From IMG/VR virus record IMGVR_UViG_2541047857_000014: a stretch of 64,000 nt of DNA; one strand, given 5' to 3'. How positions within the stretch are numbered: position 1 is the first letter of the stretch; each line of letters opens with the position of its first letter. Below, piece after piece: positions 1 to 64,000 of the stretch. A program made the position numbers and the translations under genes. The notes beneath the pieces are model-generated. The model ran no database searches. It worked only from the letters and a program-made list of their open reading frames with translations, and was not told where the DNA came from. This DNA is from a virus (lineage: Duplodnaviria > Heunggongvirae > Uroviricota > Caudoviricetes).

Positions 1-422
1 ACAAACTCACTGGTTTTCAGGGTGATATTGTCGGCAGCCTCAATAACCATGGATTTGATGCCCCTGACATACCAGCGCCCGGTGGCGGGTTCGTATTCAA
101 ACCAGCCACCGTCAGGATGTTCTGTCACGCAGGCGTCCGCCGACGTCGACGGTGGTGCGAACTGATTCGAATAGACAGCGGGCAGCGCAAAGGCGGTCTC
201 CAGATTGCCGCCCAGACTCAGCAGCACCACCTGCTCACCTTCCGATGGTCGCCACCATGTCCGGGCATTCCCGGCACGCAGGGTCAGCCAGCTGATCCAG
301 TTGGTTTCTAAGTCGCCTGTTTTCACCCGACAAAGCCAGTTTTCCCGGTCCACTTCGGTGACTACCCCAGTGCGGATCAGGTTGGTGATAAGGCGCATGA
401 TTTCGGTTAGTTGTGTGTTCAT
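1..422 (-). CDS. V: baseplate spike/assembly protein V (P2 gpV family); N-terminal part only, gene runs off the window start
   Basis: Reverse translation from ATG at about 420-422 gives MNTQLTEIMRLITNLIRTGVVTEVDRENWLCRVKTGDLETNW..., which matches my recollection of the gpV N-terminus; reading frame stays open to position 1. Confidence 0.7.
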   Translation of the reverse strand, partial: MNTQLTEIMRLITNLIRTGVVTEVDRENWLCRVKTGDLETNWISWLTLRAGNARTWWRPSEGEQVVLLSLGGNLETAFALPAVYSNQFAPPSTSADACVTEHPDGGWFEYEPATGRWYVRGIKSMVIEAADNITLKTSEF

Positions 423-560
423 GAAAATAGACTGCTATATCTCAAAATTGAGAAGTAGCTTTGATAGTTGTATCACGGCTGTCACAAACAACTGGCAAAA
501 AACGACTACTATCTATAAATTATTGAGAGTTATCTCATTAACAAAAAAGAAGCTTGGTAA

Positions 561-2261
561 ATGGAACACTTAAGACAACTGCAAAATAAAACTTCCCTGT
601 TAGAAAAGTACGGGACTAGTAACGCACATCTTTTATGGTCATTAGGTCTTTACTTAGATGAATCCGATTTTGATAAGCTAGCATCTGATGGACTTACTGA
701 TGGTGGAAACGATAAGAAAATAGACTTCATTACCGTAATTAATTCAACGTTATTTATTGCTCAGGGTTACTACTGCAATCAGCAAGCACTTAAAATAGTT
801 GCGCCTGCAAATAAAGCTTCTGACTTAAACACTGCTTTAGCGTGGATTATGGCAGGCTCAGGAGAGTCTCCAAATGCAAAATTAAGAGCAAAAATTTCTG
901 AGGTTAGAAAATTAATTGATGATAACGAAATTGAAGCTGTTGAATTATTATATATCCATAATTGTGCCGAATCTGAGCAGGTTAAAACTGAGCTTGAAAC
1001 TTGTCGTGACTATCTAGCAGGTAGATTTGCAGACAAAGAAATTGAGGTAACTTACAGAGAACTTGGTGTTAATAGTCTTGAAAAATTGTATATTGCGCTA
1101 TCACAACAAATTGTTGTGACTGACAATATAAAGTTCAATGGCGAACTTATAAATTCTGTACAAGGTGATGGCTGGACTTCACATGTTGGCTTTGCAAACG
1201 GCACTTGGCTAAATTATTTATACAAAAATTATGGAGCAGAATTATTTTCTGCTAATTATAGGGGGTTCATGGGATTAAATAAGAGAAGAAAAATAAACTC
1301 ATCAATTAAGAATACCGCAGAAACATCCCCAAAAGACTTCTTTGTCTTTAACAATGGTGTATCAATCCTAACAACAAAATTCAACAAAGAAAAAGGGTTG
1401 TTGGAAGGAGTTTCAATCATAAATGGAGCTCAAACCACTGGTTCTATTGGTTCAGTTCAAGATATACAAAAATTAGATGGCCTAAAAGTCCTTTGTAAGG
1501 TTATTGAATGTAATGATGCGGACAAAGTAAAAAAAATAGTCCAGTATAATAATACTCAGAATCATATTACAACCTGGGATCACTACTCTAACAGCACAGA
1601 ACAAAAACAGGTGGCAGAAGAATTTTCCACTCTTGGTTATACATATTCACTGAAACGCGGCTTCGAAAATACTGGTTCTTTATTTGGCATTGAGTCTGTT
1701 GCTCAACCGCTGATAGCGTTACATGGGGATTATGTTAGCGCCAATAGAGGTAAAAACTACGTTTTCGATACAAAATCAGCCTATGACAATGCCTTTCATG
1801 ATTCGAAAGCCCAGCATATTTTATGTGCTTACACTATTTCAAAAGCTATAGAAAAAGTAAAATCTCAAATCCGTGCAAAAGAGAATAAAATTAAAGTAGA
1901 TGAGGATAACTTATTATTCCTCCAAAATTTAAAGTCTCGATTCTTTTTAATATCCGTCATCGGAGAAATACTTGAAGAATTAACAGATAAACCTTTGAAC
2001 AAGAAGAAAATAAAATATAAATATGATACAGCATTATCTAAAAATAACTCTCTGGATGATTTAATCGACCTTTGGACACCAGTTATAACTGCGATATTAC
2101 CACATGTTATCCGTGTTTCAGGTCAAGATTTAACCACCTACTTATCTGTAACAGACAACCCGTTATCTATCGTATCAAAGGAAGTTAAAAACATATTAAC
2201 ATCCTTAAAAGCGTTCCAACCGATTGAGCCATTAATTACTCTTTCAAATCACCTTGAATAA
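561..2261 (+). CDS. AIPR-like abortive infection protein (putative), cargo gene
   Basis: 566-aa ORF with motifs FVFNNGVSIL and INGAQTTGS that I associate with the AIPR family; AT-rich; opposite strand to the flanking late genes; own terminator. Confidence 0.55.
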   Translation: MEHLRQLQNKTSLLEKYGTSNAHLLWSLGLYLDESDFDKLASDGLTDGGNDKKIDFITVINSTLFIAQGYYCNQQALKIVAPANKASDLNTALAWIMAGSGESPNAKLRAKISEVRKLIDDNEIEAVELLYIHNCAESEQVKTELETCRDYLAGRFADKEIEVTYRELGVNSLEKLYIALSQQIVVTDNIKFNGELINSVQGDGWTSHVGFANGTWLNYLYKNYGAELFSANYRGFMGLNKRRKINSSIKNTAETSPKDFFVFNNGVSILTTKFNKEKGLLEGVSIINGAQTTGSIGSVQDIQKLDGLKVLCKVIECNDADKVKKIVQYNNTQNHITTWDHYSNSTEQKQVAEEFSTLGYTYSLKRGFENTGSLFGIESVAQPLIALHGDYVSANRGKNYVFDTKSAYDNAFHDSKAQHILCAYTISKAIEKVKSQIRAKENKIKVDEDNLLFLQNLKSRFFLISVIGEILEELTDKPLNKKKIKYKYDTALSKNNSLDDLIDLWTPVITAILPHVIRVSGQDLTTYLSVTDNPLSIVSKEVKNILTSLKAFQPIEPLITLSNHLE

Positions 2262-2264
2262 ATA

Positions 2265-2290
2265 ACGGGTGGCCTCCTAGGCCACCCGTT
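2265..2290. terminator. hairpin terminator between AIPR-like gene and gene S
   Basis: Inverted repeat acgggtggcc/ggccacccgt with 5-nt loop followed by a T-rich run; lies between convergent genes. Confidence 0.55.
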
Positions 2291-2316
2291 CATAACTTAT
2301 TTTTAATCTAAAATTT

Positions 2317-2775
2317 TTACGGCTTATTGTTATTAATTAACCATTGATAAAAAACATTCTTAACGTTGTTCTCAATATCATTGTTAATACCCAACAAACG
2401 CCGCTCTGCATACCGTACGTCCGGTCCTTTGCGACTGACGCGATCACGCAGACCGTAATGGTGAACACGGGCAATGCGCTGTACCTTACCTTCAAACTGC
2501 ACGCTGGCAGAGTCGGCGCTGGCGGCAGTTTTCAGGTATTTTGTGGTGCGCAGCTTTGCAAACATCTGACGTTTGATACGGCCTTTTTTACTGCGTGCTG
2601 TTACCCGTCGCGGTTCATAGCTGCTGCCGTCAGGGTTGCGCTGCATCCTGATATTCTGCTGCTGTGTCCGGCGAAGTTCCTGCGCCAGCTGGCGCATCAT
2701 GCGGCTTCTCGAGGCTGGTTCCAGATTCGCCAGCAAGGCACTCAGCCAGTCGTCCACCTTCTGCAGTTCAGCCAC
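2317..2775 (-). CDS. S: tail completion / virion morphogenesis protein S (P2 gpS family)
   Basis: 152-aa ORF, GTG start, in conserved P2 order downstream of R; overlaps R stop. Confidence 0.8.
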   Translation of the reverse strand: MAELQKVDDWLSALLANLEPASRSRMMRQLAQELRRTQQQNIRMQRNPDGSSYEPRRVTARSKKGRIKRQMFAKLRTTKYLKTAASADSASVQFEGKVQRIARVHHYGLRDRVSRKGPDVRYAERRLLGINNDIENNVKNVFYQWLINNNKP

Positions 2776-3220
2776 ATTTCACCGTCCACATTTCTTCAGG
2801 TGCATCAGGTTCCGCTATAGCTTCAACGCTCGACACACTGCCGTCAGTGCTGACCAGCACACGTTCCGTCAGTTGCAGGTTCAGGCTGATATCACAGACA
2901 TCGTTGCGCAGAATATCCACCTCAAAGGTGAATAGCTTTTCCCGTAACGCCGGGTTATTGATGGCATCGGGCTGGTTATCCCTCAGCCACAGCAAAACCG
3001 GGGCCATCAGCAGATTCTGGTCGCCGCTGAAATCCTCAATCACCGCGTTCAGTGTGTAACGGTACTCCCACGACATGGAGCTGGCCCCCGTGGCAACCAG
3101 CGAACCGTTATCCACAAACAGATGCAGTTTGTCCGGGTTATTGCGGACATAAGGCACCGCTTTATTGAGGGCGTGGCGCAGGGATTGTGGTTTGTTCACT
3201 GTTTCGCTCCTGACACGCAA
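2768..3220 (-). CDS. R: tail completion protein R (P2 gpR family)
   Basis: ORF contains QSLRHALNKAVPYVRNNPDKLHLFVDNGS resembling P2 gpR; likely true start is GTG at about 3199 preceded by AGGAG. Confidence 0.75.
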   Translation of the reverse strand: MRVRSETVNKPQSLRHALNKAVPYVRNNPDKLHLFVDNGSLVATGASSMSWEYRYTLNAVIEDFSGDQNLLMAPVLLWLRDNQPDAINNPALREKLFTFEVDILRNDVCDISLNLQLTERVLVSTDGSVSSVEAIAEPDAPEEMWTVKCG

Positions 3221-3452
3221 TAATCATGTCCACTTTGTCTGCACAGACCGCCCAGGCGGCCTCCGTTTCATCCAGCAACGCGTTCAGATCACCGTTAGTG
3301 CGCGGCGTTGCCTGATCCAGCCGACACGGCGTCACTCGCGGACAACCACTGACGGTAAGCCATACCTCCGGTGAGTGCCGGACGTTTCCGCAGCCGGATA
3401 ATGTCAGCAGGCAAAGGAGTATCAGCCCAGCGGCGTAAATCCTCGTTCTCAC
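3162..3452 (-). CDS. lysC: LysC-like outer-membrane spanin lipoprotein (Rz1-type), overlapping lysB in another frame
   Basis: N-terminal signal MRTRIYAAGLILLCLLTLSGC with lipobox LSGC; begins inside the lysB frame as in P2 lysB/lysC. Confidence 0.6.
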   Translation of the reverse strand: MRTRIYAAGLILLCLLTLSGCGNVRHSPEVWLTVSGCPRVTPCRLDQATPRTNGDLNALLDETEAAWAVCADKVDMIIACQERNSEQTTIPAPRPQ

Positions 3453-3723
3453 GTTTCAGTTCCTCGATCCGGTGTTGTCGTTGTCTCAGCAGCGTGCTGG
3501 TCTGTTCTGCTTCGGCATAGAGCCGCGCCTGCTCCCGGTTATTGGTTTCAGTCAGAATGGACAGGCTGATAAGCTGGCTATTGCTCTTTGCCAGTGCCTG
3601 GCTTTTGCTCTGCAGCTCGTCTGCCTGCGTGCTGATGGTCTGGCTGGCATCAGCCAGCCGCCACGTCTGCCAGCCCAGCGCCGCCAGTAATAACGTCAGC
3701 ACAACCAGCAGCAACCGGTTCAT
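3295..3723 (-). CDS. lysB: LysB-like inner-membrane spanin (Rz-type)
   Basis: 142-aa ORF with N-terminal TM segment and coiled-coil-like body (ELQSKSQALAKSNSQL, IEELKRENEDLRRW); position after lysA. Confidence 0.7.
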   Translation of the reverse strand: MNRLLLVVLTLLLAALGWQTWRLADASQTISTQADELQSKSQALAKSNSQLISLSILTETNNREQARLYAEAEQTSTLLRQRQHRIEELKRENEDLRRWADTPLPADIIRLRKRPALTGGMAYRQWLSASDAVSAGSGNAAH

Positions 3724-4097
3724 GCTGCTACCTGTTGCGCCATCTGATTACGGGTGATCCAGAAGGCAATAACGGTCAGTAGATAAAAGACCAGGGTAAT
3801 AGCCCACCCCGTCCAGGCGAGACTTACAACAATCAGCAATCGCATCACCCAACTGGTAAATACGTTTTCTTTTCGAGTAATTGTCTTCAGCAAAGATGCC
3901 CTTAACTCCTGCCAGAGCGGGCCATTCTTAATTAACGCAGCCAGTGCTACCGGAATTACCGCCCATGTCAGCAAACAGGCTACCCAAACGCCGGACGCTG
4001 CCAGTACCGGAAAAATCCCCTGCGGATACACCATTGCTGCGATTAACAGCGCCATCCATAACATCAGAAACAGTCCGCTGATTAATTTCTTTTTCAT
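3720..4097 (-). CDS. lysA: LysA-like lysis accessory membrane protein
   Basis: ATG at 4097 directly after endolysin stop (start MKKKLISGLFLMLWMALLIAAMV); several hydrophobic segments; P2 lysis-cassette position. Confidence 0.55.
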   Translation of the reverse strand: MKKKLISGLFLMLWMALLIAAMVYPQGIFPVLAASGVWVACLLTWAVIPVALAALIKNGPLWQELRASLLKTITRKENVFTSWVMRLLIVVSLAWTGWAITLVFYLLTVIAFWITRNQMAQQVAA

Positions 4098-4098
4098 T

Positions 4099-4611
4099 TC
4101 AGTTTGCTCCCTGTAAACACCAGGCCATCTCCCGCGCACGGCGGTTATCCAGCCCCTGATTAAAAACACCTTTCACATAAACCCAGCGCGGCAACTGTCG
4201 GCATGCATCCGCCCAGCGCCGCTGATTGAGCAATTTCACCAGCGTGGAACTACAGGCATTGCCCGTCCCCACGTTGAAGGCAAACGACACCGTAGCGTCA
4301 TACACCTTCTGCGGCGGCTGTTGCTTCACACACCTTTCCAACGCCCGCTCCACTCGTAGCACGTTGGAGATCAGCCCTTCAGCTGCCTGTCGTTCCGTAA
4401 TAATTTTGCCGGGAATGACGCCCGACGTATTACCAATGCCGTCGGTCCAGACACCCGCGCTGCACTGATACGGCTGCAGACGACAGCCTTCATAATCAGC
4501 GATCAGTTTCAGTCCCTCCTCGGAGGTGTGAAGCTGCTGAAACCCCGGCAGCGTGGCAGCAATAGCCAGCACGGCCCCGACAAGGCAGCGTTTAACGATT
4601 GATGGATTCAT
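4099..4611 (-). CDS. K: endolysin, lysozyme family with N-terminal signal-anchor (P2 gpK-like)
   Basis: 170-aa ORF; N-terminal hydrophobic segment then lysozyme-like core (EGCRLQPYQCSAGVWTDGIGNT, FAFNVGTGN); overlaps holin gene end. Confidence 0.8.
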   Translation of the reverse strand: MNPSIVKRCLVGAVLAIAATLPGFQQLHTSEEGLKLIADYEGCRLQPYQCSAGVWTDGIGNTSGVIPGKIITERQAAEGLISNVLRVERALERCVKQQPPQKVYDATVSFAFNVGTGNACSSTLVKLLNQRRWADACRQLPRWVYVKGVFNQGLDNRRAREMAWCLQGAN

Positions 4612-4807
4612 AGTCCTCCCGCGAGATCTGCCCGTCGCGCAGAAGCTGGTAGGCTTTGTGTTTGTAGTACCAGTTGATAGCCAGCATCAGCACACCGATC
4701 ATCAGGCCGCCCAGCGTTGAGGCATCCTTGATGGACAAATCGCCCAGCCAGGCCAGCACGACGGCGATGCAATACGTGATAAAGGCGCTGATTCGCTCAA
4801 GCGTCAT
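4592..4807 (-). CDS. Y: holin (P2 gpY-like)
   Basis: 71-aa protein with two hydrophobic helices and charged C-terminus, immediately upstream of endolysin. Confidence 0.7.
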   Translation of the reverse strand: MTLERISAFITYCIAVVLAWLGDLSIKDASTLGGLMIGVLMLAINWYYKHKAYQLLRDGQISREDYESINR

Positions 4808-4810
4808 AAT

Positions 4811-5014
4811 TCAGTCCCATAGCTGGACGGTCTGCACGGTGGTGGTGGTCGGAATGTCCGGCAGCTCCACCTGCAGCCCGTGAGGTAAAAAGGGGCCGTA
4901 TTCGGCAAGCCCCGGATTTGCCTTCAGTACCTGCTCCGTGACACCCTGCGTGCGCCCGTAATGACGCCAGCAAAGTGCGTCCACCGTGTCATACTGATGC
5001 GCACGCACTTTCAT
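4811..5014 (-). CDS. X: tail protein X (P2 gpX family)
   Basis: 67-aa ORF MKVRAHQYDTVDALCWRHYGRTQGVTEQVLKANPGLAEYGPFLPHG closely resembling P2 gpX. Confidence 0.8.
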   Translation of the reverse strand: MKVRAHQYDTVDALCWRHYGRTQGVTEQVLKANPGLAEYGPFLPHGLQVELPDIPTTTTVQTVQLWD

Positions 5015-5478
5015 CAGATAAGCTCCACTGTGCAGTGCGGCGCATCCTGCACCCGGCTGATGGCCCAGCGGGCGTCACGCCATAAATCACCGCTTGCTTC
5101 CGCCAGTTCCTCGCCTCGCTTCGCACCGGATGCCGTGGCGTCATAGTCCTGGTAACGTTCGTTGAGCATGGCGCGTGCCCAGCAGTAAACCGCGTTGAAA
5201 TAGTGCTGAATGCGCTCGCTTTTGCCGTCCAGTTGTTCCGCCGGGACTTCTGCCAGCGAGGCATACCCCAGCATCTGCTGGCGTCTGCGAAACTCATACA
5301 GCTCTGCGTTGACCTCCGAAATTGCCGACAGGGCAACCTGTTTTAAACGCGGCTGCGTCACCGTGCCGTCAGTGCGCATCACACTGCGAAACTCCGACAG
5401 GTCCACATCAGGCCAGAACGGCGTATTCCTGATGATTTCCGCCTGTTCCGGTGCCTGTTCTGGCGCAACAAACTTCAT
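5014..5478 (-). CDS. L: head completion/stabilization protein L (P2 gpL family)
   Basis: ORF 5014-5541; ATG at 5478 is preceded by AGGAGA and gives MKFVAPEQ...; conserved position between M and X. Confidence 0.75.
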   Translation of the reverse strand: MKFVAPEQAPEQAEIIRNTPFWPDVDLSEFRSVMRTDGTVTQPRLKQVALSAISEVNAELYEFRRRQQMLGYASLAEVPAEQLDGKSERIQHYFNAVYCWARAMLNERYQDYDATASGAKRGEELAEASGDLWRDARWAISRVQDAPHCTVELI

Positions 5479-5573
5479 GCTGCTTTCTCCTGAAATAGAG
5501 GGCGGTGGACGGGGTTTTGATGTGGCAGTGCCTTTCGCCACCCCGTGCCGCCCGTGCGCGGGGGCACGTTCTG

Positions 5574-6224
5574 TCAGCGGCTGTCATTGCGCAGTCTGCG
5601 CTCTAGCTGCTGTTTGTCTTTTTTCACGCCACAGCGGGGATCGAGCTGTAACGCATGGTTGAGATGATTAAGGGCAGACGCCGGATTTCTTTCACTCAGG
5701 ACAGCGCCAATCGCTTTATGCAGACGCGCCCGTGACTGGTCCGGCATATCCATACCGTCTGTCAGCTCCAGGGTCTTCAGCAACAGATCGGTATCAAAGC
5801 CGGTGGCGGCAAGCATTGCGCTCTGGGCTGCATCTGCCATTTCCTCTGCCAGCACGGTCTGCACGTTGCGGTTACCTAACGGCATCACCCAGCCATGACG
5901 CAGGGCGTGACGCCCGATCTCCAGCGCCCCGGCATAATCTCCGGCATCAATGCGCCACAGCATCACGTACATCAGCACGTCATCCTGTTGAGCGCCTCCG
6001 GCAGCCAGGACACCCTCCGCCCAGGCGGCGTACTTCGGCAGCAGCTCCACCTTGATTTCCGCTTTTTTGACCGTGGACTGAACGCCCTTGAGACGGCGGC
6101 GGTCTTCCGCCAGTTGCAGCAGCATCAGGTCATAGCCCGACGCGTGGCGAACGCTGCCGCCCTCGCGGGCGGCCTGTTCAGCCTGAACGCGCAGGCGATG
6201 CTGCCGTGCGGGACTCAGGCTCAT
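5574..6224 (-). CDS. M: terminase endonuclease subunit M (P2 gpM family)
   Basis: 216-aa ORF in conserved head-gene order N-M-L. Confidence 0.8.
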   Translation of the reverse strand: MSLSPARQHRLRVQAEQAAREGGSVRHASGYDLMLLQLAEDRRRLKGVQSTVKKAEIKVELLPKYAAWAEGVLAAGGAQQDDVLMYVMLWRIDAGDYAGALEIGRHALRHGWVMPLGNRNVQTVLAEEMADAAQSAMLAATGFDTDLLLKTLELTDGMDMPDQSRARLHKAIGAVLSERNPASALNHLNHALQLDPRCGVKKDKQQLERRLRNDSR

Positions 6225-6227
6225 GAA

Positions 6228-7286
6228 TTACGCTCCGGTTTCTGCTGCTGCGGCGCTGAAGTCGCCAATCTGGATGTTTTCCACCAGTGCGGCGCAGCGG
6301 TAGTCCTCAACCACATAGGCTTCGTTAACGGATTCAAAGTTTTCAATCCGGTCACGTTTCGGGTTGTCGATAACTGAGCGGCGGCGGGTGTCTTCCTGCC
6401 AGTAGATGGACAGGTTATCCAGACGGGTGATCAGCAGTGCATTCGGCGGGAAGAACGGCGCACGCACGGCCTGCAGGCCACCCATGCGTTTCTGACTGAT
6501 GATCATATCAGCAGCCAGTTTTTCACTGTTTTCCTGCTCTTTGTTGACCAGCGGGAAATACTTGTCAGACAGCAGTTCACGACCGCAAATCACCACCAGA
6601 TCGTCATCGTCCTGGTAGACCACATCGATAAGCTCATTGACGGCATCCATCACCACGGCGTCCAGGTTGGCATATTCGCCACCTTTCCCGACTTTCACCG
6701 CACCCGGTGTGGTTTCACCGCCCGTGGTGGTGCTGCCCATGACGTGATCCGGTGCATCTTCACGGATTTTCTGCAGCCAGCCTTTGTTCACATCCTGCAG
6801 CAGCGGGTTTTCGCTACGGTTGGAGGTTTTCGCACGCTTCACGCCGTTAAAGCCGATCATGATGCGGTCCAGAGCCTGACGTTTCACGATGGCGTCACGG
6901 ATGCGCACCTGGAAATCCTGAAACTTCGCCCACAGGTCCAGCTTCGCGTAGGTCAGCACCGTGTCAAAGTTGGTCTGCTCGCATTTATATTCCACATCGA
7001 CCATCAGCGTCGGATCGACAGGTTCACGCTCTTTCGCGGTGGTGTCAGTGGTTCCGGCAATGGTGCTGCCAACTCCCAGCCCCAGCAGCTGACCGGACTG
7101 CTCAGTCACTGGCGTGACGTTAATCAGCGTCAGGAAAGCGGCGGACTGCTGGATCTGGTCTTCCAGCGTCTGCTGCACAGACGGCTCCACGGTGAACTTG
7201 CTGGACAGTTCTTCAACTGCCACACCGTTCAGACGCGCCAGCTGCTGCAGGTAAGCGTTAAAAGCAAAGCGGGTATTCTTCTTCAT
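6228..7286 (-). CDS. N: major capsid protein N (P2 gpN family)
   Basis: 352-aa ORF directly downstream of scaffold gene; size and order as in P2. Confidence 0.85.
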   Translation of the reverse strand: MKKNTRFAFNAYLQQLARLNGVAVEELSSKFTVEPSVQQTLEDQIQQSAAFLTLINVTPVTEQSGQLLGLGVGSTIAGTTDTTAKEREPVDPTLMVDVEYKCEQTNFDTVLTYAKLDLWAKFQDFQVRIRDAIVKRQALDRIMIGFNGVKRAKTSNRSENPLLQDVNKGWLQKIREDAPDHVMGSTTTGGETTPGAVKVGKGGEYANLDAVVMDAVNELIDVVYQDDDDLVVICGRELLSDKYFPLVNKEQENSEKLAADMIISQKRMGGLQAVRAPFFPPNALLITRLDNLSIYWQEDTRRRSVIDNPKRDRIENFESVNEAYVVEDYRCAALVENIQIGDFSAAAAETGA

Positions 7287-7302
7287 CGGGTTTTGTGCTC
7301 CA

Positions 7303-8136
7303 TCAGCAATTGGTCAGAGTGTCAGCGGGGGCGTTACCGCCTGTTGCACGCTGGCGGTAGTCCTGGCGACTGTCTTCATGACTCAGCTTGTCCACCAGTT
7401 CGTTAAAGGCGGTTTGCTGTGCCTGCAGGGCAGTCTCCAGCTCAGACAGGCGTTCTTCCTGCTCAGACAGGGATTTTTCGGTGCGTGCGCTCAGGTTCTG
7501 CTGCTCAGTGGCGACCAGCTCCACGGCCTTATGCACATCAGAGAACCGGGCGTCATCGGACTGCTCTTTTTTGGTAAACAGCGCCGTGACGCGGGCAAAC
7601 AGGGACGGTTTGTCGTCCTGGATTTCTTCCAGTTCGATCACCGTTTCCTCTGCAGCGGTAAAGAGATTGGCAGGATTCTGCTTGCGGTTTGCCAGCAGGT
7701 TATGGGCTGCACTGGCGCTGAATGTCAGCATTTCCGTACCCAGACTGGCAGGGTCATCAGTGGCAGCCAGGCCGACCAGATAGGCTTTGCCCGTATCAGC
7801 GAACTTCGGGCTGACTTCCATAGAGGTGAATAATTTCTGGCCTTTTTTCACCAGTTCCACCAGGGACTCCGTTGGCTCAACGTCGGCATACAGCGCCATC
7901 TTGCCTGCCAGCGGACCTTCCGTGATTTCTTCAGCAAACAGCGCCGTCACCTTGCCGTAGCGGTTAAAGGTGCTGTCCGGCAGATAAGACTTGATGTGCT
8001 CAAGGTTAATCAGCGCGGTATACACCGCCGGGTTGTAGCTGGCTGCCATCTGTTCCAGCCATTCACGCTGGATTTCGCGTCCGTCGGTGGTGGCACCTTC
8101 CACCCCGATGCGAAAACGCTTTGCTTTCACTGTCAT
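7303..8136 (-). CDS. O: capsid scaffolding protein O (P2 gpO family)
   Basis: 277-aa ORF, acidic coiled-coil C-terminal half; divergent from P/Q as in P2. Confidence 0.85.
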   Translation of the reverse strand: MTVKAKRFRIGVEGATTDGREIQREWLEQMAASYNPAVYTALINLEHIKSYLPDSTFNRYGKVTALFAEEITEGPLAGKMALYADVEPTESLVELVKKGQKLFTSMEVSPKFADTGKAYLVGLAATDDPASLGTEMLTFSASAAHNLLANRKQNPANLFTAAEETVIELEEIQDDKPSLFARVTALFTKKEQSDDARFSDVHKAVELVATEQQNLSARTEKSLSEQEERLSELETALQAQQTAFNELVDKLSHEDSRQDYRQRATGGNAPADTLTNC

Positions 8137-8278
8137 GAGCCGTGCTCCGTTAGAAAAAACTTACTGGAGCCTTATGGTTGCGGTGATGGGGGCAGTGAAA
8201 CAATGCGCGGTATTTGTACCGACAACCACACAAACCGCAGGCGGGGAAAGCCTTCATTCAAGGCTGTAGGTTTGTGCC

Positions 8279-17626: not shown

Positions 17627-17851
17627 CTATCGTTCTTTGTTCTTACGGTAACGTTCAAGAGGAGATACATTTTTTCGTATCGTCTCTTTAACCTGCTCTC
17701 CCCGTAAAAACGTCCCATCCCTTAGCGTGAAAAAGTAACTGCCATCGCCCGACAACGACGGATAACAACAGAGCAAATCATCTTCAGGTACTGAATAACT
17801 CTCCCCTCTGTAACGAAACTGATAAACCACTTCACTTTCCGCTGCATACAT
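17627..17851 (-). CDS. hypothetical small phage protein
   Basis: 74-aa ORF with GGAGAAAG RBS 5 nt before the ATG. Confidence 0.5.
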   Translation of the reverse strand: MYAAESEVVYQFRYRGESYSVPEDDLLCCYPSLSGDGSYFFTLRDGTFLRGEQVKETIRKNVSPLERYRKNKER

Positions 17852-18018
17852 TTTGACTTTCTCCGTTTCCTCGTGGTCAATTCAGACAGCAATTCATCTT
17901 GTGAATGACATGGATGCCAGCGTTTACCATCCTCACCCATGATCCAGCCGTGACCGTAGTGCATTGCCGGGCTTTGTTTTACCAGCAGCGATGCAAATGA
18001 TGGTTCTTTCGTCAGCAT
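17722..18018 (-). CDS. hypothetical small phage protein (overlaps next gene by about 130 nt)
   Basis: ATG at 18018 directly after CII stop; frame stays open into the following gene, so the real end is uncertain. Confidence 0.35.
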   Translation of the reverse strand: MLTKEPSFASLLVKQSPAMHYGHGWIMGEDGKRWHPCHSQDELLSELTTRKRRKSKCMQRKVKWFISFVTEGRVIQYLKMICSVVIRRCRAMAVTFSR

Positions 18019-18025
18019 AAGCACC

Positions 18026-18535
18026 TCACAGCAAACCGAATGAAGCACCGAGGCCAGTCACGGTATCAACTGCACTCACCATCGCAGGATTAGCCTGTAA
18101 ACGGGCCTGCAATGAAACAGCCGCCAGCGCCATCAGTCGTGTTACAGAGTTAATGCTGCTGATAGCATCACGACGACCGGCACTAGTTTTTACATCACCA
18201 GATACCGCACCTGCTGCAACACGCCCGATCTCTGCAGTTGCGCTCATGACGTAATGCGGCAGTTTCTCTTTTGCCACCTCATTAATCGGTACACATGGCA
18301 GACAATGAATCTGTGCCAGAAAACCATCTACCAGCGTTGAATCTTCAGTCAGATCGGTAAGCAGCCAGATTTCTGGTGCGGTTAATAAATGAGGCTGAGC
18401 TGGGTTCAGCTTGTTCCGCAGAATCTGCACATTCATGCCTGCACGTTCTGCCAGTTGCACCAGGTTGTGACGCAGTGCAAAAGCCCTACAGGCTTCATCG
18501 AAATGCGGATGTTTGGAAATCTTGTAATCAAACAT
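18026..18535 (-). CDS. CII-like regulatory protein (phage 186 CII family)
   Basis: 169-aa ORF immediately downstream of the Apl/Cox-like gene; sequence ([43 protein letters not shown]) resembles 186 CII as I recall it. Confidence 0.65.
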
Positions 18536-18567
18536 GGTGCCCCCTTAGAAAGTTCCCATAATTGAAC

Positions 18568-18810
18568 TTACTTACCAACAATGACGCGGAAGTTGGAATG
18601 ACCGAGGGATTCACGGACCTGATCAGTTTTGTACATCAGATAACGAAGGCTTACGCGGCCTTTATTTTTTTCTTTCTTGACCATGTACTTAGCAAGTTGA
18701 CCATGGTGAATTTTTTGGTAAACAGAGCCACGGGAAATGCCCTCCCACTCTGCGAACTCTGCAGGCGTAGCCATCTCTTTTGGTACACGAATTGAAATAT
18801 CAGTACTCAT
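18568..18810 (-). CDS. Apl/Cox-like excisionase and transcriptional regulator
   Basis: 80-aa first gene of the early operon, divergent from the repressor gene. Confidence 0.6.
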   Translation of the reverse strand: MSTDISIRVPKEMATPAEFAEWEGISRGSVYQKIHHGQLAKYMVKKEKNKGRVSLRYLMYKTDQVRESLGHSNFRVIVGK

Positions 18811-18931
18811 AGTGCAGTATCTCTTACTTTGTGTGCGTGTTAGTTCGTTTTAGCTCGTCTCTTTAACTCTCACATCAAGAGACACGAAGACATTACGATC
18901 TTGATTCAAGATTGTCAAATGGAGATTACCA
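18811..18931. promoter_or_regulatory. divergent lysis/lysogeny promoter-operator region
   Basis: 120-bp gap between divergent repressor and Apl-like genes, as in P2/186 switch regions. Confidence 0.5.
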
Positions 18932-19564
18932 ATGTTAAACATCAGAATGGGTTCCGATACGGGAGGTAAGGCAGCTATTGAGAGGCTGCTTGAGGCTTAT
19001 GGATTCACAACTAAGCAGGCATTAAGCGAGCACCTGAATGTCTCAAAAAGTACTATGGCAAACAGAGTGTTACGTGACAGTTTTCCTGCTGACTGGATAA
19101 TTCAGTGTGCACTAGAAACCGGTGTTTCGTTACTTTGGTTAGCCACTGGACAGGGAAGCATGAAAGAAGGATACGAGTCTGAGAAAAGATCTCATAACGA
19201 GAACAAACAAGCAATTAAACCGTTATCCAAACTCATAACTCCATCTATTCCTAAAGGAACCTTGGAAAATGGACAACTCAGTATTGATGAAGAGATTTTC
19301 CTAGACCACAGCATATTACCTGCAGATTATGAAGAATCGATGTTCTTAGAAACCCCTACTGATTGTTATCTCATCGATAAATCAGTTAAACAAGTCAGCA
19401 ATGGATTCTGGCTTATCAATATTGATGGAATGATTATTATTGCAAAAATCATGCGGATTCCCGGCAATAAGATTGTAGTAAATCAAGATGAAGCGTCTTT
19501 CGAGTGCTCTGCCGATGATGTGGAAGTTATTGGGCGTGCAGTCAAAGTAATAAAGAGTATCTAA
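18932..19564 (+). CDS. immunity repressor (186 CI-like)
   Basis: 210-aa ORF with N-terminal HTH-like segment (TKQALSEHLNVSKSTMANR), upstream of and co-oriented with int. Confidence 0.7.
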   Translation: MLNIRMGSDTGGKAAIERLLEAYGFTTKQALSEHLNVSKSTMANRVLRDSFPADWIIQCALETGVSLLWLATGQGSMKEGYESEKRSHNENKQAIKPLSKLITPSIPKGTLENGQLSIDEEIFLDHSILPADYEESMFLETPTDCYLIDKSVKQVSNGFWLINIDGMIIIAKIMRIPGNKIVVNQDEASFECSADDVEVIGRAVKVIKSI

Positions 19565-19566
19565 AC

Positions 19567-20586
19567 ATGACTGTCAGAAAACAGCCAAACGGTAAATGGT
19601 TGTGCGAGTGCTATCCCAATGGACGCAATGGCAAGCGCGTGCGTAAGCAATTTGCTACGAAAGGCGAAGCCATTGCTTTTGAAAGCTTCACAATGGAAGA
19701 AGTGAACAAAAAACCATGGCTGGGGGAAAAGGAAGATCGGCGACACCTATCAGAATTAATTGAGCAGTGGTATTCCCTGTATGGTCAAACACTCGCAGAC
19801 CCCAAGCGCCTCATAGCGAAACTTAGAATTATCTGTAATGGTCTAGGCGATCCCATCGCTTCAGAACTGACAGCCGGTGACTTTACGAAATACCGCGAAG
19901 CACGGTTAAAAGGTGAAGTACGAAATGAAGATGGCACGTTTATGTCGCCCGTTAAGCCCCGCACGGTAAACCTTGAACAGCGCAATCTATCATCTGTTTT
20001 TGGTACACTGAAAAAGCTGGGCCACTGGTCAGCCCCCAACCCGCTTGCTGGGCTGCCAACATTTAAAATTGCTGAGAGTGAATTGGCGTTCCTGACCCCG
20101 GAAGAAATTAAACGTCTGCTGGATGCCTGCGCCGATTCTCAAAGCTCCAGCCTGCTTTTGATTGCAAAAATATGCCTGGCCACCGGCGCACGCTGGAGCG
20201 AAGCCGAAAACCTGCAGAGTCATCAGGTATCAAAATACCGTATCACTTATACCAAGACCAAAGGCAAGAAAAACCGAACTGTGCCTATTTCTAAGGATTT
20301 ATATGAAGAACTGCCTAAGAATAGGGGGAAGTTATTCACCCCATGCAGAAAAGCCTTTGAGCGTGCAGTAAAGCGAGCCGGTTTAGAACTACCAGAAGGC
20401 CAATGTACCCATGTTCTGCGCCATACATTTGCCAGTCATTTTATGATGAACGGTGGAAATATACTGGTACTGCGCGATATTCTTGGACATGCCGATATAA
20501 AAATGACGATGATTTACGCTCATTTTTCCCCAGATCATCTTGAAGATGCAGTAACTAAAAACCCATTAGCAACCTTGATGGATTAA
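19567..20586 (+). CDS. int: tyrosine integrase (P2/186 Int family)
   Basis: 339-aa ORF with C-terminal HVLRHTFASHFMMNGG...LGHADIKMTMIYAH catalytic motifs; adjacent to att repeat. Confidence 0.9.
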   Translation: MTVRKQPNGKWLCECYPNGRNGKRVRKQFATKGEAIAFESFTMEEVNKKPWLGEKEDRRHLSELIEQWYSLYGQTLADPKRLIAKLRIICNGLGDPIASELTAGDFTKYREARLKGEVRNEDGTFMSPVKPRTVNLEQRNLSSVFGTLKKLGHWSAPNPLAGLPTFKIAESELAFLTPEEIKRLLDACADSQSSSLLLIAKICLATGARWSEAENLQSHQVSKYRITYTKTKGKKNRTVPISKDLYEELPKNRGKLFTPCRKAFERAVKRAGLELPEGQCTHVLRHTFASHFMMNGGNILVLRDILGHADIKMTMIYAHFSPDHLEDAVTKNPLATLMD

Positions 20587-20590
20587 GCAC

Positions 20591-21814
20591 ATGCGCAACA
20601 TTATCGAATTAGAACAGATATCGGAAGAACTAAAAAAACATGAACTATTGCAACCCCCATTCATTGCCGAGGGAAAACTAATTTCTGACTTTTCTAAGAG
20701 AGTCGAGTGCTATTTAGAATTAATTGACTCCATTAGAAATAAATATCCTGACAACGAGATAATTAAACAAGTAAAGATTCGCACAAAATCAATAATATAT
20801 TTATCTGATAAAATAATAGAAACTCTTAAGCTATTTTTAATAGGAAATGTTAAAGAAGCTTATAAAAAATTCGATTTGGCAATTACCAAGTCATCAATGC
20901 ATACTCATCTTTATAAGATGACTGTTCCTCTAACTAAATTATGCAACCCACACACCCCTTTATTTCGCGTAAGGAAAAGTGAGTGCATCCTAAAACAAAG
21001 AGAAGAATTATTTCATATACCATTTAAAAATAGACATTTAGTTAGCGCACAAAGATTTTCTGTATCCGGTCTTCCATGTTTATATCTTGGAACATCAATA
21101 TTTGTATGTTGGCAAGAAATGGGAAAACCTGACTTTGATAAACTTTACATATCTTCCTTCATATCCGATAAAGAAAATTCAAATATAAGAATTTTAGATC
21201 TTGGGTACAATTTAACATCTGCACTTCGTACAAAACCGGGAGATCTTTGGTATTCATTCGAACAAGGTTCAGATGATGATTACGATCTAAATAATGATAA
21301 TTTCATGGATCAAATTAATGATAAAATTTCAAAGTTGATTGCATGGCCTTTAGTCCTTGCATGTAACTATACAAAAGATAATGAAAACGCAAGTTTTAAT
21401 AAAGAATACATAATACCAAACCTATTAATGCAATGGATTAGTAGTGACAGAAACAAAAATATATCAGGGATATCGTATCGATCAACAAAGATATTAAACC
21501 AAAAAGATAGCGATATTGGGATTAATGTAATTATCCCCCCAAAAATAGAAAACATAGTTGAAACCAATGATACCCACTGTCCTGTTTTAAAAAAAATATT
21601 TAGAGTTACAAACCCTGTTTCCTGGACTGTGTTTAGTACACTAGAAGCCACCCCCTATCTATACAAAAATAATTTTAATTTTTCGACCTATAATCCCGCA
21701 AAAGGATGGATTGAAGACTTTGATGAATCCCTTGTTGAACATTATGAAAATACCACTTTTAGAAAAGTTGAACTCCTTATTCATCAAATGATGAAGTATG
21801 AATATTTAAAATAA
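20591..21814 (+). CDS. RES-domain protein (putative NAD-targeting toxin/effector), 407 aa
   Basis: Segment LFRVRK...AQRFSVSGLPCLYLGTSIFVCWQEMG fits the RES domain pattern (R-x-FNxxG-x-P-x-LYL-x-S...E); ATG 4 nt after int stop; strongly AT-rich. Confidence 0.55.
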   Translation: MRNIIELEQISEELKKHELLQPPFIAEGKLISDFSKRVECYLELIDSIRNKYPDNEIIKQVKIRTKSIIYLSDKIIETLKLFLIGNVKEAYKKFDLAITKSSMHTHLYKMTVPLTKLCNPHTPLFRVRKSECILKQREELFHIPFKNRHLVSAQRFSVSGLPCLYLGTSIFVCWQEMGKPDFDKLYISSFISDKENSNIRILDLGYNLTSALRTKPGDLWYSFEQGSDDDYDLNNDNFMDQINDKISKLIAWPLVLACNYTKDNENASFNKEYIIPNLLMQWISSDRNKNISGISYRSTKILNQKDSDIGINVIIPPKIENIVETNDTHCPVLKKIFRVTNPVSWTVFSTLEATPYLYKNNFNFSTYNPAKGWIEDFDESLVEHYENTTFRKVELLIHQMMKYEYLK

Positions 21815-21929
21815 GAGTGGCGGCATAATGGCGGCAAAGAGTTAAAAACACATAAAACAAGGTAATACATCGTAAACTTAAGTGATTGAAAATTAACATA
21901 AATAGTTGTTTTGCAACATGTTATAATGG

Positions 21930-21975
21930 TATGTAGGAATTTCGGACGCGGGTTCAACTCCCGCCAGCTCCACCA
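21930..21975 (+). other. ssrA: 3-prime fragment of ssrA (tmRNA) forming the prophage attachment-site repeat
   Basis: atgtaggaatttcggacgcgggttcaactcccgccagctccacca matches the E. coli tmRNA 3-prime end as I recall it; no tmRNA body upstream. Confidence 0.7.
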
Positions 21976-22103
21976 ATCATGATTGGACGGTGTAAGGACA
22001 ACACCAACAAAAACAGGAAGTTAGAAGTCTCAGCAGGACACCGACCAGACGGTGAGGAGACATAAAAGGATACGCAAAGGAGCCGCGGCTCCGAAGTGAA
22101 ATG

Positions 22104-22128
22104 AAAGCCCGCTGATGCGGGCTTTTTT
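22104..22128 (+). terminator. rho-independent terminator
   Basis: aaagcccgc tgat gcgggcttttttg hairpin plus T-run downstream of the ssrA fragment. Confidence 0.55.
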
Positions 22129-22360
22129 GCTTCTTCTCTTTAGCCTGATTCGACACTCTCAATGCGGCCATAAACAACAACCCACTTTTCTTATACCGTA
22201 GCCTGTCCCCCTCTTCCTGCTTTCTAACCATAACAGATGTGAGCGTTTGCTATGAGCGATATATAGTCATTCGTACCCTCCGATACTAATCATCACAGAA
22301 ATTAATATATTCATTCCTTACTGAAAAGCTATGAAGTAGATATATAGGATTGGGGCGCGT

Positions 22361-22558
22361 ATGGCACTGGACAGTTATGCATCTCCGAATATTATTCCGG
22401 AGCTAAGACAACCGAATGCCGCAGCAGGTAAGATCACGCTAGGGGGGCTGGACAGAATGGCTGTTACGCCCAGTGTGAAGAAAAGAAGGCTAAGTATGGT
22501 AGAATTTCCATACGCACAGACCTTGTTATCCGACTATACAGCCTGGAAGGCACTATGA
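22361..22558 (+). CDS. small hypothetical protein (65 aa), translationally coupled to downstream nuclease-like gene
   Basis: Stop overlaps the ATG of the next gene (ATGA); weak RBS. Confidence 0.35.
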   Translation: MALDSYASPNIIPELRQPNAAAGKITLGGLDRMAVTPSVKKRRLSMVEFPYAQTLLSDYTAWKAL

Positions 22559-23343
22559 CAAATCTACAACTGGAAGAAAGATTTAGGGCGCTTGAGAAAG
22601 ATTACGATGCGCTCATTTCCACAAAATATACTGCGCAGAACGTTCTCACTCACACTATGGAAACCTATGTTGATTCTGGTAAATATAAAAACTGGATCGC
22701 CAGAGTGAAAAAGTTAATAGAGGACAGCTACGGAAAAGAGTCTGATTATTACAATGACTTCAATACTGTAAACAGCAGGTGGTCTTCTAATTACAATACA
22801 CTGATCAAAAGTTATAAACCGTTGTTTGATGCGGCGAGAGATGATCTTGCGCACTCTGCTGTCAGTACTAATACTCCTCAAGAAGGTTCGCCGCTGAGCC
22901 TCGTACTTAATATTCTTAACAGGTTTCCGACCTTTGTTCGCCAGTTAAAGAGGCGGTACAACGGCCGTGCGCCGCTTGAAGTTAATGATGAGTATGACGT
23001 ACAGGATTTGATTTATGCACTGCTGACGCTTCATTTTAATGATATTAGGGCGGAAGAGTATACCCCCAGCTTTGCGGGCGCGGCCTCAAGACAGGACTTT
23101 CTTTTGAAAAAAGAGAAAATTGTGATAGAGGTGAAGAAAACCCGTGAATCTCTGGGAGCGGGTAAAGTTGGTGGAGAGTTGCTTATTGATATGGCGCGCT
23201 ACCGCGCTCACCAAGACTGCGATACGTTGATCTTGTTTGTATATGACCCGGATTGCTACATAAATAATCCTTTGGGCGTGAAAACCGATCTGGAATCTAA
23301 AGACGCGGAAGGAAAAGTGAAGGTTGTTATTGCGCAGTTCTGA
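22555..23343 (+). CDS. PD-(D/E)xK nuclease-like protein (putative), 262 aa
   Basis: C-terminal half has D...(Q)DFLL...IVIEVKK spacing typical of restriction-endonuclease-fold motifs II/III; GGAAGG RBS. Confidence 0.5.
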   Translation: MTNLQLEERFRALEKDYDALISTKYTAQNVLTHTMETYVDSGKYKNWIARVKKLIEDSYGKESDYYNDFNTVNSRWSSNYNTLIKSYKPLFDAARDDLAHSAVSTNTPQEGSPLSLVLNILNRFPTFVRQLKRRYNGRAPLEVNDEYDVQDLIYALLTLHFNDIRAEEYTPSFAGAASRQDFLLKKEKIVIEVKKTRESLGAGKVGGELLIDMARYRAHQDCDTLILFVYDPDCYINNPLGVKTDLESKDAEGKVKVVIAQF

Positions 23344-23387
23344 CACGCTTAAGTGTCACCTTACAGGATTAGGTTTGCGGCCGTGCC

Positions 23388-23430
23388 AGCAGGACGAGCA
23401 TGAAAAAGGCCGCTGGCACGGCCGGATTTG
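23388..23430. terminator. bidirectional hairpin terminator between convergent genes
   Basis: 11-bp inverted repeat gccgtgccagc / gctggcacggc with about 11-nt loop. Confidence 0.5.
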
Positions 23431-23724
23431 TCATCTTTGCCAGGTCAAATCAAAATCTACGTGAAAATCCGCAGGCTTAAGCTCGCAACTGCCACCACGC
23501 CCAATTAACGACGTTATGTTTACAACGTTTGAACCTGTTGAGATGGCAAGTTGAGTGTCATCTGTAAACGTGATGATTAGCATTTCAGTCTGATGAACCT
23601 GTACTCCAGTTTTCTGAAAACCAATCTGGACAGATTTCACCGTTTTCCCAACCATTTCACGGGCTTGATTGATAGAGTAATTAGCTTCAACTTGTAGGTC
23701 ATTCCTGAACTTGGGTAGTGTCAT
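23431..23724 (-). CDS. hypothetical protein (97 aa) downstream of GIY-YIG gene
   Basis: ORF co-oriented with and downstream of the GIY-YIG gene. Confidence 0.4.
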   Translation of the reverse strand: MTLPKFRNDLQVEANYSINQAREMVGKTVKSVQIGFQKTGVQVHQTEMLIITFTDDTQLAISTGSNVVNITSLIGRGGSCELKPADFHVDFDLTWQR

Positions 23725-23934
23725 TTTACATCCTCTTTAGTGAAGTTTTCGCTATTTAAATCAGCAGCATTCCTTTTAAATCACTGGCATGTCAGCAGTG
23801 GATAGTCTGAGTGTAACGTCCAGTGAGGGGAATAAATATTGGTCAGACTTTGCACAAAAGAGCCAACTATCGCGGGCTCTCTCTCATCATGTGCGAAAAT
23901 TGACCACAATATGAAATCCAGTTCCATTCCGAAA

Positions 23935-24759
<825 letters not shown>

Positions 24760-24859
24760 TCAATTGACAACTTATAATCCCTACTAGTTAGCATTATGAT
24801 TTCCAGAGTGAGGAATATAAAAATCTCTGTTTCTGGCACATAACAGCCCTTAAGATCGT

Positions 24860-24915
24860 AGCTCGCCATCATGGGGTGTCGGGGGGCGGAGGTTCAAATC
24901 CTCTCGTGCCGACCA
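24860..24915 (+). other. tRNA-like 3-prime fragment (T-arm plus acceptor end), possible old attachment-site scar
   Basis: ggaggttcaaatcctctcgtgccgacca has a T-loop-like GGTTCAAATCC and ends in CCA; no complete cloverleaf upstream; followed by a terminator. Confidence 0.35.
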
Positions 24916-24930
24916 AAAATCCCTTAAGAA

Positions 24931-24956
24931 CCAGCCTATTATGGCTGGTTTTTTTA
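24931..24956 (+). terminator. rho-independent terminator
   Basis: ccagcc tattat ggctgg followed by TTTTTTT. Confidence 0.55.
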
Positions 24957-25156
24957 TGATTGTTTTTTATGCGGAGAAATACCGGGGAATAATTGGGGTA
25001 AAACACCTTTAGGCTATTCACTTAGCCTACCACCATCAAAATCTTTCCGAATGTATCCATCTCTTTTTTCTTATGCAGCTAAAACGAAGTCTTGATACTG
25101 TTTATTTACACAGATAAGAATAATACTGTCTACAAACGCAGTACAAAAGAAGTGTT

Positions 25157-25335
25157 ATGCGTATTGAGATCTCCATAGCCAAAGACAAAATGACCAAATG
25201 CCAAACGGCGCTGTGGACGCGTTAAAGGAAGAATTAACCCAACACATTGGCAAGCGTTATGACGATGTGGAGATGATCGTAAAAGCCACCAGCAACGATA
25301 GTTTTTCAGTTAGACATACTGCAGATAAAGATTGA
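25157..25335 (+). pseudogene. DinI-like gene interrupted by a frameshift
   Basis: Frame 1 from ATG about 25157 gives [14 protein letters not shown] then stops; the -1 frame continues [37 protein letters not shown] (DinI-like); break lies in an A-run. Confidence 0.5.
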
Positions 25336-25759
25336 GCTAAAACTTTCGTTCAGGAAACTCTGAATGATACCTGAGAGTCTACTGAAGAGTTGTTTGTTCA
25401 CTAGTTAGCACGTAGGAAATCATTCAATACTCGCACTATCGGAAGTTCACCAGCCAGTCGTAGCACGTCCTTGCAAACGACGTGCCTACGGTTTCAATCA
25501 CCTCTCACCATCAATTCTATCAATAATAATTAAACAGCGCCTAGACAAAATAAATAACAACAAGTCAACAACCTCGACAGGATGCCGATGGGATGATGAA
25601 GAGATAAGAAAGAATAACCAGTAAAGCCCTAAAACGTCAGCGTTCAGACGCGTTTTTTACTTAATCGGTAACAAATACGTTGTATCATAGCAAAATAAAA
25701 TGATTGTTCTAAATCAGATTAACTCCTCACTTTTGTACAATGTCGCTTACAGGTATACC

Positions 25760-27649
25760 ATGAAATCCGAGACGCTAACTGTCCAACAACTTTTTCAAGA
25801 CCGCCGACAATACTGTGTTCCATTCTATCAACGTGCCTATGTATGGACTCAGCAAGACCAGTGGTCAGCTCTACTGGAGGATATCCTAGAGAAAGTACAA
25901 TCCCGGCTCTCGGGTACAAAACCAACTCCCCATTTCCTTGGTGCGGTTGTACTGGAACCTCAATCAAAAAAAGGATTATTAGGTGTAGATTCCATACATA
26001 TTATTGATGGTCAGCAACGATTGACCACTCTTCAATATGTTCTGGCATCCATCCGATTAGCATTACGTGCTACGGATCTTTCCAGCTTAGAGGCTCTCAT
26101 TTCGCCTTGCCTGAAAAACTCAAACGAAGACACAATGCGAAATAAAGAAGTAGAACGCTTCAAACTGTGGCCAACTTTTCGGGATCAAACTCATTTTATT
26201 CAAAGTTTTAATGTTGAAAATATTGACGATCTCCGGGACGTATTCTCTGATAGTTTCACGCAGCATGGTACGTTGCGTAAGCATTTTAATCACCCGCCAT
26301 CACTAGAAGCATTATGTTTTTTTACTGAAGCCTTTATAAAATGGATTAAAATAGAAAACCACTCACCACAAGAAAATGCTGTAGCTCTAATTGAGGCTGT
26401 CTTAACAGATCTGAAACTGGTAAGCATATTTCTCGAAGCTGAAGATGATGCCCAAATAATTTTTGAAACATTAAATGGGCGAGGGGCGGAACTTCATGCT
26501 ACGGATCTTATTCGCAACTATATCTTTATGTGCGCTGAGCATGAAAATATTAATGCTATTGAATTATATGAAAATGAGTGGAAGAGCTTTGAAGATAAAT
26601 ACTGGTCGGAAAAACAACGCCGTGGACGTATTAATAAACCACGCATGGAGTGGCTAGTACATGCGACATTGCAATCAGAAAGGCAACGTGAAATTGATCT
26701 GTCTCGCCTTTACAATGAGTATCGTGATTATGTAAGTAAGGACTTGTCTTCACAACGAGCAGATCTGCAAGTAAAGCGCCTCAAACAATATGCATCACAA
26801 TATAAAGAATTGGTTGATGGTTTTGGCACAACCCCCATCTCACACTTTGGATATCGCATCGCAGACTATGATGTGACGACACTTTATCCGCTTGCTTTGT
26901 TCATTTCGATAGCTAACATCGCTGATGATGAGAAAGCAGCCATGTATAATGATCTTGTCTCCTACGTAGTACGAAGAGCCGTATGTGGCCTGACGCCAAA
27001 GAATTACAACAATGTATTTATGAATGTATTGCGGCACTTGGCTAAAACGGAAATTTCCAGTGTTGAGTTACGTAATATCCTCAATAACTTAAATGGCGAA
27101 GCCTCACGTTGGCCTGGTGACTCAGAATTTCTCAACGCTTGCATCAATGCTCCACTTTATCCTGGCAGGCTCGACGCACCGAAAATGCGCTCAATGTTAA
27201 CGGAACTTGAAAGAGAACTTTGTCGCCAAGTAAAGACAGAAAAGCCTGATGTTCCAAATCTTTCTAATCTCGATATCGATCATCTTATGCCTCAAAGTTG
27301 GTATTCCTGTTGGCCTCTCGAAAATGGTCGTATGGTGACAAATTCAGATGCTACGGTATTGAACCAAATTGTTCTGTCTGGAACCGATCTTACCCCTGAA
27401 CAGCTACTGGTAAGGAAACGGCAACAAGCGATATCTACTTTGGGAAATCTAACTTTGCTTAACCTTAGCGTAAACCGTTCTGTTCAGAATGCTGTATTTC
27501 TGAAAAAACGTGATGCTCTCATCGTCCACACCAATCTACGACTGAACATTCCACTTATAGTTAAGGATAAATGGGATGAGGATGAAATCCTGGAGCGGGG
27601 TAAAAAGTTGGGGGAAATTGCATTGAAAGTATGGCCAAAACACGATTAA
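25760..27649 (+). CDS. fused DUF262-DUF1524 protein, GmrSD-like type IV (modification-dependent) restriction endonuclease
   Basis: N-terminal PFYQRAYVW and IIDGQQRLTTL motifs (DUF262) plus C-terminal DIDHLMPQSW His-Me-type motif (DUF1524); ORF from 25700, probable ATG at 25760. Confidence 0.8.
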   Translation: MKSETLTVQQLFQDRRQYCVPFYQRAYVWTQQDQWSALLEDILEKVQSRLSGTKPTPHFLGAVVLEPQSKKGLLGVDSIHIIDGQQRLTTLQYVLASIRLALRATDLSSLEALISPCLKNSNEDTMRNKEVERFKLWPTFRDQTHFIQSFNVENIDDLRDVFSDSFTQHGTLRKHFNHPPSLEALCFFTEAFIKWIKIENHSPQENAVALIEAVLTDLKLVSIFLEAEDDAQIIFETLNGRGAELHATDLIRNYIFMCAEHENINAIELYENEWKSFEDKYWSEKQRRGRINKPRMEWLVHATLQSERQREIDLSRLYNEYRDYVSKDLSSQRADLQVKRLKQYASQYKELVDGFGTTPISHFGYRIADYDVTTLYPLALFISIANIADDEKAAMYNDLVSYVVRRAVCGLTPKNYNNVFMNVLRHLAKTEISSVELRNILNNLNGEASRWPGDSEFLNACINAPLYPGRLDAPKMRSMLTELERELCRQVKTEKPDVPNLSNLDIDHLMPQSWYSCWPLENGRMVTNSDATVLNQIVLSGTDLTPEQLLVRKRQQAISTLGNLTLLNLSVNRSVQNAVFLKKRDALIVHTNLRLNIPLIVKDKWDEDEILERGKKLGEIALKVWPKHD

Positions 27650-27662
27650 TGCAATTAATAAA

Positions 27663-27692
27663 ATGATTATAGTGGCCTTACATTAGTAAGGC
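27663..27692 (+). terminator. hairpin downstream of GmrSD-like gene
   Basis: agtggccttac atta gtaaggccgctact inverted repeat directly after the stop codon. Confidence 0.4.
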
Positions 27693-29379
27693 CGCTACTC
27701 ACTATTAAATACTTTAATTTGCATCAAGAACAGCAGTGTCAGCCCTAGGTCTCGGACTTTGTACCGCTTATCTTGTCTTCAAAAATCAGCTCGCATCCTG
27801 CACAGTTCAGCGCATTACGTTGTAGATCTGTGTTCTGGTCATTTGTTGACACACGTACATAGCCAATAAGCATGGTAGATCTCCCTGACAAAAGCAGGAA
27901 TGATGCCATTTGCTCGTTATTTCTGCATTTTCATAAACGTTGGTTTGGGAGAAGCGGCTACACTGCATGTGGGCAACCGTGATCAACAAATCTCTGATAT
28001 ACCTTCCACGAGGTTGCCGGGTGGCAATGGAAATTTTGTGATTCGTCAACCTGACGGGCTACTCGTACAGATTGATCCGACAAATAAAAGCCCTCATTTG
28101 GGGATTGATGTTATTACTGACTATGATGATGGCATCGGAGTTGATAAAAGGTCTGCTGTTGCGTCAGCAACATTGCCATCTGTAGGTACTTTTAATGTGG
28201 TGCGAGTTATCCTCCCGGTAACAACAAGAGGTTCTGGTGCTAAATCCAGCAATACAGTAGGTTTATGAGCGACCACTGTTAGCACTACTGTCGGTGTCAG
28301 TGGTGATAAGTCCATTTCGGGTAAAGTCGCCATTCCACTCGACGATACCTTTCCATGCAATACTAGCTTCACAGATATCGTGATTGCAGGATAATAGTTA
28401 AAGCAGTATTAAATTCAGCCGTTATTACAAGTTTGGATGGGCAAGTAATCGTTCAAAACTATGAGGGTGAAGGACCGGTTTCTGTTTCCGTTATAGAAAA
28501 TTATATTGACGTATGTGTGGATATTCTGGGTTATCCCCCACTGGGTGCAGAAATTAGAGCTAACGCTGGTGGTCGGCTCTTATGGTTTGATTACCTACCC
28601 TCATGAAAAGATGTGCAAGTGTTGCCCGCTGAAATCAAATATAACACTGAAACGTGAGAAGTAAATACAAACACCAAACCGGGTCATTGGCCTGGCAATG
28701 CTACCACTAGTGGTCTGATAAGCCCAGAACAGAAATAAGATGATTAGTAACGGGATAACCTTAATGCGGTAGAACTTAGCGCTGCATCCGGTGCGCCAGA
28801 AACACAATGTCAGACACCTCCTGAAGCTGAAACCGCATGAAACGCGGCGCTGTAGCTGTAATTATTGGCGGCACCGCGTCTGATGCAGGCAGCAAAGACC
28901 TAAGCCAGCGCTTTTCTGCCTTCATTAGCCGCGGTGAGGCCTGCAAATACCAGTGAAGCACCGGGATTGATGCGATCGGAACATCAATAAGTGTCGGCCG
29001 TTCTACTTCTGCCGCACCGGATGTAGCGACATGTTCTAGCGCGGCCTGGGTCTCCCACCTCGCACTATACCACTTCACTTCCTGGCTTATCGGAGGACCA
29101 GTAGTAGCTTTGTCGGGCTAATCATGCGTTGCTGTGTTGTTTTTTACTTCTGAAATTTCGGAGTTTTATTCGATTTCAGCGGGCTACACCGGCACATCTT
29201 CCCAAGAATTTGGGGACTCAGTACAACCTAGAGCACAACCACTGTTATGGACACTTGGTTTATCTACTGAAGGATAAGCAAGAAAATGCTCATATGTTGC
29301 TATGGTTATATTAATAGTAGAATCATAAAGCCTACCCGCATCATCATAGTCTGAAACGGTTACATCCAGATAATAACTA

Positions 29380-30157
29380 TTAACTCCGCGACAATTGAAT
29401 ATTGATTTCACTATTACCGTCCACTGACGAACGATGAAAATGCGATATCTCGTGGAAAGGTATCAATGGGTGGTTCGTCCACTTTAAACACCATCGTCTG
29501 GTCACTACCGATGCCGACGGAAGAGCAAATCCTGGTTGCTTCAGACCCTGTTGTATTAGTAAATTTAGCACCATAGCCTCTCGTTGATCCCGAGGTGATA
29601 GCTCGCAGCACCTTATTAGTAAATACAGTTGGCTCTTTTGCTGTCGGCACATAACGCTTTTAAGCACCGGCGAGCGCATAAGCCTAACCACTCATTACAT
29701 TCACCCGCACAGCACCCATTTTATTTGCAGTAAACACCTGTGCCAGTAGCGGGTATTGTTCACGAGACACAGCCGCTCCATTGCCATCCGGAACCGCTCA
29801 GAACGATGTGTCTGAAAGTCGTGGAACCGGCTCACCAACAGGTAATGCAGAGCCTTCTCCCAAACCAAGGTTTTCGAGAGCCGTTTTCACCGTGCCGTCC
29901 GATTTGATATCGCTAAACGGATTCTTGCGGCTTAACAGCAGCGCACGAAGCGCGGTAAGCAGCTGGTCGTGCCGCGCCTTCTCCAGACTGGCACCGGATG
30001 CCTCCACCACGCTGCAGAGTTCTTCCTGCAACATGTCAAAGTAGTCATCATCCAGATCGGTGGCAGGCGTGCCTGTCTGGGGGTTACCACGGGTAAAACC
30101 GTTCTTACCCGCGCCGAACTTATCCTTCTGCGCGGTTTTCGTGTCTATACGATGCAT
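29380..30157 (-). pseudogene. tail fiber gene, N-terminal domain intact (29798-30157) but body disrupted
   Basis: [47 protein letters not shown] is the conserved tail-fiber N-terminus of Mu-like enterobacterial prophages; the ORF stops after 119 aa and continuation lies in other frames. Confidence 0.45.
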
Positions 30158-30160
30158 GGA

Positions 30161-30745
30161 TTACTCCGGATATTTAAAAATTACGTAGGTATGCGAAGGG
30201 CAGAGTTTGTTAAGCACACATTCGACGACGGTGTCGCCCCAGATACGCAGCGCGGAATCACAGGGATCGCCACATGTCATCCAGGTGCTGTTGGTGGCGG
30301 CTGGCATGTTGACCTGCCAGTAATACCGCCATTCCGGCGCATTCACCGCGTCAGTACAGGCCGATGAGCAGGTGAACGTGCTTTTGTCGTATCGCGTGAT
30401 GGTGGCGTCTGGTCTGCCCAGGGCAGCAAGCTGTGCAAGGTAAAAATCCTCATTGATGCCGCCCGCCAGGTTAACCTTCGCATCCAGTCGTTGCTGACGC
30501 TGGCGAAGGGTCTGTGTTCCTGCGGGAATACATTCATCCGGCAGGCCGCACAGACGCTCCCAGCGATTTATCAGTTCGGTGGTGGTGCGCGGATCCAGCT
30601 CCCGCATCAGGGCATCCGCACGCTGATGAACGCGGGTTAATGACTGTGCCGCACCGGCAATCGCCGGATCGCTGGCTGACCACGCCGGACCGGGCGGCAG
30701 CAGTGCCGACAACAGACGGATGTAATCATCGTTTGTCACGCCCAT
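30161..30745 (-). CDS. tail protein, DUF2313 (Mu gp48 / YmfQ-like)
   Basis: 194-aa ORF between baseplate J-like gene and tail fiber, as in Mu-type baseplate clusters. Confidence 0.65.
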
Positions 30746-31794
30746 GAAATCGTCCCCAGAACCGCCAGTTCATTTTTTGCAATGGAGATATTTTCCGCCG
30801 GTGCAAGCAATTGATGGCTGTATTCCCCGTTCGCACCGGAAATCGCTTCACTGATACGCGACACCTTCAGTTCTCCCTGCGGATAACCATCACGCAGCAG
30901 GAACGAACGCAACTCCGCGGTGATGGCAGCCCGTATTTCCGGTGTATCCGGCGTCACACGGATATGAAAATCCACCGTATGCGCCACCGGCCTGAACACA
31001 TACAAATCAGAGCCTGCCACCGGGGCCAGTGGCCCGATATGTTGTCTTGCCGCCGTTTCCGTTGATTCTTCCGGAATGGGATTAATCAGGTCACTGCTGG
31101 CAATCATCACACCGACAGTCCCCGTTCCCATCCAGTGACGGTATGCCCATGCGCGGGTAATGCCGGGCAATTCTTTAGCCCAGACAACATAGTCCCCGTC
31201 AGCCCCGCCCTGAGGCGTCCAGTAATACCGCTCAATGACGCGGGCGCGCCACGTTTCCAGCTCTTCAGTATCAAATCCACCTGTCAGAGTGTCTGCCACG
31301 CCGGAAGACGGCAGACCATTAACCGGCGTGACCAGGATTAATGACGTACCGTCGTCAGCGTTACCGACCGCGCCTGCACTTGAGCAGGCGATCGGCACGC
31401 GCAGGACACCACCGGCGCTGGTTGCATCGGCAGTTGCCGTGTACTGAATCAGGTCATCGCGCTGAATAACACTCCCGGCGGTCACCTTCAGGCCATCGCT
31501 GACGCCTTCCCAGCGCATATACCCGCTGGCAGTCGTGGCCCCCTTGCGCGGACACCGTTTCATCGCAGCATGTCGCGCCAGCCAGGACTCATCGCACAGG
31601 TCAGGCAGCATGTTCATTGCCAGATAATCGATGTACCCGTAAACCGTATGCAGCGCCGCCGCATACACCTTTGCCCGCACGTCTTCATCCATGCGCCGGA
31701 GCGTGTCGCTGACGTCCAGCCTGGCGAATAAATCGTTACGGAGCATACTGATATTTTCTGCCAGCGTCGGGCGCTGAAATTCACTGTCCGCCAT
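30736..31794 (-). CDS. baseplate J-like protein (Mu gp47-like)
   Basis: 352-aa ORF in baseplate cluster; size and order consistent. Confidence 0.7.
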
Positions 31795-32209
31795 GCGTTA
31801 TCGCACTCCACAGATCATCTAAAGAAATCATTACCGGTCCGTCACGACGCCAGAGAGTGATACTGTTACCCAGTTCATTAATCCCGGTGCGGAGGATATC
31901 CAGATCAATACGGGACACCACGCCGTCATCAATCATCCATTGCAGGCATTCGCGGATATACCCCCTTACCGTCTGCACCAGCTGATTGGTCAGTTTGCTG
32001 CGCTGAAGCAGCCACAGTCGGGAGCCGTAACGGTCATTCTGTACCGCAGGCCAGGTATCCCCCCACCATCCCATCGGGACGTCGGCGTTGTCATCAGGCT
32101 CCGCCCGCCGCCAGGTAAACAGGGAAATCACCACGGCGCGGGTCAGCGGATCCAGCGGTGCGCTGGCGCAGGTGCGTTTACCGTTCACCGTCAGCCACAG
32201 TTCCATCAT
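31781..32209 (-). CDS. baseplate protein (Mu gp46-like)
   Basis: 142-aa ORF between spike and J-like genes. Confidence 0.6.
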   Translation of the reverse strand: MMELWLTVNGKRTCASAPLDPLTRAVVISLFTWRRAEPDDNADVPMGWWGDTWPAVQNDRYGSRLWLLQRSKLTNQLVQTVRGYIRECLQWMIDDGVVSRIDLDILRTGINELGNSITLWRRDGPVMISLDDLWSAITHGGQ

Positions 32210-32754
32210 GCCTCCATCGCTTTATCAGGTTTGTCGGTGTTACTGCCCTGACCGTTCTCTCTGTGACGATGCCCGTTATAGGCAAGCCGCATCGCTGACA
32301 TGGTGGTGCCGCTGGAGTCGCACAGGTCTTTCACCTGTCCTGTCACTTCCAGGTCCATTTCAAAACGTGCTTCAGGTGCATTGCGAAACGTGATCGTTTT
32401 ACCTGCACCGTCCACCACGATCCCCTCCCGGGTCAGCGTCACAGACTGCCCCTGATCGTCATAGACCGCCACCTCACCCGTCTGCAGCCCTTTCAGGCGG
32501 TAGCGCCGGTCCGACACCGTAACAACCACCGCATGAGAACGGTCACCATCCGGAAACAACACCACCGCTTCCGCACCGCTGTTTGCCCTTGCGGTAAAAC
32601 CGTAGGGTTCAAGATGTTCAACCCCGGCTTTGGGTTCACCGGCAATCAGGGACACATCCACGGTCTGACATTTCGTGGCGGCACTGATGCTTTTCACCAC
32701 TGCCCGCCCAATCAGGCCGAGGAGTTGTCGCTGCATGGCTTCAATCGTACTCAT
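32206..32754 (-). CDS. baseplate spike/assembly protein (gpV-like, Mu gp45-like)
   Basis: 182-aa ORF with beta-rich content similar to gpV-type spikes. Confidence 0.65.
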   Translation of the reverse strand: MSTIEAMQRQLLGLIGRAVVKSISAATKCQTVDVSLIAGEPKAGVEHLEPYGFTARANSGAEAVVLFPDGDRSHAVVVTVSDRRYRLKGLQTGEVAVYDDQGQSVTLTREGIVVDGAGKTITFRNAPEARFEMDLEVTGQVKDLCDSSGTTMSAMRLAYNGHRHRENGQGSNTDKPDKAMEA

Positions 32755-33833
32755 CAGAACGGGTCCTCCTGTACTCTGGCTTTTTTCTTTTTCCGCGCGC
32801 CGGGGGCTTCGGGTTCAGGCAGATAAGCATCAGGTGGGCCGACACGGATTTCCGTCAGGGTGCCGTTCTGGTCCTGAGTAAACGTGACTTCCGAGACAAG
32901 CAGTTCGGTATTGTCGAAACCACAGACCGGATCGAAGACAATCACCCGCTGGTTGGGCTGCCACAGCGTACCGTTACCCTGTCGCCAGCCCTGCACCACA
33001 TAGGTGGTTTCATCCGTCCGCGCCGCCCGTTGTCGGGCTTCAAAGTCAGCACGCGCAATACAGCCTGCCCCCGTAGCCTGCCCTGTCTGCCTGATATACA
33101 TCGGACGGTAACGGGCAATAAATGCGTCCTCTGTGCGGGCCCGCAGCGCGCTGGTGGTGGCCTCACCGAAATCATCGTCGTTTCCAGCACGCTGCCCCGC
33201 CACCTGGTAAACAGAAAACCGCTCCCGGATACTCTTCTCCGTATCGCAGGAAAGGATGTTTTCCCCGAGTACCAGCGCAGTATGTGCCCGCGTTGAGCCA
33301 ATACCGCCAATCACCAGCCTGCCGTGTGGGTCGTCGTAAGCCAGTGCCTGCTGCTGACCGAGTATTTTGTTGATTACCTCAATCACCGTTTCACCGTGAT
33401 CGGGCTGGACGTCAGGAATAACACCCGACGGCGCACCGTTGTTCACCACCTCAATGCCGAAAGGCGCAGCAAGCGCCTGCGCAATCTGTACCAGCGATCG
33501 TCCGTTAAACTGTGTCGGTTCGGCTGCACAGTCAATCAGGTCAGCGGTCAGACTGCGTCCGGCAATACCGGTGCTGACCGAACGGGCATCGTAACGAACG
33601 GGCGTCGCCTCCACCCAGCCGGTGATCACCAGCTCATCACCAATCAGCACCTCCACTTTTGAACCGTTTTTAATGCGCGGCTGAAGCGTGGTGATACCCT
33701 CATCACCCGGCCACTGGCGGGTGATCTCCACACTGAAATCCCGCGCCAGCCGTTCAATACCGGCACCGATGCGCACCGATGTCCAGCCATTCCACTCCCG
33801 GCCATTTACCCGTAGCGTGACGTTATCGTTCAT
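32754..33833 (-). CDS. baseplate hub / late control D-like protein (Mu gp44-like)
   Basis: 359-aa ORF downstream of DNA circulation gene. Confidence 0.65.
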   Translation of the reverse strand: MNDNVTLRVNGREWNGWTSVRIGAGIERLARDFSVEITRQWPGDEGITTLQPRIKNGSKVEVLIGDELVITGWVEATPVRYDARSVSTGIAGRSLTADLIDCAAEPTQFNGRSLVQIAQALAAPFGIEVVNNGAPSGVIPDVQPDHGETVIEVINKILGQQQALAYDDPHGRLVIGGIGSTRAHTALVLGENILSCDTEKSIRERFSVYQVAGQRAGNDDDFGEATTSALRARTEDAFIARYRPMYIRQTGQATGAGCIARADFEARQRAARTDETTYVVQGWRQGNGTLWQPNQRVIVFDPVCGFDNTELLVSEVTFTQDQNGTLTEIRVGPPDAYLPEPEAPGARKKKKARVQEDPF

Positions 33834-35200
33834 TGCACTGGCACCTTCAGAGGGATCACCGGCACAAAGCCGGGATGCGTAATGGCATTACGCCGGATAA
33901 TGTCCGCGTCACGCGCCGCGTTATCAAACCAGGTCGCCGCCAGCACCAGCGCGGGTAAAACCTCATCCGGTGTGCGCTGAATGATCCGTGCAGACTGTTC
34001 AAGGCGCGTGTTGATATCCGCATTCAGATCTGCTTTCACCCGGCGCAGCGCCAGAAACAGCACATCACTGGTTGTACGGGACAACTCCTTATCAATTGCC
34101 GTATTCAGTGTGTCGCGAATGTCGGTCAGTTCTTCCCACGTTGGCAGGTCAACCGTGTTTTTCACCGCCGGTGCATTGTTCAGTGCCGGATGCGTGACAG
34201 AAGGCCAGCCGGTGCTCTGCGCGGGTGTTGTTGACTGCCCCACTGTGGCATTCTGCATCACCGCGGAAGTTGTGGGCGCAGGCAATCGTGTGACGGCATA
34301 CGCCGCTTCGCTGATTGCGGTCGTACGAAGGGTGCTGGCAACCACGTTACGCTGCTGCGTCGCCGTGGCGGTGGTTTTACTGTCCGTTTTCCAGACGCCG
34401 CGCGGTTGCAGATCGCTGCCGAGGCTGACACCGGAAAGCGTTTTGATCATGGTGACCAGGTCGCTGGCGTTACCATAAAGGCGTTTCCCGGTACGCCACA
34501 TTTTCTGCACCTGCTCAACGAAATTTTTGCCTGACGATGGCGGCGGCAGAAGTACCGAGATATCCCCCTGCAACAGCCTGGCGGCATCCGATACGGCAGA
34601 ATCCACCACTTTCATCGCATCAGAAACATACCCAAGCATTGTGCTGGCATTACCGACGACGTCGTTCTGCACAAAATCTGCCACGCCATCGATACTGAAA
34701 CCACTGAAGCTGTCACTGATGCAGTCATCCAGTGCAGAACAGGATGACATCAGCGTCTGCGCCGTCGCCGCACCTGAAGTGGGGTAAGAGAGTTCTCCCG
34801 CTTCGACAAACTTCAGGTCAAAGCGGACAATACGCCCTTCACTCTTCGATGTGCTGACCCGAACTTCCCCGTCAACACAGACTTTCAGCTCACCGTAAGT
34901 CGGATGGACAAGCGTGCCGGGACCGGGTTTATTCAGCGCGTCAATCAGGCGATCGCGCTGGTCAAAGCAGTCATCTCCCACCACATAAGCTGTGATGGAC
35001 GGGCGGAAAGTGATTTTCCCCAGGTCTTCGGTATAGGGTTTGTCGCGGTTCGGGTATTCGTGCGTTTCCACACGACGACCGGTTCCCGCACTTTCTTCTT
35101 CAACCTTAAACGGCACACCGCGAAATGACGCGTCCTGAAGTCTGTCTTTCCACGTCATATAAACTCCGTACATAAAAAATCCCACCGGAGTGGGACTCAT
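33830..35200 (-). CDS. DNA circulation protein N-like tail protein (Mu gp43-like)
   Basis: 456-aa ORF immediately downstream of tape measure; N-terminus WKDRLQDASFRGVPFKVEE...THEYP typical of this family. Confidence 0.7.
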   Translation of the reverse strand: MSPTPVGFFMYGVYMTWKDRLQDASFRGVPFKVEEESAGTGRRVETHEYPNRDKPYTEDLGKITFRPSITAYVVGDDCFDQRDRLIDALNKPGPGTLVHPTYGELKVCVDGEVRVSTSKSEGRIVRFDLKFVEAGELSYPTSGAATAQTLMSSCSALDDCISDSFSGFSIDGVADFVQNDVVGNASTMLGYVSDAMKVVDSAVSDAARLLQGDISVLLPPPSSGKNFVEQVQKMWRTGKRLYGNASDLVTMIKTLSGVSLGSDLQPRGVWKTDSKTTATATQQRNVVASTLRTTAISEAAYAVTRLPAPTTSAVMQNATVGQSTTPAQSTGWPSVTHPALNNAPAVKNTVDLPTWEELTDIRDTLNTAIDKELSRTTSDVLFLALRRVKADLNADINTRLEQSARIIQRTPDEVLPALVLAATWFDNAARDADIIRRNAITHPGFVPVIPLKVPVQ

Positions 35201-35218
35201 TAACAGATTAATTTTTCA

Positions 35219-37054
35219 TTACCTGCCAAAGCGCGTATAGCCAACATCATGGCTGACATCAAAACCGCTGGATCGCGTTTCCATAACCCGCATACCCGGA
35301 GGTGAATTCACAAAAGAGACCTTGATCTCACCATCAACTTTTGGCGCAGAAGCTTTGTTAATCATGAAGGGATTCGGGCCTGTGGCACCGGAGGCGTTGT
35401 TTGACTGAGCCGGATCCACCGCCTGATAAGGTGTGTATCCCCGTGCCGGTATTCCCGTCCCATAAGCATCATAAGCACCCGCGCCCCACTGCGCAGAGTT
35501 AATGGCATCGACCGTGTCACCGGAACTGTCGGTAAACCACTCAATAATTGGCTTCAGCTTGTCCCACATATCCTGAAACCACTTAACAACCGGTCCCCAG
35601 TTATTGATTACCATCCCCAGCGGCGACCAGGCAAAAACCTTCTTCAGAAGTTCCCGGCCAGCCTCAAAATAAGGACCAATGGTTTCCCAGAGCTTCTTGA
35701 AATAAGGTCCGACAACATCCCAGTTAGTGATAATTAATCCCGCAGCCAGGGCTATCGCCGTCGCAATCATGCCAATCGGCGTCATCGACATGATCCTGCT
35801 GACAATACTGATGGCACCGCCAACGCCCATCAATCCCAGTTTCAGAATCGCAAGACCGGCAGCAAGCCCGACGACGCCGCGAATAACCCGGGGATTTTCA
35901 TCCGCAAACTTCGTGAATTTCTCCCCCAACTCCCCCAGCCATTGCGTGATATTTTTAGCGTCACCAGAAAATGCGCCGCCAATAGCCGCAAGGCCGTTAG
36001 TTGCGGTCCCTGTCATTGCCTCCCACAGGTTGGACAGCGTACCAAGCTGTGCCTGAACACGTTTATTCAGACTGGCCTGTTTATTCATCTTCTGCTGGAT
36101 CTGGTCGTAGCCATCCTTTCCTTTATCGATTAGTGCATTGACCACCTGAAGGGTTTCGGCATCATCACCAAATATTGCCTTAAGTACACCAGTTCGCTTA
36201 ACGTCGGTCAGTTTTCGCAGCTTTGCCAGTTGCCTGAACATGTTATCAAGACCGCCAAAACTCCCTTTGCCGTCAGTAAAATCGAGCTGTACCCCGAGTT
36301 TCTGGCGGGCCATGACTTTATTGACGTCCCTGATTTTCTTAACGCTTAATCCGGACTGGATAACTTTTCGCAGGGCGTTACCTGCCGACTCCCCGTTCAT
36401 CCCCATCTGATCCATCATGACGCTGATGGGGGCAAGGCTCTGTGCAGCCTGAAGACCGTCCTTGTTCACCATCTTCAGAACAGAGCTGGTTTTAGTGAAG
36501 AAGGACAACATGTTGGTATCGTCAACGCCCAGATAAAACGCCTTCTGGATAGTGTCGAACAGCCCCATCATGTCTTCTGACGCCGTTCCGGTAGCATCCT
36601 GCATCTTTGCGGCAAACTCGGCAGCCGCTTCCGGTGTTTTTTTCAGTTGTACCGCAAGATAAGCTGTCGCTTTACCCACACCGCCAAGAATGTTTTCTGC
36701 CGGGATCCCCTGACGCACCAGCATCTGCATCATGTTCTGGAAATCAGCCGTTGTACCGGGTAGCTGGTTACCCAGACCAATAGCCAGTTTATTGATGTCC
36801 TGAAAGCGCTTTCCGACCTCACCGTTCGCATCCATCATGGCAACTTTCAGCCCGGTGGCGGCGTTTTCCTGATCGGCATAAGATTTCAGGGAAAGCGTCA
36901 GACCCGCAGCCAGTCCGCCACCAAGCGCCAGCCCACCCTGTGACGCTTCTTCCGCCTGGCGTTTAAATCCCCGGATTTTCTTTTGCATTTTCGACAGCGC
37001 GGGAGAAAGCCTGTCGACACCGGTGATCAACGCCTTAAGCTCAAATTCAGCCAT
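35219..37054 (-). CDS. tail tape measure protein
   Basis: 611-aa ORF, Ala/Gly/Met-rich with hydrophobic C-terminal half, preceded by frameshifted chaperone genes. Confidence 0.85.
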   Translation of the reverse strand: MAEFELKALITGVDRLSPALSKMQKKIRGFKRQAEEASQGGLALGGGLAAGLTLSLKSYADQENAATGLKVAMMDANGEVGKRFQDINKLAIGLGNQLPGTTADFQNMMQMLVRQGIPAENILGGVGKATAYLAVQLKKTPEAAAEFAAKMQDATGTASEDMMGLFDTIQKAFYLGVDDTNMLSFFTKTSSVLKMVNKDGLQAAQSLAPISVMMDQMGMNGESAGNALRKVIQSGLSVKKIRDVNKVMARQKLGVQLDFTDGKGSFGGLDNMFRQLAKLRKLTDVKRTGVLKAIFGDDAETLQVVNALIDKGKDGYDQIQQKMNKQASLNKRVQAQLGTLSNLWEAMTGTATNGLAAIGGAFSGDAKNITQWLGELGEKFTKFADENPRVIRGVVGLAAGLAILKLGLMGVGGAISIVSRIMSMTPIGMIATAIALAAGLIITNWDVVGPYFKKLWETIGPYFEAGRELLKKVFAWSPLGMVINNWGPVVKWFQDMWDKLKPIIEWFTDSSGDTVDAINSAQWGAGAYDAYGTGIPARGYTPYQAVDPAQSNNASGATGPNPFMINKASAPKVDGEIKVSFVNSPPGMRVMETRSSGFDVSHDVGYTRFGR

Positions 37055-37229
37055 GTGTGCGTTTCTCCTGCTCTATCCTGTTTGCCTGACTGACCAGCAA
37101 GGGAATTTCACTGATCGGCATATTCAGCAATTCGAAGGGATTAATGCGCCAGTAGCTGGCGCAGTCAAAGAAGCGATCAGTGAGGTATTCAGCCGTCAGG
37201 CCTGGAGGAAAAAACCAGCCACAAGCCAC
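37047..37229 (-). CDS. tail assembly chaperone -1 frame extension (expressed as fusion by programmed frameshift)
   Basis: Overlaps the end of the upstream chaperone ORF in the -1 frame; slippery heptamer T-TTT-TTC at the overlap. Confidence 0.55.
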   Translation of the reverse strand: MACGWFFPPGLTAEYLTDRFFDCASYWRINPFELLNMPISEIPLLVSQANRIEQEKRTHG

Positions 37230-37465
37230 GCCGCAGCATTCAGGTCTGCCGGAGACATCTGGTCGACAGAGTTTTGCGGCACTTTCGCCAGCCGCACAAT
37301 GTATTTCGATACCACATGCGCCAGAAGTCTGACGGACTCATCCTGATTCATCTGGTAGGGATACCCCAGCTCGCGGACATCTTTCCCGGTGGGCTCATCA
37401 AACTCCAGTACGGAGAGTGTCTCGCCATGAGCGGTAATCGGTTTCTTTAACTCAAGCTCTTTCAT
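37196..37465 (-). CDS. tail assembly chaperone (lambda G / Mu gp41 analogue)
   Basis: 89-aa ORF between tail tube and tape measure; ends in GGT TTT TTC CTC. Confidence 0.65.
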   Translation of the reverse strand: MKELELKKPITAHGETLSVLEFDEPTGKDVRELGYPYQMNQDESVRLLAHVVSKYIVRLAKVPQNSVDQMSPADLNAAAWLVAGFFLQA

Positions 37466-37821
37466 TACTGGTAATCCCCTTCTTCACCGTGGAACTCAAG
37501 ATCAACCGTCCCTTCTTCGGCATTATGGTTCGCTTCGCCGTGCAGCCAGGCAGACGACAGTACATAGACCTGACCGTTCGCCAGCTCGGCAGTGATGGTC
37601 ATCTCATCAGACGAGGTGATTTTGCTCACCGGAAAATTCTTCGGCACCTTGAAGGTCCCTTTAACATAAGGCGCACGGTGAGTTTCCTTGCGGTCCACTG
37701 AACCGTCCAGGCCGATGATGTCATCATTGACCGTCCTGTTCATGGGCACCTCAATGCCGCCGGTCAGCGATAGCTGCTGACCGTCAATTTTGAAATAACA
37801 GGTTCCCCCGATACGGGCCAT
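37465..37821 (-). CDS. tail tube protein
   Basis: 118-aa ORF directly downstream of sheath gene. Confidence 0.7.
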   Translation of the reverse strand: MARIGGTCYFKIDGQQLSLTGGIEVPMNRTVNDDIIGLDGSVDRKETHRAPYVKGTFKVPKNFPVSKITSSDEMTITAELANGQVYVLSSAWLHGEANHNAEEGTVDLEFHGEEGDYQ

Positions 37822-39317
37822 TATGCGGACTCCTCTGAATACTGAAGACGGAACTGGTTAACCACGGCAAAGACACGCAACTGGTTAACATAGTCAGGCG
37901 GGAACAGCGTGTTCAGGCGGTTCGGATCGCTGGCATCACGCTCCACAACCAGGTACTGCTTAAAAAGTTCGTAGTTTTCCACGATCCCCGCACGCTCAAG
38001 CTGACGGTAGGTTGCCAGCAGTTCCCCTTTGATCACCGCCGGGGTGACAATCGCCTGACCGGGACCAAAGCGGGTACCGTCGCTGGCAAGCTTGTGACGC
38101 CCGTACTTACTGGTAATGACGGATTTCAGTTTGCGCAGTACATACGCACTGGTATGCAGCGTCTCGCTGTCGAGGTAGCTGTTATCCGCAACCCCGTAAG
38201 CGTTTTTCCTGTACGTGGTGACATCACGCTGAATGCGCAGTACCCCGCTTTCGACATACGCCGTTGCCACGCCATGAGACAGCAGGGTCTTTTGTTCGGT
38301 CATCGTGAACCGTTTCCCCTTCGGCGCAGGCAGCATACCCACCAGCTCACCGGTCTGCGTGGGACGTGCCGGATCGTTGCGGATAAACACCGCTGCGCGG
38401 GCGGTACGGCTTGCCGCCAGCTCGTCGGCAGGCGTCTGGGTGTCTTTTTCGTACCCCGCCAGGGTAATGTGCTGCTGGTTAAACTGGTCACCTGCGGTCA
38501 CCAGTTCTGACAGCGTGCCGGTCTTTGCCGTATACACATGACCATACAGCTGACGCGCATAGCTCCAGCGACCGCTGGTATCGTTCATCTCGGTCACCAG
38601 CGTGTTAACGGAGGCCGTGTCGTTGAACGGCAGGCCGATATAATCAAACGGCTCATCCGCCATTGCAGCCACAGCGCCGGTGAGAACCGGAGCACCCGTT
38701 CCGGCGGTACCCGTCACCACGGCAATCTGTACGCCCGCTGGCAGCACTTCGCCCCCACCAAAGCCGTAGTAATTGAGGCTGACAGGAATTTCATTCCCGC
38801 AAAGCCCCTTATGACGCGCGGTCAGTGTGACCACGCCTGCCGAAGATGAAGCCGTAAACGGCAGGGTCGGAACGGCATTGATGGCATCCTGGATACTGCT
38901 GGCAATCATCGTAACGTTATCGCCGTTAGTCACCGGTACCTGCACGCGGGTACGTCCCACATACACATTCACCGTGCCGGTTTCGGTTGCCGCCCCGGTC
39001 ACCGTCAGCGTAACCGTTGCCGCCGCGCCTGTGGATTCAGGAACGGCAATCACATACAGCTCGCCAAACGGGTCAGTCTGGCGATAAGCCTCGACCATAC
39101 GCGCCAGCTGACTTCCCGCACCACAAATCTGGCGTGCATAGTCTGCCGACGGCATCAGTACCAGACTGTTGGCAACAATCTCTGCACCGTTATTGGCATG
39201 ACCAATCAGCAGCGATGCTCCGCTGTCCTGTGCAGTATTCGCAGCCTGGTTATCCATTTCCGCATAAAACAGCGGAACCAGCGTATTCGACGGAATGGTG
39301 TTAAAGCTTATCGTCAT
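37821..39317 (-). CDS. contractile tail sheath protein
   Basis: 498-aa ORF, first of the sheath-tube-chaperone-tape measure series. Confidence 0.85.
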   Translation of the reverse strand: MTISFNTIPSNTLVPLFYAEMDNQAANTAQDSGASLLIGHANNGAEIVANSLVLMPSADYARQICGAGSQLARMVEAYRQTDPFGELYVIAVPESTGAAATVTLTVTGAATETGTVNVYVGRTRVQVPVTNGDNVTMIASSIQDAINAVPTLPFTASSSAGVVTLTARHKGLCGNEIPVSLNYYGFGGGEVLPAGVQIAVVTGTAGTGAPVLTGAVAAMADEPFDYIGLPFNDTASVNTLVTEMNDTSGRWSYARQLYGHVYTAKTGTLSELVTAGDQFNQQHITLAGYEKDTQTPADELAASRTARAAVFIRNDPARPTQTGELVGMLPAPKGKRFTMTEQKTLLSHGVATAYVESGVLRIQRDVTTYRKNAYGVADNSYLDSETLHTSAYVLRKLKSVITSKYGRHKLASDGTRFGPGQAIVTPAVIKGELLATYRQLERAGIVENYELFKQYLVVERDASDPNRLNTLFPPDYVNQLRVFAVVNQFRLQYSEESA

Positions 39318-39471
39318 CGGTGTTCACCTTTTTATTCACGCGCCGGATATCACCCGCTGCTTCACGGCGCAGCCAGTAGTTGTTCTCATCAACATTTCGC
39401 CCTTCGGCGGGCAAAAGGTCGCCGCGGGCAGGGTCAGGCACTGACCGCCCTTTAACAGGTTTCACAAACAT
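39301..39471 (-). CDS. small hypothetical protein (56 aa) upstream of sheath gene
   Basis: ATG at about 39471, stop overlaps sheath start; below the 60-aa ORF-track cut-off, found by reading the gap. Confidence 0.35.
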   Translation of the reverse strand: MFVKPVKGRSVPDPARGDLLPAEGRNVDENNYWLRREAAGDIRRVNKKVNTDDDKL

Positions 39472-39479
39472 GATGATCC

Positions 39480-40040
39480 TCAGGAAGGAAGGGGTATTTC
39501 GGTGTGATGTTCGATATCGCCGTCAGACCCGTTACCGGGATCGAGATAATCAACATCAATCGCCAGCGTTCGCAGTTCATCCAGACTGTTCAGGTCATCC
39601 TGCTGGCGGGTATCGTCTTCGGTCAGCTCTCTGATGACCGAAAAATCGAACTGATAAATCAGCTCATGACGATTCAGATCCAGCAGCGTGCCGCCGTCAT
39701 AGGTAATCGGGTTACCGCACGCTTCCGGGTTCCAGCCCAGCAGGGCCTTAAAGAGCATCTGCCGGACATCGTCCACCACATCATACGAGGCAAACTGACC
39801 GCGCTCATCACGTCCGTTACTCAGTATGACAACCACGGAGAAGCCCTCTTTCAGCTCCTGCCAGTAGTCGGTCTGGCTTTTGTTTTCTCCCGGAGAGTCA
39901 TCACCCGGTACCACATATGCCGCCGGGAGTCTCAGCTTTCCGACCTCCGGCAGATTTTTGAACTGTGCCGCGCCTGCCACCCGGTTTTCAAAATACGGGC
40001 AGCGGGCACGCAGCGCAGCAATAACAGGCGTCAGTTTCAT
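39480..40040 (-). CDS. hypothetical virion protein (neck/tail region)
   Basis: 186-aa ORF in head-tail joining gene block. Confidence 0.45.
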   Translation of the reverse strand: MKLTPVIAALRARCPYFENRVAGAAQFKNLPEVGKLRLPAAYVVPGDDSPGENKSQTDYWQELKEGFSVVVILSNGRDERGQFASYDVVDDVRQMLFKALLGWNPEACGNPITYDGGTLLDLNRHELIYQFDFSVIRELTEDDTRQQDDLNSLDELRTLAIDVDYLDPGNGSDGDIEHHTEIPLPS

Positions 40041-40543
40041 CTGCGTCGTCGCTCCGGCTTCAGTGATTTACGTAATTCCCGCGCCAGAAAATAGCGTGTC
40101 CAGCTGCGGTTCTTTTCAAGCGTTTCCACCATAAAGTTATTACGTGGAGCCAGTCGCCAGCCGCTGCCACCGGATGCACCACGATGATGGCTGCGACGAC
40201 GCTTTGCCCCTCGCCTCACGCCATAGAACAAAAAAGCCGGATAAAAATCACCGGTGATACGGCGGTTTCCCTCTCCATTACGCTGGTTAGGGGCTATACG
40301 TGCCATAAAACCAGGGCGATGTTTACTGGCTCTGGGTACCATGTAACCAATCGAACGAGCCAGGCGTCCGGTCTGATAACCGGGGTTTTCACCCGGTGCC
40401 GACCGCGCACGGCGCATCACCAGCCGACGGGCATCACGCATATGACGCTGACCAATCGTGACAAACGCCCGCCGGACACGGGCGCGGTTAAAGCGCATCT
40501 CCGCGGGCTGCTGAAAATCAACGTGCAAAAAGGAAGTCGTCAT
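40037..40543 (-). CDS. hypothetical virion morphogenesis protein (Arg-rich)
   Basis: 168-aa ORF, overlapping neighbours by 4 nt. Confidence 0.4.
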   Translation of the reverse strand: MTTSFLHVDFQQPAEMRFNRARVRRAFVTIGQRHMRDARRLVMRRARSAPGENPGYQTGRLARSIGYMVPRASKHRPGFMARIAPNQRNGEGNRRITGDFYPAFLFYGVRRGAKRRRSHHRGASGGSGWRLAPRNNFMVETLEKNRSWTRYFLARELRKSLKPERRRR

Positions 40544-40928
40544 TGTTGCCTCCGTGACTCTGCCTACATTCGCCCAGCTCCGTACACTCCAGCAGCAGAA
40601 AGCGCCGCGCCCCGTTCAGATCGCGCTGACGTTTCACCCGGTACACACTGTCACCGCAGACCACCTCATAATCAGCGGTAATCCCCCGGCGGTAACGAAT
40701 GGTGATGTAATGGGTGATGGCGTCCCCGGTCTGCGCGGTTTCCTGCCAGGTGGTGGCACTGGTCTGGATAACCTTCGCCCATGTCCGGAACGTAATCAGG
40801 TATTGAGGCTCCACGCCAAAGTTATCCGCGGGCATATCCACCCGCAGGCGGATCAGGACGCGTTTATTCAGTTCACCGGGGTCCGGCAGAATGTAGGTTG
40901 CGCTGGTCTGCGCCTGACGAATTTTCAT
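40518..40928 (-). CDS. putative head-tail adaptor / head closure protein
   Basis: 136-aa ORF between connector-like gene and neck genes. Confidence 0.4.
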   Translation of the reverse strand: MKIRQAQTSATYILPDPGELNKRVLIRLRVDMPADNFGVEPQYLITFRTWAKVIQTSATTWQETAQTGDAITHYITIRYRRGITADYEVVCGDSVYRVKRQRDLNGARRFLLLECTELGECRQSHGGNNDDFLFAR

Positions 40929-41248
40929 TGCGGAAAGTACCTGTACGGGCCGACAAGCCAGCCAAAACTCTGCGGCATGTCGAGTTTCTCCACTTCCGTA
41001 ACCGACGAGCGGTTTTCGTAAAAATGGCTGATAAGCATCAGCATCCCCAGACGAATATCATCCGGCAGGTGCAGCCCGTCCGGATCGCTGTCCGGAATGG
41101 TTTCATCCGGTGCATAGAGCTTCCGGTTCAGATACGTTTCCGTCCGCTTTTGTGCCGCACAGGCCAGCAGTTGCAGATGGCGGTCATCAGCATCGAAATC
41201 CTCATCCAGCCGGAGTTGGGCTTTAATCTCTTCCATTGTCAGAAGCAT
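40925..41248 (-). CDS. head-tail connector protein (gp6-like)
   Basis: 107-aa ORF MLLTMEEIKAQLRLDEDFDADDRHLQLLACAAQKRTETYLNRKL typical of gp6-like connectors. Confidence 0.55.
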   Translation of the reverse strand: MLLTMEEIKAQLRLDEDFDADDRHLQLLACAAQKRTETYLNRKLYAPDETIPDSDPDGLHLPDDIRLGMLMLISHFYENRSSVTEVEKLDMPQSFGWLVGPYRYFPQ

Positions 41249-41250
41249 AC

Positions 41251-41451
41251 TCAGCCCTCTTTACTGGTCGTGGCTTTTTTCTCTTTTGCCGCTTTACTGC
41301 TTTTTGCACTGATTCCGCGCTCTGCTAACCCGGCCTGAAGTGCAATCTCCTGCACCCGGGCAGGAAGCGCCCCATCGTCATACTCACCGGCCCGAATGAC
41401 CTCAACACGCATACCGTCCGGTGACCATTTCAGATCTTGTTTCAGGATCAT
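41251..41451 (-). CDS. small hypothetical head protein
   Basis: 66-aa Lys/Ala-rich ORF just downstream of major capsid gene. Confidence 0.4.
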   Translation of the reverse strand: MILKQDLKWSPDGMRVEVIRAGEYDDGALPARVQEIALQAGLAERGISAKSSKAAKEKKATTSKEG

Positions 41452-41500
41452 GATTCTTCACCCGTCAGAACAGGGGGCGCGGTTCCGCGCCCCTGAGTGA

Positions 41501-42706
41501 TTACGCCGCTGCAATCTTCAGCAGTTTGATGGCCTGCGAATCGACCAGCATCCCGCCGGTGCGCTTGGTGGTATAAAAACCGACAAACGGTTTATTGGTG
41601 TACGGGTCACGCAGAATGCGGGTGCCGATACGGTCAACGATGGTGTAACCCCGTTTGAAGTTACCAAATGCAATGGCTTTCGCATCAGCGGCGATATCCG
41701 GCATCTGTTCGTTTTCAGCGATACCGTAACCCGCCAGAGAGGACGGCTGCCCCAGTTCCAGCCCCGGACGCCACAGATAGTTACCCTCGCTGTCTTTAAG
41801 CAGACGGATGGCAAACAGGCTGTTGTTGTTCATCATGAACTTCGCGCCAGTGCGGTGTGCCTTACGCAGCGTGTAAATCAGTTTGATAATGGCGTCTGCG
41901 GTCACCGCCGTCGCTTCGCCGGATACAATATGCTGAAGTTTGCCGAACGCCCGGACCTTATCGGTTTCATCAGTGGATTCATACGCCAGGAACCCTTTCG
42001 GCTTCTTGGTACCATCGCCGGTGGTAAAGGCAATTTCTTCCTGTTCGGCAAATTCGGTTGCCAGCTCGCTGTTGATCCATGCTTCCACGTTGAAAAAGGC
42101 ATCATCCAGCATTTTCTGGGTGGCCTGCGGGTTACCGTAGATTTCCCCCATGAAAGGTTCAATCAGGCCCAGTTTTGAGGTGGCAGTCTGGGAGCGCGCG
42201 TCAGTCTCGCCAACCCATCCGGAAGCCGTGCCGCCCAGATTCACCAGTTTTTTGTAGTCGGAACCACCAACGGTGATCACCGTGGCTTCCTGGCGCATCA
42301 CCACTTCATCTTTCAGCAGGGTGAGAATGTTGCGATCCAGTGCTTCCGGCACGGCATAGCCGCCGTCTTCATCGGTGCCCACCTGCAATGCCTTGCGCTC
42401 CAGATCGCGCAGACCATCTTCACGGCCTTTACGCAGGAAGCCCACAAACGCTTCTTTATGCTCGGTGGCCAGTTTATTTTGCGCACCACCTGCCGGACGT
42501 TTCAGCTCAAGCAGCTCTTTTTCAAGATCGCTTTTGAGGTTTTCCAGCTCGCTGAGTTTCCCGTTCAGGGTTTCCACCTGCCCGGCAAGTTTGCCTTTTT
42601 CCTGCTCAATCGCATCCACGCGCTTGTCGTTCTTTGCTTTGAAGTCGTCAAACTTCTGCTGCAGCTCCTGCGCGACCTGTTCGACATCTTTAATATCAAC
42701 CGCCAT
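41501..42706 (-). CDS. major capsid protein (HK97 family)
   Basis: 401-aa ORF downstream of prohead protease with N-terminal coiled-coil delta-like region. Confidence 0.8.
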   Translation of the reverse strand: MAVDIKDVEQVAQELQQKFDDFKAKNDKRVDAIEQEKGKLAGQVETLNGKLSELENLKSDLEKELLELKRPAGGAQNKLATEHKEAFVGFLRKGREDGLRDLERKALQVGTDEDGGYAVPEALDRNILTLLKDEVVMRQEATVITVGGSDYKKLVNLGGTASGWVGETDARSQTATSKLGLIEPFMGEIYGNPQATQKMLDDAFFNVEAWINSELATEFAEQEEIAFTTGDGTKKPKGFLAYESTDETDKVRAFGKLQHIVSGEATAVTADAIIKLIYTLRKAHRTGAKFMMNNNSLFAIRLLKDSEGNYLWRPGLELGQPSSLAGYGIAENEQMPDIAADAKAIAFGNFKRGYTIVDRIGTRILRDPYTNKPFVGFYTTKRTGGMLVDSQAIKLLKIAAA

Positions 42707-42720
42707 CGTATTTCTCCTGA

Positions 42721-43407
42721 TTAGAAGTTCAGATTTTTCAGTGCATTCAGTGCAGAGCCCACATCCTCAGCGTCGCGCAGGGACAGTGCGCCATAGCCCC
42801 CGGCCATGAATGCTTTGGCCTGGGTACGGGAGAGTCCGACATCACGCAGGACTCTTTCGATTTTTTTCTGTTCGGGGATTTCCCCGCGGGCCAGTGCGTT
42901 CTTGACGTCGCTGATCCGCGCCTCGTCGTTAGACGGGAACGTCACCAGGCTGACTTCCCAGAGGTCGATTTCTTTCAGCAGAAAGGCTTCTTTGCTCCGG
43001 TCGTATTCCCAGTCTTTCAGGACGTACCCAATAGAAAGGCCGGTTAACGAACCGGCCTTCATGTGTGCATGTGCGCGTTTTGCGAGGGGATCATCATCAA
43101 TAAGCAACCGTCCCCTGACGTAAAGCCCGACATCGTCTTCCTTCATTTCGGTGTAAACACCGATGGGTTCATCCATGCGGTGCTGCCAGAGCAGCGCAGG
43201 TAACGCTTTTCTGTCACTCCACGCCCGCAGGGAAGCAGCAAATGCCCCGGACATCACCACATCATCGTGGCTGTCCTTTACACCAAAGACGGAGCCATAC
43301 CCTTCAAACTCACCGGAGTCACTGACAGATTTCAGACTCAGCGGTACATCAAGACGTTGTTTCGTCTGCATTGGCGTTATCCTTCTGCTTACCGGCTTTA
43401 CTGCCAT
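42721..43407 (-). CDS. prohead protease (HK97 family)
   Basis: 228-aa ORF between portal and capsid genes. Confidence 0.75.
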   Translation of the reverse strand: MAVKPVSRRITPMQTKQRLDVPLSLKSVSDSGEFEGYGSVFGVKDSHDDVVMSGAFAASLRAWSDRKALPALLWQHRMDEPIGVYTEMKEDDVGLYVRGRLLIDDDPLAKRAHAHMKAGSLTGLSIGYVLKDWEYDRSKEAFLLKEIDLWEVSLVTFPSNDEARISDVKNALARGEIPEQKKIERVLRDVGLSRTQAKAFMAGGYGALSLRDAEDVGSALNALKNLNF

Positions 43408-44590
43408 CGGAGGGTTTCGTGGTCATGTTCATCGGTGTGAGATAGACATCCCCACCGGGACGGGGATTCATATCTTCCAGGTCGCGGCAGTCATTGGGAG
43501 AGTAAATTCCCCAGTTAATCCCGGTGGCGTAGGCTTCAAAACGGGACTTCATATCCCCGCGCAGTAACGCCCCGGCGTTAAATTTGGCGTAATAAACGCC
43601 CTGCTTACTTTTTCGAACCAGTCCGGTGTTGATCCGCTGCTCGATGCGGGTCAGATACGGCACCAGTGAATAGTTGATAAATCCCAGCCCCAGCTCTTCA
43701 ATATTGTTGAAGGTGGCGCGATCGGTGTTCTGCACCATGTGCAACGGCACCCGGAACAGACGACAGATTTCTTCAAGCTGAAACTTGCGGGTTTCCAGGA
43801 ACTGGCTGTCCTCGGCGTTCAGCGCCATCGACTTCCAGTCCAGCCCCATCTCAAGGATCATCGGGCGGTGAGCATTACCAAGCCCGGTGTGACGCTCCTC
43901 AAAATCTTTCTTCAGGCGCTCGTAAGCCTGATCTGACAGCGTCTGCTCTGTACGCAACACACCCGACGTCACCGCACCATTGCTGAACAGTCTGGCCCCG
44001 TGCTCTTCGGTCGCAGCTGCCAGCGATATTGCCTCGCGGGCATAGGCGATGGGATTCAGCCCCACCAGACCGTCCAGCGTCAGCGTGCGCACATGCCAGA
44101 TATCTTCCTGGCTCAGCACATCCGTGGAGCCGTCCGAGAATGTGACCTGATAGACCGGCTCCCAGCTACTGTTAAGCTTCGGTACCACACAGCCAGGATC
44201 GACGGGCAGCAGTTCAGCCACTTCGCCAAATGCTTTCACTTTGTAGGCGTAAAAGTTTCCCCGCAGGCACAGACAGGTGACCACCAGCTCCCAGAACTCC
44301 TGCGGCGTCATATAGCCATTGGGATGCGTGGAGATCAGCTTATGCAGACGTTCGCCGGTGGCCCTCTGTTTCAGGCTGCCGTTCAGGTGATACAGATTGC
44401 AGGGCAACATCCCGACCGACTCTGCCAGCACCCTGACGCAGGAAAAAACCGCCGTCAGTCGCATGGCCCGCTGGCTGCTGATCTGCTTTCCGGTATAGGT
44501 GTCGTATGACAGCCCGATAGCCTCCGCCAGCTCTGCTGGCGTGGTCACCGGCGCGTCACTTTTTCGTTGAAATAATCCCGAAAAGAACAC
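43349..44590 (-). CDS. portal protein (HK97 family)
   Basis: 413-aa ORF downstream of large terminase. Confidence 0.8.
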   Translation of the reverse strand: MFFSGLFQRKSDAPVTTPAELAEAIGLSYDTYTGKQISSQRAMRLTAVFSCVRVLAESVGMLPCNLYHLNGSLKQRATGERLHKLISTHPNGYMTPQEFWELVVTCLCLRGNFYAYKVKAFGEVAELLPVDPGCVVPKLNSSWEPVYQVTFSDGSTDVLSQEDIWHVRTLTLDGLVGLNPIAYAREAISLAAATEEHGARLFSNGAVTSGVLRTEQTLSDQAYERLKKDFEERHTGLGNAHRPMILEMGLDWKSMALNAEDSQFLETRKFQLEEICRLFRVPLHMVQNTDRATFNNIEELGLGFINYSLVPYLTRIEQRINTGLVRKSKQGVYYAKFNAGALLRGDMKSRFEAYATGINWGIYSPNDCRDLEDMNPRPGGDVYLTPMNMTTKPSDGSKAGKQKDNANADETTS

Positions 44591-44772
44591 TATTTACCTC
44601 CGCCGACAGACAGCTGTGTACGATCGAGATATCGCGCCACCAGCCACGACCAGAACAGGCACAGCGCCCCGGCAACAACAAAACCCGCCGGGGGATAAAT
44701 CAGCCAGGCACCATATGCCAGCAAAAGCGCACCCAGCACGCCCACCAGAGGCGCGAGAATCAGCATGATCAT
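44590..44772 (-). CDS. small hydrophobic protein
   Basis: 60-aa two-TM ORF between terminase and portal. Confidence 0.35.
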
Positions 44773-44783
44773 AATTACCTCAG

Positions 44784-46517
44784 TTAAAGCGAGCGGATCC
44801 CGTAGGACTCAATGTGGTCAGACAGCGTGTCTTCTTTCTCGTACAACATGGCTCTGCCAACCGCCATAATCAGCGCAACTGCACCATCGATTTTGTTTTC
44901 CGCCTGCTCTTTGACGGGTTTCACCACATCATCGTTACCCGGAATGGTTTTGCCGACCACGTTGCCGATACACCAGGTCATGATGGGATTGCCATCATGA
45001 TGAAAGCGCCCCGATTCAATTGCCGCTTCCAGCTCTTTCATCGGGTCGGACATGTTGGTGTAGTTCTGAATGATAGTGATGGGGTTCAGGTCTTCATCAG
45101 CAAGGTCATGTGACAACCCGGTCGCCCCGAAGGGGTCGATGGGTGACTCACTGACCGGGCTGATTTTGTTCGCCGCTTTGGCCTCCTCGAGGATGTAGCG
45201 ATAATCCACCTCCGCACCATCGGTAACGGTCAGAACGCCCATTTCCACCCATTTCTGAAAGCGTTCGGCTGTCCGTCGATCTTCATTTTTCTCGACGCTG
45301 TACACCGTGTCATACGGTACCCAGAAACGCGGGGCCACACTGTAGTAATGCGTTTTACCGTCAATCTCGCGGGTATAAAGTCGCGCCATGCTGTTCATAT
45401 CCAGCTTACGCGCCAGGTCAAAGGCCAGAATGCACGGCTGCCCCTCGAACTGCTCAAGGGTCAGTGATTTATCCTCGCAGCTCTGCCAGCTCACCAGGTT
45501 GAAATACGCCGAACGCGCCGACACCCAGATATTGAGGTGTTTTGTTTTAAAGACGTTTGCCAGACGGGCGTTATTTTTCGCACGCTGCTGCTGACTTAAC
45601 AAAAATTCGCGATAAACCGACACGCCAATATTTGGATTGGCTTTTTCCAGCACCTGCGGGTCGGTCCAGTCGTCACCTTCATCAACGGTATAGATGATCC
45701 CGAACAGTTCATCGTTAGGCACCGAGCCATTGAGCATCTCGATGACTTCCCGCCGCTTGTCGTAGCACGGCCCCTCAATGTTGTACCCGGCGGTGGTGAT
45801 AGCCCACATCAGTGGCTGACGTCGCGCCCCCATCCCGGTAAGCATCGTGGTGTAAAGCGCATCGGTGGCGTGCTCGTGATATTCATCCACCACCGCACAG
45901 TGGGGTGATGAACCATCACCGGGGTTACCGATCAGCGGTTCAAACCGCGCGCCATCCTCCGGACGGTTCATGTTTGAGGCGTTAACCTCAATCCCGAACG
46001 CTTCCGTCAGCATGGGTGTGCGTTTACACATCAGTCGAGCCGGGCGAAAGACTTCCCACGCCTGTTTCTCTGTCGTGGCACCGGAATACACTTCCGCGCC
46101 AAACTCGTTATCACAGGCAAAACAATACAGGGCAACACCGGCAGAGATTGCCGATTTGCCGTTCTTACGGGGGATTTCGGTATACACCTCCCGGAAGCGG
46201 CGCAGCCGGGAGCCTTTATTGACCCAGCCAAACGCGCAGCAGATCACAAAGAGCTGCCACGGCTCCAGCGTGATGGGCATCCTCTTAAATGCCCACTCAC
46301 CCTTGGTGTGCGGCAACAGCTGAATAAATTTGGCGGCCCGTTCAGCCAGGTCCTTGTCGAAGCGGTAACGAAACGACTTACTTTTTTCCGCCATCAGGTC
46401 ATCAAGATGGCGCTGGCAGGCCTGAATCACAAACTGGCAGGCCACAATCTTTCCGCGCACGACATCCCGGGCATACTGATTGGCAGCATTTACGTTGGGG
46501 TAAGATTTCCGGCTCAT
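44784..46517 (-). CDS. terminase large subunit
   Basis: 577-aa ORF, overlaps small subunit stop. Confidence 0.85.
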
Positions 46518-47017
46518 GATTCGATGATTTTCAGAAACGGGTTAGTGGCTTTCTTCTGCCCCGCCAGGCCAATCAGACGCTGACGGCTGCTGGGGTCGAG
46601 TCCGAGCATTGCCCCCGTGCTGCTCATCTCGGACTCCTGTTCTTTTTTGGCTGTCAGCTCCGGATTTTTGACCCTGCCGCCCATTGCGCCGGTGATGGTA
46701 TTGCCCTGTATGGCAATATTTTTCACAGCACGTCGCCAGAACTCATAGGCCACGCACCACCGCTCAAGCACCGCGAGGTCAGTCACGCACAGCAGGCCCT
46801 GACCGCAGAGTTCTTTGGTTGTCAGTTGCCACATGATCGTGGCGAGAGGGAGATCTTCTTCAGCGAACCACTCCGGTGGCTCAACACCTTTGATGGGCGT
46901 AAAAACAGGTTCATCTTTGTTCAGGGCTCGCTTGCCGGGGTTTCCGGCCAGCGCCTTGCGCGCCGTTGGCTTGGGGCGACGCCCGGAACGCCCCGCCGTT
47001 CCAGCCATATGCGGCAC
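46514..47017 (-). CDS. terminase small subunit (P27 family)
   Basis: 167-aa ORF with basic N-terminus [27 protein letters not shown] typical of P27-type small terminases. Confidence 0.75.
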
Positions 47018-47133
47018 TCCTGGTTAAATTTCATTTTTCGCGGGTATAAAAAAACGATGGGGCGGGCAGTCCGGAAGACGTCAGGTCACAGGGATTTGAC
47101 CCGCCCCTCCCCTCAGAAAGTTGAGAATTATTA

Positions 47134-47484
47134 TCACTTCAGTCGTTCACGGGCCGTCTTCGCCTTATGACACGGCCAGCACAGGCTCTGCAGATTGCAG
47201 TCTGCATCAGTGCCGCCATGCGCTTTAGGGATGATGTGGTCAACGGTTTTCGCCTCACGCACCACACCGACATGCAGGCACAACTGACACAGGCCTTTGT
47301 CACGCTTCAGCACGCGCGCGCGGATAACATCCCACTTCGAACCGTAGCCGCGCTGGTGACGGGATTGTCCTGGCTTGTATTGTTTCCAGCCTTCGCTTTT
47401 GTGGCTTTCACAATAGCCTGACGGATCAGTGGTGGTTTGGCGGCAGCCGCGAACGCGGCAGGCTTTTGGGGTTCGTGGGGGCAT
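47134..47484 (-). CDS. HNH endonuclease (terminase-associated)
   Basis: 116-aa ORF with CxxC...HIIPKAHGGTD...CWPCH motifs, directly upstream of terminase genes. Confidence 0.8.
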   Translation of the reverse strand: MPPRTPKACRVRGCRQTTTDPSGYCESHKSEGWKQYKPGQSRHQRGYGSKWDVIRARVLKRDKGLCQLCLHVGVVREAKTVDHIIPKAHGGTDADCNLQSLCWPCHKAKTARERLK

Positions 47485-47586
47485 TTAAAGTGGGATCTAA
47501 CTCTAATAATTTAAAAAATTTAATTGGGTCTTGATATTAATCACATAGACTCAATGCTCTTTAGTTCTTACATAGGTGGTTGTATT

Positions 47587-48027
47587 ATGAGTATCCCCAG
47601 TTTAGATGTTCATAAAGTTGTTAAGTGCGCAGAGCATAAAAAGGCTTTAGATGCAATATCTCTCAAACTTAAGAATAACATTATTGACTCAAGCTCTGAA
47701 TACGATTTTCTTGGCGACACAATAATTTTCAATAAAGATAAAAAAAATAGGTTAACCCTCAAACTTTCAACATATGAACTAGAACTTATTTTCAAAGAAA
47801 CACTGCTAGTCATTGATGAAGCTCCTGTATTGAAGTTTGCTGCCATTGACCCAACCGATGAAAATAACAACGAGCTGATTGATTTATTTTTATCCAAAGG
47901 TGGATTTATTTATATTAGAGAATACAAATCCGAGCCACATTATGAGTATGGCGACACTTCTCTATTTTTACATATACTTGACGCTACTCTTAAAGAGCTT
48001 AAATCTGCAAACAAAATATCCTATTAA
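47587..48027 (+). CDS. hypothetical protein, AT-rich cargo gene
   Basis: ATG at 47587 preceded by AGGTGG; very AT-rich; antisense to the surrounding late operon. Confidence 0.5.
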   Translation: MSIPSLDVHKVVKCAEHKKALDAISLKLKNNIIDSSSEYDFLGDTIIFNKDKKNRLTLKLSTYELELIFKETLLVIDEAPVLKFAAIDPTDENNNELIDLFLSKGGFIYIREYKSEPHYEYGDTSLFLHILDATLKELKSANKISY

Positions 48028-48133
48028 ATAAATTTTTGCTAACATAGCCCCGCGCCATGACAAGATTTTCTGTTCTAGATGCAAGGGCTATGTGTGAATA
48101 TCTATAAACAAAAACCCCATCCGGTGATTTTTG

Positions 48134-48385
48134 TCATTTTTTAGCCATCTCAATTGCGGCATCAAAAAGTCGTTCAAGAATAAAATCAGGGTACTGTAAT
48201 TTTTCTTGCTCGATATGAAGCTCATAAATTTTCCCTTCCCACTCCCATTTAAAATTAAATCCAGAAGCAGAAGGTGCGAAATGTGTTTTAGCTTTAGGGT
48301 TAGCGTAACCAGCAACAGTCAACACATCAAACTTAAAATCTTGAGGTTTAATACGCATAATCATATCCTTTGCCAAGTTCATCAT
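48134..48385 (-). CDS. hypothetical small protein, AT-rich cargo gene
   Basis: 74-83 aa ORF (internal ATG with AAGGA RBS likely true start), convergent with 47587-48027. Confidence 0.4.
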   Translation of the reverse strand: MMNLAKDMIMRIKPQDFKFDVLTVAGYANPKAKTHFAPSASGFNFKWEWEGKIYELHIEQEKLQYPDFILERLFDAAIEMAKK

Positions 48386-48455
48386 TATTCTTCTCGATTA
48401 TAAAACAATGAATAAAATCATTAAAGCATAGACGTTAAATATCCTCAAAATGTGA

Positions 48456-48893
48456 TTAGTTGGGACATTGCGTCCTGATATACTCCTGCAAGTAATTGAC
48501 CTGTGAGGTTATCTTGTCGATTCCACTTCGGAGACGGTAATAATGGAGTTCAGCATCTGCTGTAAGTCTAGGGCTTTCTCCATCGCCCATGCCGCTGGCT
48601 CCGGTCGTTGACTTTGTACAGGTGGCGGCGACTTGCAGGCGCTTATGCCCAGCAGAAACATCAGCACGAAGACTTTCGATAGTCGCATTAGCATCAGCAA
48701 GCTCCTTTGTATATCTGGCATCGAGTTCAGCTACATTACGTTGACGCTTCTGCATATCAGCGATGATGGATGTGGCTTTATCGCGCTGTACTTTGTAGAC
48801 GATGGCGTCATCACGGTAATTATCAACAGCCCATGACAAGCAGACGATGATGCAGATAACCAGAGCGGATATAATCACCGTTACTCTGCTCAT
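48456..48893 (-). CDS. Rz-like inner-membrane spanin
   Basis: 145-aa ORF with N-terminal TM and coiled-coil body, immediately downstream of endolysin. Confidence 0.7.
48509..48688 (-). CDS. Rz1-like outer-membrane spanin lipoprotein, embedded in Rz
   Basis: Out-of-frame ORF within Rz; [18 protein letters not shown] lipobox then Pro-rich tail. Confidence 0.6.
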
Positions 48894-49366
48894 ACCTGAA
48901 TCTCTTTGACCGTTCCGCCGGCTTCTTTGAATTTTGCAATCAGGCTGTCAGCCTTATGCTCAAACTGACCATAACCAGCTCCCGGCAGTGAAGCCCAGAT
49001 ATTGCTGCAACGGTCGATAGCCTGACGAATATCACCGCGATCAATCATCGGTAAAGCACCACGCTCTTTAATCTGCTGCAGTGCAACAGCATCCTGGCTT
49101 TTTGGAGAGAAGTCTTTCAGTCCAAGCTGTTTACGGTATGCATCCCACCAGCGGGAAAGAAGCTGGTAGCGCCCGGCAGCCGTTGATTTGAGTTTTGGGT
49201 TTAGCGTGACAAGTCTGCGAGGGTGATCGGAGTAATCAGTGAATATTTCTCCGCCCACAATGACGTCATAACCATGATTACGTGTCGGTTGTAGCCCATT
49301 ATCCGTTCCTTCTGACCAGGCCACCATATCGAGGAAAGCTTTACGCTGAGGATTAAGATTTTGCAT
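48890..49366 (-). CDS. endolysin, lambda R-like lytic transglycosylase
   Basis: [20 protein letters not shown]...[13 protein letters not shown]...[20 protein letters not shown] is near-identical to lambda R as I recall it. Confidence 0.85.
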
Positions 49367-49757
49367 TTTTCACCCCTGTCAGTCGTTCCCAGAAGTACGT
49401 CAGTGCAACCGAACCCATCGCACCACTAATCCCCGCAGTTGCGAGAATCATGTAAATACTGAATCCACTTTCGATACTGATTAGGCCACCAATAACACCG
49501 GTGAATCCTGATACAACTATCTGAGCGAGGGCATTTATCCAGCTCCACGTTGCTTTACTCTGCTTCACATCAATCAGGTAACGGACAAGCCCCCCCCAAC
49601 CTGCGATGATCAGCAAAACAAGCCAGAACGCTCCGGCAAGATTCTCTTTTTCGTGCATATGAATAGCCGCAGTTTCGCCTCCGACAGAAAATCGGAGCGT
49701 GAAATGATATGTTGATTTATTATTAATTCGAAAATTACATTCTAATTCATCAGGCAT
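49353..49757 (-). CDS. putative holin
   Basis: ORF with three hydrophobic segments immediately upstream of endolysin; likely true start at internal ATG about 49658. Confidence 0.55.
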   Translation of the reverse strand: MPDELECNFRINNKSTYHFTLRFSVGGETAAIHMHEKENLAGAFWLVLLIIAGWGGLVRYLIDVKQSKATWSWINALAQIVVSGFTGVIGGLISIESGFSIYMILATAGISGAMGSVALTYFWERLTGVKNAKS

Positions 49758-49809
49758 TGATGATTTTATAATAATAAAGGCCGTTCGTTACGGCCTTTAT
49801 TATTGATAT

Positions 49810-50145
49810 TTATTTTACATCCCAAGGTAGTTCCTCAAGAGAGAAGACTAATTCATTATCAATAATTTCGTATTCTGCATAACCTTCAACCTCTCCTGAG
49901 AAGTTATTGTCAACGCATCCTTCATAATAGCTATATGGTGCTATAAAGTGAAACCCATATTCATCTATCTCTGTGATTTCAAAATTGTAGTAATCGTAAG
50001 AATATCGAATATCATCATCAGAAATAGAACTAAGTACATAGTTATTAAATTTATCGGAATGCTTAACGATAAGTTCTGACAACGCGTCAAGATTCTCTGG
50101 AGAGATATTTCCTAACGGTAATCTGTACTCAACGGCATTAATCAT
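49810..50145 (-). CDS. hypothetical acidic protein, AT-rich cargo gene between Q and lysis genes
   Basis: 111-aa ORF, highly acidic C-terminus, AT-rich, followed by hairpin about 49779-49800. Confidence 0.5.
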   Translation of the reverse strand: MINAVEYRLPLGNISPENLDALSELIVKHSDKFNNYVLSSISDDDIRYSYDYYNFEITEIDEYGFHFIAPYSYYEGCVDNNFSGEVEGYAEYEIIDNELVFSLEELPWDVK

Positions 50146-50194
50146 ACAACCTCCTTTTTAACTGATATGAGGTTATATAATGTGTTTCAGTACA

Positions 50195-50226
50195 AGTAAA
50201 TAAAAACCCGCTCAACAGCGGGTTCG
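50195..50226 (-). terminator. putative late terminator (tR-prime-like) downstream of Q
   Basis: On the minus strand: aacccgctgttgagcgggtt stem-loop followed by TTTTATTTA. Confidence 0.4.
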
Positions 50227-50330
50227 TGAAAATTATCAACGGCAGACATACAAAGCCCATCGTTGAGAAAATCTTATCCATATTTTTTGAAAAATGCAAG
50301 CTTCATGTCACTATCTTCGGCGAAAATCAC

Positions 50331-51083
50331 TTATCTCGTCACCTTTCTCAATTGTGTTTCAGCATATGCTTCTTCCTGCCAGCACTTTGTTACTAGTTTA
50401 TCAATTACGTCTGCATATCCTTTGTACCACTGATAATCAGTCAGGTCTGGAACCAGCTTCTGGACATGACGTCGTGCCAGTGTAGTCGGTAAACGGCTAA
50501 ACCGGTTTCCATTGCAACGCCCACAAGTCTTATAAACAGGCGTGCCATGAAGCCGGGTTCTTTTTTCATCCAGGACAATACCTTTACCCTTACACCCTCT
50601 GCACGCCGTGCTGACTTCTCCCTTGCCATGACAATGCTGACACAGTTCCTTCACCCACTCTTCTTTGATAACGGATTCCCCGCTTCTGGAATGTTTCACC
50701 ACTTCGCGCAATACATTATGAAATCCAGTACCAGTACAATGCTCACAGCGAGCCTTACTTGCCGCAGACCTGGAATAATCAGCAAAGGCAAAATTCACAA
50801 GGTAAGGGATGATCTGTAACCGGGTTTCTTCACTCAATTTGTTCAATGTCGGGTTATCCAGTGCCATCGCGTAATTGAGCAGGCCTTCAATCGCAAACTG
50901 AGGATCCTGAACACCAACTTTTGCCAGGAATAAGGCAAACCCAAGCGGTGCTTTCGACTGCACCATCCCCTGCGCAGCCATTACATCCGTAATTGTTAAA
51001 CCACCCGAGCCTGTCGCCGATGCGTCATCGCTCAATTTTGGAGATTTTGGGGAGTAATATTTCGGTAAGGCTTCAAGGTTCAT
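50331..51083 (-). CDS. late antitermination protein Q
   Basis: Cys-rich CEHCTGTG...CQHCHGKG...CRGCKGKG zinc-binding pattern and position upstream of lysis genes; start MNLEALPKYY. Confidence 0.7.
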   Translation of the reverse strand: MNLEALPKYYSPKSPKLSDDASATGSGGLTITDVMAAQGMVQSKAPLGFALFLAKVGVQDPQFAIEGLLNYAMALDNPTLNKLSEETRLQIIPYLVNFAFADYSRSAASKARCEHCTGTGFHNVLREVVKHSRSGESVIKEEWVKELCQHCHGKGEVSTACRGCKGKGIVLDEKRTRLHGTPVYKTCGRCNGNRFSRLPTTLARRHVQKLVPDLTDYQWYKGYADVIDKLVTKCWQEEAYAETQLRKVTR

Positions 51084-51096
51084 GCTCGTTCTCCAC

Positions 51097-52092
51097 TTAC
51101 ACCAGTACGCCAATTGCCAGCGCACGATCGATAAAACGAAATATCAGCTCCAGCTGGGAGCCATACATCTCTTCAAATGCCACGGTATCCGCATGCAGCT
51201 CGTCGTGATGCTTTCTGCACAAAGGCAACACAAAAAGGTCATGCGCTTTTGTACCCATTCCACCCTGTCCGTGGCCTATCAGGTGGTGGGGATCATCAGC
51301 GGGCTTTCCACAACATGCACACGACTGTGTCTTAACCCAGCGCGTGTACTTTTCATTAACCCAGCGGCGACGTTTTGGGCGTAACATAAAAGACTCCGGC
51401 GACTCCGGATCCACTTTCAGCGCCAGCACCTTTTTCGCTTTATCCTGGATGATGCTGGTGGCAGGAACCGAAGGCACAAGGTCACTTTCCCGGGTGACAG
51501 ACGGCACAACAGGCTTCGGTAATCTCAGTGCCTTACGGGCTGCACTTTCCGGTAAGGCATCCGCCAGATCATTACGAACCAGCCACCAGCACAGTTCCGG
51601 CATTGTCACAACGTGACTGTCATCAAAACCGAGATCCCGACGCACAACAGACAACACCCAGCGGGCACAGTTATCCGTTGCCATTGATTCCAGCCGTTCC
51701 GTGAACTGATCGCGAAGCAGGTTATCGCAGTGCCAGCACAGACGGATTGCGCCCGGCGCGTGTCGCATTGTGGTCATGTTCTCGCTGTGCCATCCGGAAT
51801 GAGGCCACTGACAGCCCTTTTCACGAAGTAACCAGCTTTCAAGACATTCCACACCCCCCGCACGACGAATAACTGCCTCATTGCGGAACACGGCCCGAAT
51901 GGCAGGATCATCCGCCAGCGGTTGTGATGCCGCCGGAACGGCACCACTGGCAAAAGATGAATAACGTTCCGGCTCAGGCTCCAGCAGGACACGCCCCTGC
52001 ATAAACAGGGGCATCAGCTCTGAACCGGGCCTGAACAATACGATCCCCATACGCGGGGCAATTTCAGGGGTCAGTAGTGCTCTCACGGTCAC
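51097..52092 (-). CDS. DUF968-like phage protein
   Basis: 331-aa ORF with C-terminal CACCGKPADDPHHLIGHGQGGMGTKAHDLFVLPLCRKHHDELH motif, in nin-like region. Confidence 0.5.
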   Translation of the reverse strand: MTVRALLTPEIAPRMGIVLFRPGSELMPLFMQGRVLLEPEPERYSSFASGAVPAASQPLADDPAIRAVFRNEAVIRRAGGVECLESWLLREKGCQWPHSGWHSENMTTMRHAPGAIRLCWHCDNLLRDQFTERLESMATDNCARWVLSVVRRDLGFDDSHVVTMPELCWWLVRNDLADALPESAARKALRLPKPVVPSVTRESDLVPSVPATSIIQDKAKKVLALKVDPESPESFMLRPKRRRWVNEKYTRWVKTQSCACCGKPADDPHHLIGHGQGGMGTKAHDLFVLPLCRKHHDELHADTVAFEEMYGSQLELIFRFIDRALAIGVLV

Positions 52093-52093
52093 C

Positions 52094-52891
52094 TCAATGA
52101 ACGGTATCGAGCAGCTTTAACAGCTCAGGGAATCGGGATTCGAAGAAATGCGGCTGCGTCTCGCGCGGATTTGCAGGACTGGTGATGTTCTTGCCGAACA
52201 TGCAGCCTTTCGCCGTCAGCGACCAGAATTTTTTGATGTTGTTAATCGCTGTACGGCTGTATCGTTCGCGCTGTTCGACGATCCCCAGCTTCGCCATCTG
52301 GTGATATGCCTGATTAGCCGTAAGGCGGATACCATACTGTTTCAGCAGTGCACTCAGCGACAGTGTCGGGCGACTTGAGCCATCAGGCGCGTCAGCAGGA
52401 GCATCAATGGCATAGCGCGGTGCCAGATTCGGTAAGCCAACAGCCTCCTGAAGCTTCTGACAGGCTCCAAGCACTGATGAGTTAGACAGGTTTAATTCCC
52501 GGCGCATAAAGTCCAGCAGGATCACGCCAGCCTGCATCTTGTCAGCAGCCTGCCCGGATAATTTTTCCGGTGTGCTGGTTACCATATCGAAAGTACGGAT
52601 CACCTTCAGATGGAATGACGGGCTTATCCACATTGCATAGGCATACACCAGTTCTTTGCAGACATACGTCCCCTGGTTATTTCCGCCACGAATAACGTTA
52701 ACTGGCTCTATATTGACCGAGTTGCAAATCTGCAACTCGCTTATTAAACGTTCAGTTTGCTCATTGCGGAGCCAGAATGCAGGCTTATGCTTATCCAGAG
52801 AACCGGCAGCCCTGTGCAGATCGTTCAGGCTGTAACGCCCATAAGCATCACGACGAACTTCAATACCATCAATAACCATCAGATTATTCAT
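52094..52891 (-). CDS. KilA-N domain protein
   Basis: N-terminus MVIDGIEVRRDAYGRYSLNDLHRAAGSLDKHKPAFWLR typical of KilA-N. Confidence 0.65.
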   Translation of the reverse strand: MNNLMVIDGIEVRRDAYGRYSLNDLHRAAGSLDKHKPAFWLRNEQTERLISELQICNSVNIEPVNVIRGGNNQGTYVCKELVYAYAMWISPSFHLKVIRTFDMVTSTPEKLSGQAADKMQAGVILLDFMRRELNLSNSSVLGACQKLQEAVGLPNLAPRYAIDAPADAPDGSSRPTLSLSALLKQYGIRLTANQAYHQMAKLGIVEQRERYSRTAINNIKKFWSLTAKGCMFGKNITSPANPRETQPHFFESRFPELLKLLDTVH

Positions 52892-52910
52892 ACTTCGTTT
52901 CTCCTCTTAA

Positions 52911-53300
52911 TCAGGCAGCTGCACCCGCCGTTTTCTCGTACTTACTGATAGTGATCTCGACCTTCCCTTCCGGGATAACCGGTCCCCACTCCACCAGCAT
53001 TCTTTTCACCTGACTGTCGTCTTCCCACACACCCGCGTGGGTCAGGGCGTCAAACAGCGCCTTGTTATAGTTGTCCAGATCGCGGATCCGGTTATCCGGA
53101 GGAAACAACACGATCTCCACTGAAGCAGGTGCCGACGTTGGTTTTGGCAGACGACGTAACTGCTCAACTATTGCTGCACACGCCGCGCTCTGGAATTTGC
53201 GCCCCGCCGCGCTTATCAGGCTCTTACCAGCAAACGCCCCTTTGTTGGGGTGTCGCCAGTACGTGTTCACGCTGGGCGGAAACGGCAGAATCAGCTTCAT
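52911..53300 (-). CDS. rusA: Holliday junction resolvase RusA
   Basis: 129-aa ORF MKLILPFPPSVNTYWRHP...DLDNYNKALFDALTHAGVWEDDSQV matching RusA. Confidence 0.85.
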   Translation of the reverse strand: MKLILPFPPSVNTYWRHPNKGAFAGKSLISAAGRKFQSAACAAIVEQLRRLPKPTSAPASVEIVLFPPDNRIRDLDNYNKALFDALTHAGVWEDDSQVKRMLVEWGPVIPEGKVEITISKYEKTAGAAA

Positions 53301-53623
53301 ACTTTCAGGCCCCTCTCATGTAACCAGTGGGCTGCACGCAGCCTGGCGTTTTCCTTACCGGCAAGCAGTGAGCGGATAATCCCGACCGCCTCGCTGTCGT
53401 CGTCCTTCACCGCGGTATGAAGAGTGATACCCCGGGCCACGCCACGCTTTATCGTGATGACGCCTTTTTTCTCCAGTGCTCGAAGATGCTCCACCGCTGC
53501 ATTCACTGAACGGTATCCCAGCATGGTTGCCACCTCCTGATTGGTTGGCGGGAAGCCACGTTCTTTCTGATAAGAAATCAGCATATCCAGCACCTGCTGC
53601 TGGCATTGAGTTAACGTCGTCAT
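53297..53623 (-). CDS. LexA-type winged-helix DNA-binding protein
   Basis: LTQCQQQVLDMLISYQKERGFPPTNQEVATMLGYRSVNAAVEHLRALEKKG resembles the LexA N-terminal domain. Confidence 0.5.
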   Translation of the reverse strand: MTTLTQCQQQVLDMLISYQKERGFPPTNQEVATMLGYRSVNAAVEHLRALEKKGVITIKRGVARGITLHTAVKDDDSEAVGIIRSLLAGKENARLRAAHWLHERGLKV

Positions 53624-54306
53624 GCCGCCATCTCCCTGAGCAGTTTTTCCGCCTGCTGGCGAACCTGCGCCAGAAACGCCTCACCACATGCCTCAAGTTC
53701 ATCGCGCCCGATGTAGCTGATTGCCGGTCCCTTCCAGGTCTTGTCAAAAACAGCAATAGCACCAGCGAAGAAAGCTCCTGTCGGCACCTGCTTCTCGTCT
53801 TTCGGGATAAACCAGACAGGCAGTTCAAAACCAATACGCCCGCGAATAAAAGCAATATGATCTGCATCTTCCGGCCACCACACTTCGCTGGTGGCAGCTT
53901 TGATCAGGAAAACATAGCGCCCGCCTTTATCACGCATGGCACTGGCATGCTTCATGATGTAACGCATGCCGGTGATGTATTGCCCCTCATGCTGACTGGC
54001 GCGGCTGTATGGGGGATTACCAAAGGCAGCACCTTTAAGCTCCGCAAGACGTTCTGACCAGTCATGCGCCAGCGCATTGTCTTCCGCCGTGTAATACGCG
54101 GCACATTTGGCGTTACCACCGTCGGTGAACAGATCCAGAACAAACGGGCCAAACAGGGTGTTAATTCCCCAGAAAATGTTGTCCGGCGTGCGCCACTGAT
54201 CGCCCACTTCCTTCAGTTCATGGGCTGGTTTGTTCCGCAGCTCCACCAGCGCCTGGCAATATTTATTACTCATTAAGCCCCCACGTAATTCCCTGACAGA
54301 TACCAC
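53620..54306 (-). CDS. phage N6-adenine DNA methyltransferase
   Basis: FGNPPY motif and size typical of phage Dam-type MTases; probable ATG at about 54273. Confidence 0.7.
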   Translation of the reverse strand: MVSVRELRGGLMSNKYCQALVELRNKPAHELKEVGDQWRTPDNIFWGINTLFGPFVLDLFTDGGNAKCAAYYTAEDNALAHDWSERLAELKGAAFGNPPYSRASQHEGQYITGMRYIMKHASAMRDKGGRYVFLIKAATSEVWWPEDADHIAFIRGRIGFELPVWFIPKDEKQVPTGAFFAGAIAVFDKTWKGPAISYIGRDELEACGEAFLAQVRQQAEKLLREMAA

Positions 54307-54767
54307 TCTTCACCCGATGCAGCGCGCTTGCTGCTTTTCCGTAAGCACCGCTCACGACGCGCCAGAAAATTGTTTCGTTCTGGCTGGGAGTGGCTTTCAC
54401 GGAATGCCGCCATCCACACGGTTGCAGCACGACGGTATAAACCCCTGGACTCCAGTTCTTCAGCCTGGCGGGTCAGGCACAAAATCACCCGTGGATCGTT
54501 AGTGCCGACATAGAAATTGCGCACAGGTCTGGTTTCTCGAACTGGTTGTGGTTCCGGTTCCTGCGCTCTCTCAGTCAGGCGCGGGAAATGTCTGCGTGTA
54601 TCTCCTTCACAACGGTGAGCCACACGCCCACTCTGACGTAACTTGCTTGCTGACTGCAGAACGCGCTGTCGTGAGTAACCTGCAAAAGCATCCGCAATGT
54701 CACCGGAAGTACACCCCGGATGGGCTTCAATGAATTTCTGAACGTCATTTAACAGACTCATGATCAC
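54273..54767 (-). CDS. hypothetical early protein
   Basis: 164-aa ORF between O-like gene and MTase. Confidence 0.4.
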   Translation of the reverse strand: MIMSLLNDVQKFIEAHPGCTSGDIADAFAGYSRQRVLQSASKLRQSGRVAHRCEGDTRRHFPRLTERAQEPEPQPVRETRPVRNFYVGTNDPRVILCLTRQAEELESRGLYRRAATVWMAAFRESHSQPERNNFLARRERCLRKSSKRAASGEEWYLSGNYVGA

Positions 54768-55705
54768 CCCCTGAATCCTGCCGGGATCTGGCTGTAGTCC
54801 ACGTTGTCGTAACTGGCTTTGAAGTACGGGTCCTCGCGTTTTTCGGTGTACGTACTTACGGACGGCGATAAGCGCAGGGAAAGCTCATCCCATTTTTCCC
54901 GCAGCTTCGACGGGCTGAGCACGTTACGGCACCAGAACGGATCGCGGCTGACGCGGCTGTACATCTCGCAGATTTGTTTGTGAGTACGACCATCCTGCAC
55001 ACACATCAGGCGAATTTCGTTTGCCCAGGCTGTCCAGTTCGGTTCTTTGGGACGAACCACCTCGCCGTCACATTCGGCAGCCTGCTCGTACAGGGCGATG
55101 ATTTTTTTCCAGAGCCACTGTGCGCAGGTCAAATCATCCTGCGTTCCCCACTGGCGCTTTTTAGGGCTGAATACAACAGCATCAGGATGGCGAGTTAAAA
55201 ACTCCTGTTCAGCCGTCTGCGTGTCCGGTTGCGAAGCGTCCGGACGAGAAGTTTTTTTATCTGACGGATCATGTTTTGATTTTACTGACGGATCCCCGCC
55301 AGATTCTGACGGGTGAAAACCCGCTTTTTTGCCAGATTTCGACGCATCAAATTTTGACGGGGCAGATTTTGATGCGTCAGATTTTGACGGGTCAGAATCT
55401 GACAGTTGAGAAAATGCCGCTGCCTGAAGCTTCGCAACGTTAAGCTGATAAACATTCGACGCATTGCGGTTACCCTGGCGACGCGCCTTACGCGTTAACC
55501 AGCCTTCTGCTTCCAGCCGTGCGATAGCCGTTCTGACGGTACTCATCCCCGCGCCAATCTGGCGGGCAATGGTTTCAATTGATGGCCAGCACACACCTTC
55601 GTCATTACTGAAATCAGCCAGGCGGGCCATAATTGCCACGCTGGATAACTTCATGCCTGACGCAGCGCAACCATCCCATACATAGCCGGTTAATTTAGTG
55701 CTCAT
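54764..55705 (-). CDS. replication initiator, O-like (N-terminal HTH, internal iteron-encoded repeats)
   Basis: N-terminal HTH-like region; central low-complexity DPSKSDASKS repeats encoded by the iterons. Confidence 0.6.
   Translation of the reverse strand: MSTKLTGYVWDGCAASGMKLSSVAIMARLADFSNDEGVCWPSIETIARQIGAGMSTVRTAIARLEAEGWLTRKARRQGNRNASNVYQLNVAKLQAAAFSQLSDSDPSKSDASKSAPSKFDASKSGKKAGFHPSESGGDPSVKSKHDPSDKKTSRPDASQPDTQTAEQEFLTRHPDAVVFSPKKRQWGTQDDLTCAQWLWKKIIALYEQAAECDGEVVRPKEPNWTAWANEIRLMCVQDGRTHKQICEMYSRVSRDPFWCRNVLSPSKLREKWDELSLRLSPSVSTYTEKREDPYFKASYDNVDYSQIPAGFRG
55255..55405. repeat. iteron array (putative origin of replication) inside the O-like gene
   Basis: About eight copies of a-TT-TGACGG-like 10-mer spaced 15-24 bp apart. 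Confidence 0.55.
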
Positions 55706-55714
55706 GACCGACCT

Positions 55715-56053
55715 CTATTTCCCTGAATTTACGACGAAACTGTTCGAGCGGACTGAAGCATTCATGCTCATAGCCTTCGCGGAGGTAGATAACCCGTTGT
55801 GTTTCCGGTTCCCAACGAATGACTCTGACGGGCACTCCGTAGTGATCTTTGAACCAGCGGTTAACTTGTCGCAAAGGACTGTCTCCTTCTGCCGGTTGAA
55901 ATCACCCACAGCCCACTCAGCAAAGCTGTGGGTTACAATTTCCCTGTCACCTGGTACATTTACTGCATAGCAATACTCCACCTTCGCTTTTCCACCCGGT
56001 ACAGGAAGCGCAATCAGTTGCGAGCGACGGTAGTGTGTTGTTAAACTGTTCAT
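55715..56053 (-). CDS. hypothetical early protein
   Basis: 112-aa ORF whose ATG overlaps the upstream stop (ATGA); fills the gap before the O-like gene. Confidence 0.4.
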
Positions 56054-56613
56054 GCGTTAGTTTCTCCACAGTCACGACACGCCACGGCGCCCGGAGCTGC
56101 ACACTCGCGGGCGTCACTACTTTCTGAAACGCAAAAGATTTTGTAGACCAGTGCTGCATGCTCCTGCAGCTTCGAAATTGAGAGGTACAGCTCATCGTTA
56201 ATTGCTGTCTTCTCATGCGGTTCCACTACACCGTCTTCAATTGCTGAACGAATCTGTTTTGAATAACTGCCGATCTGTTCAATGACCTCCAGCAGGCGTT
56301 GGTTGATATCGGCGTTGTCCACATCCTCGACGTCAGGAAGAGACACAAAGACGCCATTTGCAGACTGCGCCACAGCATCAGCAATGAAGTGAGTGCCACC
56401 AGCACGCTGTAAAACCATTGCCCATCCCAGCGGGAAAATCTGATCGCCATCTGCACGAAGGCGGTTGAATAAAGCGTTTTCTGTTACATCGAGCCAGTCA
56501 GCCGCTTCAGCGTAACCACCCGGCAACGCCGCGATCGTTTTTCTGACAGCTTTCACGTACCACTCAGGCTGTTTTTCTATTTTCCAGTGATGCTTACCCA
56601 CGATTAGCCTCAT
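56050..56613 (-). CDS. hypothetical early regulatory protein (CII position)
   Basis: 187-aa ORF immediately downstream of cro-like gene. Confidence 0.35.
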
Positions 56614-56644
56614 CGTTCTGTGGTTAAAAATTGAAAGTGTTCTG

Positions 56645-56845
56645 CTAATCTTTCGGATAGATATCCGGTCTTAAGTCAGATTTCGTAATTGCACCTGACG
56701 TGCATTGCTCAAGTTTTTTAGCCAGCACAAAACTGGCTTTTTTATAGCCATTGAAAACCAGCCGTAAGTAGCCAGGTGTTGAGCCAACTTTTCCGGCCAA
56801 CTCGCCCTGCTGTTCTTTGGTTAAAGAGTCCCAATACGCTTTCAT
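56645..56845 (-). CDS. Cro-like HTH regulator
   Basis: 66-aa ORF divergent from cI, 90 bp away; MKAYWDSLTKEQQGELAGKVGSTPGYLRLVFNG HTH-like. Confidence 0.5.
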   Translation of the reverse strand: MKAYWDSLTKEQQGELAGKVGSTPGYLRLVFNGYKKASFVLAKKLEQCTSGAITKSDLRPDIYPKD

Positions 56846-56935
56846 ACAATGTGTACCTCCGGTGTACATATTACATGATTGAAATGAACCTTCAAGATAC
56901 TTGTACCTTAACGGTACAAGGGTTTTAATTTCGTT
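56846..56935. promoter_or_regulatory. cI/cro divergent promoter-operator region
   Basis: Palindrome cttgtacc-ttaac-ggtacaag and a second GTAC-containing half-site pair between the divergent genes. Confidence 0.55.
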
Positions 56936-57610
56936 ATGAAAACAATCCATGACATCCGGCGGTCTAACGCCAGAAAACTGAGAGATGGTGTTGGCGGGAA
57001 TTCTTCCTTTGCCACTATGATTGATCGCGAGCCAACCCAGACCAGCAGGTTTATGGGAGATGGTGCTACTAAAAATATCGGTGACAGCATGGCACGACAC
57101 ATCGAAAAATGTTTCGACCTGCCTGTCGGATGGCTCGATCAAGAACACCAGACAACGAACATCACAAAAAAACCTGATGTTTCAATCACTAATAAACAAA
57201 TCACATTAGTCCCTGTCATATCATGGGTACAGGCCGGAGCATGGAAAGAAGTTGGATATTCTGAGGTTGATTTGAGCACAGCAGAAACGTATCCCTGCCC
57301 TGTACCCTGTGGGGAAATGACTTATATCTTGCGGGTGATAGGTGATTCAATGATTGATGAGTACCGCCCGGGAGACATGATTTTTGTCGATCCTGAAGTA
57401 CCTGCCTGCCACGGTGACGACGTTATTGCATTGATGCACGATACAGGTGAAACCACCTTCAAAAGGTTGATAGAAGATGGGACACAGCGTTATCTCAAAG
57501 CGTTAAACCCAAACTGGCCTGAGCCTTACATTAAGATCAACGGTAATTGCTCTATAATTGGTACTGTGATTTTCTCAGGAAAACCAAGAAGATACAAAAT
57601 CAAAGCCTAA
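56936..57610 (+). CDS. cI: CI-type repressor (HTH plus S24 LexA-like peptidase domain)
   Basis: C-terminal VIGDSMIDEY...GDMIFVD motif of S24 autopeptidases; N-terminal HTH region. Confidence 0.85.
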   Translation: MKTIHDIRRSNARKLRDGVGGNSSFATMIDREPTQTSRFMGDGATKNIGDSMARHIEKCFDLPVGWLDQEHQTTNITKKPDVSITNKQITLVPVISWVQAGAWKEVGYSEVDLSTAETYPCPVPCGEMTYILRVIGDSMIDEYRPGDMIFVDPEVPACHGDDVIALMHDTGETTFKRLIEDGTQRYLKALNPNWPEPYIKINGNCSIIGTVIFSGKPRRYKIKA

Positions 57611-57812
57611 TCAATGTTTATGAACCTGCTTCGGCAGGTTTTTTTATACTTGACAATGTACCTTTGGGATACATAATGTACCCAAGAGAAACAACAAACA
57701 GGCAGGACGCCCACGAAGTAGCCGCCTGGGGCATATGAAGTCCAGGATGATTCGTTAGCAACAAAAAAGCGCCCTATAGGACGCTTCGCTCTTTAACAAT
57801 CTGGATGACTTA

Positions 57813-58325
57813 TTACTCAGATTTGAACTTTGGTTCTGGCAAAAGAGGAGGAGTTGAGTCCTCGAATCGTAGCCAGTGCTCCCAGATATCGTGGGATTGT
57901 AATTCCAGAAGACCAATTTGACGTGATGCAACTGCAGTGCCAGCTATAGTTCCTCCTGCATAATCAACCTGGACGGACTTTGACGCTTTCTCAATTAATT
58001 CTGTCCAAGCTTCACTTTCCGCGTTAAAAGAAGCAGTTAATTCCTGCAGACGCTGTGGATCATCCTTGTTGTCTTGTTTCAAACGATTCAGGGCGGCCAC
58101 CGAATACTTATTCTTAACCCAACTAACCTGAGCTAACTGAACTCTCTGACAAGCGTCCATATCAGTAGTTGTTTCCTGAGGCATATCAAAGCAGGAAATA
58201 AAAAAAGTCTCAACACCATCATTTAGACTACTGCTCGGCTGGTTCAAAGCATCAGAAGCATTGGATGCTATCGGTATTATCAGTGCTACCGACAGAATCA
58301 AACGTTTAACATAAATCGCTCCCAT
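57813..58325 (-). CDS. secreted protein with signal peptide (possibly LprI/DUF1311-like), cargo gene in immunity region
   Basis: N-terminal signal LILSVALIIPIASNA; 170 aa; opposite orientation to cI and the early-left operon. Confidence 0.45.
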   Translation of the reverse strand: MGAIYVKRLILSVALIIPIASNASDALNQPSSSLNDGVETFFISCFDMPQETTTDMDACQRVQLAQVSWVKNKYSVAALNRLKQDNKDDPQRLQELTASFNAESEAWTELIEKASKSVQVDYAGGTIAGTAVASRQIGLLELQSHDIWEHWLRFEDSTPPLLPEPKFKSE

Positions 58326-58611
58326 TTAATTATCCCCTCTAAGAACAGAGTCATCCAGATTAGCCGAATCCTTGTTGTTGGGGAATAACCAGGCCCACCT
58401 CGCCTGATGTGGCTAAAAGCAGGCACATAACAGCTAAGTATTTTCAACCAGAGAGAATCCTTAGCGTTGTGGTGAATGCGGCTCAGCGCACGCGGGTTAA
58501 GGTTGAGGCTGACAGTCGACCTTCTGTGGATACCCACCCGCCTGGTGTGCAACCTTCGCCAGGCACCGGGAGGCACCCGGCACCACAACTTTATGCTGTG
58601 TGTAGTCCTGG

Positions 58612-58660
58612 CGGTACCAGCTTGTACCCTTGCTTCCGGCTGGTACCGCTCTTTTTACAA
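58612..58660 (+). terminator. rho-independent terminator-like hairpin in early-left leader
   Basis: 9-bp inverted repeat ggtaccagc / gctggtacc with 17-nt loop followed by gctcttttt. Confidence 0.4.
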
Positions 58661-58793
58661 AACAGAGAAGAGCATCACCGGACGACGGGCTCATAACCCA
58701 ATCCACCCGGGCGGCTGCCACCGCAGGTGTTCTTCTCTGTTTTGTGGAGAAACCAACCGACCTTGCAGGGTCGATATGATGAGGAGCAGCAAA

Positions 58794-64000: not shown

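What the first reader, a model, noticed from the sequence alone, without database searches (positions are those of the whole stretch)
49779..50145. Acidic 111-aa cargo protein between antiterminator Q and the holin
The Q-to-holin interval is a classic cargo site in lambdoid phages. Here it holds an AT-rich gene for a strongly acidic protein with its own terminator. Small acidic proteins are often DNA mimics or anti-restriction factors, which would be a counter-defense function in a region otherwise rich in nucleases.
Basis: inference. Interest (0 to 1): 0.4.

Follow-up and report, generated by a model that had tools for sequence, protein, structure and literature searches.

The report
Acidic orphan moron between Q and holin
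A small, extremely acidic protein of unknown function sits as a self-contained extra gene, with its own promoter-like element and terminator, between the late-gene switch and the lysis genes of an E. coli prophage; it is a reasonable but unproven candidate for a decoy-type inhibitor of a DNA-binding protein.

Summary
A 111-aa ORF lies on the minus strand at 50145..49810. It has net charge -19 and 33% GC against 49% for the window. Upstream is a Pfam Antiterm Q gene and downstream a LydA-type holin. A strong hairpin terminator follows the ORF.

It is a classic moron. Phages with the same Q/pR'/tR' module or the same holin lack it. It carries a promoter-like element, a strong SD and its own terminator. 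In 17 of 22 related loci a terminator follows the gene.

The family is a small orphan: about 26 clusters among 1.84 billion representatives, named hits all Enterobacterales, all about 110 aa and all acidic. It nearly always lies downstream of Q and upstream of a holin, although Q and holin families differ. That argues against a lysis- or Q-specific role.

Function is unproven. My best guess (about 0.35) is a stoichiometric acidic decoy or inhibitor of a basic nucleic-acid-binding protein. The anti-restriction reading is plausible but untested.

The parts
50331..51125 (-). Antiterminator Q gene (upstream flank, not part of the cassette)
   Evidence: PF03589 Antiterm E 3.1e-54; phrog_127 E 1e-108. 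RefSeq annotates 'antitermination protein' with the same stop codon but a shorter reading frame (753 nt).
50271..50299 (-). Putative late promoter pR' (TTGCAT, 17 nt, TAAGAT)
   Evidence: Read from the sequence. The segment 50202..50340 is 88-90% identical to the Q-proximal region of SfV, mEp460 and Stx2c phages. The promoter scan tool did not list this hexamer pair; the assignment is my reading.
50259..50264 (-). AACGAT element 6 nt after the -10 hexamer
   Evidence: Same geometry as the sigma70-dependent pause element of lambda pR' (established knowledge). The sequence CTCAACGATGGG was read, and the same motif occurs in L026 and L029.
50198..50225 (-). tR'-type intrinsic terminator, and the upstream boundary of the cassette
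   Evidence: 9-bp stem with 5 GC pairs plus a U run; -14.9 kcal/mol, z -5.6. SfV annotates a terminator at the homologous place. Homology to SfV-type phages stops at 50202.
50172..50200 (-). Promoter-like element of the cassette (TTTACT, 17 nt, TATAAC)
   Evidence: The hexamers are conserved in the Salmonella and Citrobacter orthologous loci (TTTACA, 17 nt, TATAAC) while the spacer diverges. A different but equally conserved element occurs in the other subfamily. Function was not tested.
50149..50156 (-). Shine-Dalgarno sequence AAGGAGGT
   Evidence: Read from the sequence. GGAGG-type SDs are present in the orthologues.
49810..50145 (-). ORF111: 13-kDa acidic protein of the orphan family phrog_13663
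49769..49805 (-). Intrinsic, potentially bidirectional terminator after ORF111. It would insulate the lysis genes from the cassette promoter.
   Evidence: 16-pair stem; -20.2 kcal/mol, z -7.6. A terminator is found in 17 of 22 related loci against 6.9% of random 110-nt segments.
49696..49768 (-). AT-rich tail of the inserted segment, up to the point where homology to holin-bearing phage PhiR47_2 resumes
   Evidence: The PhiR47_2 match covers window 49300..49690; the sequences are compared.
49353..49658 (-). Holin (downstream flank, not part of the cassette)
   Evidence: PF16083 E 1.5e-21; phrog_785 E 1e-39. RefSeq start at 49658.

Best explanation
ORF111 is a moron: a self-contained expression cassette (promoter-like element, strong SD, ORF, intrinsic terminator) inserted just 3' of the tR' terminator of the late operon, ahead of the holin. 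I infer two modes of transcription. One is a modest constitutive level from its own sigma70-type promoter, in the lysogen and immediately on DNA entry, ending at its own terminator so that the lysis genes stay silent. The other is strong transcription when Q-modified RNA polymerase reads through both terminators late in lytic growth. The product is a soluble cytoplasmic 13-kDa alpha+beta protein: two helices packed on one face of an antiparallel sheet. Conserved Asp/Glu occupy alternate positions on the sheet strands, and invariant residues (D45, R47, Y48, G76, C77, W108) should cluster at one pole. I propose it acts stoichiometrically, as an acidic decoy that occupies the nucleic-acid-binding surface of a basic target protein. 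The most likely target is a host restriction or defence nuclease, or a DNA-binding protein of a competing phage. Shown: the anatomy, the mobility, the positional conservation, the conserved acidity and the predicted fold. Inferred: promoter activity, the surface arrangement of the charges, the mode of action and the target. Layered probabilities: moron about 0.85; acidic protein-binding inhibitor about 0.35.
For: Cassette and mobility. Homology to SfV, mEp460 and Stx2c phages covers the end of Q, pR' and tR', and stops at 50202. SfV carries orf47 and a DNA methyltransferase in the slot instead. PhiR47_2 has the same holin (93.6% identity) with no cargo gene upstream. GC drops to 31-33% across the cassette.

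Regulatory elements. The promoter hexamers are conserved while the spacers vary, in two subfamilies. Both terminators are strong. A downstream terminator occurs in 17 of 22 loci against a 6.9% background. Three of the five exceptions are followed by a methyltransferase rather than a holin.

Independence from neighbours. The gene lies after Q proteins of at least two Pfam families and before holins of five distinct Pfam types (Phage_holin_3_3, 8, 3_1, 3_7, and 2_1/2_3). This holds in E. coli, Salmonella, Citrobacter, Enterobacter, Duffyella and IMG/VR contigs.

Acidity. Net charge is -8 to -22 in all 43 family members examined. Columns that are mostly acidic alternate with hydrophobic ones on strands 64-73, 82-95 and 98-105 of the model. 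The composition (24 acidic, 5 basic in 111 aa) is of the order of Ocr (34 acidic, 6 basic in 116 aa; PMC3439906).

Accessory context. An N6_N4 methyltransferase recurs as co-cargo in the same slot.

No signal peptide or hydrophobic N-terminal segment is evident in the sequence (my reading).
Confidence: 0.4

Rival explanations
1. Lysogenic-conversion defence or superinfection-exclusion factor. The protein is made from the prophage and protects the lysogen by blocking an incoming phage, for example by sequestering one of its DNA-binding or replication proteins. It would benefit host and prophage rather than help the phage evade defence.
For: The moron architecture, with its own promoter-like element and insulating terminator, is what is expected of genes expressed in lysogens. 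Other AT-rich cargo in the same window is defence-related: PD-T7-1 (E 1e-196) and AIPR/AbiU.
Against: No PADLOC match. There is no enzymatic or membrane domain of the kind usual in exclusion proteins. No partner gene is conserved. Single small acidic cytoplasmic proteins are better known as inhibitors made by phages than as defences.
Confidence: 0.2
2. Small-molecule binder or enzyme. The roll fold forms a pocket lined by the invariant D45, R47, Y48, C77 and W108. It would bind or modify a metabolite or an immune signalling molecule (a sponge-type anti-defence), and the acidity would be incidental.
For: The best fold matches are pocket-forming NTF2/SnoaL/ketosteroid-isomerase-like proteins. 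The invariant residues include a lone Arg and a lone Cys. By strand topology they should lie at one pole of the sheet (inference).
Confidence: 0.12
3. Phage-intrinsic late function: a lysis-timing regulator, a helper of Q-dependent transcription, or a factor made late and packaged or used to prepare progeny for the next host.
For: The position is strikingly constant, at the very start of the late transcript and directly before the holin, in nearly all loci. A late-expressed methyltransferase shares the slot.
Against: Related phages with the same Q module or the same holin do without it. It co-occurs with five unrelated holin types, several endolysin types and at least two Q families, so a specific partner among them is unlikely. 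No hydrophobic segment of the kind seen in antiholins is evident. No lysis-related family matches in Pfam or PHROGs.
Confidence: 0.1
4. Host-physiology or virulence modulator of ExPEC and other enterobacterial lysogens, for example an inhibitor of a nucleoid-associated protein such as H-NS or HU.
For: The exact protein is common in B2/ST95-type ExPEC and APEC strains such as UTI89, S88, IHE3034 and APEC O18. Morons in lambdoid late regions are often proposed to benefit the host (PMC3430580). DNA-mimic proteins that bind HU are known (DMP12, PMC3643605).
Against: The family is spread over prophages of plant-associated and environmental Enterobacterales (Erwinia, Duffyella) and many IMG/VR contigs. 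That does not point to a pathotype-specific role. There are no functional data.
Confidence: 0.1

Closest known systems
Phage morons in the lambdoid late region (the concept of Hendrix and Juhala; for example stx downstream of Q in Stx phages, and bor/lom in lambda)
   Same: An extra gene is present in some mosaics and absent from close relatives. It is AT-rich relative to its surroundings, bracketed by a promoter-like element and a terminator, and sits in the Q-proximal late region where lambdoid phages hold most morons (PMC3430580).
   Different: The product is an uncharacterised cytoplasmic acidic protein, not a toxin or an outer-membrane or lipoprotein factor. Expression from the prophage has not been shown.
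T7 Ocr (gp0.3), a DNA-mimic inhibitor of type I R-M and BREX
   Same: Similar size and extreme charge bias: Ocr has 34 acidic and 6 basic residues in 116 aa (PMC3439906), and ORF111 has 24 and 5 in 111 aa. Both are small stand-alone phage accessory proteins.
   Different: There is no sequence match to any solved structure, and Ocr is not among the structural matches listed. From my own knowledge Ocr is all-helical, whereas ORF111 is predicted to be mostly beta-sheet with two helices. Ocr is the first gene expressed on entry; ORF111 sits in the late operon.
ArdA, T4 Arn and Ugi, and the acidic anti-CRISPRs AcrF2, AcrF10 and AcrIIA4
   Same: These are small acidic proteins of mobile elements. 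From my own knowledge, several have an antiparallel sheet with helices on one side and act by mimicking nucleic acid. The ArdA reference is PMC2731889.
SfV orf48 and other N6_N4 DNA methyltransferases in the Q-to-holin slot
   Same: They occupy the same insertion slot just after tR', with their own terminator before the holin. They co-occur with ORF111 relatives in several loci.
   Different: They are unrelated proteins with a different mechanism (DNA modification). Co-location shows a shared cargo hot spot, not a shared function.
NTF2-like, VirB8-like and cystatin-like alpha+beta roll proteins
   Same: These are the best structural matches: helices packed against a curved antiparallel sheet.

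Membership tests
Moron (autonomous accessory cassette in a phage genome) | Present in some phages and absent at the same position in close relatives | tested here: met
   SfV-type phages share Q/pR'/tR' up to 50202 and then differ. PhiR47_2 shares the holin but has no gene upstream of it.
Moron (autonomous accessory cassette in a phage genome) | Own terminator downstream | tested here: met
   Hairpin 49769..49805, -20.2 kcal/mol, z -7.6. Found in 17 of 22 related loci against a 6.9% background.
Moron (autonomous accessory cassette in a phage genome) | Own promoter upstream | tested here: inconclusive
   TTTAC[TA], 17 nt, TATAAC is conserved in three genera while the spacer diverges. The other subfamily has invariant TG.CATAA and TA...T, but with a 15-nt spacer. 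The generic scan did not flag it. No expression data.
Moron (autonomous accessory cassette in a phage genome) | Nucleotide composition different from the surrounding genome | tested here: met
   33% GC against 49% for the window and about 47-50% in the flanking Q and lysis genes.
Moron (autonomous accessory cassette in a phage genome) | Transcribed from the repressed prophage | not testable with these tools
   Needs RNA-seq or TSS mapping of a lysogen.
PHROG 13663 | Full-length profile match | tested here: met
   E 9.4e-54, residues 1-111 on profile 1-111; the family is annotated 'unknown function'.
DNA-mimic anti-restriction proteins (Ocr, ArdA, Arn, Ugi and similar) | Strong net negative charge conserved in the family | tested here: met
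   Net -19 here and -8 to -22 in 43 relatives.
DNA-mimic anti-restriction proteins (Ocr, ArdA, Arn, Ugi and similar) | Sequence or fold homology to a known member | tested here: not met
DNA-mimic anti-restriction proteins (Ocr, ArdA, Arn, Ugi and similar) | Carboxylates arranged to imitate the phosphate backbone | tested here: inconclusive
   Mostly-acidic columns alternate with hydrophobic ones on three adjacent strands. Model coordinates could not be inspected.
DNA-mimic anti-restriction proteins (Ocr, ArdA, Arn, Ugi and similar) | Binds and inhibits a DNA-binding enzyme | not testable with these tools
   Requires binding and plating assays.
Lysis regulators (antiholins, lysis-timing proteins) | Homology to a known lysis protein, or a membrane segment | tested here: not met
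   Only phrog_13663 (unknown function) matches, and no lysis family in Pfam, PHROGs or NCBIfam. The sequence has no long hydrophobic stretch (my reading).
Lysis regulators (antiholins, lysis-timing proteins) | Co-inheritance with one holin or endolysin type | tested here: not met
   Found next to Phage_holin_3_3, 8, 3_1, 3_7 and 2_1/2_3, and next to GH24, GH19-like and T4-type lysozymes.
Known anti-phage defence proteins (PADLOC-DB) | Profile match | tested here: not met
   No family at E <= 1.
NTF2-like superfamily | Significant structural superposition and a shared cone-shaped pocket | tested here: inconclusive

The most novel reading that the evidence does not exclude
ORF111 founds a new, structurally distinct family of phage-encoded acidic inhibitors (DNA or RNA mimics) that lambdoid prophages of Enterobacterales carry as a plug-in cassette at the tR'/holin junction. 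By analogy with lambda, this DNA lies about 3 kb from the genome end that should enter the cell first. The cassette would be expressed constitutively from its own promoter and again at the onset of late transcription, and would disable a host defence or a rival phage.
Probability: 0.3. Interest if true: 0.6.

Novelty: new member of a known kind. Interest (0 to 1): 0.35.

Why it matters
If the protein proves to be an inhibitor of a restriction or defence nuclease, or of a rival phage's DNA-binding protein, it would add a new fold to the short list of nucleic-acid mimics. It would also mark the tR'-holin junction of lambdoid prophages as a place to mine for counter-defence cassettes. The recurrent DNA methyltransferase already hints at this. 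The gene is carried by about 2.4% of complete E. coli genomes, mostly ExPEC/APEC lineages, and by prophages in several other enterobacterial genera, so a phenotype would have some epidemiological reach. If it has no such role, it remains one more well-delimited moron of unknown function.

Tried and rejected
- Family libraries: Pfam, NCBIfam and PADLOC gave nothing for ORF111. A Pfam scan of 25 family members gave only scattered singleton noise.
- tblastn against 50,697 GenBank phage genomes found no relative at E <= 0.01. The family is known only from prophages and uncultivated viral contigs.
- PDB sequence searches with a 4-sequence and a 25-sequence profile gave only E >= 0.18 noise.
- Conserved partner gene: the divergent 289-aa (Salmonella) and 293-aa (Erwinia) neighbours are unrelated and have no Pfam domain. 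An immunity or antitoxin pairing is therefore rejected.
- Rfam found nothing above threshold in 49300..50600.
- Literature searches for the accession, locus tag and PHROG number returned nothing.
- N-terminal extensions in some database homologues (P0018, P0024, P0047, L045) run through the upstream terminator hairpin. I regard them as mis-called starts, not signal peptides.
- T3SS-chaperone and bacteriocin-immunity readings were considered and dropped. There is no fold match and no conserved adjacent effector or toxin. The colicin-domain gene in the Citrobacter prophage lies about 3 kb away, on the other strand, and only in that lineage.

Full report
**Observation**

The window holds a 111-codon ORF on the minus strand at 50145..49810.
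- Composition: 24 Asp+Glu against 5 Lys+Arg, net charge about -19, about 13 kDa.
- GC is 33%, with GC3 29%, against 49% for the window. Sliding-window GC dips to 31-32% over the gene.
- It is by far the most acidic of 81 non-overlapping ORFs of at least 80 aa in the window: -0.171 charge per residue, with the next at -0.068.
- The upstream gene on this strand (51125..50331) is a Q antiterminator: PF03589 E 3e-54 and phrog_127 E 1e-108.
- The downstream genes are a LydA-type holin (PF16083 E 1.5e-21), an endolysin and Rz.
- RefSeq annotates the same layout in E. coli UTI89 and calls the gene a hypothetical protein, WP_000606308.1.

Its start coordinate, 49779, lies inside the terminator hairpin rather than at the end of the ORF.

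**Anatomy of the Q-to-holin interval, read on the minus strand**

1. After the Q stop comes TTGCAT, 17 nt, TAAGAT (50299..50271).
2. Six bases later comes AACGAT (50264..50259). This is the geometry of lambda pR' with its sigma70-dependent pause element (established knowledge).
3. Next is a GC-rich hairpin with a U run (50225..50198): -14.9 kcal/mol, z -5.6. The predicted leader RNA is about 65 nt.
4. The block 50340..50202 is 88-90% identical to the Q-proximal region of SfV, mEp460 and Stx2c-converting phages. The similarity stops at the foot of the hairpin. SfV annotates a terminator at that place.
5. Immediately after the hairpin come TTTACT, 17 nt, TATAAC (50200..50172), the SD AAGGAGGT (50156..50149), the ORF, and a second hairpin.
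6. That second hairpin (49805..49769) is stronger: -20.2 kcal/mol, z -7.6. It has A-rich and U-rich flanks.
7. Similarity to another phage, PhiR47_2 (93.6%), resumes at about 49690, some 30 nt before the holin start.

**It is an insertion**

- SfV has the same Q/pR'/tR' module but carries orf47 and a DNA methyltransferase, with its own terminator, in the slot.
- PhiR47_2 has the same holin but only a non-coding interval between Q and holin.
- The foreign segment is therefore about 50201..49696, roughly 0.5 kb.
- In complete E. coli genomes the interval is found intact in 131 of 5426. Nearly all copies are at least 99% identical, in strains such as UTI89, S88, IHE3034, APEC O18, NU14 and ATCC 11775. 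About 900 further genomes match only the Q-proximal part.

**The family**

- A word-indexed search of 5.8 billion proteins found only E. coli/Shigella copies and two orthologues: Salmonella at 72% and Citrobacter freundii at 69%.
- An exhaustive HMM search of 1.84 billion cluster representatives found 26 clusters at E <= 1e-3. Twelve were at E <= 1e-10. Nearly all are 106-115 aa.
- A profile search added named members from Enterobacter, Citrobacter, Salmonella, Duffyella and Erwinia. All are annotated as hypothetical.
- Invariant or nearly invariant positions are F33, D45, R47, Y48, G76, C77 and W108. They sit within the motifs DxRY, [FY][FY]xGCxDxN and LDETxW.
- Every one of 43 members examined is acidic, with net charge -8 to -22.
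- The gene is under purifying selection. Synonymous sites are saturated against Salmonella and Citrobacter while pN is 0.17-0.18. dN/dS between those two is 0.28.
- The only library match is phrog_13663, full length at E 9e-54, annotated as unknown function.
- Pfam, NCBIfam and PADLOC are empty.
- No sequenced phage in GenBank (INPHARED) encodes a relative. Twenty-six IMG/VR contigs do.

**Context across the family**

In all six genomic lineages examined, the gene lies downstream of a Q gene. In all but the decayed Erwinia prophage it also lies upstream of a holin. The 26 IMG/VR loci show the same pattern.
- Q proteins belong to PF03589 in some loci and to PF06530/DUF1133 in others. Some upstream neighbours have no Pfam match.
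- The holins are of five distinct Pfam types: Phage_holin_3_3, 8, 3_1, 3_7 and 2_1/2_3.
- The endolysins are also of several types.
- Of 16 downstream neighbours scanned from IMG/VR, 12 are holins and 2 are N6_N4 methyltransferases.
- Of 14 upstream neighbours, 7 are Q proteins and 1 is an N6_N4 methyltransferase.
- No other gene is consistently linked. Two similarly sized divergent neighbours, in Salmonella and Erwinia, proved unrelated.

Constant position combined with changing partners argues against a role tied to a particular Q, holin or endolysin. It fits a cargo hot spot.

**Regulatory elements are conserved with the gene**

- In the Salmonella and Citrobacter orthologous loci, the upstream hairpin, TTTACA, 17 nt, TATAAC and a GGAGG SD are retained. 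The spacer and flanks diverge, and the Q gene is of a different family.
- In the larger subfamily, 11 diverse loci share a block ending in TTTTTG[AG]CATAA. It is followed 15 nt after the TTGACA-like hexamer by a TAnnnT hexamer. The T, A and final T are invariant. This looks like a promoter, but the 15-nt spacer is atypical.
- A terminator-like hairpin with a T run follows the ORF within 110 nt in 17 of 22 loci. The same test hits 6.9% of random segments of those loci.
- Of the five exceptions, three are followed by a methyltransferase rather than a holin, one lies in a decayed Erwinia prophage and one is unexplained.

A terminator between a gene and the holin is what selection would demand if that gene has an active promoter in the lysogen, because read-through into the lysis genes would be lethal. 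This is an inference, but it is the strongest indirect evidence for autonomous expression.

**Structure**

- With four sequences AlphaFold gave pLDDT 74. With 25 family members it gave pLDDT 86 and pTM 0.78.
- Predicted elements: strand 3-10, helices 19-28 and 30-41, strands 48-50, 56-60, 64-73, 82-95 and 98-105, and a low-confidence C-terminal tail that holds the invariant Trp.
- Foldseek against BFVD gave nothing at E < 1e-3. PDB sequence searches gave nothing.
- No Ocr, ArdA, Arn, Ugi, Gam or anti-CRISPR structure appears among the matches listed.
- Column statistics show hydrophobic positions alternating with mostly-acidic ones along the three long strands: E56, E66, E91, E93, E95, E102 and D104/E105. 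One sheet face should therefore be a conserved carboxylate surface.
- By strand topology the invariant residues should gather at one pole of the sheet. I could not inspect coordinates, so both statements are inferences.

**Interpretation**

What is shown:
- The gene is a real, selected gene for a soluble acidic protein.
- It forms a mobile 0.5-kb cassette just 3' of tR', with promoter-like and terminator elements.
- The family is small and, where hosts are named, confined to Enterobacterales prophages.
- Its position is locked, but it is independent of its neighbours.

What I infer:
- It is transcribed at a low constitutive level from its own promoter.
- It is transcribed strongly by Q-antiterminated read-through.
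- It works by binding a basic protein, as an acidic decoy.

One further consideration favours an entry-stage role. The HNH, terS and terL genes lie just beyond the lysis genes. This is the HK97-type cos arrangement, so the cassette would be about 3 kb from the right end of virion DNA. In lambda the right end enters the cell first (established knowledge for lambda, extrapolated here). The recurrent methyltransferase in the same slot is compatible with a restriction-evasion theme, but it may only reflect a shared hot spot.

Against the DNA-mimic idea: there is no structural relative, the invariant Arg/Cys/Trp site looks specific, and the gene lies in the late operon. I put about 0.85 on 'moron' and about 0.35 on 'acidic inhibitor of a nucleic-acid-binding protein'. 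The remainder is split among a lysogen-protecting exclusion factor, a ligand-binding or enzymatic protein, a phage-intrinsic late function and a host-physiology modulator.

**Comparison with the known, and verdict**

As a kind of element this is an ordinary moron in the part of lambdoid genomes where morons are most common (PMC3430580). As a protein it belongs to no characterised family. It resembles Ocr in size and charge bias (PMC3439906), and other small DNA mimics in being an acidic alpha+beta protein. It fails the homology test for each of them. Its cargo interpretation is supported, and its functional guess remains an untested hypothesis. Interest is moderate: a well-delimited, testable candidate, but nothing that contradicts current understanding.

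Noticed in passing
window 11127..12536 (-): An AT-rich (35% GC) 469-aa ORF matches the PADLOC model PD-T7-1 at E 1.3e-196. It has no Pfam domain. It is a candidate anti-phage defence gene, in the part of the window that is not colinear with UTI89.
   Followed up: partly
window 561..2261 (+): An AT-rich (34% GC) 566-aa ORF carries a Pfam AIPR domain (E 1.6e-25) and a PADLOC AbiU match (E 1.7e-24). It is a likely abortive-infection gene.
   Followed up: partly
window 47500..48400: A second AT-rich island (29-36% GC) lies between Rz and the HNH endonuclease. It holds the ORF 48134..48385 (-), which RefSeq annotates in a shorter form (48134..48358) as hypothetical. It also holds a 167-aa ORF on the opposite strand (47524..48027) that is not annotated in UTI89. 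Neither matches Pfam, NCBIfam or PADLOC, and PHROGs gives only an E 0.1 hit for the 83-aa ORF. The 167-aa ORF has no tblastn hit in GenBank phages.
   Followed up: partly
window 50198..50264 (-): The predicted leader RNA from pR' to tR' is about 65 nt. It has a 5' stem and the terminator stem: -21.3 kcal/mol, z -3.3. It is conserved at 88-90% in SfV, mEp460 and Stx2c phages. Prophage sRNAs of the PasD type are reported next to PF03589 Q genes (bioRxiv 10.64898/2026.05.13.724894). Rfam gave no hit.
   Followed up: partly
window 1..21930: The window matches the UTI89 prophage region only from 21931 onward, at 98.7-99.5% identity with a gap at 28255..29497. In UTI89 the corresponding left flank is clpB...ssrA. 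The window has no tRNA or tmRNA gene and instead carries the AT-rich defence-like ORFs noted above. The source strain therefore differs from UTI89 on this side.
   Followed up: partly
window 60783..61673 (+) and 20591..21814 (+): Two more very AT-rich ORFs: 296 aa at 28% GC and 407 aa at 31% GC. Neither has a Pfam domain. The first has only a weak PADLOC Csx27 match (E 1.4e-5).
   Followed up: partly
L013, L015, L021, L024-L043 upstream of the ORF110 homologues (alignment A6): An upstream block of about 45 nt is conserved: CATTTCTGAyTT..AAAA..ATTTTTGACATAA, then 15 nt, then TAnnnT. It may contain a direct repeat of ATTTyTGAC. The invariant CATAA and the 15-nt spacer are not explained by a plain sigma70 promoter. 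They may mark a regulator binding site.
   Followed up: no
L007..L011 (Citrobacter freundii prophage), about 2181..3275 (-): The Citrobacter prophage that carries the ORF111 orthologue also encodes a 364-aa protein with a pore-forming colicin domain (PF01024). It lies upstream of RusA on the opposite strand.
   Followed up: no
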